Origin: an uncultured Eubacteriales bacterium
Lineage (GTDB): Bacteria; Bacillota; Clostridia; Oscillospirales; Oscillospiraceae
Length of the DNA stretch: 55,791 nt
Assembly (NCBI GenBank): GCA_900317385.1
Contig: ONGN01000001.1
Coordinates: forward strand, 1-55,791
Direction of reading: 5' to 3'
Shown: in pieces, positions 1 to 55,791 of the stretch
Numbering within the stretch: the first letter of the stretch is position 1
Layout of the letters: every line of letters begins with the position of its first letter
Program-made: the position numbers and the translations under genes
The notes under the pieces: model-generated
Database searches by the model: none
Told to the model about the DNA's origin: nothing
Seen by the model: only the letters and a program-made list of their open reading frames with translations

Positions 1-1514
1 GGCTCGTAGACGTACACTTCCTCTTCGTCTACTTCCTCCGTCTTCGGCGTACCGTTTCTGTTGAACTCCTGGTTGCCGTATCTGATCAGTACCGTTTCAT
101 CTTCCAGGCTGATATTCGCCTGTACGTTGAAAAAGTCGTTATACGTCCTCGAGTCCGTTCCGTCTATCATATCATGAGCTTTTACGCCGCGGAACGCCGC
201 CTGCAGCTTTACCGTTGCCGTTCCGTCTACGCTGCGCGTATTCGTTATTACTACGCTGTCTGCTATCCTCTTCCACTCGAATCCCTTTGGAAGTCCTATC
301 GACAGCTTTCCCGCTTCCTCTCCGTTCCTGTCCTTCCACAGGTATGCGGGGAATACGATCTCGATGCGGCCCGGCGCTATCGACTCGCCGCCTACTATCC
401 TCATTACGATCTCAAACTTCTGATCGTCTACCGTATCCGTCGTGCACTCCAAGTCAAGGTGCACCGGGTCCACCGGCTGGTTATACCTCACCGGCACCCA
501 CTTTATCGTCAGCCCGTCTATTATGAGCTCAGGGCTCTGCCACGGCAGTCTGTCGTCCTCCGTGACGACCGTTCCCTCTCTCGCTAATATGCCGTCGTCT
601 GTTTTTACCTCTTTCGGATCCTTAGTCTTTCCATCGCGCTCTATCCCTATGGCTTCGAGCGTCTCATCGCTCAGCTCATCGGTATCGAGAAGCGGCTCGT
701 CATCCGACGCCTCTACCTCGAAGAGCTCCTCGTAGTCTATCTCCTCGCCGTCCTTCGGCTCCTCTACGGGCTCCTCTACGGGCTCCTCTACGGGCTCTTC
801 TGCCGGCTCCTCAGCCGCCTTCTTCGTAAGCACGAACAGAGAGACGCCTTCAGCCTCGAAACAGAGCGTGTTTCCTCTGCGCTCTACTTCTACTGCCTTA
901 AGTCCTTCTCCCTCTTCTATGTATATGACGTACTCACCCTCGCCGACGCTCTTGCCGGTGACGGTGACCTTTGTCTTCTCCGTAAAGCTTATCCCGGGCT
1001 CTCCGGTCGCGGCGTCGTACACCGCTCCCGCGATCACTATCTCCTCGCCCTCAAGCGTCTGGGCAAACGTGCTGTATCTCAGGCTCTCCTCGCTGTCCCA
1101 CAGCCTTATTGCGGGGGTGACCTCCTTCGATACTACGCTATCCTCCGTCTTCAGGCACAGCTCCGCCTCGCCCGATACTATCAGGCTCACGTCCAGCGCA
1201 TATTCCGAAGGCTCCTCTTCCTTGACCGGTCCCTCGCCTTCCTCCGGATACTCCCATTTCGGCTCCTCGTCCTCCTCGGGCTCCGGTTCAGGTTCAGGCT
1301 CAGGTTCAGTCTCCGGCGCAGGTTCCGGCTCTTCTCCCGGTTCCTCCTCGCCAGTACCTGTCTCTGTTCCCGGCGCTTCGCTTCCGATGATTTCCTCATC
1401 GTCCGCAAGCGCCACTGCGCTCACCGCTCCGCTCAGGCTCCCCAGCGCCATTATCAGCGCCAAGACCAGAGTCAATATCCTGCGGCTTAGTCCCTTCATT
1501 GCCTTCGTCTTCAT
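1..1514 (-). CDS. Secreted acidic-repeat surface protein, N-terminal part (C-terminus lies beyond the left edge)
   Basis: Absent from the ORF track because it runs off the window. The reverse strand from ATG at 1514 (AAAGGAG 8 nt upstream) reads MKTKAMKGLSRRILTLVLALIMALGSLSGAVSAVALADDEE..., a Sec signal peptide followed by (EP)n and (EEPV)n linkers and beta-rich modules. The frame stays open to position 1. The + strand ORFs 442..735 and 868..1578 are Ser-rich antisense artefacts. Confidence 0.7.
   Translation of the reverse strand, partial: MKTKAMKGLSRRILTLVLALIMALGSLSGAVSAVALADDEEIIGSEAPGTETGTGEEEPGEEPEPAPETEPEPEPEPEPEEDEEPKWEYPEEGEGPVKEEEPSEYALDVSLIVSGEAELCLKTEDSVVSKEVTPAIRLWDSEESLRYSTFAQTLEGEEIVIAGAVYDAATGEPGISFTEKTKVTVTGKSVGEGEYVIYIEEGEGLKAVEVERRGNTLCFEAEGVSLFVLTKKAAEEPAEEPVEEPVEEPVEEPKDGEEIDYEELFEVEASDDEPLLDTDELSDETLEAIGIERDGKTKDPKEVKTDDGILAREGTVVTEDDRLPWQSPELIIDGLTIKWVPVRYNQPVDPVHLDLECTTDTVDDQKFEIVMRIVGGESIAPGRIEIVFPAYLWKDRNGEEAGKLSIGLPKGFEWKRIADSVVITNTRSVDGTATVKLQAAFRGVKAHDMIDGTDSRTYNDFFNVQANISLEDETVLIRYGNQEFNRNGTPKTEEVDEEEVYVYE
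757..816. repeat. Five tandem 12-bp units, in frame, encoding AEEPAEEPVEEPVEEPVEEP on the - strand
   Basis: Read directly: ggctcctctacg x3 (757-792), then the degenerate units ggctcttctgcc and ggctcctcagcc. Confidence 0.85.
1285..1308. repeat. 6-bp tandem repeat (ggttca/ggctca x4) encoding an (EP)n linker
   Basis: Read directly. The - strand translation is TEPEPEPEPEPEED, just after the signal peptide of the surface protein. Confidence 0.8.
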
Positions 1515-1634
1515 ACCTTCTGCTCCTTTCGGGATTTTGCTTTCTTTGGTCTATTATCTCATTTGCCTGTTACTCTAAGTGTTACTTTTGCGTTTTTCAA
1601 AAAGTAATAAGCACCTACTTTAATCCAATTAAGT

Positions 1635-1663
1635 ATTATATCATTGTTTGTAGATTATTTCAA
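1635..1663 (-). promoter_or_regulatory. Consensus sigma-A promoter for the surface-protein gene
   Basis: The - strand reads TTGAAA (1658-1663), a 17-nt spacer, then TATAAT (1635-1640). The ~120-nt AT-rich leader that follows contains an 8-bp hairpin (TTACTTTT / AAAAGTAA). Confidence 0.55.
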
Positions 1664-1697
1664 TATTTCTGTCTTTTTTTTTCATTTTTTTTGTGAA

Positions 1698-1726
1698 AAG
1701 CGCAGAGGCCGCACGCCTCTGCGCTT
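1698..1726 (-). terminator. Intrinsic terminator after the cysteine desulfurase gene
   Basis: 12-bp GC-rich stem (1698-1709 / 1715-1726) with a 5-nt loop. On the - strand it is followed by TTTTCACAAAAAAAA and starts 4 nt after the stop codon. Confidence 0.7.
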
Positions 1727-1729
1727 GTG

Positions 1730-2848
1730 TCAGTTTCTTTTTGAAATGTCCTCCGCGACGTTCAGGAATGCGTCTATCTCCCTTGCGCTCGTAAACGCCG
1801 ATACGCTCAGTCTTACAGTTCCCTCCGGGAACGTGCCCAGCGTTTTATGCGCAAGCGGTGAGCAGTGCATCCCCGCCCTGAGGGCTATACCCATATCCGA
1901 AAATCTCTGTCCGGCCTCTTCCGGGCTCAGTCCTTCGATATTGAACGATATCACGCCGGACCCGTCCTCGCGCTTTGGGGCGTATACTCTTGTTCCCCTC
2001 AGCGTCGACAGTCCCGATGCCGCCCTGTAAGCGAGCTCGCGCTCGCGCCGCAGAATGTTTTCTTCGCCCTCGCGCATCACGAAGGCCATCCCTTTTTGAA
2101 GTCCGGCAATGCCCGCCGTGTTATGCGTACCTGCCTCGAGCCTGTCCGGAAGTTCATCCGGCATATCGGGAAGCGCCGAGCTCGAGCCGCTTCCGCCGAA
2201 AAGCAGCGGCTCGGCTCCGTCTTTTACGAGCAGTATACCCGTCCCCTGCGGGCCGTACAGCCCCTTGTGTCCCGGCATCGCGATGAAGTCTGCTCCGAGC
2301 CTGCGGAAGTCGAGCTTGAACGCTCCCGCTGATTGAGACGCGTCAATAATAAGCGGAACTCCTGCGTTTTGGCATTCTTCCGCTATCTCGTAAACGGGAA
2401 GTACGAAGCCCGTCACGTTGGAGACGTGATTGACGGCGCAGAGCTTCGGCTTTTTTCCAAGCTCGGCGCGGAATGCCTCAAGCGTTTTCTCTCTGTCCAT
2501 CCCCGCCTCGGCGATCAAGAGCTTTGCTCTACGCGCCGTAAGAGGGCGGAGAACGGAGTTATGCTCCCAGCCGGAAATAAGCGCCGTATCTCCTTCTTTG
2601 ATGAGCGAGTTTATCGCGATATTCAGCCCGTGGGTCGCGTTGAAGGTGAAGACGACCTTGGCGGGATCGTCCACGCTGAACAGCTTTGCCGCGGTCTCAC
2701 GGGCTGCGTATACCGTCTCGGCCGCCCGCATCGCGAAGGCGTGACCGCCTCTTCCCGGGCTTGAGGCCCGCTGCATCGTCCGAAATACGGCGCAGCCGAC
2801 CTCAGGCGGCTTTTGTAAAGTAGTCGCGGCTGAGTCGAGATATATCAC
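1730..2848 (-). CDS. Cysteine desulfurase family protein (class-V aminotransferase fold, PLP-dependent)
   Basis: 372 aa. It has N-terminal IYLDSAATT, the PLP-lysine context MPGHKGLYGPQGTG, and the active-site Cys loop RAGMHCSP. ATGA overlap with the upstream small gene. Confidence 0.9.
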   Translation of the reverse strand: MIYLDSAATTLQKPPEVGCAVFRTMQRASSPGRGGHAFAMRAAETVYAARETAAKLFSVDDPAKVVFTFNATHGLNIAINSLIKEGDTALISGWEHNSVLRPLTARRAKLLIAEAGMDREKTLEAFRAELGKKPKLCAVNHVSNVTGFVLPVYEIAEECQNAGVPLIIDASQSAGAFKLDFRRLGADFIAMPGHKGLYGPQGTGILLVKDGAEPLLFGGSGSSSALPDMPDELPDRLEAGTHNTAGIAGLQKGMAFVMREGEENILRRERELAYRAASGLSTLRGTRVYAPKREDGSGVISFNIEGLSPEEAGQRFSDMGIALRAGMHCSPLAHKTLGTFPEGTVRLSVSAFTSAREIDAFLNVAEDISKRN

Positions 2849-3099
2849 GGCCTCACCTCTTCGACCGGCAGCCCTCCCTCCAGCCTGTAGATCCTGTTTT
2901 GCGTAAGCTGCGCTCTTTCGAGCTCATCAATGACGGGCTGCGGACTTGCCTTTAATACCTTGACCGACCAGCCGCAGCCCTCCCGCCAAACGGACGGTGG
3001 CGTTCTTATGACCATCGCCCTCCAGCCCCGCGCAGAAAGCAGGCGAGATACCCGCTGAGCCGAGGTCAGAGTGCGGCATACTATTAAAATATCAAACAT
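2845..3099 (-). CDS. DUF3343-like small protein (putative S/Se carrier-like)
   Basis: 84 aa with GGGAGG upstream, translationally coupled (2845-2848 overlap) to the desulfurase. The pairing is typical for this family. Assignment is from memory of the family. Confidence 0.6.
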   Translation of the reverse strand: MFDILIVCRTLTSAQRVSRLLSARGWRAMVIRTPPSVWREGCGWSVKVLKASPQPVIDELERAQLTQNRIYRLEGGLPVEEVRP

Positions 3100-3158
3100 A
3101 ATTAAAATCCTCCCACATAGTGGTCAGACCATTCTATGCGGAAGGATCGCAATATTTC

Positions 3159-3629
3159 TTATTCGTTCAAGAGCACGACCGCGTGGGCGGATACTCCCTC
3201 TAAGCTTCCGGTAAAGCCAAGGCCCTCTTCGGTCGTCGCCTTTACGTTTACCCTGTCGGTGGAAATCCCGAGGCTCTTCGCTATATTTTCCCTCATTTGC
3301 CCGATATAAGGCGCAAGCTTCGGTCTTTGCGCGATAATCGTTATATCCGCGTTTGACACGGAAAAGCCCTTTTCCGAGACGAGCGCCACGACCCTTTCAA
3401 GCAGGAGCATACTGTCCGCGCCCTCGTACTTTGGGTCGCTGTCCGGAAAAAGCCTGCCGATATCTCCGAGGGCGGCCGCGCCTAAAATCGCGTCCATCAG
3501 AGCATGTACGGCGACGTCAGCGTCCGAGTGACCGAGAAGTCCGAGCTCATACGGAATTACCTCCCCGCAGAGGACGAGCCTTCTTTCGGCTGCAAATCTG
3601 TGGACGTCGTAACCGTGACCTATCCTCAT
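3159..3629 (-). CDS. ispF: 2-C-methyl-D-erythritol 2,4-cyclodiphosphate synthase
   Basis: 156 aa with [12 protein letters not shown] and the GHSDADV...H..DA motif set. ATGA overlap with ispD. Confidence 0.95.
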
Positions 3630-4351
3630 TCCCCGCGCCCCCTCAGTATCGCCTCAGCGAATAGGAGATCGACAGGCGTTGTTATCTTAATATTCTCCTC
3701 CGAGCCCTTTGCGAGGTACACGTTTCCGCCCATAGCCTCAACCGCCGAGGCGTCGTCAGTCAGCTCAAGTCCCTTTCTCTTCGCGTTCTCAAGCGCGGCT
3801 CTGATGACCTCAGAGGCAAAGCACTGCGGAGTCTGGACGGCGCGGAGCTTCGCTCTCGGCACCGTTGCGGAGACGAAGGAATCCTTCTCTTCCTTCACCG
3901 TGTCCTTTATCTCAACCGAGGGCACGGCGGCGGTGTATTTCAGCGCCTTGAGCACCGTCTCTTTTATTATCTCGCCCGTTACGAGCGGTCTTGCCCCATC
4001 CTGGATAGCTATAAGCTTCGCCTCGGAAGACGCCTCCTCAAGTCCGATTAGCACGGAATTCTGCCTCGTTTCCCCGCCTCTCAGTATCTTGGTCGCCTTT
4101 TCTATCCCGTTTTCGGCGCAGAGGTCGGCTATCCTGACTATGCTCTCCTCGCGGGTGACGACGATGATCTCGTCGATATACTCAGACTCCTGAAATGCGC
4201 GGAGAGTGTGAAGGATCACCGGGCTGCCGTTAAGATCGGCAAAGAGCTTATCCTCGCCGCCCATTCTGGCGGACGAGCCCGCCGCCGCTATTATCGCCGT
4301 GCAGTACGGCGTCATGGTTTTGCGAAGGCTTTTTTTCTTAAAAAGCGCCAT
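3626..4351 (-). CDS. ispD: 2-C-methyl-D-erythritol 4-phosphate cytidylyltransferase
   Basis: Carries the [12 protein letters not shown] cytidylyltransferase motif. The ORF opens at 4399, but the ATG at 4351 (MALFKKK) has GGAGG 7 nt upstream, so 4351 is preferred. Confidence 0.9.
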
Positions 4352-4387
4352 AATTCGACCTCCGAGCTTCATATTCCTGATAGTTGG

Positions 4388-4416
4388 ATTATAACCCAAG
4401 CTGCCGCTTTTATCAA
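4388..4416 (-). promoter_or_regulatory. Sigma-A promoter for ispD-ispF
   Basis: The - strand reads TTGATA (4411-4416, overlapping the stop of the upstream gene), a 17-nt spacer, then TATAAT (4388-4393). Confidence 0.5.
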
Positions 4417-5825
4417 TAGCTTGTCGCCGAAACGGTCACGGGGCTCCAGTATGCTGGGAGCACCGCCGTTCTTATCTCCTTATACTCGTAAGTGCGGACG
4501 TTTACGTAGTTTAGATACGTTCCGCTCACGCGCTGGGTAAGCTTTGTGAGGTTTCCGTTTTCATCGTATTCCCACTCGTTTCTTACCGTGGTACTCTCCC
4601 TCGTCTTCCCGTTTACGCGGTATTTTACCGTATACGTTCTCGGGCTTCCGTCCGCGTTGTAGCTCATCGTAAAAGCGTAGGATATCTCGCCGTACACCGT
4701 CTCCCACGCCGTGGGCCTTCCCTCGGAGTCGTATTCATAGGTCGAAGTCTCCTTCTCGCCGAAGGCTGTCTCCACGGTTTCGGATAAAAGCGTACCGTCC
4801 ATAGTCAGTATCGCCGTCTCCGTACTTCTGAGGTCTCCCTCCGCGCTTCTCGTCTTCCCCGTTCTTAAGAGAAGACCGTTATCCTCGGAGTATTTATAGC
4901 TCGTCTCGGCCCCGTCAGCGCCGGTAATGCGTGAAGCGTTGCCGGTGCTGTAGTAATAATACGTTTTCGTTCCAGAGGCGTTCGTTACGCTTCTTGAGGC
5001 GATTTTTCCGTTATCGTGATACGAAAGAGTATACGTCTCTCCATCGGAATATTCGTATTTCATCGCCTTGCCCTCTATATCATATTCTATTTCAAGAACA
5101 ACAGCTCCGTTTTCGCTCTCTTTTACGTTATTTCCGGCCTCGTCGTACTCCCACTCGGTAAAGGATCGGAGAACGCCGTCCGTCTCCCACCTCTCGCTCA
5201 CGCGAAGGTAGGTCACTCCGGTCAGCGCCTTCAGCGTTCGAAGCGAAATGATCATCGCCTGCTCCCGCGTTACCGGAGCGTTTGGAGTAAAATTTCCGTG
5301 GCCGGTTCCGCGAAGGATGCCGTTTCTCACGGTCCAGCCGAGCTCGTCTTTGACCCAGTGGTGCTTTGTATCCTCAAAGCCGAGGGGATAATTCGAGGTG
5401 TCTACGCCCAGAACGACAGCGGTTCTGTTTATTATGGCGGCAGCCTGCGCTCGTGTCAGCTCACCTTCGGGCTTAAACAATCCGCCGCCCATACCCTTTA
5501 TTATGCCCAGAGCCGCGCAGACGGACACGTTCTTATCCTCCGTATCGGAAAAAGCGGGCACGTCGTCCGGGCTTATTATAAGCTCTTCCGCGCTCTTTCC
5601 GCTCGCCTTTTCAAGGAGGCGGACTATCAGCTCCGCCATTTCGGCTCTTTTCATCGGCTCTCTGTAATCGCATTGGAGAGTTTCGGGCACAAGCCCCGCC
5701 TCAGTAGCCTCGCTGACCTCGGCCACTGCCCAGGGATGCGGCCCCTCCTCCTCGGCGGCAAAAGCGCAGGGCAGGATAGTGGCGGCAAGCAGCAGTGCGA
5801 GCAAAACGGAAACGATTTTTCTCAC
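4413..5825 (-). CDS. SLH-domain cell-wall protein with YD/Rhs-type repeats
   Basis: GTG start with AAAGGAG 8 nt upstream. Signal peptide MRKIVSVLLALLLAATILPCAFA, then three SLH-like modules (ELTRAQAAAIINR, VTREQAMIISLR). YD repeats follow: WEYDEAGNN, YEYSDGETY, YKYSEDNG, YEYDSEGRP, WEYDENGNLTKL. Confidence 0.75.
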   Translation of the reverse strand: MRKIVSVLLALLLAATILPCAFAAEEEGPHPWAVAEVSEATEAGLVPETLQCDYREPMKRAEMAELIVRLLEKASGKSAEELIISPDDVPAFSDTEDKNVSVCAALGIIKGMGGGLFKPEGELTRAQAAAIINRTAVVLGVDTSNYPLGFEDTKHHWVKDELGWTVRNGILRGTGHGNFTPNAPVTREQAMIISLRTLKALTGVTYLRVSERWETDGVLRSFTEWEYDEAGNNVKESENGAVVLEIEYDIEGKAMKYEYSDGETYTLSYHDNGKIASRSVTNASGTKTYYYYSTGNASRITGADGAETSYKYSEDNGLLLRTGKTRSAEGDLRSTETAILTMDGTLLSETVETAFGEKETSTYEYDSEGRPTAWETVYGEISYAFTMSYNADGSPRTYTVKYRVNGKTRESTTVRNEWEYDENGNLTKLTQRVSGTYLNYVNVRTYEYKEIRTAVLPAYWSPVTVSATSY

Positions 5826-5840
5826 CGTGCATTCTCCTTT

Positions 5841-5871
5841 AAAAAAGCACCGCCGAATAATCAGCGGTGCT
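5841..5871 (-). terminator. Intrinsic terminator after ispH/S1
   Basis: 8-bp stem AGCACCGC / GCGGTGCT (5846-5853 / 5864-5871) with a 10-nt loop. On the - strand it is followed by TTTTTT, which runs straight into the RBS of the SLH/YD gene. Confidence 0.7.
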
Positions 5872-5889
5872 TCGCTTTATTTGTTAAAA

Positions 5890-7944
5890 TCAGTCCTCGA
5901 CTATAGCCTCGAGCTCCTCGGCAGTGGGAGGATTCGCGGTATCGTATACCACTGCGGGCTCGTCGTTCTCAGGCTCGGAAGCCTCCTCGGGCTCGGCAGC
6001 GGGAGCTGCGGGCTCGGAGAGAGCGCGGATGGAGAGGGAGACCTTCTTGTTCTCGTTGTCGATAGCGGTTATCTTCGCGGAAACGACCTGACCCTCGGAG
6101 AGGACCTCATCGGGCTTGCCGATGCGGCGGTTCGCGATCTGGCTGATATGGATAAGTCCGTCGACGCCGGGAACGACCTCAGCGAAAGCGCCGAAGGTCA
6201 TAAGCTTAACGACCTTGACCTCTGCAACGTCGCCCACGGAGTACTTATCGGTAAATACCTTCCAGGGGTTGGCGTTGGGATCGCGGTGGCCAAGGGAGAT
6301 CTTGCGGGCTTCCTTGTCGAAGGAAATAACGTAAACGTCGAGAGGATCGCCGACCTTGACGACCTCGCTGGGCTGATGGATGCGGTTCCAGCTGAGCTCG
6401 GAAACGTGGACCATCCCGTCTACTCCGCCGATATCGACAAATGCGCCGTAAGAGGTGAGGCTCTTAACAACGCCGTCATAGTGCTTGCCGACCTCGATAT
6501 TGTCCCAGACCTCCTGGGCCTTGGCGCGGCGCTCCTCGAACTGTACGGCGCGGATGGAGCCGACAACGCGGCGGCGGGGCTGGTTGACCTCGGTGATGCG
6601 GAGCTTGACCTTTTTCTTAAGAAGCTCGGTCATGGGAGCGTCCTTGGGAAGGCCGGAAAGGCTCGCGGGTACGAAAACGCGAACGCCCTTGACGAGGACG
6701 ACTACGCCGCCCTTGTTCTCCTCAATAACGGTGCCCTCAACGGTGGTGCGCTCATTGCGCGCCTCGGAAATGGTCTCCCACGCCTTGTTGGCGTCGAGGC
6801 GCTTCTTGGAGAGAGCCACGGTGCCCTCAACGTCGTTCACGCGGGTAACGAAGGCTTCGATCTCGTCGCCCACTTTGAAATGCTCGTTTACGTTGAAGTT
6901 GGGTTCGTCGCTAAGCTCGGTGATGGGTATATAACCGGATTGCTTTGTGCCGAGATCCACAGACACTTCAGTCTGGGTGATCGAGGCGATAATGCCCGAA
7001 ACCTTCTCTCCCGTATGTAAAGTTTTGATGGAACGCTCAAGCATTTCCTCGAATGAAGCTTCCGCTTCGGTGTTTTCCACGGACTCCGTGGATTTGATCT
7101 CGTCACTCATTTTCCTGATTACCTCCTTAATTATCCACTCCGGTGTGCTGGCTCCCGCAGTTACGCCCACGGTGTCAAAATCCTTGAGCTCGCCGATAGA
7201 CAACTCGTCCGCATTCTCGATGAAAAAAACTCTTCGGGAAAGCTTGGAGGCGATGTCGGCAAGATGACGGCTGTTGGCACTCTGCCTGCCGCCGATCACT
7301 ACGAAGGCTTCGCATTTTGACGCAAGCTGACTGACTTCGCCCTGGCGCCGCGAAGTGGCATTGCATATTGTATCAAATATTTTGCAATTTGTACACAGTT
7401 TTTTTATAATTTTTACAATATTATCGAAGATTTCTCGTTCGGCAGTGGTCTGTGAGAGGACGGAAACGGGGTCTTCCGGCAAAATGACGCCCTCGGCTAT
7501 CGCTTTTTCGGTCTCAGGCACTCCGCCGAGCACGAGCATTTCCCGCCCGTCGGTTATCGCCTTGACCTCCGGGTGCTCCCCGTCGCCCACTATAACGACC
7601 TTTCTCCCCGCGGAAAGCTCCGCCTTCGCAAGGTCGTGGACTCTTTTTACCATCGGGCAGGTTGCGTCGATTATCTCGGCTCCGGCGTTTTTAAGCTCGG
7701 TATAGACCCGCTCGGGAGCGCCGTGGCTTCTGATTATCACGACGTCGCCGGCTCCCGCCTCCGACACGTCGGATATCGGCGATACTCCGAGGGAAGCGAG
7801 CCTGTCCGTTACGGCGTTGTTATGGATGAGCTGGCCGAGGGTAACGACCCTCCTCCCGCTTCCCGCGTTTTTTTCGGCTATACTGACGGCGCGCTGCACT
7901 CCGAAGCAGAAGCCCGCCGATTCGGCAAGAATAAGCTTTTTCAT
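5890..7944 (-). CDS. ispH: Bifunctional 4-hydroxy-3-methylbut-2-enyl diphosphate reductase / ribosomal protein S1-like
   Basis: 684 aa. The N-terminal ~280 aa is IspH/LytB, with Cys ligand contexts GFCFGV, DATCPMV and DTICNAT. The C-terminal ~400 aa holds four S1 repeats (e.g. GAFVDIGGVDGMVHVSELS). ATGA overlap with cmk. Confidence 0.92.
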   Translation of the reverse strand: MKKLILAESAGFCFGVQRAVSIAEKNAGSGRRVVTLGQLIHNNAVTDRLASLGVSPISDVSEAGAGDVVIIRSHGAPERVYTELKNAGAEIIDATCPMVKRVHDLAKAELSAGRKVVIVGDGEHPEVKAITDGREMLVLGGVPETEKAIAEGVILPEDPVSVLSQTTAEREIFDNIVKIIKKLCTNCKIFDTICNATSRRQGEVSQLASKCEAFVVIGGRQSANSRHLADIASKLSRRVFFIENADELSIGELKDFDTVGVTAGASTPEWIIKEVIRKMSDEIKSTESVENTEAEASFEEMLERSIKTLHTGEKVSGIIASITQTEVSVDLGTKQSGYIPITELSDEPNFNVNEHFKVGDEIEAFVTRVNDVEGTVALSKKRLDANKAWETISEARNERTTVEGTVIEENKGGVVVLVKGVRVFVPASLSGLPKDAPMTELLKKKVKLRITEVNQPRRRVVGSIRAVQFEERRAKAQEVWDNIEVGKHYDGVVKSLTSYGAFVDIGGVDGMVHVSELSWNRIHQPSEVVKVGDPLDVYVISFDKEARKISLGHRDPNANPWKVFTDKYSVGDVAEVKVVKLMTFGAFAEVVPGVDGLIHISQIANRRIGKPDEVLSEGQVVSAKITAIDNENKKVSLSIRALSEPAAPAAEPEEASEPENDEPAVVYDTANPPTAEELEAIVED

Positions 7945-9881
7945 TCTTCCATCGCTCTTTCGATAAGCCCCACTATCTCCGCGAGGCTCTCCTCAAGGCT
8001 CTTCTCCGAGGTATCTACAAGGACGGAGTCCTCCGCCGGCTTGAGCGGGGCTATCTCTCTGTGCGAATCGTTATAGTCCCTCTCCTCGATATCGCGCAGC
8101 ACCTCTTCAAATGTCGTCTCTATGCCCTTCGCCTCGAAATCCTTAAGGCGTCGGCGGGCTCTCACCTCGGCGCTCGCGGCGAGGAATATCTTAAGCTCGG
8201 CGTTCGGAAGGACCACGGTGCCTATATCCCTCCCGTCCATAATAACGCTGTATTTCTCGGCAAGCGACCTCTGGGTATCTAAGAGAAACGCTCTTACCGC
8301 ACCTATCGCTGAGACGTCAGACGCGTACTTCGTGACCTCGGGCGTTCTTATGCTGTCCGTGACGTCCTGCCCGTTCAGTATCATTCTCTGAGCTCCGTCG
8401 GAGTATTTCATCCCGATATCTATCTCCGGCAGAAGGGCGGTTACCCCCGCCTCGTCGCGGCTGCCGACGCCCTTAGAAAGAACGTAAAGTCCCACGGTGC
8501 GGTACAGTGCCCCGGTATCAACGTATATAAGCCCAAGCTTTTCCGCCGCAAGTCTTGCGAGGGTGGACTTACCCGCACCGGATGGGCCGTCTATCGCTAC
8601 GTCAATGTGCTTCATTTTTCCGCTCTCCTTATCATTTTCGGCTTTCGGAACCGCGTTTGCCGCGGCAAACGCCGTTGACCACGCGATCTGAAGATTAAAG
8701 CCGCCTGTATATGCGTCAACGTCGATGACCTCCCCGGCAAAGTAGAGGCCGGAGCATTTTTTCGACGCCATCGTCTTCGGGTCGATCTCCCTCGTGCTGA
8801 CTCCGCCGGAGGTGACTATCGCCTCCTCTATCGGGCCGGGCGAAACGGCTGTCAGCTCGAAGGACTTAAACAGGCTCACAAGCCTGCGTCTCTCCTCCTT
8901 CGTTACGGAGTTTACCCGTTTCTCCGGAGCTATTCCGGATCTTCTTACGAGCACCGGTATCATACTCCGCCCGGCGAGGTCGGAGAGCGCGTTTTCAAAT
9001 TCCCTGTTCTTATACTTTTCAAAATCGCGCAAAATTCTCGCGTCAAGCTTCTCCTCGGTGAGGGCGGGCTTTAAGTCGATATAGAGCTTATACCCGTTCT
9101 TTTCATACTCGCGCATATGCGCGCTCGCAGAAAGGACGAGCGGGCCGGACACGCCCCTGTGCGTAAACAGAAGCTCGCCCATATCCTCGAAAACCGCCGC
9201 TCCCTTTTTGTTCTCCACCCTCAGCTTCACGTTGCGGAGGGAGAAGCCCGCCATCTCGGCGCATTCCTCCTCGGCGCAGCATATCGACACGAGGGATGGC
9301 ACGGGAGGCACTATCGTATGCCCGGCGCTCTCGGCAAAGCGGTATCCGTCGCCCGTTGAGCCCGTGAGCCTGTAGGATATGCCGCCGGTAGCGACTATCA
9401 CGCTTTTCGCAGAAAAGCGCCCTGCGGTGGTATCGACGCCTGCGACGGCTCCGTTTTCTATGACAAGGCCCTTCGCCTCTGCCGTTATCCTCGTCACTCC
9501 GCCGTCCTTTATATAAGACCTCAGCGCGTTTACGATATCCGCCGCCCTGTCCGACTCGGGGAAAACGCGAAAGCCCCTCTCCGTTTTGAGCGGAACTCCC
9601 CTCTTCTCGAAAAAGCTCATTACTGCCGACGGGGGGAAAGCGTTCACGGCGCTGTACAAAAATCTTCCGTTCGTTGTGCAGTTTTCGATAACGGTGCGCG
9701 CTTCGGCGTTGTTCGTAAGATTGCAGCGGCCCTTGCCGGTTATGCCCAGCTTTCTTCCGACCTTATCGTTTTTTTCGAGAAGAAGGGTCCTGAGCCCGCG
9801 CTCTCCCGCTCTGCCCGCGGCAAAAAGTCCGGCGGCACCCCCGCCGATAACTATTAGATCAAAATCATTCGTGCTTCTCAT
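7941..9881 (-). CDS. cmk: HI0933-type FAD flavoprotein fused in frame to cytidylate kinase
   Basis: One ORF with no stop between the halves. The N-terminal half is MRSTNDFDLIVIGGGAAGLFAAG (Rossmann GxGxxG) and runs to about ...AAANAVPKAENDKESGK. The C-terminal 224 aa starts at ATG 8615 (MKHIDVAIDGPSGAGKST, P-loop) and keeps its own AAGGAG SD 9 nt upstream. The ORF opens at 9932; ATG 9881 is preferred because it overlaps rpiR by only 17 nt. Confidence 0.85.
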   Translation of the reverse strand: MRSTNDFDLIVIGGGAAGLFAAGRAGERGLRTLLLEKNDKVGRKLGITGKGRCNLTNNAEARTVIENCTTNGRFLYSAVNAFPPSAVMSFFEKRGVPLKTERGFRVFPESDRAADIVNALRSYIKDGGVTRITAEAKGLVIENGAVAGVDTTAGRFSAKSVIVATGGISYRLTGSTGDGYRFAESAGHTIVPPVPSLVSICCAEEECAEMAGFSLRNVKLRVENKKGAAVFEDMGELLFTHRGVSGPLVLSASAHMREYEKNGYKLYIDLKPALTEEKLDARILRDFEKYKNREFENALSDLAGRSMIPVLVRRSGIAPEKRVNSVTKEERRRLVSLFKSFELTAVSPGPIEEAIVTSGGVSTREIDPKTMASKKCSGLYFAGEVIDVDAYTGGFNLQIAWSTAFAAANAVPKAENDKESGKMKHIDVAIDGPSGAGKSTLARLAAEKLGLIYVDTGALYRTVGLYVLSKGVGSRDEAGVTALLPEIDIGMKYSDGAQRMILNGQDVTDSIRTPEVTKYASDVSAIGAVRAFLLDTQRSLAEKYSVIMDGRDIGTVVLPNAELKIFLAASAEVRARRRLKDFEAKGIETTFEEVLRDIEERDYNDSHREIAPLKPAEDSVLVDTSEKSLEESLAEIVGLIERAMEE

Positions 9882-10725
9882 ATACCTCGTATTCCGCCCA
9901 CATCGCCTCAAGGCGCTCAAACTTCTCCTCAAGCTTATCCCCGGTGCACTCAGCCGCCGCCACTACGAGGGCGTTAATCAGGCTGAGCGGAGCGACGAGG
10001 GAATCCAAAAACGAAAGCATCTCGCTGCGGGCGTAGAGCTTGATATCAGAGTTCTTCGCTACGAGGGATGAACCCGAATCGGTTATGCCGATAACGGAAG
10101 CGCCCATATCGCGGGCAAACTGGATCGCCGTTATCGTTCTGCGCGAATAGCGCGGGAAAGAAATCGCTATGCAGACGTCCTTTTCCCCGATGTGCTGTAT
10201 CTGCTCGTATATCTCGCTCGCGGCGGACTGATTTATCACCCTAACGTCCTCGAACAAAAGGTTAAGATAAAAGCCTAAAAAGCCCGCGAGATAAGAGGAC
10301 GAACGTAAGCCGATAACGTAGATACTCTTGGCGTTTACTATCTTATCGACCGCCTGATTAAAAGCCGCCACGTCGATATCCTCAAGGGTGTATTTTATTT
10401 TCTCCACGTCGGAGTTAAGCACCGTGTCGAGAATATCGCCCTTTTCCATTATCTCCTTTGAAGCCTCAATGCGCTGCACCGTTGTTAGGCGGTTTTTGAT
10501 AAGCTCCTGAAGCGCCCTCTTCATCTCGGGATACCCGTCGTATCCCAGATCTGCGGCAAAGCGCACAACGGTGGACTCGGAGACGTCCGCCGCCTTTCCG
10601 AGCTTTCCCGCCGTCATAAACGCGGCCTTATCGTAATTTGCCGTAATATACTTCGCGATCTTCCTCTGCCCCTTGGAAAACCCGGGGGTCTTCTCGGCTA
10701 TTACCGCAAGAACGTCGTAATCCAT
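9865..10725 (-). CDS. RpiR/MurR-family transcriptional regulator (HTH + SIS domain)
   Basis: The HTH is AGKLGKAADVSESTVVRFAADLGY and the SIS module is IYVIGLRSSSYLAGFL. The ORF opens at 10803, but ATG 10725 (MDYDVL) has GGAGAAGAAT upstream. Confidence 0.85.
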   Translation of the reverse strand: MDYDVLAVIAEKTPGFSKGQRKIAKYITANYDKAAFMTAGKLGKAADVSESTVVRFAADLGYDGYPEMKRALQELIKNRLTTVQRIEASKEIMEKGDILDTVLNSDVEKIKYTLEDIDVAAFNQAVDKIVNAKSIYVIGLRSSSYLAGFLGFYLNLLFEDVRVINQSAASEIYEQIQHIGEKDVCIAISFPRYSRRTITAIQFARDMGASVIGITDSGSSLVAKNSDIKLYARSEMLSFLDSLVAPLSLINALVVAAAECTGDKLEEKFERLEAMWAEYEVYEKHE

Positions 10726-10741
10726 ATTCTTCTCCAATCGT

Positions 10742-10774
10742 AAAAAAGCGTATGCGCCCAACGCGCATACGCTT
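10742..10774 (-). terminator. Intrinsic terminator downstream of rluB, 10 nt before the rpiR RBS
   Basis: 12-bp stem AAGCGTATGCGC / GCGCATACGCTT (10746-10757 / 10763-10774) with a 5-nt loop. It is followed by TTTTAC on the - strand. Confidence 0.65.
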
Positions 10775-10803
10775 ATAATACAATGTAGTCTGCAGGAATT
10801 CAA
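10775..10803 (-). promoter_or_regulatory. Candidate rpiR promoter abutting the terminator stem
   Basis: The - strand reads TTGAAT (10798-10803), a 17-nt spacer, then TATTAT (10775-10780). The predicted start site falls inside the left arm of the terminator hairpin. Confidence 0.4.
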
Positions 10804-10809
10804 GCTATT

Positions 10810-10840
10810 TTTGCAATTTTTCTTTCACAAAAATTGCAAA
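10810..10840. repeat. Perfect 12-bp AT-rich inverted repeat (TTTGCAATTTTT / AAAAATTGCAAA) with a 7-nt spacer
   Basis: Read directly: arms 10810-10821 and 10829-10840. It lies between the rluB stop and the rpiR promoter and is a candidate operator or hairpin. Confidence 0.6.
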
Positions 10841-10843
10841 TTA

Positions 10844-11554
10844 TTATTCCCCGCGCAGTACTCTGAGCTCACTCTCAGTAAGCCTGCGCCATTTGCCCTT
10901 TTCAAGCCTGCCGAGGCTTACACCGCCCTCTGCCGTTCTGACAAGCCTAGTTACGGTAAGTCCCGCTATCTCGCACATACGGCGGATCTGGCGGTTTCTC
11001 CCCTCATGTATCGTGATATCAAAAGAGGCGCTGTCGCCTCTGTCGGTTATTAGCCTGACCTGCGGCTTTTTTAGCGGCCTGCCGTCAAGCTCCATAGGCT
11101 CTTGAAGGCGGGAAAGGCCCGAAGCCGTATTGCCCCTCACCCAAACGCGGTAGGTCTTTTTCCTTTCAAACGAAGGATGTGTCAGCATATTTGCAAGCTC
11201 CCCGTCATTCGTCATTATAAGCAGCCCTTCGGAGTTGAGATCCAGCCTGCCGACGGGGTAAACCCTGACTCCGACGTCCGCCACGAGGTCGGAGACGGTC
11301 TTTCTCCCCTGCTCGTCCTTCATCGTGGTAACGTAGCCCACGGGCTTATTCAGCATTACGTAAACCTTTTCCTCCTGAGCGGCGGGAAGCGGAACGCCGT
11401 CCGCCTCGATCCGCGCAAGGTCTGGATCGACCTTTGTTCCGAGCTGTGCTACAGCTCCGTCGACCCTTACTCTGCCCTCGGAGATAAGCTGCTCCGCCGC
11501 CCTGCGGGATATACCCATACGGGCGGATAAAGTTTTCTGCAGTCTCTCTTCCAT
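10844..11554 (-). CDS. rluB: RluB/RsuA-family pseudouridine synthase
   Basis: S4 domain (GISRRAAEQLISEGRVRVDG) plus the catalytic core VGRLDLNSEGLLIMTNDGE. Confidence 0.88.
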   Translation of the reverse strand: MEERLQKTLSARMGISRRAAEQLISEGRVRVDGAVAQLGTKVDPDLARIEADGVPLPAAQEEKVYVMLNKPVGYVTTMKDEQGRKTVSDLVADVGVRVYPVGRLDLNSEGLLIMTNDGELANMLTHPSFERKKTYRVWVRGNTASGLSRLQEPMELDGRPLKKPQVRLITDRGDSASFDITIHEGRNRQIRRMCEIAGLTVTRLVRTAEGGVSLGRLEKGKWRRLTESELRVLRGE

Positions 11555-11557
11555 TTT

Positions 11558-12628
11558 TCACCGTGAAAAGAAATCGAACATCCTGTCGAAAATGCCCTGA
11601 CGCTTAGGCTGGACCGCCTTTGCCCCGGTCTCGAAAACGAGGTCGGTTATAAAAACCTCGTCTCCGTCCTTCTTATACACTATCGTTCCGGCATAGTCCC
11701 CTGCCTCGACGGGCGCGTAGATAAACTTCGGAAGATAGATTTCCTCTGTGATATCCTCGTCCTCATTCAGAAGGAAAGCCGCCTGTGACGTCGGGACGAC
11801 GCCGACCTCTGCCCTGTCGCCGGAAACGACCTCGATCGAAGCGAACGTCTCTCCCTCAGCCGCCGTTCTGAAAACCTTTCTGCCCTCAAAGCCCCAGTCG
11901 TATGCCGCCGGGTGGTCGGTGTAGTCTCCCGGATCGCTCAGGGTAACGTAAATCAGTGTCATTCCGTTTCTCGTGCAGGCGGTCACGAGAGTTCTGCCCG
12001 CTTTCTGAGTATATCCGTTCTTAACTCCGATCATTCCGTCCACACTCCAGAGGAGCTTGTTATGGTTTGAAAACGTCCTGCCCATTACCTTTGCCGTCTT
12101 CGTTGATACGATAAGGCTGAAGGTGGGATTTTTAAGCGCCTCGGCAGCGAGGAGAGCCATATCGTGGGCGGTGGAGTAATGCTCGGCGCCGTCAAGGCCG
12201 TGTGGGTTTTCAAAGTGGGTATTCGTCATGCCGATAGACTCGGCGCGTTTGTTCATAAGCCAGGCAAAAGAGCCGATAGTGCCGGAGCAGTGAATGGCAA
12301 GAGCGTAGGCCGCGTCGTTCGCGGATTCGAGAAGTATGCCGTATAAAAGCTCGAGCACGGTATACTGCGAGCCGCCGCGCAGGTAAAGCGAGGTGCCCGG
12401 AACGCTCTCGCAGGCTTTTGGCACGGTAACTATCTCGTCAAGTCCGCAGTTCTCGATTATAACGAGAGCTGTCATTATCTTCGTCGTCGAGGCGATAAGG
12501 CGCCTTTCATCCGCGTTTTTCTCAAATAGAAAAGTGCCGGATTCCGGCTCGTAAATCGCGCTCGCGCGGGCCCCGTCGTCAAAGGCGAGGGCCGAAAAGG
12601 CAAGCGATAACAGTATCGCCGCCGCCAC
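11558..12628 (-). CDS. dacB: D-alanyl-D-alanine carboxypeptidase (S11, DacB/PBP5*-like)
   Basis: Carries STTK (SxxK), ESANDAA (SxN) and VKNGYT (KTG-like), plus a C-terminal beta domain. GTG is the start in the ORF track; the true start is uncertain (see findings). Confidence 0.85.
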   Translation of the reverse strand: MAAAILLSLAFSALAFDDGARASAIYEPESGTFLFEKNADERRLIASTTKIMTALVIIENCGLDEIVTVPKACESVPGTSLYLRGGSQYTVLELLYGILLESANDAAYALAIHCSGTIGSFAWLMNKRAESIGMTNTHFENPHGLDGAEHYSTAHDMALLAAEALKNPTFSLIVSTKTAKVMGRTFSNHNKLLWSVDGMIGVKNGYTQKAGRTLVTACTRNGMTLIYVTLSDPGDYTDHPAAYDWGFEGRKVFRTAAEGETFASIEVVSGDRAEVGVVPTSQAAFLLNEDEDITEEIYLPKFIYAPVEAGDYAGTIVYKKDGDEVFITDLVFETGAKAVQPKRQGIFDRMFDFFSR

Positions 12629-12706
12629 AATCCCTGAAATTATCTTTCTCGTAGTAACGCCCTCCGGTTTGAAAGGATGCGGTTATTTTTCCGCGCCATT
12701 GGCGGA

Positions 12707-13138
12707 TTATTCCCCTACGAACTCTGTCTCGGGCTCGGCCGGAGTCTCAACTTCCTTATTTTTCTTTGAAAACATTGAGCTGACCTTATCAATGATATCG
12801 GGGGCGGAGTCCACAAGCCTCTCTACCGTGGTGACGGCGGGAGCCTCCATATTCATTATCCTGACGTGGCCGTCCTTGATAACGACGAATGCCTGCGGGG
12901 CGATCTTGACTCCCGCTCCGCTTCCGCCTCCGAAGGGGTTCTTCTGCCCGTCCTTCACGTTTTTCGAGGCGAAATCAGTTCCGCCGGAGGCGAAGCCGAA
13001 GCTTACCTTGCTGACGGGGATAAGAGTAACGCCGTCGGTCGTCACGATGGGCTCGCCGATAACGGTGTTGATATCCACCATTTCCTTTACCTTGCTCATC
13101 ACGGTCTCCATAAGTTCGCTGGTCGGATGCTTATCCAT
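12707..13138 (-). CDS. ytfJ: Sporulation protein YtfJ (GerW family)
   Basis: 143 aa with the family-typical VIGEPIVTTDGVTLIPVSKVSFGFASGG and GGGSGAGVKIAPQAFVVIKDG. Confidence 0.85.
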   Translation of the reverse strand: MDKHPTSELMETVMSKVKEMVDINTVIGEPIVTTDGVTLIPVSKVSFGFASGGTDFASKNVKDGQKNPFGGGSGAGVKIAPQAFVVIKDGHVRIMNMEAPAVTTVERLVDSAPDIIDKVSSMFSKKNKEVETPAEPETEFVGE

Positions 13139-13754
13139 TTTTCTCTTCCTTTCCGCCCGCGTTCCATCTCAGATATGCCTTAACGGCCGGGATGAGCCCG
13201 CAGACAACGTAAATTATTTCCCAGATCATTAGTGTGAGCTTTGCGCTGATATATATTCTGTCGCCCTCCCCGTCAAAGCTGACGAAGGTGCGTATATCAC
13301 TCTTTTTTATTCTGAAAGCCTTCTCCGCAAGCGGGAGGACAACCCCGGCTAAAGCAGAGCTTTTGCCGTAGTTCATCGCGGCGTCGTATGGGTCCGGAGA
13401 CGCCGAAGTGTAGTAGAACTTGAGGTAATTTACCGTGAGCTTTTTTCGAAAGCGGTTGAGCGTATTGAAGACCGCCTCGAGCACCTTAAGGATAAATTCC
13501 GCCGTTCCGCCCTTTTTCTTCTTTTCGGGCTCAGGCTTCTCCTCATCCGGCTTTTCTTCCTTTTTCTTTTTCTTCTTTTTCTTCTTCTCTTTTTTCTTCT
13601 TTTCGCCCTTTTCCTTTTTCGGCAGTATTCCGATTTTTATAAATCCAATGTGGGCGGCGAGCAGGAGCCCATCCTCGGAATACTCAAAGCTCGCGCCGAG
13701 AGGAATAAGGGCAATGAGAAAGAGGACGAGGAGAATGATCAGAACGACCTTCAT
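13131..13754 (-). CDS. DUF2953 (YtfI-like) membrane protein with a Lys-rich insert
   Basis: N-terminal TM segment, then the low-complexity KKEKGEKKKKEKKKKKKKKKEEKPDEEKPEPEKKKK, then a conserved C-terminal region. Sits immediately upstream of ytfJ as in Bacillus. Overlaps both neighbours. Confidence 0.7.
   Translation of the reverse strand: MKVVLIILLVLFLIALIPLGASFEYSEDGLLLAAHIGFIKIGILPKKEKGEKKKKEKKKKKKKKKEEKPDEEKPEPEKKKKGGTAEFILKVLEAVFNTLNRFRKKLTVNYLKFYYTSASPDPYDAAMNYGKSSALAGVVLPLAEKAFRIKKSDIRTFVSFDGEGDRIYISAKLTLMIWEIIYVVCGLIPAVKAYLRWNAGGKEEKNG
13551..13604. repeat. 54-nt uninterrupted polypyrimidine (+ strand) tract
   Basis: Read directly: only c/t from 13551 to 13604. It resumes at 13606-13620 after a single g. 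It encodes the Lys/Glu run of the DUF2953 protein. Confidence 0.9.
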
Positions 13755-14362
13755 TGCGCTTCCTCCGCCGCCTCTGGCTCATTCTCCTCCGCCGCCTTTG
13801 AGAGAGTGTCGATAGCGCTTTGAAGCTTTAGCTGATCCTCGCCCTCGGCTCCCTCCTCCGGAAGCTCGGGAAGCTCCTGAAGCGAGCTGAGGCCGAAGGT
13901 TCTTAAAAAGTTCGGCGTAGTTCTGAAAAGCGTGGGTCTGCCGGGGGCGTCGAGATGGCCGCAGGACTCGATAAGCCCGCGCTCCTCGAGCACGGAGACC
14001 GTGTACGAGCTGTCCACCCCCCTGACGGACTCGATATAAGCCCTTGTAACGGGCTGGAAATAAGCCACGACGCTGAGCACCTCGAGCGCCGCCTGCGTAA
14101 GCTTCGGCGGCTTTCGCGTCTCGAGGGCGGCGCGGATATAGTCTGCGTATTCGGGCGCGGAGCAGAGCTGGAGCATATTGTCCAGTCTTACGAGCCTTAT
14201 GCCCCTTCCGTTGTAGCTTAGCTCGTCGGCTATGCTCGCGGCGGCGTCGCTAATAAGCTCGGGCTCGGCGGCGAGGACGGCGGCTAACCTGTCTATTCTG
14301 ACCGGCTCACCCGAGGCGAAAAGGATGCCCTCTATCGCTCCCTTAAGCTCTCTCAGTTCCAC
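13751..14362 (-). CDS. scpB: Segregation and condensation protein B
   Basis: 203 aa. IEGILFASGEPV and the two winged-helix halves are typical of ScpB. It overlaps scpA by 20 nt. Confidence 0.92.
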   Translation of the reverse strand: MELRELKGAIEGILFASGEPVRIDRLAAVLAAEPELISDAAASIADELSYNGRGIRLVRLDNMLQLCSAPEYADYIRAALETRKPPKLTQAALEVLSVVAYFQPVTRAYIESVRGVDSSYTVSVLEERGLIESCGHLDAPGRPTLFRTTPNFLRTFGLSSLQELPELPEEGAEGEDQLKLQSAIDTLSKAAEENEPEAAEEAQ

Positions 14363-15125
14363 TCTGTCCGCCTCCTTCCGACTTTGCCATTACCGTAGTA
14401 TCTTTTCCTTCTCCAATTATACCGATTTTTCCCGCTTTTGCAAGCTCGAGAAGAGCTATAAAGGTGGCGACGAGCTCGGTGCGCGATCTTGAGCGGTTAA
14501 AAAGCTCGGTTACCTTAGTCTCCCCTCCGTGCATGAGGACTATCAGTATCTCCTCTGACTTCTCCGAAACGGAGTAGGTTATCCTTGAGGGCATCGTAAA
14601 CCGCGTCTCGTTCATTATCGCCGAAACCGCGTCCTCCCTTGAGAGCACTCTCAGGATAGCCTCAAGTATATCCTCCTTCTCGTGGACGTATCTGTACTCC
14701 TTCTCGAGCGGGATATACTCGGGCGGCTTCGTCATCATACCGGCGCCCCGGTAGTACATAGCGCAGAGAGGGTCGCAGACGGCCTTTATCCTCTCGTAAA
14801 CGTCCCTTCTCTTAAGCCTTTCAAGGCTTTCGATAAGTTCCTCTAATTCGCTCGGCTCCTCGCCCGCGTTCAGAAGCATACGCGCCTTGATATACACGAG
14901 GTGGGACGCCATCTGCACGAACTCGCTCGCTATTTCAAGGTCCATCGCCTTCATCTCGTCGAGATAGGCGAGGTACTGGTCGAGAAGCTCGGATATCCTG
15001 ATGTCCTTGATCTCTATTTTGTTTTTAGCGAGAAGCTGGAGTATCAGAGTAAGCGGCCCCTCAAAGTCCTCCATCTCATCGGAGGTCTTTATGACGCCCT
15101 CCAGCCGGAAGGTCGGATTTTCCAT
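14343..15125 (-). CDS. scpA: Segregation and condensation protein A
   Basis: FEGPLTLILQLLAKNKIEIKDIRISELLDQYL is the typical ScpA N-terminus. The ORF opens at 15215, but ATG 15125 (MENPTF) has AAGGTGGA 6 nt upstream. Confidence 0.9.
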   Translation of the reverse strand: MENPTFRLEGVIKTSDEMEDFEGPLTLILQLLAKNKIEIKDIRISELLDQYLAYLDEMKAMDLEIASEFVQMASHLVYIKARMLLNAGEEPSELEELIESLERLKRRDVYERIKAVCDPLCAMYYRGAGMMTKPPEYIPLEKEYRYVHEKEDILEAILRVLSREDAVSAIMNETRFTMPSRITYSVSEKSEEILIVLMHGGETKVTELFNRSRSRTELVATFIALLELAKAGKIGIIGEGKDTTVMAKSEGGGQSGTERA

Positions 15126-15151
15126 AGCTTGTCCACCTTGTTGATAATCGG

Positions 15152-15829
15152 TCAAAAAAGCCACGCCAGTGAGAGGCCCAGTTGTGCAAACACCGAGAGC
15201 CCGCCAAGCACCCATTCGACGGCGGCGGTCAGTGGCTTTGTCAGCACCCCGGTGAGCACGAGGACTATCATTATAACAGAGCCGTATTTCTCATATCTCA
15301 TCAGCGTGTAATACCATCTCTGCGGCAAGAGAGCGAAAAGCACCTTCGAGCCGTCGAGCGGGGGAACGGGGATGAGATTGAATATTCCGAGGGATACGCT
15401 GAGCCTCGCCGTCAGCAATATCGCGTAAAGCGCGTAATAGCCGACCGTGGAGCCCGAAAGGAGCCCGTATACAAGGCCGTAAATAAACAGCACGACTATC
15501 GCCAGCAGAATATTGGACACTGGCCCGGCGAGGGCAGTCAGCGCCATACCGAGCTTCGGGTTTTTAAAGCGGCGCATATTGACCGGCACGGGCTTTGCCC
15601 ATCCGAAGTGGACGACGAGCAGCATAATAAAGCCGACAACGTCGAAATGCTTCAGCGGGTTAAGGCTAAGTCTTCCCGCTCTCTTCGCCGTATCGTCACC
15701 GAGGGCGAGGGCGCAGAGCCCGTGGCAGCACTCGTGCACTGTGATGCATATCAAAATCGGTACGACCGAAAGCGCGAGATCCAAAAGCACCGTCCAGTCG
15801 AGATTTTTAAAGATGTTTATCATGATCAC
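15152..15829 (-). CDS. M50 (site-2 protease family) membrane metallopeptidase
   Basis: Polytopic membrane protein with HECCHG (HExxH) and NLIPVPPLDGSKV (NxxPxxxLDG). Confidence 0.8.
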   Translation of the reverse strand: MIMINIFKNLDWTVLLDLALSVVPILICITVHECCHGLCALALGDDTAKRAGRLSLNPLKHFDVVGFIMLLVVHFGWAKPVPVNMRRFKNPKLGMALTALAGPVSNILLAIVVLFIYGLVYGLLSGSTVGYYALYAILLTARLSVSLGIFNLIPVPPLDGSKVLFALLPQRWYYTLMRYEKYGSVIMIVLVLTGVLTKPLTAAVEWVLGGLSVFAQLGLSLAWLF

Positions 15830-16413
15830 ACCTTTAAAAGCCTTTCAAGCTCGGCTATGAGCCTATCGCGCCCCTCGTCCTTCTCCGCTGAGTAAGGCAC
15901 GAGCGGAGTCTCGGCGTCAAGACCGAGAGTCTCCCGTATCAGGGCGAGATTCGGCTCGATCTCGCTTTTCTTGAGCTTGTCCAGCTTGTTAGCGCAGACG
16001 ACGAGGGGGCAGCCCGTACCCTTGAACCACTCCGCCATAGTTACGTCGTCCGCCGTCGGCTTATGCCGGGCGTCGACTATCATAACGCCTGCGGTTATGA
16101 GCCCCGTCTCGGCAAAATACGCCTCCATCAGCTTACCCCATCTCTCGCGCTCGGCGCGGCTCACCTTCGCGTAGCCGTAGCCGGGCAGGTCGGTGAGATA
16201 GGCCGCAGAATCGACGAGGAAATAGTTTATCTGGGTCGTCTTTCCCGGCGAAGCCCCGACGCGCGCGTAATTCTTGCGCCGGATGAGCGAGTTAATCACT
16301 GAGGATTTGCCCACGTTGCTCCTGCCCGCGAAGGCGAGCTGCGGCCGCTTATCCCGGATAAAGTCCTTTGGCGAAGCAGCCGATTTTATAAATTCGGTCT
16401 TGCGAAAATCCAT
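15826..16413 (-). CDS. engB: Ribosome-biogenesis GTPase EngB/YsxC
   Basis: GTPase motifs G1 GRSNVGKSS, G3 DLPGYG and G4 NKLDK. Confidence 0.92.
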   Translation of the reverse strand: MDFRKTEFIKSAASPKDFIRDKRPQLAFAGRSNVGKSSVINSLIRRKNYARVGASPGKTTQINYFLVDSAAYLTDLPGYGYAKVSRAERERWGKLMEAYFAETGLITAGVMIVDARHKPTADDVTMAEWFKGTGCPLVVCANKLDKLKKSEIEPNLALIRETLGLDAETPLVPYSAEKDEGRDRLIAELERLLKV

Positions 16414-16417
16414 AGCT

Positions 16418-18862
16418 TTACTGCCTTATCGTATATGCTTCCGTCCTGTCCGCCATATCGGCGCGGACGGGCTTTTTATCATTCGCCGCTCTCTTCTTCC
16501 TGTTCTCCTGCTTGGGAAGGGCGATAGCCTCGGCTATGACCTCGTCTAAATACGACGCAGTCTTGAAAACGAGGGAGCGGCGCACCGTCTGGTCTATCTC
16601 CTCAAGGTCTCTCTCGTTATCCTTCGGGATTATGACCGTCTTGACCCCGCAGCGCAGGGCGGCCATAGTCTTCTCCTTAAGCCCGCCTATCGGGAGCACT
16701 CTTCCCGTAAGGGTTATCTCGCCCGTCATGGCGACGTCCCTTCTCACCTTTGCTCCGGTGAGAGCGGAGATCACGGCGATGGCTATGGTAATTCCGGCGG
16801 AAGGTCCGTCCTTTGGAACGGCGCCCTCCGGGAAATGGAGATGGATATCCCTGTTCTTGTAAAACTCCGGGTCGATGCCAAGCTTTTCCGCCCTCGCTCT
16901 AACGCAGGTGATGGCGGCGTTCGCCGATTCGGTCATCACCTTACCGAGGTTTCCGGTTATCTCAAGCTTGCCCGTACCGGAAAGGGCGACCGCCTCGACC
17001 TCAAGAAGCTCGCCGCCGACCTCCGTCCACGCAAGCCCGTTGACGACGCCGACGCCGTCAGTCGCCGACAGGTTCTCCGGTCTGAATTTTCTCGGGCCGA
17101 GAAGGGCTTCAAGATCCCCCGCCTTAACGCTGAGGCTGTCGCCCTCGCCGGAGGCGATGCGCTTGTCAGCCTTGCGGCAGATGGCGTTGAGCTCGCGTTC
17201 AAGCAGCCTTACGCCCGATTCCCTCGTATATCCGGATATTATCTCTCTTATCGCGCCGTCGCTTATCTTAAGCGTTTTCTGATCGAGGCCGTGTTTCTTC
17301 CTTGCCTTCGGGAGAAGATGGCGCTTTGCTATCATCAGCTTCTCCTCGTCGGTATAACTCGTAAGCTCGATGACCTCCATCCTGTCAAGCAGGGGGCGCG
17401 GTATCGTCGAGGTCGTGTTCGCGGTGGTTATGAAAAGCACGTTTGAAAGGTCGAATGGCACCTCTAAAAAGTGGTCTCTGAACGTGGCGTTCTCAACCGG
17501 GTCAAGCGCCTCTAAAAGAGCCGAGGCCGGGTCGCCGTGGTAGTCCGCGCCGAGCTTATCTATCTCGTCGAGCAGTAAAAGCGGGTTATTTGAGCCTGAC
17601 TGGGTTATCGCCGTCATTATCCTTCCGGGCATAGCGCCTATATAGGTCTTTCTGTGGCCCCTTATCTCGGCCTCGTCGCGGATGCCGCCGAGGCTCATTC
17701 TCGCAAGCTTACGGTTTGTCGCGTGGGCTATGCTCATAGCTATGCTGGTCTTTCCGACGCCCGGAGGCCCTACGAAGCAGAGGATAGCTCCCTTTACGTC
17801 CGGCGCTATCTGCCTTACGGCGAGGTATTCAAGTATCCTCTCCTTTACCTTCTCAAGCCCGTAGTGCTCCTTGTCAAGTATGCGTCTCGCCGCCTCCACG
17901 TCGGCTCTCTCCTTCGTGGACGAGTGCCACGGCAGGGCGAGCACTGCGTCGAGGTAGCTTCTTATCACCGAGCCCTCGGCTGAGCCGAAGGGCTGCTTCT
18001 GCAGCCTGTCGACCTCTTTATAAAGCTTCTCCTCGGTCTCCTTCGAAAGCCTTGCGGCCGCAATCTTCTCTCTGTATTCCGATATCTCCGGGTCTTCGCC
18101 CTCGCCTAGCTCAGCGCGGATAAGATTAAGCTGCTCGCGGAGGACGTTGTCGCGGTGGATGGAAGAAATCCTGTCGCGCAGCTTATCGTTGATATCGCTC
18201 TCGATCCTCAGGACCTCAAGCTCCTCAGTGATGAAGTCGCAGAGCCTTGTTAGCCTCTCCTCGGTATCGACTGTCTCAAGTATCTCCTGCTTTTTCGCCG
18301 CCGACATACCGACGTTCTGCGCAATGTAATCCGCTGTGTACTCAGGGTCGTCCCTCAGCGTCAGGTTAATGAACACCTCGGGCACTCCCGTGCCTATCTC
18401 CTCGGTATATTCATCAAAAAGGGTGATGGCGTTGCGCATAAGCGCCTCCGCCCTCTTCGTTCTTCCGCGCTCCGCCCTCTCGATCTCGGAGACGAGGGCC
18501 TCAGTATATTTTTTCCCTGGCAGGAAAGCCTCTATCTTCGCTCTCGCCTTGCCCTCGACCATTATCCGAAGCCCCGCTTCACCGTTCTTAACGTACTGGC
18601 GGAGGGTGCAGATTACACCGATATCGTAGATATCCTCTGCTGTGGGCTTTTCTTTAAAGACGTTCTTCTGCGCGGCGACGAATATGCGCATATCAGCCTT
18701 TGCCGCCGCTAAAACGGCGTTTACGGACTGTTTCCTCTCGATATCGAAGCTTATGACAGTCTCCGGAAACAGCGATAAGCCCCTCAGCGCGAGGAGCGGA
18801 AGCTTTATTATATTGCCTTGTAAGGCGCTTATTCTCTCATTATCACTCATATTTTCACTCAT
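16418..18862 (-). CDS. lon: ATP-dependent Lon protease
   Basis: 814 aa with a LON N-domain, Walker A GPPGVGKTS and the protease Ser context PKDGPSAGIT. The start could instead be the second ATG at 18850. Confidence 0.95.
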   Translation of the reverse strand: MSENMSDNERISALQGNIIKLPLLALRGLSLFPETVISFDIERKQSVNAVLAAAKADMRIFVAAQKNVFKEKPTAEDIYDIGVICTLRQYVKNGEAGLRIMVEGKARAKIEAFLPGKKYTEALVSEIERAERGRTKRAEALMRNAITLFDEYTEEIGTGVPEVFINLTLRDDPEYTADYIAQNVGMSAAKKQEILETVDTEERLTRLCDFITEELEVLRIESDINDKLRDRISSIHRDNVLREQLNLIRAELGEGEDPEISEYREKIAAARLSKETEEKLYKEVDRLQKQPFGSAEGSVIRSYLDAVLALPWHSSTKERADVEAARRILDKEHYGLEKVKERILEYLAVRQIAPDVKGAILCFVGPPGVGKTSIAMSIAHATNRKLARMSLGGIRDEAEIRGHRKTYIGAMPGRIMTAITQSGSNNPLLLLDEIDKLGADYHGDPASALLEALDPVENATFRDHFLEVPFDLSNVLFITTANTTSTIPRPLLDRMEVIELTSYTDEEKLMIAKRHLLPKARKKHGLDQKTLKISDGAIREIISGYTRESGVRLLERELNAICRKADKRIASGEGDSLSVKAGDLEALLGPRKFRPENLSATDGVGVVNGLAWTEVGGELLEVEAVALSGTGKLEITGNLGKVMTESANAAITCVRARAEKLGIDPEFYKNRDIHLHFPEGAVPKDGPSAGITIAIAVISALTGAKVRRDVAMTGEITLTGRVLPIGGLKEKTMAALRCGVKTVIIPKDNERDLEEIDQTVRRSLVFKTASYLDEVIAEAIALPKQENRKKRAANDKKPVRADMADRTEAYTIRQ

Positions 18863-18873
18863 TTCAGTCGCTA

Positions 18874-18909
18874 TAAAAAAACCGCAAACGGCGGGGGCAA
18901 GCCCCCGCC
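18874..18909 (-). terminator. Intrinsic terminator after clpX
   Basis: Stem GGCGGGGG / CCCCCGCC (18890-18897 / 18902-18909) with a 4-nt loop. On the - strand it is followed by GTTTGCGGTTTTTTT. Confidence 0.7.
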
Positions 18910-18922
18910 CGATAAATCGGTA

Positions 18923-20209
18923 TTATTCCAAGTTTAAGGCAAGATTCGGATCGATGCGCGGCTTCGGACGGCGAATGAGCTTAGGCCCGGTTCCCTCCCT
19001 CACGGAGGCCTCGGTAATAACGACCTTTTCGATCCTGTCCTGAGACGGTACGTCGTACATAACGTCAGTCATAATGCTCTCGACCACGCTTCTAAGGCCC
19101 CTTGCCCCTATGTCGAGCTCGATAGCCCTGTCGGCAATAGCCTCGAGAGCTCCGTCCTCAAACTCAAGGCTCACTCCGTCGTACTTCATCAGAGCCTTAT
19201 ACTGCTTCGTAATGGCGTTCTTCGGCTCCTTAAGGATACGGACGAGATCGTCTCTCGTGAGCTGCTTCATGGGAACTATCACGGGCATACGCCCGATAAG
19301 CTCGGGTATTATCCCGAACTTCTGGAGATCGTGCGAGCGGACGCTGAGCATTATCTCGCCCGCCGCGCGCTCGCGCTTTGACTTGATATCGGCGCCGAAG
19401 CCCATGCTCTTTTTATCGAGGCGCTGCTCGATGATCTTCTCTATCCCGTCGAAGGCTCCGCCGCAGATGAAGAGGATATTCTTCGTGTTCACCTGAATGA
19501 ACTCCTGCTGCGGGTGCTTTCTGCCGCCGAGCGGCGGAACTCCGGCAACGGTACCCTCAAGTATCTTGAGAAGCGCCTGCTGCACTCCTTCGCCGGATAC
19601 GTCGCGGGTTATCGAGGTGTTCTCGCTCTTGCGGGCGATCTTATCCAGCTCGTCGATATAAATTATGCCGTGCTCCGCGAGAGGGACGTTGAAATCGGCG
19701 GCCTGAAGAAGGCGGAGAAGGATATTCTCCACGTCGTCGCCGACGTAGCCCGCCTCGGTAAGCGTGGTGGCGTCCGCTATCGCGAAGGGCACCTTCAGGA
19801 GCTTTGCGAGGGTCTGGGCAAAGAGCGTCTTTCCCGAGCCGGTGGGCCCGATGAGAAGCACGTTCGACTTCTGGATCTCGGTATCGCCCTGATCCTCGGC
19901 AAGTACGCGCTTATAGTGGTTGTACACCGCCACGGATATGGCCTTTTTCGCCTCATCCTGGCCGATGATATACTCATCGAGATATTCCTTTATCTCGCGG
20001 GGCTTCGGGATATCCTGAAACGGAAGCTCGCCCTCGTACTGCTCTACAGTATAGTCAGGCTCGTCATAGTCGAAGCCCATTATTTCGCCGCACAGCTTTA
20101 CGCATTCATTGCAAATAAAGGCGTCAAGTCCGCGAACTATGCGCTCGACCTCGTCCTCTCTTTTGCCGCAGAAGCTGCAGCGGATAAGCTTTTCATCGTT
20201 CTTTGCCAT
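18923..20209 (-). CDS. clpX: ATP-dependent Clp protease ATP-binding subunit ClpX
   Basis: Zinc ribbon CSFCGK...CNEC, Walker A GPTGSGKT, and the family-wide conserved C-terminus. Confidence 0.97.
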
Positions 20210-20238
20210 TTAGCCCCAGATACCTTTCAAATAATTGC

Positions 20239-20820
20239 TCAGCGCTTTGTTATGACCTTATCTATGATACCGAACTCAACTGCCTCTTCGGCGGACATAA
20301 AGTTGTCTCTCTCCGTTGCGGCGCGGACGGTATCTATATCCTTCCCCGTGTTCTCCGCGAGGATACGGTTGAGGTTTTCCTTGATCCTTAGGATATTCTC
20401 CGCGTGGATGCGGATATCCGTTGCCTGACCCTGGAAGCCGCCCGAGGGCTGGTGGATCATGATCTCGGAGTTGGGAAGGGCTATTCTCTTCCCCTTCGCC
20501 CCGGCGGCGAGCAGGAAAGCGCCCATGCTGGCTGCGAGGCCGACGCAGATCGTGGATACGTCGGGCTTTATATACTGCATCGTGTCGTAGATCGCCATTC
20601 CGGCAGTGACGGAGCCGCCCGGGGAGTTTATATAGAACTGGATATCCTTATCCGGATCCTGCGCCTCAAGATAGAGGAGCTGTGCGACTACGAGGCTCGC
20701 AGTGGTATCGTTCACCTCTTCGCCGAGGAATATTATCCTGTCGTTAAGAAGGCGGGAATAGATATCGTAGCTGCGCTCGCCGCGGCTCGTCTGCTCTACA
20801 ACGTAAGGTACTAACGCCAT
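20239..20820 (-). CDS. clpP: ATP-dependent Clp protease proteolytic subunit
   Basis: 193 aa with the catalytic contexts GLAASMGAF (Ser) and MIHQP (His). Confidence 0.97.
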
Positions 20821-20896
20821 AATCGGTCCTCCTTATTTAATGCTGTAAACTGATGATAACCGAATAGCCGCTTTTCTAAACAGGCGGCGGGCATCA

Positions 20897-22186
20897 TCAC
20901 TCTTCGGCCTTCTCCGCAGCGACGGCGTTTCCGTAAACGTACTCCTTCGCGGCGTCGATCTGAAGTCCGGTTTTTACCGCGTCGGGCAGAACGGCGCGCT
21001 TGATATCCTCAAGCTTCATACCGTACTCGTCTGCAAGGCGCTGATACTCGGCCTCGACCTTCTCATCGGAGATCTCGAACTTCTCCTCCTTGGCGATAAA
21101 CTCGAAAGCGAGGTCGGCCTTTATCTCCTTCTCGGCGGTGGGGCGAAGCTCGGTGCGAAGTCCCGATTCCTCCATGCCCATCATCTTGAGATACTGCTCG
21201 TAATCCATGCCCTGGGCGCGGATGTTATACTTGAAGTTGTCGATCATATTCTGGACCTGATCGTCGATCATTGCGTCGGGAATCTCGCCCTCGACCTTAT
21301 CGACGAGGCGGGAGAGAACGATATTGCGGAAGTCCTCCTCTGCGGTCTTCTGGCGCTTCTCGGTGAGCTCGGCCTTAAGGCTCGCCTTATACTCATCGAG
21401 GGTGTCGAACTCGGAGACGTCCTTCGCAAGCTCGTCGTCGAGCTCGGGGAGAAGCTTCTCCTTAACGTTCTTAACGGTCACCTTGAAGGTTGCGGGCTTT
21501 CCGGCAAGCTCGGGCGCGTAAGCCTCGGGGAAGGTCACGTTGACCTCGGTCTCCTCGCCAGCGCTCTTGCCGATGAGCTGATCCTCAAAGCCGGGGATGA
21601 AGGTGCCGCTGCCGAGCTCAAGATCGTAGTCCTCGCCTGCGCCGCCCTCAAAGGGCTCGCCGTTCATATAGCCGACAAAGTCGATGGTGGCGATATCTCC
21701 GGCCTTGGCGGGACGCTCGGCGGTCTCAACTCTGGCGTTCTGCTCGCGGACTCTCTGGAGCTCGCGATCGACCTCGGCGTCGGAAACGGTCACAGGGGGC
21801 TTCGGAGCCTCGATGCCCTTATAGCCCTCGACCTTGATCTCGGGATATACGGCAACGCGGAATTTGAGGGTAAGGCTCTTGTCCTCGCCGATCTTCATAT
21901 CGATAACAGCGGGCTGGCCGACTACGGAAAGCCCGTTCTCCTTTATTCCGGCGTCGAGAGCGTCGGGATATATCTCCTCAACGGCGTCGTCATAGAAGAC
22001 TCCGACTCCGTACATAGCCTCGATCATCTTCCGGGGCGCCTTGCCCTTGCGGAAGCCGGGCATGTTTATTCTGCCCCTGTTCTTTAAGTAAGCCTTGTTA
22101 ACCGCGGCCTCGAACTCCTCGGGGGTCGTCTCAACGGTAAACTCCGCCGTGCTCTTCTCTTTCTTTTCAAAGTCCTTTACTGTCAC
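20897..22186 (-). CDS. tig: Trigger factor
   Basis: GTG start with AGGAGGAG upstream, the ribosome-binding GFRKGKAP motif, a central FKBP-type domain and an acidic C-terminus. Confidence 0.95.
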   Translation of the reverse strand: MTVKDFEKKEKSTAEFTVETTPEEFEAAVNKAYLKNRGRINMPGFRKGKAPRKMIEAMYGVGVFYDDAVEEIYPDALDAGIKENGLSVVGQPAVIDMKIGEDKSLTLKFRVAVYPEIKVEGYKGIEAPKPPVTVSDAEVDRELQRVREQNARVETAERPAKAGDIATIDFVGYMNGEPFEGGAGEDYDLELGSGTFIPGFEDQLIGKSAGEETEVNVTFPEAYAPELAGKPATFKVTVKNVKEKLLPELDDELAKDVSEFDTLDEYKASLKAELTEKRQKTAEEDFRNIVLSRLVDKVEGEIPDAMIDDQVQNMIDNFKYNIRAQGMDYEQYLKMMGMEESGLRTELRPTAEKEIKADLAFEFIAKEEKFEISDEKVEAEYQRLADEYGMKLEDIKRAVLPDAVKTGLQIDAAKEYVYGNAVAAEKAEE

Positions 22187-22225
22187 TTTGGATCTCCTCC
22201 TGTACTTTTGTAGACATACTTGGGT

Positions 22226-22254
22226 ATTTTAGCATAGAATCTCAAAATTGTAAA
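22226..22254 (-). promoter_or_regulatory. Sigma-A promoter for tig
   Basis: The - strand reads TTTACA (22249-22254), a 17-nt spacer ending in TGC (extended -10), then TAAAAT (22226-22231). Confidence 0.5.
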
Positions 22255-22291
22255 TGATTTTACACTTTTTTTACATTATTTCAGGTAGCTC

Positions 22292-22978
22292 TCAGATCAC
22301 TCTTACCGGCTTGAAGCCAACGTGGTCGGCGCTTATGAGCCTGTAGCTCACTCCGTCGGCCTCTCCCTCGAAGGCGAGAAGCCTTCCCGCCCCGTGGATA
22401 TGCCCGTAGTAGCACTCGCGCACGCCGTATCTGTGCAAAAGCTCCACCATCTCGTCGGAGTAATACTTCCCGTAAAACGGCGGGTAGTGAAGGAAAACGA
22501 TCTTTCTCTCCGCCTCACCCGCGGCTTTTAGCGAGGTCTCGAGGCGCTGGACCTCCCGCGCCATTATCTTCTTATCCTGATCCGAGGCGTTCTCCCTCGG
22601 GCAGAACCAGCCCCTCGTTCCGCATAATGCGGTCTCCCCGTAGAAAAAGCAGTTGTTATTTAATATCTCGATCGAGTCGAGCCCGTGCTCCCGGAAAAAA
22701 CTCATCGCCTTCGAGGCGGTGGACCACCAGAAGTCGTGATTTCCCTTAAGGATTATCTTTTTCCCGGGAAGCTCGTGGATAAACCTGAAGTCCTCAAGGC
22801 AGTCATTAAGGCTCATTCCCCACGTCATATCTCCCGCGATAACGGTGGTATCCTCCGGCGAGACTGCTTTGAAGTTCTCCCTCAGCTTTTCGGCGTGGTT
22901 TTCCCACTCGGCGCCGAAAACGTCCATAGGCTTATCCGCGCCGAAGGAGAGGTGAAGGTCGCCGATAGTATAGAGCAT
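22292..22978 (-). CDS. Metallophosphoesterase
   Basis: Motif series GDLHL, GDMTW, GNHDFWW, LHYPP, GHIHG. Confidence 0.8.
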   Translation of the reverse strand: MLYTIGDLHLSFGADKPMDVFGAEWENHAEKLRENFKAVSPEDTTVIAGDMTWGMSLNDCLEDFRFIHELPGKKIILKGNHDFWWSTASKAMSFFREHGLDSIEILNNNCFFYGETALCGTRGWFCPRENASDQDKKIMAREVQRLETSLKAAGEAERKIVFLHYPPFYGKYYSDEMVELLHRYGVRECYYGHIHGAGRLLAFEGEADGVSYRLISADHVGFKPVRVI

Positions 22979-23007
22979 ATGTCCTCCCGATGAATAAAAG
23001 TCCCCAA

Positions 23008-24492
23008 TCAGCTTAAAAAGTTCCTGACCGTTTCGGTAAGCTCGGTCTTTTTGGCGCAGAAGGTAAATCTCGCCTTTCTTCCCGCAAGGTCGGCAAGCGG
23101 GCGGGGCGCCGGGACGCCCGTGACCTCGCTGAGCACTCCGATAAGCTCGGGCCCGGGCTTTTCGCAGGGCTCTCCGAGCGCTTTGAGCACGGCGGGCGTA
23201 AACTTAAACGGGCTCGCGGTCGAGAGCGTGACCGTCTTCGTTTCATCCCCCGTTTTTTCCCGGTATTCCTTCGTTACGCCGAAGGCCACGGCCGTATGGG
23301 TGTCCATAAGGTATCCCTTTTCTCTGAAGGTGTCTCGTATGACCGCCTTCGCCGATTCGTCGTCAAGGCTGCCCGCCGAGAAAACGGAGCCTATCCTTTC
23401 AAGCGTCTCGGCATCTATTTCATAGCGCCCGTCGCTCCTGAGGCTTCCCATAAGCTCGCTGACTTTCTCGCCGCTGCCATACAGATCGCTCAAGAGCCTT
23501 TCAAGGTTCGAGGAGATCAGGATATCCATCGAGGGCGATATCGTCTCGTAGAAGGGTCTTAGCCTGTTATACTCGCCCGTTCTGAAAAAGTCCGTCAGCA
23601 CGTCGTTTTTGTTTGAAGCGCAGATAAGGCGGGCGACGGGGAGACCCATCTTCTTTGCGTAGTACCCCGCCAGGATATCGCCGAAGTTGCCGGTGGGAAC
23701 GGAGAAGTTTATCTTCTCGCCCGGCTCTATCTCGCCCGCGTTTATAAGGTCGCAGTAGGCGGAGAAGTAGTAGACTATCTGCGGAAGGAGCCTGCCCCAG
23801 TTTATCGAGTTTGCCGATGAGAGGAACCAGCCCTTTTTTTCGAGCTCTTTCCTTAGCTCCTCGCTTGAGAATATCTCCTTCACTCCGGTCTGAGCGTCGT
23901 CAAAGTTGCCCTCTATCGCCGAAACGAAGACGTTTCCGCCCTCCTGGCTCGTCATCTGCAGCTTCTGCACCTCGCTGACCCCGTCGCGGGGGTAGAACAC
24001 GAGTATCTTCGCGCACTCAACGTCGCGGAAGCCCTCGAGGGCTGCCTTGCCCGTATCGCCGCTCGTTGCGACGAGAATGCAGACGCGCTTATCTTCGCCC
24101 GTCTTTTTAAGAGCCGCCGTAAGGAGGTGGGGCAGCATCTGAAGCGCCATATCCTTGAAGGCGCAGGTAGGCCCGTGCCAGAGCTCGAGGATATATTCGC
24201 CTTCGCCGAGCTTCACTACCGGGGCTACGGCATCTGAGTCGAATTTCTCCCGGGAATACGCTGCATTCGCGAAGTCTCTCAGCTCTTCCTCGGAATAGTC
24301 CTCAAGGAAAAGCTTCATTATTCTGACTGCCCTCTCTCTGTAATCGAGGGCGCAGAGGGCCGCGATCTCCTCACTGGTCAGTGTCGGAACCGTTTCCGGC
24401 ACGAAAAGGCCGCCCTCTCTCGAAAGGCCCATCGCTATCGCTTCGGCGGCCGTGATTTTCACCGATCTGTCTCTTGTGCTGTAATATTTCAT
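23008..24492 (-). CDS. thrC: Threonine synthase (long form)
   Basis: 494 aa with the PLP-lysine context CAFKDMALQ and the SGDTGKAA phosphate loop. Confidence 0.92.
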   Translation of the reverse strand: MKYYSTRDRSVKITAAEAIAMGLSREGGLFVPETVPTLTSEEIAALCALDYRERAVRIMKLFLEDYSEEELRDFANAAYSREKFDSDAVAPVVKLGEGEYILELWHGPTCAFKDMALQMLPHLLTAALKKTGEDKRVCILVATSGDTGKAALEGFRDVECAKILVFYPRDGVSEVQKLQMTSQEGGNVFVSAIEGNFDDAQTGVKEIFSSEELRKELEKKGWFLSSANSINWGRLLPQIVYYFSAYCDLINAGEIEPGEKINFSVPTGNFGDILAGYYAKKMGLPVARLICASNKNDVLTDFFRTGEYNRLRPFYETISPSMDILISSNLERLLSDLYGSGEKVSELMGSLRSDGRYEIDAETLERIGSVFSAGSLDDESAKAVIRDTFREKGYLMDTHTAVAFGVTKEYREKTGDETKTVTLSTASPFKFTPAVLKALGEPCEKPGPELIGVLSEVTGVPAPRPLADLAGRKARFTFCAKKTELTETVRNFLS

Positions 24493-24498
24493 AGTTAC

Positions 24499-24873
24499 TC
24501 ACTTTCCTTCCCAGAACGCGCTCTCAAGGTGGGTTATTCCGGGCTTTTTAGTATTAACGCCCTCGGGGGCGTAAATTTCGATCACGTCGAAGCGGGGCTG
24601 CTTTTCGGTCTCGTTCTCCTGCAGCCACCGGGACGCGGCGGCGATCACCCGCTTCTGCTTTCCCGCGCCGACGAATTCTCTCGCGGCTCCGTGCTCGTCG
24701 TTTTTCCTGAGCTTGACCTCGCAGAAGACGACGAAATCCCTGTTCTCCGCAATAACGTCTACCTCGCCGAAACGGGTATTATAGCCCATCGCGGCTATTT
24801 TGTATCTTTTCTTTTTCAAATATCGGGCGGCTGTCTCCTCGCCCCATCTGCCCAAAAGCTTATTCTCGTTCAT
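24499..24873 (-). CDS. YraN-family (UPF0102) endonuclease-like protein
   Basis: 124 aa. GEVDVIA...FCEVK matches the restriction-endonuclease-like core of the family. It occupies the usual position next to rnhB. Confidence 0.85.
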   Translation of the reverse strand: MNENKLLGRWGEETAARYLKKKRYKIAAMGYNTRFGEVDVIAENRDFVVFCEVKLRKNDEHGAAREFVGAGKQKRVIAAASRWLQENETEKQPRFDVIEIYAPEGVNTKKPGITHLESAFWEGK

Positions 24874-25485
24874 TCAATGCATCTTCTTAAGAAACGATTT
24901 TCTGTGGATCTCGCAGGGACCGTACTCCCTCAGCCTCTCGTAATGCAGAGCCGTGGGGTAACCTTTGTGCTTCTCGAAGGCGTACTGCGGATACTTTTCC
25001 GCAAGGGTGAGCATCAGCCTGTCCCTCGTGACCTTCGCGATTATAGAGGCCGCGGCGACAGAGGCGCTTTTCCCGTCGCCCTTTACGACCGTGATATTGG
25101 AAAACTCAAGTCCTTCAGAGCGGTTCCCGTCGACTATCGAGATATCAGGCTCAAGTCCGAGAGCCTTCACCGCCCTGTTCATCGCAAGGTAGGTCGCGTT
25201 CAGAATATTTACTTCGTCGATCTCCTCCGGGCTCGCGAAACCGACAGCCCACGCCTCCGCCTTTTCGGTTATTATCCCGTAAAGCCGTTCTCTCTGCTTC
25301 TCCGTAAGCTTCTTTGAGTCGTTCAACCCCTCTATCTCAATTCCGAACGGGAGAACGCAGGCGGCAGCGCACACGGGTCCCGCAAGAGGACCACGCCCGG
25401 CCTCGTCCACACCGGCGATCAGTTTTTTGCCATCCGCCGCAAGCTCGCGTTCGATTGACCAGAGGTCTATTTCACCGTTTCGCAT
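24874..25485 (-). CDS. rnhB: Ribonuclease HII
   Basis: VDEAGRGPLAGPV active-site motif, 203 aa. Confidence 0.93.
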   Translation of the reverse strand: MRNGEIDLWSIERELAADGKKLIAGVDEAGRGPLAGPVCAAACVLPFGIEIEGLNDSKKLTEKQRERLYGIITEKAEAWAVGFASPEEIDEVNILNATYLAMNRAVKALGLEPDISIVDGNRSEGLEFSNITVVKGDGKSASVAAASIIAKVTRDRLMLTLAEKYPQYAFEKHKGYPTALHYERLREYGPCEIHRKSFLKKMH

Positions 25486-26374
25486 TTTTCAGCGCCCCCT
25501 CGATCTCCGCCTCGGTGGAAAAGCCCCTCGCGGCACCGCTTACGCGGATCTTGAGGGCCGCGAACATCTGAGCCCGTTCAAGGGCCTCAACTGGGGCAAA
25601 GCCCTTTCCGTAAAAGTTTAAAAAAGCGGCGAACAGAGCGTCGCCCGCTCCTACGGTATTTACGGCGGCGTCAGTCCGGAACGCGGGCATCTCAATAAAG
25701 CGGTTTTCGTCTCTGAGATACATAAGCGCGCCCTCGGCGCCCATACCGAGCACGATGATCTCGTTTTTGTACCGTGACTCGAGGGCAAAGATAAAGGCGC
25801 GTCTGTCGCCCCTTATGCCCTCGTGGCTCAGAAACAGGATGTCCGCCGCATCCATAAACTCGCGGTTATAACCGTCCTCGATATCGGAGAGAACGTGAAC
25901 GTCCGTTGCGACCTTTTTGCCCGCGGACTTGGCAAGCTTTAAAAGCGGCCTTGAAAAGTTTATGTTCGTTGCCGCAATTATTTCGGCTCTATCCACAAGC
26001 GCCGGGTCAAATTCGTAAGTCCACTCCTGTATATCCTTAAGGTCGCAGTAGACCTGACGCCTGCCGCTCTCATCGTATAAAACGACGCTCGACGGGGTCT
26101 CCGCAAGGGTGCAGCTGACTGCGTCCGCCGAAATGCCCCGCTTTTCAAGCTCGGAGCTAACGTATCTCCCGCCGAAATCGTCGGCTATAAGGCCGCAGAG
26201 CGTGACAGTGCTGCCGAGCCTTTTCAGCGCGGAGGCAAGGTTGAAGCCCACGCCGCCCGGGGCGGTATTCACCCCGAAAAAGGCGTAGTCTATCGGATAG
26301 TAATTAATCGGAAAGCCCCTGACCTTAGCCGAGGTCTCCACGTTCAAAAGGCCGGAAACAAGTATCTCTGCCAT
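25472..26374 (-). CDS. PfkB-family carbohydrate kinase
   Basis: Ribokinase-like fold with the NTVGAGDALFAAF motif. Substrate not assignable. It overlaps rnhB by 14 nt. Confidence 0.8.
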   Translation of the reverse strand: MAEILVSGLLNVETSAKVRGFPINYYPIDYAFFGVNTAPGGVGFNLASALKRLGSTVTLCGLIADDFGGRYVSSELEKRGISADAVSCTLAETPSSVVLYDESGRRQVYCDLKDIQEWTYEFDPALVDRAEIIAATNINFSRPLLKLAKSAGKKVATDVHVLSDIEDGYNREFMDAADILFLSHEGIRGDRRAFIFALESRYKNEIIVLGMGAEGALMYLRDENRFIEMPAFRTDAAVNTVGAGDALFAAFLNFYGKGFAPVEALERAQMFAALKIRVSGAARGFSTEAEIEGALKNAKR

Positions 26375-26388
26375 AAATGATCACCATC

Positions 26389-27258
26389 TTAAATTGGCGT
26401 TTCAAGCGTCAGTCTCCCGAGCTTGCCTGCGCGAAACTCATCTAAGACTACCCTTGACATTCGCTCTAAATCGGTCTCGCCGCCCGAGACGATGAAGCCG
26501 CGCTTTTTTGCCGCCCGATTTAGAAGCTCAAAGCCGTCCTCCGTGTCCGTCTCTATCTTATATCTCCCGGCGAGCGCTTCGGGGTATTCAGAAGCGAGAA
26601 GCCTCATAAGCCTCGCTCCGAGGGTCTCCACGTCGAGAATATCGTCCTTAACGGCTCCGGTAAAGGCGAGGTGCTCGCCCACCTCCTTATCCTCGAACTT
26701 GGGCCAAAGCAGTCCCGGCGTATCGAGCATTTCAATGCCGCCGCCTATGTTTATCCACTGCTTGCCCCTCGTCACTCCGGGTCTGTCGGAGGCCTCCGCC
26801 GCCCTTCTGCCCGCGACGCGGTTTATAAAAGACGACTTTCCGACGTTCGGAATACCGAGGATCAATATTCTGAGAAGGCGGCCTGTCTGACCCCTCTCGC
26901 GGTAGTATTCTATCTTATCCTTCAAAAGGCCGCGGACGGCGTTCTGAAACGCATTCGTGCCCTTGCCGGACTTGGCGTCCGTCTTGATAACGTATAGTCC
27001 CTGCGCCTTAAAATTCTCCGCCCATCTGTCCGTCAAAGCCGGATCGGCCTGATCGGCCCTGTTCAGTATAAGCATCCTCGGCTTTCCGCCGATGAGCTCA
27101 CCAACCTCGGGGTTGCGGCTCGACCTCGGTATGCGGGCGTCGACCACCTCGCACACCGCGTCCACCATCGCGGAGTTTTCCTTTATCATCCTGCGGGCCT
27201 TCGCCATATGGCCGGGGAACCACTGGACGTTCACCGCCTCGTTTATCACGTCGCCCAT
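26389..27258 (-). CDS. rbgA: Ribosome biogenesis GTPase A (YlqF/RbgA)
   Basis: Circularly permuted GTPase order: NRADQ (G4), GIPNVGKSS (G1), DTPG (G3). N-terminal WFPGHMAKA. Confidence 0.92.
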   Translation of the reverse strand: MGDVINEAVNVQWFPGHMAKARRMIKENSAMVDAVCEVVDARIPRSSRNPEVGELIGGKPRMLILNRADQADPALTDRWAENFKAQGLYVIKTDAKSGKGTNAFQNAVRGLLKDKIEYYRERGQTGRLLRILILGIPNVGKSSFINRVAGRRAAEASDRPGVTRGKQWINIGGGIEMLDTPGLLWPKFEDKEVGEHLAFTGAVKDDILDVETLGARLMRLLASEYPEALAGRYKIETDTEDGFELLNRAAKKRGFIVSGGETDLERMSRVVLDEFRAGKLGRLTLETPI

Positions 27259-27854
27259 TATCCGTACACGCTCCCGAAGCGGCTCCAGTCGGCCTTCTCC
27301 CCCTCGTTAGACCCGGGGATGAGCACGAAGAGTACCTTGCCCACTATCTGCCTCTCGTCCACGAAGCCTACGCTGTAGCTGCGGCTGTCCCTGCTCGCGT
27401 TGCGGTTGTCGCCCATAACGAAAAGGCAACCCTCCGGCACTGTGACCTCGCCGTCAAAGTTCTCGCGCACGTTCGTCAGCGTATTGGTATAAGGCTCGTC
27501 GAGAGCGACGCCGTCAACGTAAACGATGCCGGCGGTAAAGTCGATATCCACCGTCTGCCCGGCCTTAGCTATTATGCGCTTCACAAGAGGCTCGTCATCG
27601 TAGAGGTCGGTACGGAATACTACGATGTCGCCGGTCTGCGGAGTGTAAAACAGCTTTGAGGTGATAACGAGGTCGTTATTGTGAAGCGTGGAATACATTG
27701 AGCTGCCGTCCACTCTCACGACCCTCGCGATAAAAATGAATATAAAGATACCGGCCACGAAGGCGCAGATTATGCTCTGCAGCCAGTCAAACGCCTCCGC
27801 CCTAAACGGCAGCTTTTCCGCCTTCTGCACGGTCTTTTCAGTCTCTTCGCTCAA
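27258..27854 (-). CDS. lepB: Signal peptidase I
   Basis: TTG start with GGGGGAGG 5 nt upstream. S26 motifs GSSMYST and GDNRNASRDSR. Confidence 0.9.
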   Translation of the reverse strand: MSEETEKTVQKAEKLPFRAEAFDWLQSIICAFVAGIFIFIFIARVVRVDGSSMYSTLHNNDLVITSKLFYTPQTGDIVVFRTDLYDDEPLVKRIIAKAGQTVDIDFTAGIVYVDGVALDEPYTNTLTNVRENFDGEVTVPEGCLFVMGDNRNASRDSRSYSVGFVDERQIVGKVLFVLIPGSNEGEKADWSRFGSVYG

Positions 27855-27898
27855 TTTTGCCTCCCCCTTTAGAAGGAAAAATAATACTCTAATTTTAT

Positions 27899-27907
27899 AT
27901 TATACCA
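27899..27907 (-). promoter_or_regulatory. Extended -10 promoter element for lepB
   Basis: The - strand reads TGGTATAAT immediately after the rplS terminator. The -35 region is just a T-run. Confidence 0.4.
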
Positions 27908-27920
27908 AAAAAGAGCAAAT

Positions 27921-27949
27921 AAAAAAAGAGGCTTGCGCCTCTTTTTTTA
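27921..27949 (-). terminator. Intrinsic terminator after rplS (symmetric A/T flanks)
   Basis: The - strand reads AAAAAAAGAGGC-GCAA-GCCTCTTTTTTTA: a 6-bp stem (27927-27932 / 27937-27942), a GCAA loop and a 7-T run. Confidence 0.8.
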
Positions 27950-27970
27950 TATTTTTCATTCGGCAAAGCC

Positions 27971-28312
27971 TCAGATACGCTCCTTGACCTTTGCGCTCTT
28001 GCCCACACGGTCTCTGAGGTAGTAGAGCTTTGCTCTTCTGACCTTACCGCGGCGGACGGTCTCGATGGAGACGATAGACGGAGAGTGAACGGGGAAAACC
28101 TTCTCGCAGCCTACGTTGTAGGAGATGCGGCGGACGGTGATGGTCTCGTTGATGCCGCCGTGCTTCTTCGCGATAAGGGTGCCTTCAAACGCCTGGTTAC
28201 GCTCACGGTTGCCCTCCTTTACGCGGACGGTAACGCGGACGGTATCACCGACGTTGAGCTCGGGAAGCTCGCTCTTCATATACTTTTCATTAAGAGTCTC
28301 GACTAAATTCAT
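27971..28312 (-). CDS. rplS: 50S ribosomal protein L19
   Basis: 113 aa. VGDTVRV.V.V.EG.RER.Q.FEG and ITVRR are typical of L19. Confidence 0.97.
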
Positions 28313-28432
28313 TATGCTTTTCCTCCCTTCCGGTCAGAGGTTCATACCGTTCCCTCGGCAGCGGAACATCCAAATTGGCGGGTTAACCCGCGAAAGCTTT
28401 GATATGATACCATAGTCTTCCCGAAAATGCAA
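28313..28432 (-). promoter_or_regulatory. rplS promoter plus structured 5' leader (possible L19 autoregulatory leader)
   Basis: The - strand reads TTGCAT (28427-28432), a 17-nt spacer ending TGG, then TATCAT (28404-28409). The ~90-nt leader has hairpins CGCGGGTTAACCCGCC and GTTCCGCTGCCGAGGGAAC ahead of the GGGAGG SD. Confidence 0.45.
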
Positions 28433-28477
28433 GTATTTTTTTACGTTTTCAAAAAACGAAAAAATGCGTTTTGGCTT

Positions 28478-29479
28478 TTACAGCGGGCACGTTATTCTGT
28501 ATTCAAGCACATGGCTCAGCAGTTTTCTGGGCTCTACCCCAAGGCGCTCCGCCAGCGAGCGCATATTCTCGTCGATGAGGTCAAGATGCTTCTCCTCAAA
28601 AAGGGCCTTATCCTCCGACCGCTGCAGGGTCCCCGCATTATGCAGGCCGTACAGCTCGCCCAGCTTTTCAAAGCAGTGCTGAGACGGAACGTTATCCGTC
28701 TCCACGAGCGCGCTGAATTTAGTTTTCCCGGAGATGCGGCTGACCTCATTAAGAAAAAGCTTGATGCTTTCGGGACCGTAGCCTCGCCCCGTGTATCCTC
28801 TGTCCAGCTCAATGGCAATTTCCCACACGTCGGCACGGGTGTCCTTGATCCCAAGATAACCGGCAGGTATGCCATCGACTTCGATCACGCAATAGAAGGA
28901 CTCCGGGTGACAGAGGTCGAGAAGGAAAAGACTTTCTTTTCTGTGCACATCTTCGCGGATCACTTCGCGGTATACCGAGGTATACTGTGTCGTTATGCCA
29001 ATATAGAAATCCACGTCTCCGGAGTTTATCGGGCGCAGTACAACATCTTCGTCACGGGCGAAAACCGGAAGGGTCTTTTCTTTGGAGAAATCCCAGTCTG
29101 ACGCTTTATCCTTTGTGTCTGCCAAAACTCTTATGATATCGTCAAGGCCGCTTCTATATGCCGCCTCGCGCTCGGGGGTCCCGGGTTTAAATCGCTCTGC
29201 CTTTTCCCATATTTCTTTCAGCCGATCGTTGACCATTTTCCGCTCCGCAAGCAAACGGTCAGCGTTATCATTTGACATGGCATCTAAGCTTTTCTTCAGC
29301 TCTTGTATTATCTCATCCACCTTTATCGGTAAATCAGCGGGCTTTTCCTCTAAAATTTTTATAACTTTCTGAAGTCTCTCGGCCTCCTGCTCGAGCTGAG
29401 CCTTCGCAAAGACCCGATCAGCAGGTTCTTTTAAGTCAGCTTCTCGAGATATGTTTTTATCCTCTTCAGTGTTTTCCAT
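28478..29479 (-). CDS. GNAT-family N-acetyltransferase with a ~150-aa charged/coiled N-terminal extension
   Basis: ATG 29479 (MENTEEDKN) has GGGGGAG upstream; the ORF opens at 29518. The GNAT core spans about residues 150-300 (VIEVDGIPAGYLGI..., RGYTGRGYG acetyl-CoA loop). The N-terminal part is K/E-rich and visibly lower in GC. Confidence 0.7.
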   Translation of the reverse strand: MENTEEDKNISREADLKEPADRVFAKAQLEQEAERLQKVIKILEEKPADLPIKVDEIIQELKKSLDAMSNDNADRLLAERKMVNDRLKEIWEKAERFKPGTPEREAAYRSGLDDIIRVLADTKDKASDWDFSKEKTLPVFARDEDVVLRPINSGDVDFYIGITTQYTSVYREVIREDVHRKESLFLLDLCHPESFYCVIEVDGIPAGYLGIKDTRADVWEIAIELDRGYTGRGYGPESIKLFLNEVSRISGKTKFSALVETDNVPSQHCFEKLGELYGLHNAGTLQRSEDKALFEEKHLDLIDENMRSLAERLGVEPRKLLSHVLEYRITCPL

Positions 29480-29518
29480 AAGCTCTCCCCCTTTGCGCAA
29501 ATTTCGGCACACGCTCAA

Positions 29519-29545
29519 AGCCGCATCGGGTAAACCGATGCGGCT
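29519..29545 (-). terminator. Hairpin after pfkA (weak U-tract on the - strand)
   Basis: 11-bp stem AGCCGCATCGG / CCGATGCGGCT with a 5-nt loop. The - strand follows with TTGAG, whereas the + strand follows with TTTT. Confidence 0.5.
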
Positions 29546-29562
29546 TTTGCAATTGAGTAATG

Positions 29563-30570
29563 TCAGTCGTTTACCTGCGGAATACGGACCGAGCCTCCGA
29601 TCTGCATTGCCTCCATGATCTTGTATCTCTCCATCTGGAGCGACTTCTTCATCTGAAGAGCCTCTTCGATGGGGATGGCGACGATGCTGCCCTCCTGGGT
29701 GCCGATTATGGTGTTCAGGTTGCCCTCGGCAAAGGCCTTGACGGCATAGTATCCCATTCTCGTGGCAGTCTCGCGGTCGCGGGCATTGGGCGAGCCTCCG
29801 CGCTGGATATGACCGAGGACGGTCACACGCGGCTCGATGCCTAACGCTTCCTTGATCCTCTTGCCGATGTCTATCGCGCTGCCGACACCCTCGGCAACGA
29901 CTATCATAAAGTGAGTGTTTCCCGCAAGGCGGCTCTCCTGGATGTCTTCAACGACGTCCTTCTGGAAGTCGAGCTCATGCTCGGGCACGAGGACGGCGGT
30001 AGCGCCGACGGCTATGCCGACGTAAAGGGCGAGGAAGCCCGCGTTGCGGCCCATGACCTCAACGACCGAGCAGCGCTCATGAGACTGCATCGTATCGCGG
30101 AGGCGGTCAATACACTCGATAGCGGTGTTGCATGCGGTGTCGAAACCGATAGTGTAGTTCGTACAGCCGATGTCGTTATCTATCGTAGCGGGTACGCCGA
30201 CAACAGGCACGCCGAGTCTCGAGAGCTCAAGCGCGCCTCTGAAGGTACCGTCGCCGCCGATTGCGACGATGCCGTCAAGTCCGAGCATCCTGCAGGTCTG
30301 AACGGCCTTAAGTCTGCCCTTCTCCGTCATGAACTCGTCGCTTCTCGCCGTGTAGAGGATGGTGCCGCCGCGAGAGAGTATGTGCCCGACGCTTGAGCCG
30401 GACAAATTGACGAAGTCCCCCGAGATCAGGCCCGCCCATCCTCTGCGGATTCCAATGCATTCAATACCATAGGCGAGCGCCGTTCTGACTACGGCTCTGA
30501 CAGCCGCGTTCATACCGGGTGCGTCGCCGCCCGAGGTGAGAACGCCTATTCTGCGAATCTTTTTTTCCAT
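29563..30570 (-). CDS. pfkA: ATP-dependent 6-phosphofructokinase
   Basis: 335 aa with GVLTSGGDAPGMNAA, IGGDGT and TIDNDI motifs. Confidence 0.95.
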   Translation of the reverse strand: MEKKIRRIGVLTSGGDAPGMNAAVRAVVRTALAYGIECIGIRRGWAGLISGDFVNLSGSSVGHILSRGGTILYTARSDEFMTEKGRLKAVQTCRMLGLDGIVAIGGDGTFRGALELSRLGVPVVGVPATIDNDIGCTNYTIGFDTACNTAIECIDRLRDTMQSHERCSVVEVMGRNAGFLALYVGIAVGATAVLVPEHELDFQKDVVEDIQESRLAGNTHFMIVVAEGVGSAIDIGKRIKEALGIEPRVTVLGHIQRGGSPNARDRETATRMGYYAVKAFAEGNLNTIIGTQEGSIVAIPIEEALQMKKSLQMERYKIMEAMQIGGSVRIPQVND

Positions 30571-30584
30571 ACCGTTATCCTCCC

Positions 30585-31241
30585 TTATCTGAATATGTTA
30601 TGATCTGCGTCGTATATTTCAAGCCTTCTTACTCTCGTAAAATCAGGCCTGAGGTCCGGTTTAAATGCGTCTATCGCCGAAATAAGCAGGGCGGGCGAAA
30701 GGCTCGGCTCCTGAGCCGATATCACCGCCTCGCAGTAGACCGTAGTCCCGTCCAGGCGGGAAAAGGCGATGGAGTCTATCATCGGAACGATATCCACCGT
30801 GCGCGTCTTCCCCTTAGAGGTCTTCTCGACCTCAAGGCTTTCGCGGGCGTAAAGCTCCTCAAGCTCCGTCTCCGCTCCCTCGGGTACTCCGGCGTCGTAA
30901 ATCATCTCGATGCCGACTCTCAGCCATTTAATGTGCTTAAGCTTGGCGCTCTCCTCGTAGGCTTTTAAGACGGTTATTCCCTCCGGGGCGTTTGCCGTCA
31001 GTCTCTCGGGAAGCTCCTCGAGGGTCGCCCCACCTACGAGGGTGAAGTCCATCAGCTCGCAGTCGGACTCCGTCCCCACGCTGAGCGGAAGGGCGAACGC
31101 CATATACGGATGCGGGTTATAGCCCTCGGTGTGCTTTATTTTTACTCCGGCGCGGATAAAGACCCTCTGCATCGTCCGCATTATATCGAGGTGGGATATG
31201 TACTTTGCCCTGCCCTCTTTTTTAAAAAGTATCCTACTCAT
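30585..31241 (-). CDS. Radical SAM-linked protein (TIGR03936 / DUF2344 type)
   Basis: 218 aa. KYISHLDIMRTMQRVFIRAG and EGYNPHPYMAFALPLSVG are typical. It overlaps the upstream radical SAM gene by 8 nt. Confidence 0.85.
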   Translation of the reverse strand: MSRILFKKEGRAKYISHLDIMRTMQRVFIRAGVKIKHTEGYNPHPYMAFALPLSVGTESDCELMDFTLVGGATLEELPERLTANAPEGITVLKAYEESAKLKHIKWLRVGIEMIYDAGVPEGAETELEELYARESLEVEKTSKGKTRTVDIVPMIDSIAFSRLDGTTVYCEAVISAQEPSLSPALLISAIDAFKPDLRPDFTRVRRLEIYDADHNIFR

Positions 31242-33072
31242 CGCATTTCCTCGGATAAACGAGCTCGGAGGCTCCGCAGCCCGTGCATTGAGCCCGGCAG
31301 TCGGGCGTTATCCTGCCCTCGTAAGCCGTGTGTCTCTCCCTGAGAAGATAGCTCTTTCTTACGCCGACGTCGATAACGTCCCACGGCATCGTCTCTGCCT
31401 CGTCCCTCTCTCTAAGGGCATAGAAGTCCATACTCAGCCCGTGATTTTCCATTGCCTCTTGCCAGCGCTCGAGCGAAAAATACTCGCTCCACGCCTCGAG
31501 GCGGCCTCCGTTTTTCCATACCTCCTCGATGACCGGGCCAAGCCGCCTGTCGCCCCTTGAAAGCACGGCCTCGACGAGGCTTATCTCGGTATTGTGCCAG
31601 TTATAGGTTATCGAGCGGTATTTCTTTACGGCCTCCTTGAGAAGTCCGACCCTGTGCTGATAGGTTTCGCTCGAGATCTGCCCCTCCCACTGGAACGGGG
31701 TGTGCGGCTTCGGGACGAAAAGGGACGTGCTTATCGTTATCTTAACCCCTCTCGATCTGTTGTTCGTGTTCTGATACCAGCACTCCTGCACCTTATGGGC
31801 AAGGTCGGCTATCGCGAGGACGTCCTCGTCGGTCTCGGTGGGAAGTCCGAGCATAAAGTAGAGCTTCAGCGTGCTCCAGCCGCCCTGGAAGGCGACCTTG
31901 CAGGAGTGCAGCAGGTCCTCCTCGGTCACGTTCTTGTTAATAACGTCTCTCAGCCTCTGGCTGCCCGCCTCGGGAGCGAAGGTGAGCCCGGTTTTTCTGA
32001 CCTTCTGCACCCTCTCCATAAGATCCATCGAGAAGTTGTCCGCCCTTAAAGACGGCAGCGACAGGCTTATCATTCTCGGCTCGCACCAGTCCAGAAGCCC
32101 GTCGCATAATTCGCCGAGCCCCTTGAAGTCGCTAGTGGAGAGGCTTGAGAGCGTTATCTCCTCGTAGCCGGAATCCGTCAGCGCCTCCTTCGCTATCTCG
32201 AGGAGCTTTTCGGCGCTTCTTCGGCGCACCGGCCTGTAAGCGTACCCCGCCTGGCAGAAGCGGCAGCCGCGGATGCAGCCGCGCATTACCTCTAAAACGA
32301 CCCTGTCGTGGATTATCTCGGTAGACGGTATTATCGTCTTTTTGGGGAAATACGCTGAATCAAGATCCTCGATTATCCTCTTCGTAACTTTTTCCGGCGC
32401 TCCGGCAAGAGGGGCAATTGCCTTCACCGTTCCGTCCGCGTTATAGCTCACGTCGTAAAGGCTCGGAACGTATACTCCCTTTATCTTCGCGGCCTCGGCG
32501 AGAAATTCCGCCTTCGTCCGGCTCTCCGCCCTTGCTTTTTTCAAAAGGCGGACGACCTCAAGGTCAAGCTCCTCACCCTCTCCGATCAGAAACAGATCGA
32601 CGAAGTCGGCTATCGGCTCCGCGTTTATGCAGGAGGTGCCTCCAGCCATCACGATTGGCGTAAGCCCGGGCCTGTCCTTGCTCCTTATGGGCAGACCCGC
32701 AAGGTCGAGCATATCGAGAACGCCCGTATACGCCATCTCGTACCCGAGGGAGAAGGCGATAACGTCGAAGTCCCTGACGGGGTCGCCGGACTCGAGAGCG
32801 TAGAGCGGCACTCCCGCCGCTCGCATCTCATCCTCCATATCGCCCCAGGGCGCGAACACCCGCTCGCACCACACGCCGGGCTCCTCGTTCAGCGCCCCGT
32901 AGAGTATGCGCATACCGAGGTTCGACATTCCTATCTCGTACGTATCGGGAAAGCAGAAGGCGAAGCGGAAATCGACCTCTGCCTTATCCTTTATTATCTC
33001 GCCCCATTCACCGCCGGTATAGCGGGAGGGCTTTTGAACTTTTTGCAGAATTCTTTCAAGCTCAGGTCTCAT
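31234..33072 (-). CDS. B12-binding-domain radical SAM protein (TIGR03960 type, function unknown)
   Basis: 612 aa. N-terminal KPSRYTGGEWG, then a B12-like domain, then the CxxxCxxC-type cluster context GCIRGCRFCQAGYAYRP. Confidence 0.9.
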   Translation of the reverse strand: MRPELERILQKVQKPSRYTGGEWGEIIKDKAEVDFRFAFCFPDTYEIGMSNLGMRILYGALNEEPGVWCERVFAPWGDMEDEMRAAGVPLYALESGDPVRDFDVIAFSLGYEMAYTGVLDMLDLAGLPIRSKDRPGLTPIVMAGGTSCINAEPIADFVDLFLIGEGEELDLEVVRLLKKARAESRTKAEFLAEAAKIKGVYVPSLYDVSYNADGTVKAIAPLAGAPEKVTKRIIEDLDSAYFPKKTIIPSTEIIHDRVVLEVMRGCIRGCRFCQAGYAYRPVRRRSAEKLLEIAKEALTDSGYEEITLSSLSTSDFKGLGELCDGLLDWCEPRMISLSLPSLRADNFSMDLMERVQKVRKTGLTFAPEAGSQRLRDVINKNVTEEDLLHSCKVAFQGGWSTLKLYFMLGLPTETDEDVLAIADLAHKVQECWYQNTNNRSRGVKITISTSLFVPKPHTPFQWEGQISSETYQHRVGLLKEAVKKYRSITYNWHNTEISLVEAVLSRGDRRLGPVIEEVWKNGGRLEAWSEYFSLERWQEAMENHGLSMDFYALRERDEAETMPWDVIDVGVRKSYLLRERHTAYEGRITPDCRAQCTGCGASELVYPRKCDE

Positions 33073-33100
33073 TATACTGCTCCACTGTAATAATATGAAG

Positions 33101-33667
33101 TTATTGTACTACGTTTCCGCCGTTTTTGCAACACATTACACAAAGATATCCTGCAGAAATCAGAAAAGTATAGTTATTATATCTGAGGGCGGCCAATACT
33201 CCAAGCCCGCCCAAGGCCGCAAGGCAGACAGCGTCAAGAACGAGCGCCGACCTCTCCGCCGCGTCTGGCGAAGATAAGAGCGAAACGGCGGCGAATACCG
33301 CCCTCCCACCGTCAAGCCCCGATACCGGCAAGGCGTTCACCGCGGAGAGAGCGGCGTTCACTCCGGTGAAAAAGGGCGAGCATTTAAGCGCGAAAGCCGA
33401 CAGAGCCGCGGCCCCGGCGCTTGCTAATGGCCCGGCTAAAGCAACGACTGCGTCCTCAATGTATCCGCCCCCCGCGTATTTTATCCTGAGCCCGCCGAGG
33501 CCCGCCGTAACGCTCTCCGGCGCAAGTCCGCAGATAAGTATGGCGGCGATATGCCCCGCCTCGTGAATTATGGCGGCGGCGGCAACGGGCAGAAGATCTC
33601 CCTCCTCGATAAGGAGCAAAAGGGCGGCTGCGGTGATAAGGGCTCCGGGCTCAGCCTTAAGTTTCAT
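33101..33667 (-). CDS. Short M50 metallopeptidase (SpoIVFB-like, no CBS domain)
   Basis: HEAGH (HExxH) and NALPVSGLDGG in a polytopic protein. The ORF opens at 33715; ATG 33667 (MKLKAEPG) overlaps the upstream stop by 11 nt. Confidence 0.65.
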   Translation of the reverse strand: MKLKAEPGALITAAALLLLIEEGDLLPVAAAAIIHEAGHIAAILICGLAPESVTAGLGGLRIKYAGGGYIEDAVVALAGPLASAGAAALSAFALKCSPFFTGVNAALSAVNALPVSGLDGGRAVFAAVSLLSSPDAAERSALVLDAVCLAALGGLGVLAALRYNNYTFLISAGYLCVMCCKNGGNVVQ

Positions 33668-34214
33668 CGCTGCCCCGGCTTTTCCTTCCCAAAAGCTGCC
33701 CCTTCCTGACTTCATCTCCCTCAGAGGCCAGCACCTCGTCTAAGCCGTCGTATATGACCTCGCCGCTGTCACCGCGCACTATGACGTAGCCTCCAAAGGC
33801 GGAGCTTTCGCCCCTTGCGGTAACGGTGCCATTCTCCTCCGCTCTCACCTCCCCGTTATCCTCGGGCGCGATGATGGGGTGTAGCTCCTCTCCCGTCTCA
33901 GGCTGGGAGTTTTCCGCGGGGATTTGGATCGATACCGCGCCCCACGCTTTTTTTGCCGCCTCGTATACGTTCTCCTTATTTTGAATTGCCTCTCCGAATA
34001 CGCTCACTGCCTTTTTGTACGGAACGCTGAATGATATTTCCTCCAGCACGTCTGCGCGAAAATCCGCAAGCTCCTTCGGAAAAAGAAATCTCGTCCCGGC
34101 CGCAACCGCTAAAAGCAGTGCCGCGGCTGCGAGCCTTACCGTCTCCCGTCTCAGGCCCGCGCCCTTTGCGGGCGCCGTATCCGCTCTTCTTCCTCTCTTT
34201 CCCCCGTATGTCAT
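33657..34214 (-). CDS. Membrane-anchored degenerate LytM/M23-domain protein (SpoIVFA-like)
   Basis: Basic N-terminus, one TM segment (LAAAALLLAVAAG), and a C-terminal GGYVIVRGDSGEVIYDGLDEVLASEGDEVRKGQLLG that lacks the catalytic His residues. Its position upstream of an M50 gene mirrors spoIVFA-spoIVFB. Confidence 0.55.
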   Translation of the reverse strand: MTYGGKRGRRADTAPAKGAGLRRETVRLAAAALLLAVAAGTRFLFPKELADFRADVLEEISFSVPYKKAVSVFGEAIQNKENVYEAAKKAWGAVSIQIPAENSQPETGEELHPIIAPEDNGEVRAEENGTVTARGESSAFGGYVIVRGDSGEVIYDGLDEVLASEGDEVRKGQLLGRKSRGSDET

Positions 34215-34332
34215 TGGAAAAAATCACCTCCTTTAGGAAATTATTCGTATTCTCGGAACCTTATGAGTACCGAATAATTTTTCCGCTTCGGTTAAGAATA
34301 GAAGCGTATCCAATTATTTCGGAGGTCAAACG

Positions 34333-35295
34333 ATGAAGCATAAGAGAATCAAAATACTGCTTGCGGCTGCGCTCTGCGCCGCAGTATCCGCTTCCGTCCC
34401 CGCCGTGGCGACGGGCTATCTCGCCACCTCGGTGGTAAATCTAAACTCCGCTCCCGTCGCGGAAAATCTCGAATTTGAGACCTACCGCGGAGTTACCCTC
34501 GCGGGAGAGCTGAGAAGCGCAGATCCCGAGGCGGACGAGGTGTGCTATTCCGTTACGAAGGAGCCGAATAAGGGCACCGTTACCCTCGAAGGGGCAAGCT
34601 TTACCTACACACCCGCCGAGGGCAAGCGCGGCAAAGACACCTTTAAATACGTCGCCGTCGATTCCTTCGGAAACGTATCGAACGAGGCGACGGTAACGGT
34701 CAGCATCAAAAAGCAGCAGACCAAGGTGACTTACTCCGACCTCAAGGGCTCTGACGTTGAGTACGCGGCGACCTATCTCGCGGAGGAAGGCATATTCGTC
34801 GGCGAGAAGCTGGGAAGCGAGTACCTTTTCGACCCCGGCGCCCCTGTATCGAGGGGCGAATTTCTCGCGATGTGCCTTTGCGTCGCGGGTGCGGACGTTG
34901 ATAACGGGGCCGTTATGACGGGCTTTTCCGACGACGGGGATATTCCTCTTTGGCAAAAGCCCTACGTCGCGGCGGCAGTAGTTGAAAAAGTCGTGACCGG
35001 CTCGCGCGACAAGGAGGGCAGGATCGTGTTCTCTCCGAATCGCGCCGTTACGAGAGCTGAGGCCGCCGTTATGCTTAATAACGCGCTCGGCATCACGAAC
35101 GTCAGCCTCTCATACTCCGACTCCGTGCCCGCCTGGGCGTCTCAGGCGGCGGTGAATCTTGAGAGCGTAAACGTCTTCTCCGTAGGCGACGGGAAGGAAG
35201 CTCTCACCCGGGCGGAGGCGGCAAAGATGCTGGCAGAGGCCTCTAAGCTCGCCGCAAGAGAGACCCGCTCAGGGCTTCTCGCCTGGGCAAAATAA
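34333..35295 (+). CDS. SLH-domain cell-wall protein with an N-terminal Ig/cadherin-like module
   Basis: GGAGG 7 nt upstream and a signal peptide. The Ig-like module reads APVAENLEFETYRGVTLAGEL...FKYVAVDSFGNVSNEATVTVSI. Three SLH modules follow (VSRGEFLAMCL, VTRAEAAVMLNNAL, LTRAEAAKMLAEA). Confidence 0.8.
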   Translation: MKHKRIKILLAAALCAAVSASVPAVATGYLATSVVNLNSAPVAENLEFETYRGVTLAGELRSADPEADEVCYSVTKEPNKGTVTLEGASFTYTPAEGKRGKDTFKYVAVDSFGNVSNEATVTVSIKKQQTKVTYSDLKGSDVEYAATYLAEEGIFVGEKLGSEYLFDPGAPVSRGEFLAMCLCVAGADVDNGAVMTGFSDDGDIPLWQKPYVAAAVVEKVVTGSRDKEGRIVFSPNRAVTRAEAAVMLNNALGITNVSLSYSDSVPAWASQAAVNLESVNVFSVGDGKEALTRAEAAKMLAEASKLAARETRSGLLAWAK

Positions 35296-35337
35296 AAAAA
35301 GCGCTCAAGGGCAAAACCCTTGAGCGCTCTATTTTTA
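35294..35337. terminator. Bidirectional intrinsic terminator between the convergent SLH gene and rpmE
   Basis: 12-bp stem AGCGCTCAAGGG / CCCTTGAGCGCT (35300-35311 / 35317-35328) with a 5-nt loop. An A-run lies upstream and a T-run downstream, so it works on both strands. Confidence 0.8.
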
Positions 35338-35346
35338 CCAGATGAA

Positions 35347-35547
35347 TCAGGCAAGTCCGAACTTCTTGTTGAACTTATCAACACGTCCGCTGGTGTCTAC
35401 CAGCTTCTGCTTGCCGGTATAAAAGGGGTGGCACTTGGAGCAGATTTCAACTCTGATATCCTTCTTCGTGCTGCCCGTCTCTATTACCTCGCCGCAGGCG
35501 CATCTGATGGTCGTCTGCGTGTAATTGGGATGGATCCCTTCCTTCAA
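35347..35547 (-). CDS. rpmE: 50S ribosomal protein L31 (Zn-ribbon type)
   Basis: 66 aa with a TTG start and GAGGTG upstream. MKEGIHPNY plus CxC...CxxCHPFYTG. Confidence 0.95.
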
Positions 35548-35626
35548 CTTGATTCACCTCTTTCTCGGAATATATGGGCGCGTTACGCGCAAAGCATATA
35601 TTATCACACCGTTTTTTAAATTGCAA
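35548..35626 (-). promoter_or_regulatory. rpmE promoter and short hairpin leader
   Basis: The - strand reads TTGCAA (35621-35626), a 17-nt spacer, then TAATAT (35598-35603). The leader carries the hairpin GCGCG-TAA-CGCGC before the SD and could be an L31 autoregulatory leader. Confidence 0.45.
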
Positions 35627-35639
35627 GCTTTTTTTCGCT

Positions 35640-36848
35640 TTATTTCAGCACCACGTTAAAATAGTTCTTTTTTCCCCTTCTGAGGAGGACTCCGGCTCTG
35701 AGCTCTTCTTCGGTAAACGCCTTGTCTATATCGGTCACCTTCTCATCGTTCGCGGTGACTCCGCCCTGCTGGACGTTGCGCCTTGCGTCGCCGCGGGAGG
35801 TGCAGAGCCCGGTCTTAACGAGAAGTGAGAGAAGGTCGCGGGCGTCGTCGGCGCCGATCTCAACGGTGGGCGCGCTGGAGGCGCTGCCGCCGGAGAAGAG
35901 AGCCCTTGCGGAATCCTGGGCCTTCTGCGCCTCCTCCTCGCCGTGTACGAGCTTCGTAAGCTCGAAGGCAAGTATCTCTTTGGCGCGGTTAAGCTCGCTG
36001 CCCTCCCAGCTCTCCATCGTCTTGATCTCCTCGAGCGGAAGGAAGGTCAGCATCTTTATGCACTTCATAACGTCGGCGTCGCCCACGTTCCGCCAGTACT
36101 GGTAGAAGTCGAATGGGCTCGTCTTGTTCGGATCGAGCCATACTGCGTTGCCCGCCGTCTTGCCCATCTTGTTGCCGTTTGAGTCGGTGAGCAGGGTTAT
36201 AGTCATCGCGTGGGCATCCTTGCCGAGCTTCTTGCGGATGAGCTCGGTGCCGCCGAGCATATTCGACCACTGATCGTCGCCGCCGAACTGCATATTGCAG
36301 CCCTCGTGCTGGAAAAGATAGTAGAAGTCGTAGGACTGCATTATCATATAGTTGAACTCGAAGAAGGAAAGGCCCTTCTCCATGCGCTGCTTATAGCACT
36401 CAGCGCGGAGCATATTGTTGACGGAGAAGCAGGCGCCGACCTCGCGCAGAAGGTTTACGTAATTCAGATCAAGGAGCCAGTCCGCGTTGTTGACCATCTT
36501 CGCCTTGCCGGGTCCGAACTCGATGAACTTCTCCATCTGACGGCGGAAGCACTCCGCGTTGTGGTCGATATCCTCGCGGGTGAGCATCTTGCGCATATCG
36601 CTGCGTCCGCTTGGGTCGCCGATCATGGTCGTGCCGCCGCCGATAAGGGCGATGGGCTTATTGCCCGCCTGCTGAAGTCTCTTCATCAGGGTGAGCGCCA
36701 TGAAATGCCCGGCGGTGAGGCTGTCCGCGGTGCAGTCGAAGCCTATATAAAAGGTCGCCTTTCCGGAGTTGACCATCGACCTGATCTCCTCCTCGTTCGT
36801 GACCTGAGCGATAAGTCCTCTTTCCACAAGTTCTTCATAAATGCCCAT
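35640..36848 (-). CDS. tyrS: Tyrosine--tRNA ligase
   Basis: 402 aa, class I, with a HIGH-region variant (TAGHFMAL), KMGKT (KMSKS) and a C-terminal S4-like domain. Confidence 0.97.
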   Translation of the reverse strand: MGIYEELVERGLIAQVTNEEEIRSMVNSGKATFYIGFDCTADSLTAGHFMALTLMKRLQQAGNKPIALIGGGTTMIGDPSGRSDMRKMLTREDIDHNAECFRRQMEKFIEFGPGKAKMVNNADWLLDLNYVNLLREVGACFSVNNMLRAECYKQRMEKGLSFFEFNYMIMQSYDFYYLFQHEGCNMQFGGDDQWSNMLGGTELIRKKLGKDAHAMTITLLTDSNGNKMGKTAGNAVWLDPNKTSPFDFYQYWRNVGDADVMKCIKMLTFLPLEEIKTMESWEGSELNRAKEILAFELTKLVHGEEEAQKAQDSARALFSGGSASSAPTVEIGADDARDLLSLLVKTGLCTSRGDARRNVQQGGVTANDEKVTDIDKAFTEEELRAGVLLRRGKKNYFNVVLK

Positions 36849-36865
36849 TTTAGATACATCCTTTC

Positions 36866-37111
36866 AAATATAAAAGCGCCCCGAGAAATATCTCAGGGCG
36901 CAAAAAATTACGCGGTACCACCTGAGTTTGCGGCAAAGCCGCACACTCTCGGCGCTGTAACGGGCGCTCCCGTAGAGACCTAATCGAAAAGCTCTTTCAG
37001 TCCAAAGCTCCGGAGGGTAATTTCAGCCTCGTCCGCCTCCCCCTTGCACCGACCGGGGTCTCTCTTTGCGCGGGTGCCGAGAGCCTACTGCGCTCCATCT
37101 TCGCCTTTGTC
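36866..37111 (-). promoter_or_regulatory. T-box leader (tyrosine specifier) with terminator/antiterminator
   Basis: - strand elements: AGAGAG and GGTGCAAG stem-I motifs, then a specifier-loop candidate GAAAUUACC (UAC at 37017-37019). The T-box core AACUCAGGUGGUACCGCG lies at 36911-36929. A 10-bp terminator, GCGCCCUGAG-AUAUUU-CUCGGGGCGC followed by UUUUAU, lies at 36866-36901. The 76-aa ORF 36997..37227 sits inside this leader and is not coding. Confidence 0.85.
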
Positions 37112-37117
37112 TTGGAC

Positions 37118-37146
37118 AATATATCAGAGACTTTATTTTTTGTCAA
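37118..37146 (-). promoter_or_regulatory. Sigma-A promoter for the tyrS T-box leader
   Basis: The - strand reads TTGACA (37141-37146), a 17-nt spacer, then TATATT (37118-37123). Confidence 0.6.
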
Positions 37147-37174
37147 CCCCGCCCCGAAAAAAACGCTCTTTTTC

Positions 37175-37203
37175 TTGTATTCCAAATGCCGCGGTGTTAA
37201 AAT
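37175..37203 (+). promoter_or_regulatory. Divergent sigma-A promoter for the deacetylase gene
   Basis: The + strand reads TTGTAT (37175-37180), a 17-nt spacer ending TGT (extended -10), then TAAAAT (37198-37203). Confidence 0.5.
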
Positions 37204-37242
37204 AAATCTATCGTCAAATTTCGACAAAAAGGGTGATTCTTT

Positions 37243-38967
37243 ATGAAACGCGCGGCATCGTTTTTACTCTGTCTGGCTCTTCTCCTTACTCTATTTCCCG
37301 CAGCGGCGTTTGCCGCCGGGGAAACGTCCGGGTCGAAGCTCATCGCTCTCACCTTTGACGACGGCCCCTCTGCTTATACCGAGGAGCTGCTTGACGGGCT
37401 TAAGGCCAGAGGCGCGAGAGTCACCTTCTTCTGCGTGGGCTTCAACATCGTAAAAAGGCCGGAGACAGTTAAGCGGGCTTGGACGGAGGGGCACCAGATA
37501 GCTAATCACACCTGGAATCACCCCGAGCTCACGAGCATAACGAGCGACGCCGTTAAAAGCCAGATATCAAGAGTGGAGGACGCTCTTGACGAGGCTGTCG
37601 GCTTTCACCTCAGCTACATATTCCGCCCGCCCTACGGGTCTTACAGCCAGCGCGTGCTTTCTGCGGCGAACGTACCCGGCATTTACTGGTCGATGAACAC
37701 GGCGGACTACCTTACGAGCAAGGCGGACGTCGTATGCAGTCAGATTGTTAAAGCAGCCCGCGACGGGGCTATCGGCTGCCTGCACGACACGCATTATTCC
37801 ACGGTGAAGGGCGCCCTTATGGCGATAGACAAGCTTCAGAAAGAGGGCTATGAATTCGTTACGATAAACGAGCTCTTTTACCGCAAGGGCCTTACGCTTG
37901 AAAACGCCACGATCTATAAGAACGCTTACAAGGGCAGCGATACCGCCCCCGCGCTCAAGGCGCCTGAGATAACGAGCGTTGAGGACCCCGCGACCGGAAA
38001 GCAGAAGATAACCATCTCCGGCGACGAGCGCGGAAGCGTATATTACACTACCGACGGCTCAGTCCCCTCCCCGATAAACGGAAGGCTTTACACCGGAGCC
38101 TTTATGCTCTCCTCCGACGCCGCCGTCAGAGCTGTCAGCGTCGTAAACTGGAACGGGTTGCGCTCCTATACCTCGGAGCTTAAAGTCGAGGTGACGCCCC
38201 GCGCCGACCTCTTCTCCGCGCCCGACGGCTCAAGGCTCGTGCTGAGCTCGTCGGCTCAGGGGGCAAAGATATACTTCACCGACGACGGGAGTAAGCCGGA
38301 TAGCGAAAGCACTCTGTACGTCTCTCCCATCGAGGGCGTTCCCGGAACGACGTATTCCGCTGTCGCCACGGCGGATAGAATGCGCGACAGCGCCACAGAG
38401 GCGATTACTTATTCGGACAGCGGCTTCTGGATGCGGGACGTGAAACCCGGCGACTGGTACTACGGTGTTATCGACGAAGCCGCTTTCCTCGGAATACTGA
38501 ACGGAACGGGGAACTTCCGCTATCAGCCCGGAAAAAGCACGACTCGCGCCATGGCAATAACTATGCTCTACCGCCTTGCCTCACCGGCTGAGGACTTTGA
38601 GCGCATCGCGCCCGACGACGTCGCCGAAGGAAAATACTATTACGACGCCGTCTCATGGGCTTACTCCGCCGGAATCGAGGACGGAATTGAAAACGGCTTC
38701 CGTCCCAATGAGGATATCACGAAGGAGGAGCTTGCCGTGATGCTCGCAAGGCTTCTCGGCGCTGAAGAGGGCGCGGATACCTCCCTTCTCGCCGAGCATC
38801 CCGATGGAGGCGAGGTCTCTGAATGGGCAGAGCGCGGAGTTGCCGCCTGCCTTGAGCTCGGTATCCTGAGGGGCAACTCCTCCGGAAAGCTCAAGCCGCA
38901 AAAGGGCGCATCCCGCGCGGAAACGGCGGCAATGCTCTTAAGAGCGGCGGAGATAATGAAGGGTTGA
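37243..38967 (+). CDS. Polysaccharide deacetylase (NodB domain) with two chitobiase-C-like modules and a C-terminal SLH anchor
   Basis: Signal peptide, then NodB motifs TFDDGP and HTWNH. Two repeats follow of the type VYYTTDGSVPSP... / KIYFTDDGSKPDS.... Three SLH modules close the protein (TTRAMAITMLYRLA, ITKEELAVMLARLL, ASRAETAAMLLRAAE). Confidence 0.85.
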   Translation: MKRAASFLLCLALLLTLFPAAAFAAGETSGSKLIALTFDDGPSAYTEELLDGLKARGARVTFFCVGFNIVKRPETVKRAWTEGHQIANHTWNHPELTSITSDAVKSQISRVEDALDEAVGFHLSYIFRPPYGSYSQRVLSAANVPGIYWSMNTADYLTSKADVVCSQIVKAARDGAIGCLHDTHYSTVKGALMAIDKLQKEGYEFVTINELFYRKGLTLENATIYKNAYKGSDTAPALKAPEITSVEDPATGKQKITISGDERGSVYYTTDGSVPSPINGRLYTGAFMLSSDAAVRAVSVVNWNGLRSYTSELKVEVTPRADLFSAPDGSRLVLSSSAQGAKIYFTDDGSKPDSESTLYVSPIEGVPGTTYSAVATADRMRDSATEAITYSDSGFWMRDVKPGDWYYGVIDEAAFLGILNGTGNFRYQPGKSTTRAMAITMLYRLASPAEDFERIAPDDVAEGKYYYDAVSWAYSAGIEDGIENGFRPNEDITKEELAVMLARLLGAEEGADTSLLAEHPDGGEVSEWAERGVAACLELGILRGNSSGKLKPQKGASRAETAAMLLRAAEIMKG

Positions 38968-38983
38968 ACTGAATAGCGTAATC

Positions 38984-39022
38984 AAAAAAGTGCTGACGGA
39001 TTTGATGCCGTCAGCACTTTTT
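38984..39022. terminator. Bidirectional terminator between the convergent deacetylase gene and recN
   Basis: 11-bp stem AGTGCTGACGG / CCGTCAGCACT (38989-38999 / 39008-39018) with A-run and T-run flanks. The right arm overlaps the last recN codons. Confidence 0.7.
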
Positions 39023-40699
39023 GTTTTCTTTTTTCCACTTTTCCGCCGCGTCAAGCTGCTCTTCGGCGGCTTTCAGTGTGGTTTCCGTTATTACGTCGCC
39101 GCCCGTAAGTCTCGCGAGCTCAAGCTTTCTGCCCTCGCCGTCAAGCCGCTCCACGCGGGTGTACGTTCTGCCCTCGTTGAGCTCCTTGGAAATCGAGAAG
39201 TGTACGTCCGCCATTGAGGCGATCTGGGGAAGGTGGGTCACGCAGATGACCTGCTTTTTCGCGGCTATGCCGGCAAGCTTTTCGGCGACTCTTCTCGCGG
39301 CTATGCCGGAAACGCCCGTATCAATCTCGTCGAACACCATTGCGTCAACGGGGTCGTTCTCGCTCAGGACGCTCTTCATCGCGAGCATAACGCGGCTTAG
39401 CTCGCCGCCTGAGGCGACCTTGGAAATGCGTCCCGGCGCCTCGCCCGCGTTCGCGCTCATCATAAAGCGCACCTCGTCCCTGCCGTATGGCCCGAGCTCC
39501 CCGCCCGCGCCGAGGCTTACGAAGAATACCGCTCCCTTCATCGAGAGAGCCTGAAGCTCGGCCTCGATCCTATCCGCAAGAGCCTCGCCGACTTTTTTCC
39601 GCTTTTCGGTGAGCGCGGCGGCAAGAGCCTCAGCCTTTTTTCTGAGCTTCTCCGTCTCCGCCTCAAGCTCCTCGCGCCTTGCGTCGGAGTTTTCAATGGT
39701 TTTTAGCTCTTCCTTCGCGTTCTCGAGGAATTCGAGAGCCGCCTCCTCCGAGCCGCCGTACTTTCTCAAGATCCTTTTCAGGGTATCGAGCCTGTCGTCA
39801 AGCTCGTCGAGCTCCTCGGGTGAAAAGTCGAGCCCGTCCTTCATATCGCGCAGCTCGTAGGCCGCGTCCTCGCAGGAAAATTTCAGGTCTCTGAGCTTAT
39901 CTCTCAGGGCTGAAAACCCGTCCGAATATTTAAGCGCGTACTCTACCCCGCCGAGCGCCGCCTCGATAAGGCTCAGAGCTCCGTCGCTCCGCTCCCCGCC
40001 GAGCATGGCGGCGGCGGCGTCCGATATCGCGGCGGTTAGCTTTCCGGAGTTTTTGAGGAGCGTTCTTCTCGCGCTCTTCTCATCAAATTCCCCCGGCTTT
40101 AAATCCGCGCGCTCGAGCTCGTTTATCTGATAGGTCAGCATATCGAGCCTTCTCGCCTTCTCCGCCTCGTCCACGTTGAGCTCCTCAAGCTCGGATAGAG
40201 CCGCCCGGTATTTTGAGTATGCCCCGCGGTAAGCCTCGAGCTCTGCGGAAAGGCCCCCGAAGGCATCGAGGTATTCCCTGTGATATCTCTCGTCCGTCAG
40301 CCTCTGTCCGTCGCCCTGGCCGTGGATATCCATAAGCTGAAGGCCGAGCCTTCGCACCGAAGCAGCAGGAACTGGCACACCGTTCACGCGGCAGGTGGAC
40401 TTTCCGTCCTCCGTTATGCGGCGGGTGAGTATGACTTCCCCGTCCTCAGCCTCAATGTCAAGCTCGCGAAGAATTTCATCAAGCCCGTCTGCGGAGAAAG
40501 CGGCGGTGACTCTCGCGCTCTTGGCTCCCGTTCTGACGAGCTGAGCGCTCGTTCTCCAGCCGAGAGCGGCCTCGAGCGAATCTATAACGATGGATTTTCC
40601 CGCTCCGGTCTCGCCCGTCAGCACGTTGAGTCCCTCGGAAAACTCGATCTCCGCCTTTTCGATAACGGCAATATTTTCAATATTCAGCGTGCGGAGCAT
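39011..40699 (-). CDS. recN: DNA repair protein RecN
   Basis: 562 aa with Walker A GETGAGKS, a long coiled coil and the signature SGGELSR. Confidence 0.95.
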   Translation of the reverse strand: MLRTLNIENIAVIEKAEIEFSEGLNVLTGETGAGKSIVIDSLEAALGWRTSAQLVRTGAKSARVTAAFSADGLDEILRELDIEAEDGEVILTRRITEDGKSTCRVNGVPVPAASVRRLGLQLMDIHGQGDGQRLTDERYHREYLDAFGGLSAELEAYRGAYSKYRAALSELEELNVDEAEKARRLDMLTYQINELERADLKPGEFDEKSARRTLLKNSGKLTAAISDAAAAMLGGERSDGALSLIEAALGGVEYALKYSDGFSALRDKLRDLKFSCEDAAYELRDMKDGLDFSPEELDELDDRLDTLKRILRKYGGSEEAALEFLENAKEELKTIENSDARREELEAETEKLRKKAEALAAALTEKRKKVGEALADRIEAELQALSMKGAVFFVSLGAGGELGPYGRDEVRFMMSANAGEAPGRISKVASGGELSRVMLAMKSVLSENDPVDAMVFDEIDTGVSGIAARRVAEKLAGIAAKKQVICVTHLPQIASMADVHFSISKELNEGRTYTRVERLDGEGRKLELARLTGGDVITETTLKAAEEQLDAAEKWKKENKKC

Positions 40700-40727
40700 A
40701 AACTACACCTCATTCCGGCGGAGCCGT

Positions 40728-41177
40728 TTACATATTCTCCTCTATCATACGGCAGAGCTTTTTCGCGCTCTCCCTCGACATCATTGCGATAAACGCCGTA
40801 TCGTCGCCCGCTATCGTCCCGGCCATATCCTCGATATCCATCTTGTCTATGGCGCTGCAGGCGGCGGAGGCAAGGCCGGGCAGGGTTTTTATAACGACGA
40901 TGTTCTCCGCGCAGACGCAGCTCGTCAGGCTTTCTCTGAATATCGTGCGGAGCTTTTCGCTGTTGTTCGGCACGTCCGCAACGGGCGACGCGTAACGGTA
41001 GGAACCCGAGCCCGTGAGCTCCTTATACAGCCTCAGCTCCTTGATATCCCTTGACACCGTGGCCTGAGTGCTCTTTACACCGCGCTCGTTCAGCTCCCTG
41101 ATAAGGTCGAACTGAGTCTCTATATCCTTCTGGGCGATAATATCAAGTATCGCCCTCTGTCTTATTTCTTTGATCAT
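40728..41177 (-). CDS. argR: Arginine repressor
   Basis: 149 aa with a winged-helix N-terminus (TQATVSRDIKEL) and the C-terminal oligomerisation motif GTIAGDDT. Confidence 0.93.
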   Translation of the reverse strand: MIKEIRQRAILDIIAQKDIETQFDLIRELNERGVKSTQATVSRDIKELRLYKELTGSGSYRYASPVADVPNNSEKLRTIFRESLTSCVCAENIVVIKTLPGLASAACSAIDKMDIEDMAGTIAGDDTAFIAMMSRESAKKLCRMIEENM

Positions 41178-41992
41178 CGTCTTTCTCCCAGCTTTTCACT
41201 TACTCTTTCGTAGAAGCTCTTATCGGTAAGCCTGATGAGCCTCACGACCCGCTCCGAACGGGAAACCGTAATTTTATCTCCGCTCTCGAGCCGAAGCGGC
41301 TCGGAGCCGTCGGTCGAAACGTAGGCGATCTTTCTTTTGAGCTCGCCAATCTCGGCGGTGACCACCCTCGACGCGTTCAGCACGTAGGCCTTCGCCCACA
41401 GGGCGTGAGGGCAGATCGGAGTTACGAGTATGCACTCGCCGTCCGGCTCGACGAGGGGCCCGCCCGCAGATAACGAGTATGCCGTAGACCCCGTAGGCGT
41501 GGCGAATATTATACCGTCGCCCGAAAAGTCGAGCATCCTGCGCCCGTCGCCGAATACGGAGATCGTTATAACTCTCGCCATTCCGGCAACTGTCACGTCG
41601 TTTAAGGCGCAGTCTGAAAAGACCGTCTCACCGTTTCTTGAAACCGAGACGTCGAGCATCATCCGCTTTTCGATCGCGAATTCGCCCGCGACCATTTTTT
41701 CGATAAGGTCGAGTCCGTCCTTCTCAAGCTCAGCCATAAAGCCCTTGTTCCCCAGGTTTATTCCGAGGATAGGCACGGAGTACTGGGAAGCGGCTCTCGC
41801 GGCGTGAAGTATCGTCCCGTCGCCGCCGAAGGTAACGACAGCCTCCGCCCCCCTAAGCACCTCACCTGAGAGCTCGTCGAGGTGGCAGACGGCCGGAGAT
41901 ACTCCGAGCCCGTGGAGCAGGCTTTTGACCTTGCCCGTGACCGCAAGTCCCGGGTCTCTTTTCTCATTCGGGCACAAAACAACGTTCTTCAT
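41174..41992 (-). CDS. nadK: NAD+ kinase
   Basis: GGDGT motif, the NLGNKGF (NxGxxGF) context and PTGSTAYSLSAGGP. Confidence 0.93.
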   Translation of the reverse strand: MKNVVLCPNEKRDPGLAVTGKVKSLLHGLGVSPAVCHLDELSGEVLRGAEAVVTFGGDGTILHAARAASQYSVPILGINLGNKGFMAELEKDGLDLIEKMVAGEFAIEKRMMLDVSVSRNGETVFSDCALNDVTVAGMARVITISVFGDGRRMLDFSGDGIIFATPTGSTAYSLSAGGPLVEPDGECILVTPICPHALWAKAYVLNASRVVTAEIGELKRKIAYVSTDGSEPLRLESGDKITVSRSERVVRLIRLTDKSFYERVSEKLGERR

Positions 41993-42792
41993 ACCGTTTT
42001 CAACCTCTCGTGCGCCTCGTTTACAACGGCTTCGATATCTATTTCCTCAGAGCTTTTCCCATCGAGCTTAAGGTGAGCCAGAAACTCGATGTTGCCCTCC
42101 GGCCCCTTTATGGGCGACCAGGTCACGCCCTTAACCGAGAAGCCGGAGCTCTCCGCGTTTTTTATAAACGCTCTTATGACCTCGATATGCGTCTCACTCT
42201 CCCGAACGACGCCCTTTTTTCCGACCTTCTCGCGCCCGGCCTCAAACTGCGGCTTTATGAGCGAATAGACGTCCGCGTCCGGCGTCAGCACGGTTGAGAG
42301 GGCGGGGAAAATAAGCGCGGTGGAAATAAAAGAGACGTCTATCGTGCCGAGCGACGGTGCCTCGGGGAACATATCGGGGGTTATATATCTGACGTTCGTG
42401 CGCTCCATAACGGTGACTCTCTCGTCGTTTCTGAGGCTCCAGGCAAGCTGCCCGTACCCCACGTCGACGGAGTAAACGCGGCGCGCGCCGCGCTGGAGCA
42501 TAACGTCGGTAAACCCGCCCGTTGACGCGCCGCAGTCTATGCACACTCTGCCGGAGGGATCTCCCGAGAAGAAGTCGAGCGCCCGCTCGAGCTTGAGCCC
42601 GCCGCGGCTCACGTATTTCAGCGTTCCGCCCCGCACTTCAATGGAGGCGTCCTCATCGAACGAGGCTCCGGCCTTGTCCGCCCTCTGCCCGTTTACGAAT
42701 ACCTCGCCGGACATAATAACGGCCTTCGCCCTCTCCCTTGAGTCGAAAAAGCCCTTTTCGGTCAGCAAAACGTCAAGCCTTTTTTTCGTCAT
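41989..42792 (-). CDS. tlyA: TlyA-family rRNA (cytidine-2'-O)-methyltransferase
   Basis: S4 domain (RLDVLLTEKGFFDSRERAKAVIMSG) plus an FtsJ-type SAM site GASTGGFTD. The ORF opens at 42861, but ATG 42792 has AGAGG upstream. It overlaps the dxs stop by 20 nt. Confidence 0.9.
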   Translation of the reverse strand: MTKKRLDVLLTEKGFFDSRERAKAVIMSGEVFVNGQRADKAGASFDEDASIEVRGGTLKYVSRGGLKLERALDFFSGDPSGRVCIDCGASTGGFTDVMLQRGARRVYSVDVGYGQLAWSLRNDERVTVMERTNVRYITPDMFPEAPSLGTIDVSFISTALIFPALSTVLTPDADVYSLIKPQFEAGREKVGKKGVVRESETHIEVIRAFIKNAESSGFSVKGVTWSPIKGPEGNIEFLAHLKLDGKSSEEIDIEAVVNEAHERLKTV

Positions 42793-44659
42793 CTTTACCT
42801 CTGTTCTTGACCCTGTCGGGCAGGGAATCGTAAATATCCTTCTCAATGCTCCCCGCGTCAAGGCGGTACTCCTCGCGCAGGCGCTTAAGCGCCCCGTGAG
42901 TTACGTAGTTATCGCCGAGGTTGCGGAGAATAAGCATTCTCGGGCTCATGCTCGCCTCGGTAAGCCTCGCGGCCAGCTCCATACCGACGCAGCCGGGGAA
43001 GACGCACTCCTCCACGACCATAAGCCTGCCCGTCTTCCTTACGGAAGAGAACACGGCGTCAAAATCTATCGGCTTTATCGTTCCGAGCTTCAGAACGTCA
43101 GCCGTTATGCCCTTCTCCCTCAGCGCGTCCGCGGCGGCGAGCACGTCGTTCACCGTCTCCCCGTAGGTCACGATGGTGAAATCCTCGCCCTCGCGGAGAA
43201 GCCTTGAGGCGTCAGTGCCTCCGTCCTTATAAGCGCCCTCTCCGCCCCTCGGATAGCGGACGGCAACTGGGCCGCGCATCTCGTTTACGGCGTGGGAGAG
43301 CATATCGCGGAGCTCCTGAAAGCTCGCGGGGGAATAGACCGTCATACCCGGAACGCTGCGAAGATAGCTCACGTCAAAGATGCCCTGATGCGTCTTGCCG
43401 TCCTCGCCGACGATCCCTGCTCTGTCCACGGCTAAAACCACGTGCTCGCCGAGTATGCCGATATCGTGCAGGAGCATATCGTAGCCCCTCTGCATAAAGG
43501 TCGAGTAGATGGCGACGACGGGAGTTTCGCCCTGCTGCGCCATTCCCGCCGCCATGCTGAGAGCGTGCTCCTCGCAAATCCCCACGTCGTAAAACCTCGA
43601 CGGGTATTTCTTTGAAAACTCAACGAGGCCGGTGCCGGGAGTCATCGCCGCCGTTATCGCGCAAAGCTTTTTGTTATTCTCCCCCAGCTTTACCATCTCT
43701 TCGCCGAACACCGACGAGAACGAGGGATCATTGTCCTCCTTGACCCCTGTGGCCGGGTCGAACTTGCCGACGCCGTGATAGAGATAGGGATTTTCCTCAG
43801 CCTTCTGATAGCCCTTGCCCTTCTTCGTAATGGCGTGGACGACCGTGGGACAGCCGAGGTCGCGCGCAAGCTCGAGAACGTTCACAAGCTCGGGTATATC
43901 GTGTCCGTCGACCGGACCGAGGTAGGTGAAGCCCAGATCCTCGAACATCTCGCATTTCAGTATCCTGCGCTTCAGCGATTCCTTCAGCTTATGGTTGAAG
44001 CGGTACACGAACTTGCCGCCCGGCAGGACGTTCATCACCTTGCGGTAGAATTTTTTGAATTTTCTGTATCCCCTTCTCAGGCGGAGGCGGCTTAGGTACT
44101 TTGCCATACCGCCCACGTTTCTGTCGATGCTTATACCGTTGTCGTTTAAGATAACGATGAGCGGCTCGCGGCTCACTCCGGCGTCGCACAGGCCCTCGTA
44201 GCTGAGACCGCCCGTCATAGCCCCGTCGCCGACGAGGGCGATAACGGAATAGTTTTCCCCGTCCATCGTTCTCGCTCTCGCCATACCGAGAGCTTCGGAT
44301 ACGGCCGCCGAAGCGTGACCCGCTATAAAAGCGTCGTGTACGCTCTCTGATGGCTTCGGAAAGCCGGAAAGCCCACCGTACTGCCGCAGGGTATCGAAGT
44401 CCCCGCGCCTTCCGGTGAGCAGCTTATGGGTATAGCTCTGATGTCCGACGTCGAAGACAAGTCTGTCTCTCGATGTGTCGAACACCCTGTGTATCGCTAT
44501 CGTGAGCTCCACCGCGCCGAGATTTGCCGACAGGTGGCCGCCCGTTTTGGAGACCGCTTTTACTAAGTATTCCCTCAGCTCGGCGGCTAACTTTTCAAGC
44601 TCCTCCTCCGGCAGGTCCTTAACGTCCCAGGGGGAGCGGATATTGTCAAGTAGACTCAT
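42773..44659 (-). CDS. dxs: 1-deoxy-D-xylulose-5-phosphate synthase
   Basis: 628 aa with GHQSYTHK, the TPP motif GDGAMTGG and a transketolase-like C-terminus. Confidence 0.97.
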   Translation of the reverse strand: MSLLDNIRSPWDVKDLPEEELEKLAAELREYLVKAVSKTGGHLSANLGAVELTIAIHRVFDTSRDRLVFDVGHQSYTHKLLTGRRGDFDTLRQYGGLSGFPKPSESVHDAFIAGHASAAVSEALGMARARTMDGENYSVIALVGDGAMTGGLSYEGLCDAGVSREPLIVILNDNGISIDRNVGGMAKYLSRLRLRRGYRKFKKFYRKVMNVLPGGKFVYRFNHKLKESLKRRILKCEMFEDLGFTYLGPVDGHDIPELVNVLELARDLGCPTVVHAITKKGKGYQKAEENPYLYHGVGKFDPATGVKEDNDPSFSSVFGEEMVKLGENNKKLCAITAAMTPGTGLVEFSKKYPSRFYDVGICEEHALSMAAGMAQQGETPVVAIYSTFMQRGYDMLLHDIGILGEHVVLAVDRAGIVGEDGKTHQGIFDVSYLRSVPGMTVYSPASFQELRDMLSHAVNEMRGPVAVRYPRGGEGAYKDGGTDASRLLREGEDFTIVTYGETVNDVLAAADALREKGITADVLKLGTIKPIDFDAVFSSVRKTGRLMVVEECVFPGCVGMELAARLTEASMSPRMLILRNLGDNYVTHGALKRLREEYRLDAGSIEKDIYDSLPDRVKNRGKDDEKKA

Positions 44660-45225
44660 TTTTCGACCTTGTTTCTGTTTTTTCTGTTATTTCCGGACTT
44701 TGCCGGATGAAAGACCGAGATGATCTTTCCCGCGATTAGAACGATTTTGGTATCCGAATTAATCGCCGCGGTTTTGCCCAGCGCCTTGCCGCCGATCGTA
44801 AGCCCGGCTACGAGCCCCGTCACGGCGAGCTGGGTGAGCACGCCGGAAACGGTCAGATCGCGCGTCAGGTTCCCGGCAATTACCGCAGCGGTCGCGCCCG
44901 AGACTATGCCCGATATATCGCCCACTACATCGTTGCAGATGCTTGAGACCTTCTCCGAGCTTTTCACGAGGTTTAATGCCTCGCGGGCGCCCTTCTCCTT
45001 ATGCGAAGCCATCGAATGAAACGGCGCCTCCCTCGCGCTCGTCACGGCGACCCCAAGCATATCGAAAACGATGCCGAGGAGGATGAAGACGGCGAGCAGG
45101 AGAAACGCGATAATATACCCCGCCCCGTCAAGTATCTCGGACGAGACGAGGGAAAAGGTCATCGAGGTCACGATGCTTATAATGGTTATCGAGATTATCC
45201 AGCGGAAATTCGTTTTATGCTTCAT
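44656..45225 (-). CDS. oapA: Four-TM membrane protein in the OLE-associated protein A position
   Basis: 189 aa with four predicted TM segments, an in-membrane NDVVGD (DxxxD) motif and a basic C-terminal tail KSGNNRKNRNKVEK. It lies directly downstream of the large structured RNA and overlaps the dxs start (ATGA). Assignment rests on context plus topology. Confidence 0.7.
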   Translation of the reverse strand: MKHKTNFRWIISITIISIVTSMTFSLVSSEILDGAGYIIAFLLLAVFILLGIVFDMLGVAVTSAREAPFHSMASHKEKGAREALNLVKSSEKVSSICNDVVGDISGIVSGATAAVIAGNLTRDLTVSGVLTQLAVTGLVAGLTIGGKALGKTAAINSDTKIVLIAGKIISVFHPAKSGNNRKNRNKVEK

Positions 45226-45239
45226 ATTTACCCTTCTGA

Positions 45240-45909
45240 ATAAAAAAGAGGAGGCACGGAAAGTAAATCTTACGGCTTAGGTCGGGCTGGATTTCCCCTC
45301 AGGCTGCCCCTCGTTGCCGATGAGGCGGTTTCCCTTTAAAGCCTGATCCGCCGCGTTGCCGACGGCGTTGCCCGATTGCCACTTAGTCCGCACTGCAATC
45401 CTTTCCGTGCCCGTCCGGTTATACGGACGACAGCCTAGGTGTTTTCCACGGCGAAACGAGCCATCTCTTTAGCCTCTTTTGCAGGAAATATTTCAGGGGG
45501 ATATCGCCCGGTTCCCTGGCCGGGGAAACGGGCGCGTGGCTCTCCCATCCGCAGATCCCACTCAAGGCAGGCTACGCTGCACACAGCACTCGGTAAAAAA
45601 AATGCCTTTGTAACGCACCGCATTGCAGGTTCATCCCCGGTCCGTAAAAGGATCGATTACCGCTAAGGGAGTACGTCCTTCCACAGAGTCGGGTCTCCAC
45701 ACCCACTGGGTCGGGGTCCCAATGCCATTCGGGGCCGCCCAATAAGATGCAGGCTAAGCCGGGGCTCCGGCTAAGACCTCCCTCCAGCACCCACCCGGAA
45801 CTGGGCGTTCCAAGCAGACACAAGAGGCTTCATAGATATGCCCTTTAAAGGATTTTTAGGCCCTTCCTTGGAGATGGCAGCTTCGACTAAGGATACTGCT
45901 CCGTCGTGA
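45240..45909 (-). ncRNA. ole: OLE (ornate, large, extremophilic) RNA candidate
   Basis: A ~670-nt non-coding stretch between ispA and the oapA-like gene; the only ORF-track entries here are short, overlapping and RBS-less.
- Hairpins read from the sequence: 45412-45429 (6 bp), 45506-45533 (11 bp, 1 mismatch), 45754-45775.
- Three CGGCAACG / CGGGCAACG GNRA-type hairpins at 45312-45374.
- An 11-bp long-range helix pairs GGCACGGAAAG (45401-45411) with CUUUCCGUGCC (45253-45263).
- The ends are approximate. Confidence 0.75.
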
Positions 45910-45915
45910 ATATTC

Positions 45916-45944
45916 ATTATATACAATCTTTATTCATTTTTCAA
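45916..45944 (-). promoter_or_regulatory. Near-consensus sigma-A promoter immediately upstream of the OLE RNA
   Basis: The - strand reads TTGAAA (45939-45944, overlapping the ispA TGA stop), a 17-nt spacer, then TATAAT (45916-45921). Confidence 0.5.
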
Positions 45945-46831
45945 GAGCTTCTTTTTGCAAGCTCGTCCGCAAGCTCGAAAAGGAACGCGGCGTCACCCGC
46001 CCAGCTCGCTTTTCCAAGAGCAGCCTTCGCCCTTTCCGTGTATTCTCTCACGAGCTCGGCGCACTTTTCCGCGCCGAGGATGGACATATAGGTCGCCTTG
46101 CCGTTCGCAAGGTCGCTGCCGACAGGCTTTCCGAGCTCTGAATCGGTGCTCATGGCGTCGAGCATATCGTCCTTTATCTGAAAAGCTCGGCCGAGATTGA
46201 GAGCGTACTCCTCCGCCGCCGAAACGCAGTCTAAGCCGACGGGTCTGTTTCCCTTAGACGCGAGCACGCCGAGGACGCAGGCGGCCCTTAAAAGAGCCCC
46301 GGTCTTTAAATCGTTTATCCGGAGCAGGATCTCCGCCGTCCTCTCAGATTCGGGAATAGTGGTATCCCCGTACTGGCCGAGACACATACCGTGCTCGCCG
46401 GCCGCCTCGGCAAAATAGCGCAGAGCCTCAAGTCCTGCCTCCGGCCTCGAAAACATAAGTCCCGCCTCGGCGGCTGTTCTGAACGCTGCCGACTGAAGGG
46501 CGTCGCCCGCCAGAATTGCCGTACACTCGCCGAAAACCTTGTGGTTCGTCGGCTTTCCGCGCCTTAGATCGTCGTTATCCATCGCGGGAAGATCGTCGTG
46601 GATGAGCGAATAAGTGTGCAGCATCTCGATGGCGCAGCCGAGGCGAAGAGCCTCCTCCGCCCTGCCGCCCGCTGCCTCGCAGAATTTTATCGTAAGCACG
46701 GGGCGCACCCTTTTGCCGCCGGCGAGAAGGCTGTATCGCATAGCCTCCTCAAGGCCCTGCCGGGTAAACTCCCTTTCAAGAGCCTCCTGGGCGAGGGCTC
46801 TCGCCCCGTCGTATTCATCTCTGAAGCTCAT
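45941..46831 (-). CDS. ispA: Farnesyl/geranylgeranyl diphosphate synthase (polyprenyl synthetase)
   Basis: 296 aa with the first Asp-rich motif LIHDDLPAMDNDDLRRG and the second, QIKDDMLD. Confidence 0.93.
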   Translation of the reverse strand: MSFRDEYDGARALAQEALEREFTRQGLEEAMRYSLLAGGKRVRPVLTIKFCEAAGGRAEEALRLGCAIEMLHTYSLIHDDLPAMDNDDLRRGKPTNHKVFGECTAILAGDALQSAAFRTAAEAGLMFSRPEAGLEALRYFAEAAGEHGMCLGQYGDTTIPESERTAEILLRINDLKTGALLRAACVLGVLASKGNRPVGLDCVSAAEEYALNLGRAFQIKDDMLDAMSTDSELGKPVGSDLANGKATYMSILGAEKCAELVREYTERAKAALGKASWAGDAAFLFELADELAKRSS

Positions 46832-46832
46832 A

Positions 46833-47072
46833 TCATTCTATCGTATCGAAGGGAAGCTCGACGGGCTCTCCGTCCTCGCCCTTTTGGAGCTTTACTACCC
46901 TCTGCTCGGCCTCATTAAGAAGAGTGCCGCAGCTTTTTATAAGCGAGGTGCCCTCCTCGAAAAGCGAAAGTGCCTCCTCGAGCGGCCTGTCGCCCTTCTC
47001 AAGGGCGCGGACTATCTCCTCTATTCTCGCCATCTGCTGCTCAAAACCTTGATTGTTTTTCTTTTCAGCCAT
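46833..47072 (-). CDS. xseB: Exodeoxyribonuclease VII small subunit
   Basis: 79 aa. FEQQMARIEEIVRALEKGDRPLEEALSLFEEG is typical. Confidence 0.92.
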   Translation of the reverse strand: MAEKKNNQGFEQQMARIEEIVRALEKGDRPLEEALSLFEEGTSLIKSCGTLLNEAEQRVVKLQKGEDGEPVELPFDTIE

Positions 47073-47082
47073 TTTCTCTCCC

Positions 47083-48273
47083 TCACTTTACAATGCAGTC
47101 TATCGTATCGTCCCTGAGCTTTACCAGTATATCGTCGCCGCTTTTTACGTCGCTCGCCGTTCTTATGACCTTGCCGTCAGCCTTAGCGGCGATCGCATAT
47201 CCTCTTCCCAAAACCTTGAGCGGGCTCATGGCGTCGAGCTTTCCGGCAAACTCCGCGTATTTTCTCCGCTCTGAGTGGAGCATCGAGGACGCGGCGGCGG
47301 CGAGCCGCGTTTTAAGATGGTCTATCCGCAGTCTTCTGTCCTCAACGAGGTTTTTCGGATCCTGCAGCACCCGCTTTTCCTCAAGCGATTTAAGCCTCGA
47401 CTTCATGGAGGCAAGCTGATTTGCGACGGCGGCAAAGCTTCGCATCCCGGCTGAATCGAGGTATTCCATAAGCTCCGAGGCGTCCGGCGCGCAGAGCTCG
47501 GCCCCGTTCGACGGGGTCGCCGCTCTGAGATCGGCGACGAAATCCGAGATGGTAACGTCCGGCTCGTGCCCTACGGCGGATATTACCGGAGTATTGCAGT
47601 CGTATATCGCGCGGGCGACTCTCTCATCGTTAAAGCACCATAGGTCCTCCATGCTGCCGCCGCCGCGGCCTACGATGAGCACGTCGGCGATATTATGGCG
47701 GTCGGCGTATCTTATAGCCCCGGCTATCTCGGGCGGGGCTTCCACGCCCTGGACTCTCACGGGCAGAAGAAGTATCTTCGCGACAGGCCAGCGCTTTCTC
47801 AAGACCCTGATTATATCGTGGACGGCGGCTCCTGCCGAGCTTGTGACCACGCCTACGCGCATCGGGTAGCGCGGTATCGGCTTCTTATGCTTCTTATCGA
47901 AAAGCCCCTCCTTCAGGAGCTTTTCCTTCAGCTGCTCAAAGGCGATAGCAAGGTCGCCGACCCCGTCCGGCGTGAGCGAGGTTGCGTAGAGCTGGTAGGC
48001 TCCGTCCCTCGTATAAACGGCGACTCTGCCCGTGCAGATGACCTTCATCCCGCTCTCGGGGCGGAACCTGAGCCCGGAGGCCGAGCCACGGAACATCACG
48101 CAGCGGATCGCGCTCTCCTCGTCCTTTATGGAAAAGTAGTGATGCCCCGAGGGGTAGACCTTATAGTTTGAGAGCTCGCCGCGAACGGCGACGTTTGAAA
48201 GAAACCTGTCGGACTCCACGAGGCCCTTTACGTATTCATTAAGCTGGGTAACGGAGAGTATTTTATCATCCAT
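47083..48273 (-). CDS. xseA: Exodeoxyribonuclease VII large subunit
   Basis: 396 aa with an OB-fold N-terminus (VRGELSNYKVYPSGHHYFSIKD) and a catalytic core with RGGGS.EDL. Confidence 0.95.
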   Translation of the reverse strand: MDDKILSVTQLNEYVKGLVESDRFLSNVAVRGELSNYKVYPSGHHYFSIKDEESAIRCVMFRGSASGLRFRPESGMKVICTGRVAVYTRDGAYQLYATSLTPDGVGDLAIAFEQLKEKLLKEGLFDKKHKKPIPRYPMRVGVVTSSAGAAVHDIIRVLRKRWPVAKILLLPVRVQGVEAPPEIAGAIRYADRHNIADVLIVGRGGGSMEDLWCFNDERVARAIYDCNTPVISAVGHEPDVTISDFVADLRAATPSNGAELCAPDASELMEYLDSAGMRSFAAVANQLASMKSRLKSLEEKRVLQDPKNLVEDRRLRIDHLKTRLAAAASSMLHSERRKYAEFAGKLDAMSPLKVLGRGYAIAAKADGKVIRTASDVKSGDDILVKLRDDTIDCIVK

Positions 48274-49180
48274 TTTCCGCTATGCTCCTGTAGGTAAGAA
48301 TAGCCGTTCCCATGGCGTTGTCGGTTGAAAATCTCGGCTCGGCAAATATCCCCTCCGGCGTCAGCTCGCGCAGAAGCGAGTTTGAAGCGACGCCGCCGGA
48401 GAAAAGGACGGGCAAGTCCCCGTAGACCTTCTTGGCGTTCTCGGTAACCCTGCCTACCGTCCATATCATCGAGGCAAGGGTGAAGTAAGCCGCGTTCTCC
48501 TTCGAGGCGCCGGAATCAATGAGGGCGTGCATCTTGTGCTCAACGCCCGAAAGGGAAAAATGCGTTCCGTTTATCTTCGGCTTATACAGATCTTTTACGT
48601 TTGCGGCTTTGGAGAGGGCGTCGAGCTCGCGCCCCGACGGGAACTGAAGGCCGAGAGCCTGACCCGCCCTGTCAATGAGCTGCCCCGCGGAAACGTCATC
48701 CGTCCCGCCGATTATCTCGCATCTTACCGCCACTCCCTCCGGGCGGACGTAAAGCAGCTCGGTAGTGCCGCCGGAGAGGTGCCAGGCAAGGTGCTCTCTC
48801 TCCAACAGGTCCAGTCGCCCCGCGGACCATGCCGCCGCCGCGATATGACCCTGCTGATGGGAGAAGCCGAAGTACGGCACTCCGAGCGCAAAAGCCGCGG
48901 TCTTTGCCGAGCATACCCCCGCGAGGAAGCAGGGCATATAGCTGTCCTCCGTCTCTCTCGGCTTTTCGGATGCTCCCACGGCGGCTATATCGCCGATTTC
49001 TCCGAGGGCGGCTATTATGTCCGGAAGGCGCTTAACGTGAGAAAAGAGCGCCTCAGACTGGCGAAGGCCCAGTTCCCCGAGCTTTACGTCCAACAGGCGC
49101 CCTGAATTTTCTCCCTTATTGCCATCGAACCATGCCGCCGAGGTGGTGTAGTTGGAAGTATCGAAGGCTAAGGCTTTCAC
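48266..49180 (-). CDS. Divergent Kae1/TsaD-like (peptidase M22 family) protein
   Basis: 304 aa. Family-like blocks SHQQGHI (HxxGH), SGGTTELL, GQLIDRAGQALGLQFPSG, GGVASNSLLR and STDNAMG, but clearly divergent from canonical TsaD. It overlaps both xseA and nusB. Confidence 0.7.
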   Translation of the reverse strand: MKALAFDTSNYTTSAAWFDGNKGENSGRLLDVKLGELGLRQSEALFSHVKRLPDIIAALGEIGDIAAVGASEKPRETEDSYMPCFLAGVCSAKTAAFALGVPYFGFSHQQGHIAAAAWSAGRLDLLEREHLAWHLSGGTTELLYVRPEGVAVRCEIIGGTDDVSAGQLIDRAGQALGLQFPSGRELDALSKAANVKDLYKPKINGTHFSLSGVEHKMHALIDSGASKENAAYFTLASMIWTVGRVTENAKKVYGDLPVLFSGGVASNSLLRELTPEGIFAEPRFSTDNAMGTAILTYRSIAENG

Positions 49181-49629
49181 AGTCCCTCAAGCTCCTCTCT
49201 GACGAAGGAACCGAGGATCCCGTTTATGAAAGCGACGGTCTCCGGCACGTCGTATTTCTTCGCTATCTCGACCGCCTCGTTGATCGAGGCTCCGTTCGGT
49301 ATCTCAGGCATATACATCGTCTCGAACATAGAGACCTTCATTACCGCGAGGGCGGTGCGGGAAATTCTCCCGAAGCTCCAGCCCTTTGAGTATTTGGCGA
49401 CGTAGCCGTCGAGCTCCGCGTTATGCGCGCCGACGCCCCTTATCACCGTTTCGATGTAGTCCTTCTGATCGCCGTCCGGGTATTCCGAAAAGAGGCTGTC
49501 CTCCTCCCTGAGCGAGTCGTAATGCTCCCTGTCAAAGAAGTTTTCAAGCACTTCCTCGGCGGTGCATTCCCGCGCGGAGATCTCGAAGGCGAGCCTTACT
49601 GCTATCTCTCTTGCCGTTGAGCGGTTCAT
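49177..49629 (-). CDS. nusB: Transcription antitermination factor NusB
   Basis: 150 aa with the RSTAREIAVRLAFE N-terminus and the family-typical EAVEIAKKY...FINGILG. Confidence 0.93.
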   Translation of the reverse strand: MNRSTAREIAVRLAFEISARECTAEEVLENFFDREHYDSLREEDSLFSEYPDGDQKDYIETVIRGVGAHNAELDGYVAKYSKGWSFGRISRTALAVMKVSMFETMYMPEIPNGASINEAVEIAKKYDVPETVAFINGILGSFVREELEGL

Positions 49630-49642
49630 ATTCCCTCCGTGC

Positions 49643-49993
49643 TTAAAGCTGAACGCCGAGTATCTGGACGTTTACCTCGCTCACCTTCGCGCCGGTAACG
49701 CCCTCGAGAGCGGACTTGACAGCGTCCTGCACGGCGGTGCCGACCTTGTGAACGGCGGTGTTTCTCTTCACCATTATGCCGAGCTCAACGGCAACGTCCT
49801 CGCCGTTGTTTATAACGCGGACGCCGCGTGAAGCGGGCTTCTTGCCCCAGATCTCGCCGTTGTCGCGGCCGAGAGAGGCTACGCCGTCGACGTCCCTTGC
49901 GGCGTTTGCCGCGACAGTGGCGATAACGTCCTCCGAGATATTGATATTGCCCTTGTCGCCGGGCAGTGTGAAGTATTCCTTGTTGTCAGCCAT
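49643..49993 (-). CDS. Asp23/Gls24-family envelope stress protein
   Basis: ISEDVIATVAANAARDVDGVASL and the C-terminal VNVQILGV are typical. The ORF opens at 50041, but ATG 49993 (MADNKEY) has GGAG upstream. Confidence 0.88.
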   Translation of the reverse strand: MADNKEYFTLPGDKGNINISEDVIATVAANAARDVDGVASLGRDNGEIWGKKPASRGVRVINNGEDVAVELGIMVKRNTAVHKVGTAVQDAVKSALEGVTGAKVSEVNVQILGVQL

Positions 49994-50052
49994 TTTTATC
50001 ACTCCATACGATATTTTTTTGAAAAATCCACAAACTTCCACTATTGAGAAGT

Positions 50053-50061
50053 ATTATACCA
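50053..50061 (-). promoter_or_regulatory. Extended -10 promoter element upstream of asp23-nusB
   Basis: The - strand reads TGGTATAAT. The -35 region is T-rich only. It would start the asp23-to-recN gene train. Confidence 0.4.
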
Positions 50062-50113
50062 CACGAAATAAAAAAAAGGAAGAGGGAATATCCCCGTTTT
50101 TGAATATATGACT

Positions 50114-50139
50114 TGAGAGCCCGCTTCCGCGGGCTCTCA
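50114..50139 (-). terminator. GC-rich hairpin after the kinase gene (no clear U-tract)
   Basis: 11-bp stem TGAGAGCCCGC / GCGGGCTCTCA with a 4-nt loop, 10 nt after the stop codon. Confidence 0.45.
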
Positions 50140-50148
50140 TTTAAAGCG

Positions 50149-50886
50149 TCAGTATTCAACTACGCTTGCCCAGCTTAAGAGGAATTCCCGCTCCTCGGGG
50201 TTTCCCTTTACCGACTGGGAGGCGGCGACGATCGGCATCCACTTCTGAACGTAGGGCTTTGCGGTATGGCTCTTGAAGCAGAATTTATCGAGATACTTTT
50301 CCGCAAGGTCGAACTTCTCCGCAAGATAGAACAGAAGATAGGTCCTCGCGGCGTCGGCGGAGGCGTTGCCCTGGGTGGCGTGGCTCCAGTCGATGATAAA
50401 CATCTCTCCGTCCGGCCTGACGATGATATTCGACGGGTTGAAATCGCCGTGGCAGAGCTTCGCGTGGGTGGGAAGCCCGTTTAAGCGCATCTCAAGGTCG
50501 TATCTCGTGGTGTCGTCGAGATCGGCCTCCTTCAGCTTTCGCGCCATCTTGTCCTTGAGCTTTCCGAGGCTCGGGCATCTCTCCGCGTGCATTTTAAGCT
50601 GGAGGTCGATAAAGTCGTTCAGGTACTCATCCAGCTTATCGGGGTTCTCCTCCATGAGCTGAGCGAGGGTCTTGCCCTCAATGAAATCGTACTCTATCGC
50701 CCAGCGCCCGTCGATCGTGGTAACTCCGCGAAGGCGGGGGATGTTCAGGCCCGTCTCCTCTACCCTCGCCTGATTAAGGGCCTCGTTCAGGATATCGGCC
50801 TTGGAAAAGCTCGCGTCAAAGGTCTTGATGCAGCGGTCTCCGTCGCGGTAAACTGTCTTTCTCGGTCTCTCTGCGATAATAACCAT
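50149..50886 (-). CDS. Aminoglycoside/choline-kinase-like phosphotransferase family protein
   Basis: 245 aa with HGDFNPSNIIV (HxDxxxxN catalytic loop) and IIDWSHA. It starts 1 nt after the adhE stop. Confidence 0.75.
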   Translation of the reverse strand: MVIIAERPRKTVYRDGDRCIKTFDASFSKADILNEALNQARVEETGLNIPRLRGVTTIDGRWAIEYDFIEGKTLAQLMEENPDKLDEYLNDFIDLQLKMHAERCPSLGKLKDKMARKLKEADLDDTTRYDLEMRLNGLPTHAKLCHGDFNPSNIIVRPDGEMFIIDWSHATQGNASADAARTYLLFYLAEKFDLAEKYLDKFCFKSHTAKPYVQKWMPIVAASQSVKGNPEEREFLLSWASVVEY

Positions 50887-50887
50887 T

Positions 50888-53506
50888 TTACACCTCCGTA
50901 TGCTTTCCGTAATACGCGTTAAGGTACATCTGCTTAAGCTCGCTCATGAGCGGATAGCGGGGATTCGCCCCGGTGCACTGGTCGTCAAAGGCATTTTCCG
51001 TCATCTCGTCGAGGGTGGAGAGGAAGGCCTCCTCAGTTACTCCGTAATCGGCTATCGTCTTCTTAATGCCGACTCTCTCCTTGAGCTCGTCAATCGCCTT
51101 AATGAGGTTTTCAAGCTTCTCTGAGTCGTCCTTTCCGCCGAGTCCGAGATAGTCTGCTATCTCGGCGTACCTTGCAAGGGTGTGCGGGTGGTCGTACTGC
51201 GGGAAGGTGCCCATCTTGGTCGGCACCTCGGCCGCGTTGAAGCGGAGCACCTCGTCGATGAGGAGGGCGTTCGCGATACCGTGGGCTATATGGTGGAAGG
51301 CGCCGAGCTTGTGCGCCATGGAGTGGCATACTCCGAGGAAGGCGTTGGCGAACGCCATACCGGCGAGAGTAGCGGCGGAGGCCATCTTCTCCCTCGCAAC
51401 GGCGTCGGTAAGTCCGTTATCGTAAGCTCTCGGCAGGTACTCGAATATCACCTTCAGGGCTCTTAAGGCAAGGCCGTCGGTATAATCGGTCGCCATCATG
51501 CTGGCGTAGGCCTCGAGGGCGTGGGTAACGGCGTCGATACCGGAGGCGGCTGTCAGTCCCTTCGGCGCCGTCATATGCATATCTGCGTCTATTATCGCCA
51601 TATCGGGCAGGAGCTCGTAGTCGGCAAGCGGATACTTGACTCCGCTCTCCTCGTCGGTTATGACGGCGAAGGGCGTTACCTCGCTTCCCGTACCCGCCGA
51701 GGTGGAAATGGCGACGAAATAAGCCTTGTCGCCCATATGCGGGAAGGTGTATATCCTTTTTCTTATATCGGAGAAGCGCATCGCCATATCGGCAAAGTCG
51801 GCGTCCGGATGCTCGTAGAGCACCCACATTATCTTGCCCGCGTCCATGGCCGAGCCGCCGCCGAAGGCGATGATAACGTCCGGCTCGAAGGAAGCCATAA
51901 GCTTCGCTCCCTCCTTCGCGCAGCGGAGCGTGGGGTCCGGCTCCACGTTGTAGAACGTGGTGTGGGTTATTCCGAGCTCGTCGAGCTTATCGGTTATGGG
52001 CTTCGTATAGCCAGCCTTGTAAAGGAAGCTGTCGGTAACGATAAACGCCTTCTTCTTGCCGAGGACCTTTCCCAGCTCGTCAAGGGCGACGGGCAGGCAG
52101 CCCTTCTTGAAGTAGACCTTATCGGGCGCGCGGAACCAAAGCATATTCTCTCTCCTCTCGGCAACCGTCTTGATATTAACGAGGTGCTTTACGCTCACGT
52201 TTTCGCTGACGCTGTTTCCGCCCCAGCTTCCGCAGCCGAGGGTGAGCGACGGGGTGAGCTTGAAGTTATACAGATCGCCGATGCCGCCCTGGCTCGCCGG
52301 GGTGTTTACCAGCACGCGGCAGGTCTTCATTCTTGAATAGAACTCCTTGAGATTTTCGGGCTCAACGAGCTCGTTTATATAGATGGAAGACGTATGGCCG
52401 AAGCCGCCGTCGGCGATAAGCCTTTCCGCCTTCTGTACCGCGTCCTCAAAGCTCTTTGCCCTGTACATGGCGAGCACGGGGCTCAGCTTCTCGTGCGCGA
52501 ACGCCTCGGCAAGCTCGACAGACTCGACTTCGCCGATGAGTATCTTCGTGCTCTCGGGTACGCTGACGCCGGCAAGCTCCGCTATCCTGTGCGCCTTCTG
52601 TCCGACTATCTTCGCGTTCACCGTGCCGTTTACGATTATGACCTTGCGTACCTTGTCGGTCTCCTCCGGGCTGAGGAAATAGCAGCCGCGGGCGGCGAAC
52701 TCCGCCTTGACCTTATCGTAGACCCCGTCAAGCGCGATGCAGCTCTGCTCGGATGCGCAGATCATACCGTTATCAAAGGTCTTGGAGTGGATAATGCTGT
52801 TTACCGCGAGGGTGAGATCTGCGCTCTCGGTGATTATAGCGGGGGTGTTTCCCGCTCCTACGCCGACGGCGGGCGTGCCGCTCGAATAAGCGGCGTTCAC
52901 CATTCCGGGGCCGCCCGTCGCGAGGATGAGATCGGCCTCGCGCATAAGGGTGTTCGTCAGCTCAAGGCTGGGCACGTCGATCCAGCCAATGATATCCTCG
53001 GGTGCTCCGGCGGCTACGGCTGCCTCGAGAACGAGCTTTGCGGCGGCTATAGTCGACTTCTTCGCCCTCGGGTGCGGGCTGATGATTATGCCGTTTCTCG
53101 TTTTGAGCGAGACGAGAGTCTTGAATATCGCCGTGCTCGTCGGGTTCGTCGTGGGTATTACGGCGGCGATAACGCCGACGGGCTCGGCTATCTTCTTTAT
53201 GCCGTAGGCCTTATCCTCTTCTATAACGCCGCAGGTCTTCGCGTCCCTGTAAGCGTTGTAGATATACTCGGAGGCAAAGTGGTTTTTTATTACCTTGTCC
53301 TCGACCACGCCCATGCCGGTCTCCTCCACCGCCATCTTCGCAAGCGGTATCCTCGCGCGGTTGGCGGCTACGGCGGCGGCCTTGAATATCTTATCTACCT
53401 CTTCCTGAGAATAGGAGGCGAACTTGCGCTCCGCCGCCCTTACCCTTTCAAGCAGGGCCTCGAAGCTCTCGGCTCCGTCTACGATGGGGTATTTCATTTC
53501 TTCCAT
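50888..53506 (-). CDS. adhE: Bifunctional acetaldehyde-CoA/alcohol dehydrogenase
   Basis: 872 aa. The N-terminal ALDH half has the catalytic Cys context NGMICASEQS. The C-terminal Fe-ADH half has GGGSAMDAGK and a His-rich metal site (HSMAHKLG). Confidence 0.97.
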   Translation of the reverse strand: MEEMKYPIVDGAESFEALLERVRAAERKFASYSQEEVDKIFKAAAVAANRARIPLAKMAVEETGMGVVEDKVIKNHFASEYIYNAYRDAKTCGVIEEDKAYGIKKIAEPVGVIAAVIPTTNPTSTAIFKTLVSLKTRNGIIISPHPRAKKSTIAAAKLVLEAAVAAGAPEDIIGWIDVPSLELTNTLMREADLILATGGPGMVNAAYSSGTPAVGVGAGNTPAIITESADLTLAVNSIIHSKTFDNGMICASEQSCIALDGVYDKVKAEFAARGCYFLSPEETDKVRKVIIVNGTVNAKIVGQKAHRIAELAGVSVPESTKILIGEVESVELAEAFAHEKLSPVLAMYRAKSFEDAVQKAERLIADGGFGHTSSIYINELVEPENLKEFYSRMKTCRVLVNTPASQGGIGDLYNFKLTPSLTLGCGSWGGNSVSENVSVKHLVNIKTVAERRENMLWFRAPDKVYFKKGCLPVALDELGKVLGKKKAFIVTDSFLYKAGYTKPITDKLDELGITHTTFYNVEPDPTLRCAKEGAKLMASFEPDVIIAFGGGSAMDAGKIMWVLYEHPDADFADMAMRFSDIRKRIYTFPHMGDKAYFVAISTSAGTGSEVTPFAVITDEESGVKYPLADYELLPDMAIIDADMHMTAPKGLTAASGIDAVTHALEAYASMMATDYTDGLALRALKVIFEYLPRAYDNGLTDAVAREKMASAATLAGMAFANAFLGVCHSMAHKLGAFHHIAHGIANALLIDEVLRFNAAEVPTKMGTFPQYDHPHTLARYAEIADYLGLGGKDDSEKLENLIKAIDELKERVGIKKTIADYGVTEEAFLSTLDEMTENAFDDQCTGANPRYPLMSELKQMYLNAYYGKHTEV

Positions 53507-53562
53507 AAGCTCATACTCCTTTGGACGGCTGATTGTGGCTTATGACCCCGCCCATTGTTATT

Positions 53563-53599
53563 ATTTTAACACGATTGTTTTGAATTACAATGTGATTGT
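53563..53599 (-). promoter_or_regulatory. adhE promoter with overlapping palindromes (candidate repressor site)
   Basis: The - strand reads TTGTAA (53585-53590), a 16-nt spacer ending TGT, then TAAAAT (53563-53568). The palindromes ACAAT-CAC-ATTGT (53587-53599) and TTGT-N8-ACAA (53575-53590) overlap the -35 and the spacer. Confidence 0.35.
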
Positions 53600-53660
53600 T
53601 GACGATTTTTCGCACTTCCCGCCTCTTTAATGATGCAAACTGCCAAAGCGCAAATATTAT

Positions 53661-53689
53661 TTGCTTTTTTGCGCACCTCAGTATATAAT
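53661..53689 (+). promoter_or_regulatory. Sigma-A promoter for the PHP phosphatase gene
   Basis: The + strand reads TTGCTT (53661-53666), a 17-nt spacer, then TATAAT (53684-53689). A perfect 7-1-7 palindrome, GCAAATA-T-TATTTGC (53650-53664), overlaps the -35. Confidence 0.5.
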
Positions 53690-53715
53690 TGAGCGCAATG
53701 ATGAGGAGGAGCGAC

Positions 53716-54486
53716 ATGATAGCAAACTACCACACCCACACTCCACGCTGCGGCCATGCGGTCGGCTCGGAGCGCGAATATATTGAGAGGGCGATCGAGG
53801 GCGGGATTGAAATCCTCGGCTTTTCGGATCACGCTCCCTACCGCTTTGACAGGCCGGGCAGATATCCCGGAGTCAGAATGGAGCCCGAAATGCTTCCGGA
53901 TTACGCGGAGACGTTTTTTGCCATGCGTAACGAGTATGCGGGCAAAATCGAGCTGCATCTCGGCGTTGAGGCTGAGTACTATCCCCGCTACTTCTCCTCT
54001 CTCGTCGACGATCTCAGGGCAAACGGGGTTGAGTATATGATCCTCGGTCAGCACTTTTTCGGAGATGAGATCGGCGAGCCGGGCACAATGGCTGCGACGA
54101 CCGATCCCGCCGATCTGGACAGGTACGTATCTCAGGTCATCGAGGGTATGGAAACGGGGCTTTTCTCCTATATCGCCCACCCGGACGTTTTGCGGTTTGA
54201 GGGCGAGGTCTCGGAGTATTATCGCGGCTACCGCCGCCTTTGCGTAAGGGCGCGGGAGCTCGGCATACCGCTCGAAATTAACCTGCTCGGCATGAGAAAC
54301 GGAAGGCACTATCCGAACGAGCGTTTCTGGCGCATTGCCGGAGAAGAGGGCAACACCGTTATCCTCGGCTCGGACGCGCACCGTCCGGAGGATACCTGGA
54401 TACCGGAAACGGAGCTTGCCGCCCTCGCCCTCGTTGATAAATTCTCGCTCCATTTAATTGATAAATTAGAGCTCAGGCGTATTTAA
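53716..54486 (+). CDS. PHP-family histidinol-phosphatase (HisJ/HisK type)
   Basis: ATG 53716 (MIANYHTHTPRCGHA) has GAGGAGGAG 6 nt upstream; the ORF track opens at 53689. PHP His/Asp motifs are HTHT, FSDHAP and GSDAH. The antisense 295-aa ORF 53566..54453 is rejected. Confidence 0.85.
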   Translation: MIANYHTHTPRCGHAVGSEREYIERAIEGGIEILGFSDHAPYRFDRPGRYPGVRMEPEMLPDYAETFFAMRNEYAGKIELHLGVEAEYYPRYFSSLVDDLRANGVEYMILGQHFFGDEIGEPGTMAATTDPADLDRYVSQVIEGMETGLFSYIAHPDVLRFEGEVSEYYRGYRRLCVRARELGIPLEINLLGMRNGRHYPNERFWRIAGEEGNTVILGSDAHRPEDTWIPETELAALALVDKFSLHLIDKLELRRI

Positions 54487-54501
54487 TTTGCGCCTGAGCT
54501 C
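54469..54501. terminator. Bidirectional hairpin between the convergent PHP gene and rubrerythrin
   Basis: 11-bp stem GAGCTCAGGCG / CGCCTGAGCTC (54469-54479 / 54491-54501) with an 11-nt AT loop that contains the PHP gene stop codon. Confidence 0.65.
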
Positions 54502-54517
54502 TGTTTATATCATTATA

Positions 54518-55060
54518 TCAATAGTTCTCTTCTCTTACTTCGAAGTACGACTGGGGATGAGCGCAGACGGGGCATACCTCGGGCGCCGCTTCGCCCACGA
54601 CGATATGGCCGCAGTTGCGGCACTCCCAAACCTTAACGCTGCTCTTCTTGAATACCTCCTGCATCTCGATATTCTTAAGAAGGGCGCGGTAACGCTCCTC
54701 GTGATGTCTCTCGATCTCGGCAACGCCTCTGAACTTGGCGGCGAGCTCGGGGAAGCCCTCGGCATCCGCCGTCTTCGCGAAGCCCTCGTACATATCGGTC
54801 CACTCGTAGTTTTCTCCGCCGGCCGCTGCCTCAAGGTTCTCTGCGGTGTTCCCTATCCCCTCGAGCTCCTTGAACCACAGCTTTGCGTGCTCCTTCTCGT
54901 TATCCGCCGTTTTGAGGAAGAGAGCGGCGATCTGCTCATAGCCCTCCTTCTTGGCTTTCGAGGCGAAATAGGTATATTTGTTTCTCGCCTGGGATTCGCC
55001 CGCAAAAGCGGCCTCAAGGTTTTTCTCGGTCTGAGTTCCGGAATATTTATTGGTTGACAT
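54518..55060 (-). CDS. rbr: Rubrerythrin
   Basis: ATG 55060 (MSTNKYSG) has GGAGGT 7 nt upstream. Diiron ExxH motifs ([17 protein letters not shown]) plus a C-terminal CRNCGH...CPVCAHP rubredoxin-like site. Confidence 0.93.
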
Positions 55061-55301
55061 AATTATTACCTCCAATGTAAAAATTGCTCCTGTGCGTGAT
55101 TTTACTACATTCTGTCAACTTGTGCAAGAAAAATCTGTTGCCGATACTTATTATTATCTTTTTATACAAAAATAACCGTAAAATTTTCGGCATTATTGAC
55201 CCCGGAGTTTTTTATGCGCTTCTATTGAATTTTGGCAGTATTTGTTGTATGCTGTCTATAAGGGAAAAATCCCTGCACTTAAATTTACAGGAGGGAACCA
55301 T

Positions 55302-55791
55302 ATGAGAAAGACCCGTAAGTTTTTAGCTCTGCTTCTTGCACTCTGCCTCATCCTCTCGCTCGGCTTTACCGCCGTCGCTGACGAAGAGGCTGAGGCCGGC
55401 GAGGATCTCGATGACCTTATGGTCACCACGGTCGCCGCTGAAGATTACACCGGAAAGACCGTTATCCTTCACTCGAACGACGTTCACGGCGCCGTCGAGG
55501 GCTATGCGTACATAGCCGCTCTGAAGGCCGATTTCGAGGCGAAGGGCGCCGAGGTCGTGCTCGTTGACGCGGGCGACTTCAGCCAGGGAACCACTTACGT
55601 CAGCGTTTCCAAGGGCGCTACCGCGGTTGAGCTCATGAACGCCGCAGGTTATAATTTCGTAACTCTCGGCAACCACGAGTTCGATTTCGGCTCCGACCAG
55701 CTCAAGGCGAACATGGAAAAGGGCGAATTCAAGGTCGTCTGCGCCGACGTCTATGAGAACGGCGAGCTTCTGTTCGACGCCTCCGCCGTAT
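55302..55791 (+). CDS. 5'-nucleotidase / UshA-like metallophosphatase, N-terminal part (continues beyond the right edge)
   Basis: Absent from the ORF track because it runs off the window. ATG 55302 has AGGAGGG upstream. Signal peptide MRKTRKFLALLLALCLILSLGFTAVA, then the motifs HSNDVHG, DAGDFSQG and GNHEFD. The antisense ORF 55323..55676 is rejected. Confidence 0.85.
   Translation, partial: MRKTRKFLALLLALCLILSLGFTAVADEEAEAGEDLDDLMVTTVAAEDYTGKTVILHSNDVHGAVEGYAYIAALKADFEAKGAEVVLVDAGDFSQGTTYVSVSKGATAVELMNAAGYNFVTLGNHEFDFGSDQLKANMEKGEFKVVCADVYENGELLFDASAV

Follow-up and report, generated by a model that had tools for sequence, protein, structure and literature searches.

Gene content of the locus

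The window analysed here is a stretch of 55,791 nucleotides from the genome of an uncultured bacterium. It contains a series of genes in the order Asp23/yqhY-like gene, nusB, TsaD-like open reading frame (ORF), xseA, xseB, ispA, an RNA gene, the gene for a 189-aa protein, dxs, tlyA, nadK, argR and recN. A preliminary description of this DNA had listed the same order from nusB to recN except for the TsaD-like ORF of 304 aa (48266-49180) between nusB and xseA, which it had missed. As described there, no credible ORF is found in the 715 bp (45226-45940) between the end of ispA at 45941 and the start of the 189-aa ORF at 45225, where only ORFs of 51-83 aa occur, and the remaining intergenic distances between recN and the Asp23 gene are -89 to +28 bp. 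We found that this gap holds a full-length OLE RNA, and that the gene after it encodes OapA, the membrane partner of the RNA. The locus contains the following features:

42773..44659, minus strand: dxs (TIGR00204, 672 bits), directly downstream of oapA with a 4-nt overlap
44656..45225, minus strand: oapA, encoding a four-helix membrane protein of 189 aa with a DxxxD motif; it starts 6 nt past the end of the Rfam match, and its stop codon overlaps the dxs start (ATGA)
45232..45920, minus strand: OLE RNA gene (RF01071), 689 nt as matched by Rfam
45916..45944, minus strand: sigma-70-type promoter-like site, TTGAAA-17-TATAAT, matching 11 of 12 consensus positions and overlapping the ispA stop codon
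45941..46831, minus strand: ispA, farnesyl diphosphate synthase (NF045485, 288.8 bits, and PF00348), directly upstream of OLE

To place the locus among its relatives, synteny was measured directly in related loci that we fetched. The ispA/dxs context of OLE RNA, as given in the preliminary description, was reproduced in these loci. In a profile search, 74 of 80 genome loci had an OLE RNA directly upstream of the oapA homologue; with Rfam, 17 homologue loci were tested and each gave a full-length OLE RNA at this position. The gene dxs lies downstream of oapA in every OLE locus (74/74), with the order OLE-oapA-dxs-tlyA kept. Upstream of OLE, we observed xseB-ispA in about half of the 74 loci and ispA in about 40. 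No hidden or reduced OLE RNA was detected in the remaining six of the 80 homologue loci (nhmmer at E <= 10; Rfam at the gathering score; Rfam at E <= 1 on locus L071).

The closest loci come from rumen and gut MAGs of Oscillospiraceae/Ruminococcaceae and from Sporobacter. The window also encodes the sporulation protein YtfJ and proteins with SLH domains and, judging from its sequence, the host would belong to Bacillota. A Pfam scan of the ~57 ORFs of the window revealed no oapB, oapC or mpfA (no KOW/YbzG, L7Ae or CNNM+CBS protein). These genes are normally unlinked to ole, thus their absence from the window says little. Another apparent gene-free gap of 911 bp (9933-10843) was rejected as an artefact of greedy ORF picking, as it is filled by an ORF for a 312-aa RpiR/SIS regulator (9865-10803); an Rfam scan of this region gave nothing credible.

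The gap between ispA and oapA is a full-length OLE RNA

The preliminary description had predicted an OLE RNA in the gap and had proposed a covariance-model search as a check. With the Rfam OLE model (RF01071), we obtained 426.9 bits compared to a gathering score of 50; the strand and the coordinates of the match are those that had been predicted. The match covers positions 1-616 of the 616 in the model, and its E-value of 4.6e-122 excludes chance. No model position is missing from the RNA in the RF01071 alignment, and the RNA agrees with the consensus at 214 of its 249 highly conserved positions (86%). The RNA is longer than the consensus (689 nt compared to 616 positions) and includes two loop expansions relative to the model, at 45655-45668 and 45591-45613.

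When comparing the RNA to the OLE RNAs of Halalkalibacterium halodurans and Clostridium species, we find that, in addition to the full-length model match, the same long-range and local helices are present. The conserved single-stranded blocks of the family, CCUAAAAAUCC, GUAGCCUGCCUUGAG, CUGCAAAAGAGGCUA, GGAUUGCAGUGCGGACUAAGUGGCAAUC and UUUAAAGGGAAACC, are conserved here too, and the location is alike, with oapA on the 3' side and ispA and dxs as flanking genes. The RNA is of the 'full-length' type, with P7-P9 and an OapB-type site at P13. Nothing in our analysis contradicted the identification of the OLE RNA or of OapA. We are highly confident in reading the locus as a canonical ole-oapA module, carried by an uncultured bacterium of the Oscillospiraceae/Ruminococcaceae type (Bacillota).

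Covariation supports the RNA structure

We aligned the RNA of the window with 17 related OLE RNAs and predicted the structure of these 18 sequences independently with RNAalifold. The predicted structure contains 160 pairs in 26 helices over 600-700 nt. Compensatory changes were observed in 92 of the 160 pairs, and none of 500 shuffles reached the observed covariation values. Furthermore, 95.7% of the cells in the alignment that should pair do so, compared to 38-45% in slid controls. A structure supported by covariation is thus present, and the RNA adopts the multi-domain architecture that is conserved in OLE; the absence of such a structure, together with no significant hit to the OLE model, had been named beforehand as an outcome that would speak against an OLE RNA. 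Specific elements of the structure are:

45401..45411, minus strand: 5' arm of an 11-bp long-range helix, GGCACGGAAAG
45253..45263, minus strand: 3' arm of the same helix, CUUUCCGUGCC
45349..45367, minus strand: P13-type hairpin with a GCAA tetraloop, CGCCG-U-CG[GCAA]CG-CGGCG, with one bulged U two bp below the loop
45306..45326, minus strand: P14.1-type hairpin with a second GCAA tetraloop, whose stem covaries (helices 25-26)

The 11-bp long-range helix that had been noticed in the sequence of the window is real: GGCACGGAAAG pairs with CUUUCCGUGCC, and compensatory changes are found in relatives at 10 of its 11 pairs (helix 18). Three stems had been described as GNRA-capped. Two of them, the hairpins at 45349-45367 and 45306-45326, clearly carry GCAA tetraloops, whereas the third, at 45439-45449, has a GAAAA pentaloop. 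OapB recognises a GNRA hairpin with a bulge, a rule that is known from H. halodurans (PMC7936274). The hairpin at 45349-45367 has this published geometry and is thus a putative OapB site. The terminal helix of the RNA contains two mismatches, which affect its outermost pairs (alignment columns 16-18 with 816-818).

The 189-aa protein is OapA

Published OapA proteins have a DxxxD motif, four transmembrane helices and a weak similarity to CNNM without CBS or CorC domains, and they are encoded directly downstream of ole (PMC11332333). The 189-aa protein, which had been proposed to be OapA, shows each of these properties, and its size is also alike. We found no difference of kind between this protein and OapA, and it has 43-45% identity to the homologues that adjoin OLE RNA in Metabacillus and Halobacillus. 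An AlphaFold model (mean pLDDT 85.3) contains long helices at residues 7-34, 37-63, 90-124 and 128-156. The DxxxD motif, N98-D99-V-V-G-D103, is located in the third long helix of this model, consistent with the earlier placement of NDVVGD in the third transmembrane segment. Across 121 homologues, residues N98, D99, G102 and D103 do not vary. In the sequence alignment, a basic C-terminal tail rich in Lys/Arg is present in all 20 homologues aligned; it might correspond to the cytoplasmic cluster of basic residues that has been published for OapA as available for RNA binding.

OapA resembles the membrane domain of the Mg2+ transporters CNNM, CorB/CorC and MpfA (PF01595) in its predicted fold and by a weak profile match. 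The six best Foldseek matches in the PDB are all CorB/CorC membrane domains (7m1t, 7m1u, 7cff and 7cfg; probability 0.9-1.0), with modest TM-scores of 0.38-0.49. We rejected membership in the CNNM/CorC/MpfA family because the Pfam CNNM match (20.7 bits, E 3.6e-4) is below the cut-off of 28.4 bits, the protein is only 189 aa long and it has no further domains: neither a CBS pair nor CorC/HlyC nor any other Pfam domain was found. This agrees with the published observation that OapA scores below true CNNM proteins; CNNM domains lack the DxxxD motif (PMC11332333). OapA is thus a distant relative of CNNM/CorC/MpfA by fold but not a member of the family. An NCBIfam scan of the protein returned no family. 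A profile of the OapA alignment had a single match among PDB sequences, a potassium channel, which we attribute to chance (E 0.27); the link to CorB/CorC is visible only at the level of the fold.

Promoter and transcription

The promoter-like site at the end of ispA probably drives an OLE RNA of roughly 680 nt, with a predicted transcription start near 45909. The first ~10 nt of the stretch matched by Rfam would then probably belong to the promoter. In most related loci, a similar promoter is found ~8-19 nt upstream of the conserved GGNGCAGUAUCC. Between the OLE RNA and oapA, no terminator-like site was found, thus read-through transcription of oapA, dxs and tlyA is probable.

An extra hairpin replaces the P5/P6 linker

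When comparing the RNA of the window to the Rfam model, we detected an insertion at the junction between P5 and P6, which forms the OapC kink-turn in the model organism:

45751..45780, minus strand: clade-specific extra hairpin between P5 and P6, a 30-nt insertion relative to the Rfam model that replaces the conserved UUAA linker
45828..45837, minus strand: 5' strand of the published kink-turn region, AUC UAU GAAG, compared to the usual AUC GAU GAAG in the alignment

The GG that follows the UUAA linker is altered as well, as the base of P6 starts with GCAUC instead. The conserved UUAAGG is thus replaced by G, the hairpin and GCAUC. Among 63 full-length OLE RNAs examined, 34 are of this type (the window and 33 of 62 relatives). 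The carriers are rumen and gut Oscillospiraceae and Sporobacter, among them Sporobacter termitidis DSM 10068, and most of them are Oscillospiraceae-related MAGs. In every carrier, the insertion consists of a purine and then a stem closed by A-U; its length ranges from 14 to 64 nt, and the stem sequences vary among the loci.

In the published kink-turn that is bound by OapC (YbxF), the 3' half is UUAAGG, with the UUAA linker being part of the 3' strand. UUAAGG is absent from the RNA of the window, thus the protein composition of the complex may differ. The 5' kink-turn strand hardly varies among OLE RNAs that have the standard linker but is variable in those with the insertion. We drew standard kink-turns and three-way 'k-junctions' for the insertion-type junction by hand in several registers and rejected them, as none gave tandem G.A pairs beside a 3-nt bulge without breaking the covarying register of P5. 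OapC needs the kink-turn in H. halodurans. The protein is present in only about 45% of OLE-bearing species (PMC11332333), thus the kink-turn is not a defining element of the OLE family. We suggest tentatively, and with considerable doubt, that the RNAs with the extra hairpin form a structural subtype of OLE, perhaps an undescribed one, in which the J5/6 linker became a variable hairpin, the base of P6 was remodelled, the 3' strand of the OapC kink-turn was removed and its 5' strand became variable.

Two reduced OLE variants have been published, variant 1 from the TANB77 clade and variant 2 from the RF39 clade, which are likewise lineage-specific departures in gut-associated uncultured Bacillota (PMC11332333). 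These variants shorten or lose P7-P9 and the OapB site (PMC11332333), whereas the RNA of the window retains every position of the model as well as the OapB-type hairpin, and has gained a hairpin where P5 and P6 meet.

Alternative explanations of the gap

The promoter-like site upstream of the RNA, the missing terminator-like site before oapA and the distance of only 6 nt between the end of the Rfam match and the oapA start codon suggest that OLE RNA and oapA are probably co-transcribed. The same features would be expected if the gap were only a long cis-acting leader, a 5' UTR in the manner of a riboswitch through which oapA-dxs is regulated, and did not give rise to a stable RNA in a ribonucleoprotein particle. 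We consider such a leader very unlikely. Co-transcription is also compatible with later processing, and a conserved RNA of 600-700 nt with 26 helices is, to our knowledge, far larger than any known leader. Furthermore, the RNA belongs to the OLE family, whose members are published as abundant noncoding RNAs that localise to the membrane and bind OapA, OapB and OapC (PMC12265935, PMC9723947).

Having assigned the gap to an OLE RNA, we asked whether the gene could be decaying and no longer functional, given its three insertions relative to the Rfam consensus, the two mismatches at the outer end of the terminal helix and the loss of UUAAGG. However, the match is full length with 214 of 249 conserved positions kept, oapA is intact with invariant key residues and the promoter is close to the consensus. 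The positions that deviate from the consensus are concentrated at one remodelled junction, which is common to 33 relatives and accompanied by compensatory stem changes, which indicates selection rather than decay. A remnant is thus extremely improbable. Four ORFs overlap the gap, three on the minus strand (62, 83 and 51 aa) and one of 75 aa on the plus strand, which might encode small proteins. These ORFs are, however, no longer than expected in ~700 bp at 56% G+C. Indels among the relatives are not multiples of three, and the substitutions follow base-pair compensation, which leaves practically no room for a coding function on either strand.

Possible function and significance

For RNA-protein binding, membrane localisation and the physiological role, we rely on the model in the literature (PMC12265935, PMC11332333, PMC7936274, PMC9723947), which stems from H. 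halodurans, a Bacillaceae alkaliphile and thus a distant relative. By analogy, OapA dimers would bind the OLE RNA and hold it at the membrane. The RNA may stand in for the regulatory functions of the protein domains that OapA is missing compared to MpfA. The OLE-OapA complex might thereby adjust the handling of divalent cations and the tolerance to stresses, among them alcohols, cold, excess Mg2+ and poor carbon sources.

Among bacterial noncoding RNAs without an assigned biochemical function, OLE RNA is one of the largest and best conserved, thus each correctly annotated locus is useful. In this window, the locus is left blank by protein-centred pipelines. It is a further example of an already known system, and on its own it adds little because OLE RNA has already been reported in ~2,800 genomes, with the same gene context (PMC11332333). 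Its added value is modest and comparative, and lies in the OapC kink-turn junction that is rebuilt around an extra hairpin in a clade of rumen and gut Oscillospiraceae. If these RNAs do form a subtype, the hairpin clade would build its OLE particle without OapC, or the junction would be recognised in another way, and a comparison of both junction subtypes would show the purpose of the kink-turn switch.

A few relatives keep oapA-dxs without an OLE RNA nearby. Together with the hairpin-type junction, such loci serve as natural experiments that may show which of its parts the particle can do without.

An OLE RNA and its protein partner in the isoprenoid gene train

The minus-strand genes from recN to an Asp23-family gene are tightly packed, with junctions ranging from overlaps to +28 bp. 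Between the start of the 189-aa ORF (44656-45225, -) and the stop of ispA (45941-46831, -) lies a 715-bp stretch that contains only ORFs of 51-83 aa, so that the preliminary description was correct in reporting an ORF-poor gap. The neighbouring genes that it listed were all named by Pfam and NCBIfam; its list had left off a TsaD/Kae1-like ORF.

Gene train around the gap (named by Pfam and NCBIfam unless stated)
49643-50041, -, Asp23/yqhY-like gene, heads the train
49177-49629, -, nusB
48266-49180, -, TsaD/Kae1-like ORF of 304 aa between nusB and xseA (Pfam TsaD, 69 bits)
47083-48273, -, xseA
46833-47072, -, xseB
45941-46831, -, ispA
45226-45940, -, gap (OLE region)
44656-45225, -, 189-aa protein (oapA)
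42773-44659, -, dxs
41989-42861, -, tlyA
41174-41992, -, nadK
40728-41177, -, argR
39011-40699, -, recN

One of the commonest neighbours of ole in the literature is yqhY (PMC12265935). The 304-aa ORF scores far under every NCBIfam TsaD/Kae1 cut-off and may be a divergent paralogue.

Scanning the whole window with Rfam 15 at gathering thresholds resulted in two matches. One is OLE RNA (RF01071) at 45232-45920 (-), which reaches 426.9 bits (threshold 50, E 4.6e-122). The match is untruncated, spanning model positions 1-616 of 616. Of the 249 consensus positions given as capitals by Rfam, 214 have the identical base in the window RNA. The covariance model thus bears out the proposal that the gap encodes OLE RNA. 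The 11-bp long-range helix noticed previously also proved to be the model's 11-pair helix, in which GGCACGGAAAG (45401-45411) pairs with CUUUCCGUGCC (45253-45263).

To analyse the structure, we retrieved 80 genome loci that encode a homologue of the 189-aa protein and took 17 OLE RNAs from them, with hosts as far apart as rumen Oscillospiraceae, Metabacillus and Halobacillus. These were aligned to the RNA of the window, and pairs were predicted by RNAalifold without the Rfam structure. The 18 sequences yielded 160 pairs in 26 helices, and for 92 of these pairs both sides have changed with pairing kept in at least one sequence; in the 11-bp helix (helix 18), 10 of 11 pairs covary. Standard pairs fill 95.7% of the cells, compared to 81.3% after shuffling and 37.6-45.1% when partners are slid by 1-3 columns, and the covariation score is 0.460 compared to 0.082-0.112 for slid partners. 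None of 500 shuffles attained any of the observed pairing or covariation measures. RNAalifold further pairs the 5' region with positions ~450-470 and with the 3' end; these long-range helices are unpaired in the Rfam model but present in published OLE models.

The 189-aa protein had been described as OapA-like, and our results agree: its translation contains CNDVVGD, and the NDVVGD (DxxxD) motif lies in the third of four long helices (7-34, 37-63, 90-124 and 128-156) of an AlphaFold model (mean pLDDT 85.3, pTM 0.75). A search of a large protein collection found 3,305 relatives, nearly all of 175-200 aa and either unnamed or labelled 'DUF21' or 'CorB', the closest being from Oscillospiraceae. 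Two alignments, one of 20 and one of 121 sequences, show no variation at N98, D99, G102 or D103 and a Lys/Arg-rich C-terminus in every sequence. The NCBIfam scan of the protein gave no match, and the Pfam CNNM membrane domain (PF01595) remained sub-threshold (20.7 bits, cut-off 28.4, E 3.6e-4). When the model was compared with the PDB by Foldseek, the top six matches were without exception membrane domains, from archaeal CorB (7m1t, 7m1u) and bacterial CorC (7cff, 7cfg), with probabilities of 0.9-1.0 and TM-scores of 0.38-0.49. The protein thus shares the fold of the CNNM/CorC family but lies outside the family proper, because it scores under the Pfam cut-off and lacks both CBS and CorC domains. 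It fits the published description of OapA, which has a DxxxD motif not found in CNNM domains, CNNM HMM scores that cluster just under those of genuine MpfA proteins, and its best structural match in CorB (7M1U) (PMC11332333).

Linkage and predicted transcription of ole and oapA

In each of the 17 homologue loci that we scanned with Rfam, the gene is immediately preceded on its own strand by a full-length OLE RNA (392-505 bits). Using a DNA profile built from the OLE alignment, we detected OLE upstream of the OapA homologue in 74 of 80 loci; several partial matches are cut by contig ends. In tblastn searches with the window proteins, dxs is downstream of oapA in 74/74 OLE loci, followed by tlyA except in a few where the contig ends first, and xseB-ispA is upstream in about 40. 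The window locus has this canonical ole-oapA architecture, and the identification of OLE RNA and OapA is supported.

Six OapA-like genes (L056, L069, L071, L072, L073, L075) have no OLE RNA within ~4 kb by nhmmer and Rfam. According to the published view, OapA without OLE is rare. All six keep the CNDVVGD motif, and five (L056, L071-L075) share a Lys-rich N-terminal extension. In L056, L071, L073 and L075 the gene is still directly upstream of dxs-tlyA; in L071, for instance (OapA-like gene 3863-4519, dxs 4559-6463), the gene's own terminator and promoter occupy the place where ole would be.

A promoter-like site, TTGAAA-17-TATAAT (11/12 matches; 45944-45916, -), overlaps the ispA stop. As the only such site in the 2 kb scanned, where 1.1 are expected by chance, it is weak evidence taken alone. 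However, most related loci have a comparable -35/-10 pair ~8-19 nt upstream of a conserved GGNGCAGUAUCC block, nearly identical in L002, L003 and L016 to that of the window, and a dedicated ole promoter is thus likely. The predicted transcript start would likely lie near 45909, so that the Rfam match would begin with ~10 nt of promoter. No terminator-like site was found between the RNA and oapA in the 2-kb signal scan. The oapA ATG, preceded by GAAGGG, is 6 nt beyond the Rfam match; at the far end of the gene, its stop and the start of dxs overlap in ATGA. The simplest reading is that RNA and oapA would be co-transcribed and then processed.

The ole-oapA system is already known, and the window adds one more case, from an Oscillospiraceae-type organism of the rumen or gut that is uncultured; among the genome loci, RUG11115 is the nearest (90% OapA identity). 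As a putative mechanism we adopt by homology the model with the best support, which was developed in H. halodurans (PMC12265935, PMC11332333). OLE RNA would be bound cooperatively by OapA dimers and brought by them to the membrane. OapA is distantly related to the CNNM domain of MpfA, an Mg2+ exporter whose gene anticorrelates with ole across Bacillota, and OLE RNA would do the job of MpfA's CBS and CorC domains. H. halodurans that has lost the complex is sensitive to ethanol and cold, to excess Mg2+ and to poor carbon sources (PMC12265935, PMC11332333).

A hairpin at the P5/P6 junction

H. halodurans OapB needs the P13 GNRA tetraloop and a single bulged nucleotide two pairs below it (PMC7936274). 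The window hairpin CGCCG-U-CG[GCAA]CG-CGGCG (45349-45367, -) has the same geometry and is a candidate OapB site; a second GCAA hairpin lies at 45306-45326 (-).

Among the defining RNA and protein features that we tested, only the OapC kink-turn was not found in the window RNA. Mismatches to the conserved Rfam positions are tightly clustered only at the P5/P6 junction (138-145), with two further mismatches in the matching P6 strand (189-190). UUAAGG, the 3' half of the published kink-turn, is absent from this junction. The place of its conserved UUAA linker is taken by a G and a 29-nt hairpin with a closing A-U pair (together 45751-45780), and P6 starts with GCAUC instead of GG. The 5' kink-turn strand reads AUC UAU GAAG.

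Comparing 63 full-length OLE RNAs (62 loci and the window), we found the standard junction, with 42-nt spacing and UUAAGG, in 29, and an insertion in 34 (the window and 33 related loci, e.g. L006, L007, L013, L021, L029). Every insertion, 14-64 nt in length, folds into a single unpaired purine and then a hairpin with a closing A-U pair, and the stems differ in sequence with pairing kept (GGCGC/GCGCC, AGCGUG/CACGCU, GAUGGC/GCCAUC, AGUG/CACU). The carriers encode the OapA homologues closest to that of the window (Oscillospiraceae MAGs, Sporobacter, Papillibacter). The kink-turn is not universal among OLE RNAs. In standard-type RNAs its 5' strand is almost invariably AUCGAUGAAG. That of insertion-type RNAs varies (AUC/ACC/AGC/AAC, then UAU/GUU/UGC/UGU/UUU, then GAAG/GAAA), which suggests that the kink-turn constraint has been relaxed or remodelled in this clade. 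OapC is present in only ~45% of OLE-bearing species (PMC11332333); the junction variant is therefore compatible with family membership. The accessible OLE literature describes only the reduced variants 1 and 2 and does not mention this junction. A more novel, though less likely, reading is that the hairpin-junction subtype is an undescribed, OapC-independent form of OLE.

Two more loops are expanded relative to the Rfam consensus, at 45655-45668 and 45591-45613 (-), the latter with a run of eight U; their lengths vary among relatives too.

Other features of the window

The second Rfam match is a T-box leader (RF00230; 36891-37110, -; 106.4 bits, threshold 93) directly upstream of the tyrosyl-tRNA synthetase gene (35640-36848, -), an ordinary arrangement. 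Just upstream of the Asp23-nusB train, 50149-53506 (-) encodes an 872-aa AdhE-type bifunctional aldehyde/alcohol dehydrogenase together with an APH/RIO-like kinase. Published work links OLE to alcohol tolerance; the proximity of the AdhE-type gene may well be coincidence.

Other MEP isoprenoid genes lie ~36-42 kb from ole: ispF, ispD, and ispH (LytB) fused to S1 domains. They adjoin one long ORF that joins an HI0933-like flavoprotein and cytidylate kinase, whose TTG start was probably called too far upstream (group including this ORF: 3159-4399, 5890-7944 and 7941-9932, all -). Lastly, three SLH-domain proteins (4413-5825, -; 34333-35295, +; 37243-38967, +), one of which also has a polysaccharide deacetylase domain and another RHS repeats, suggest that the host has a cell envelope of the S-layer type.
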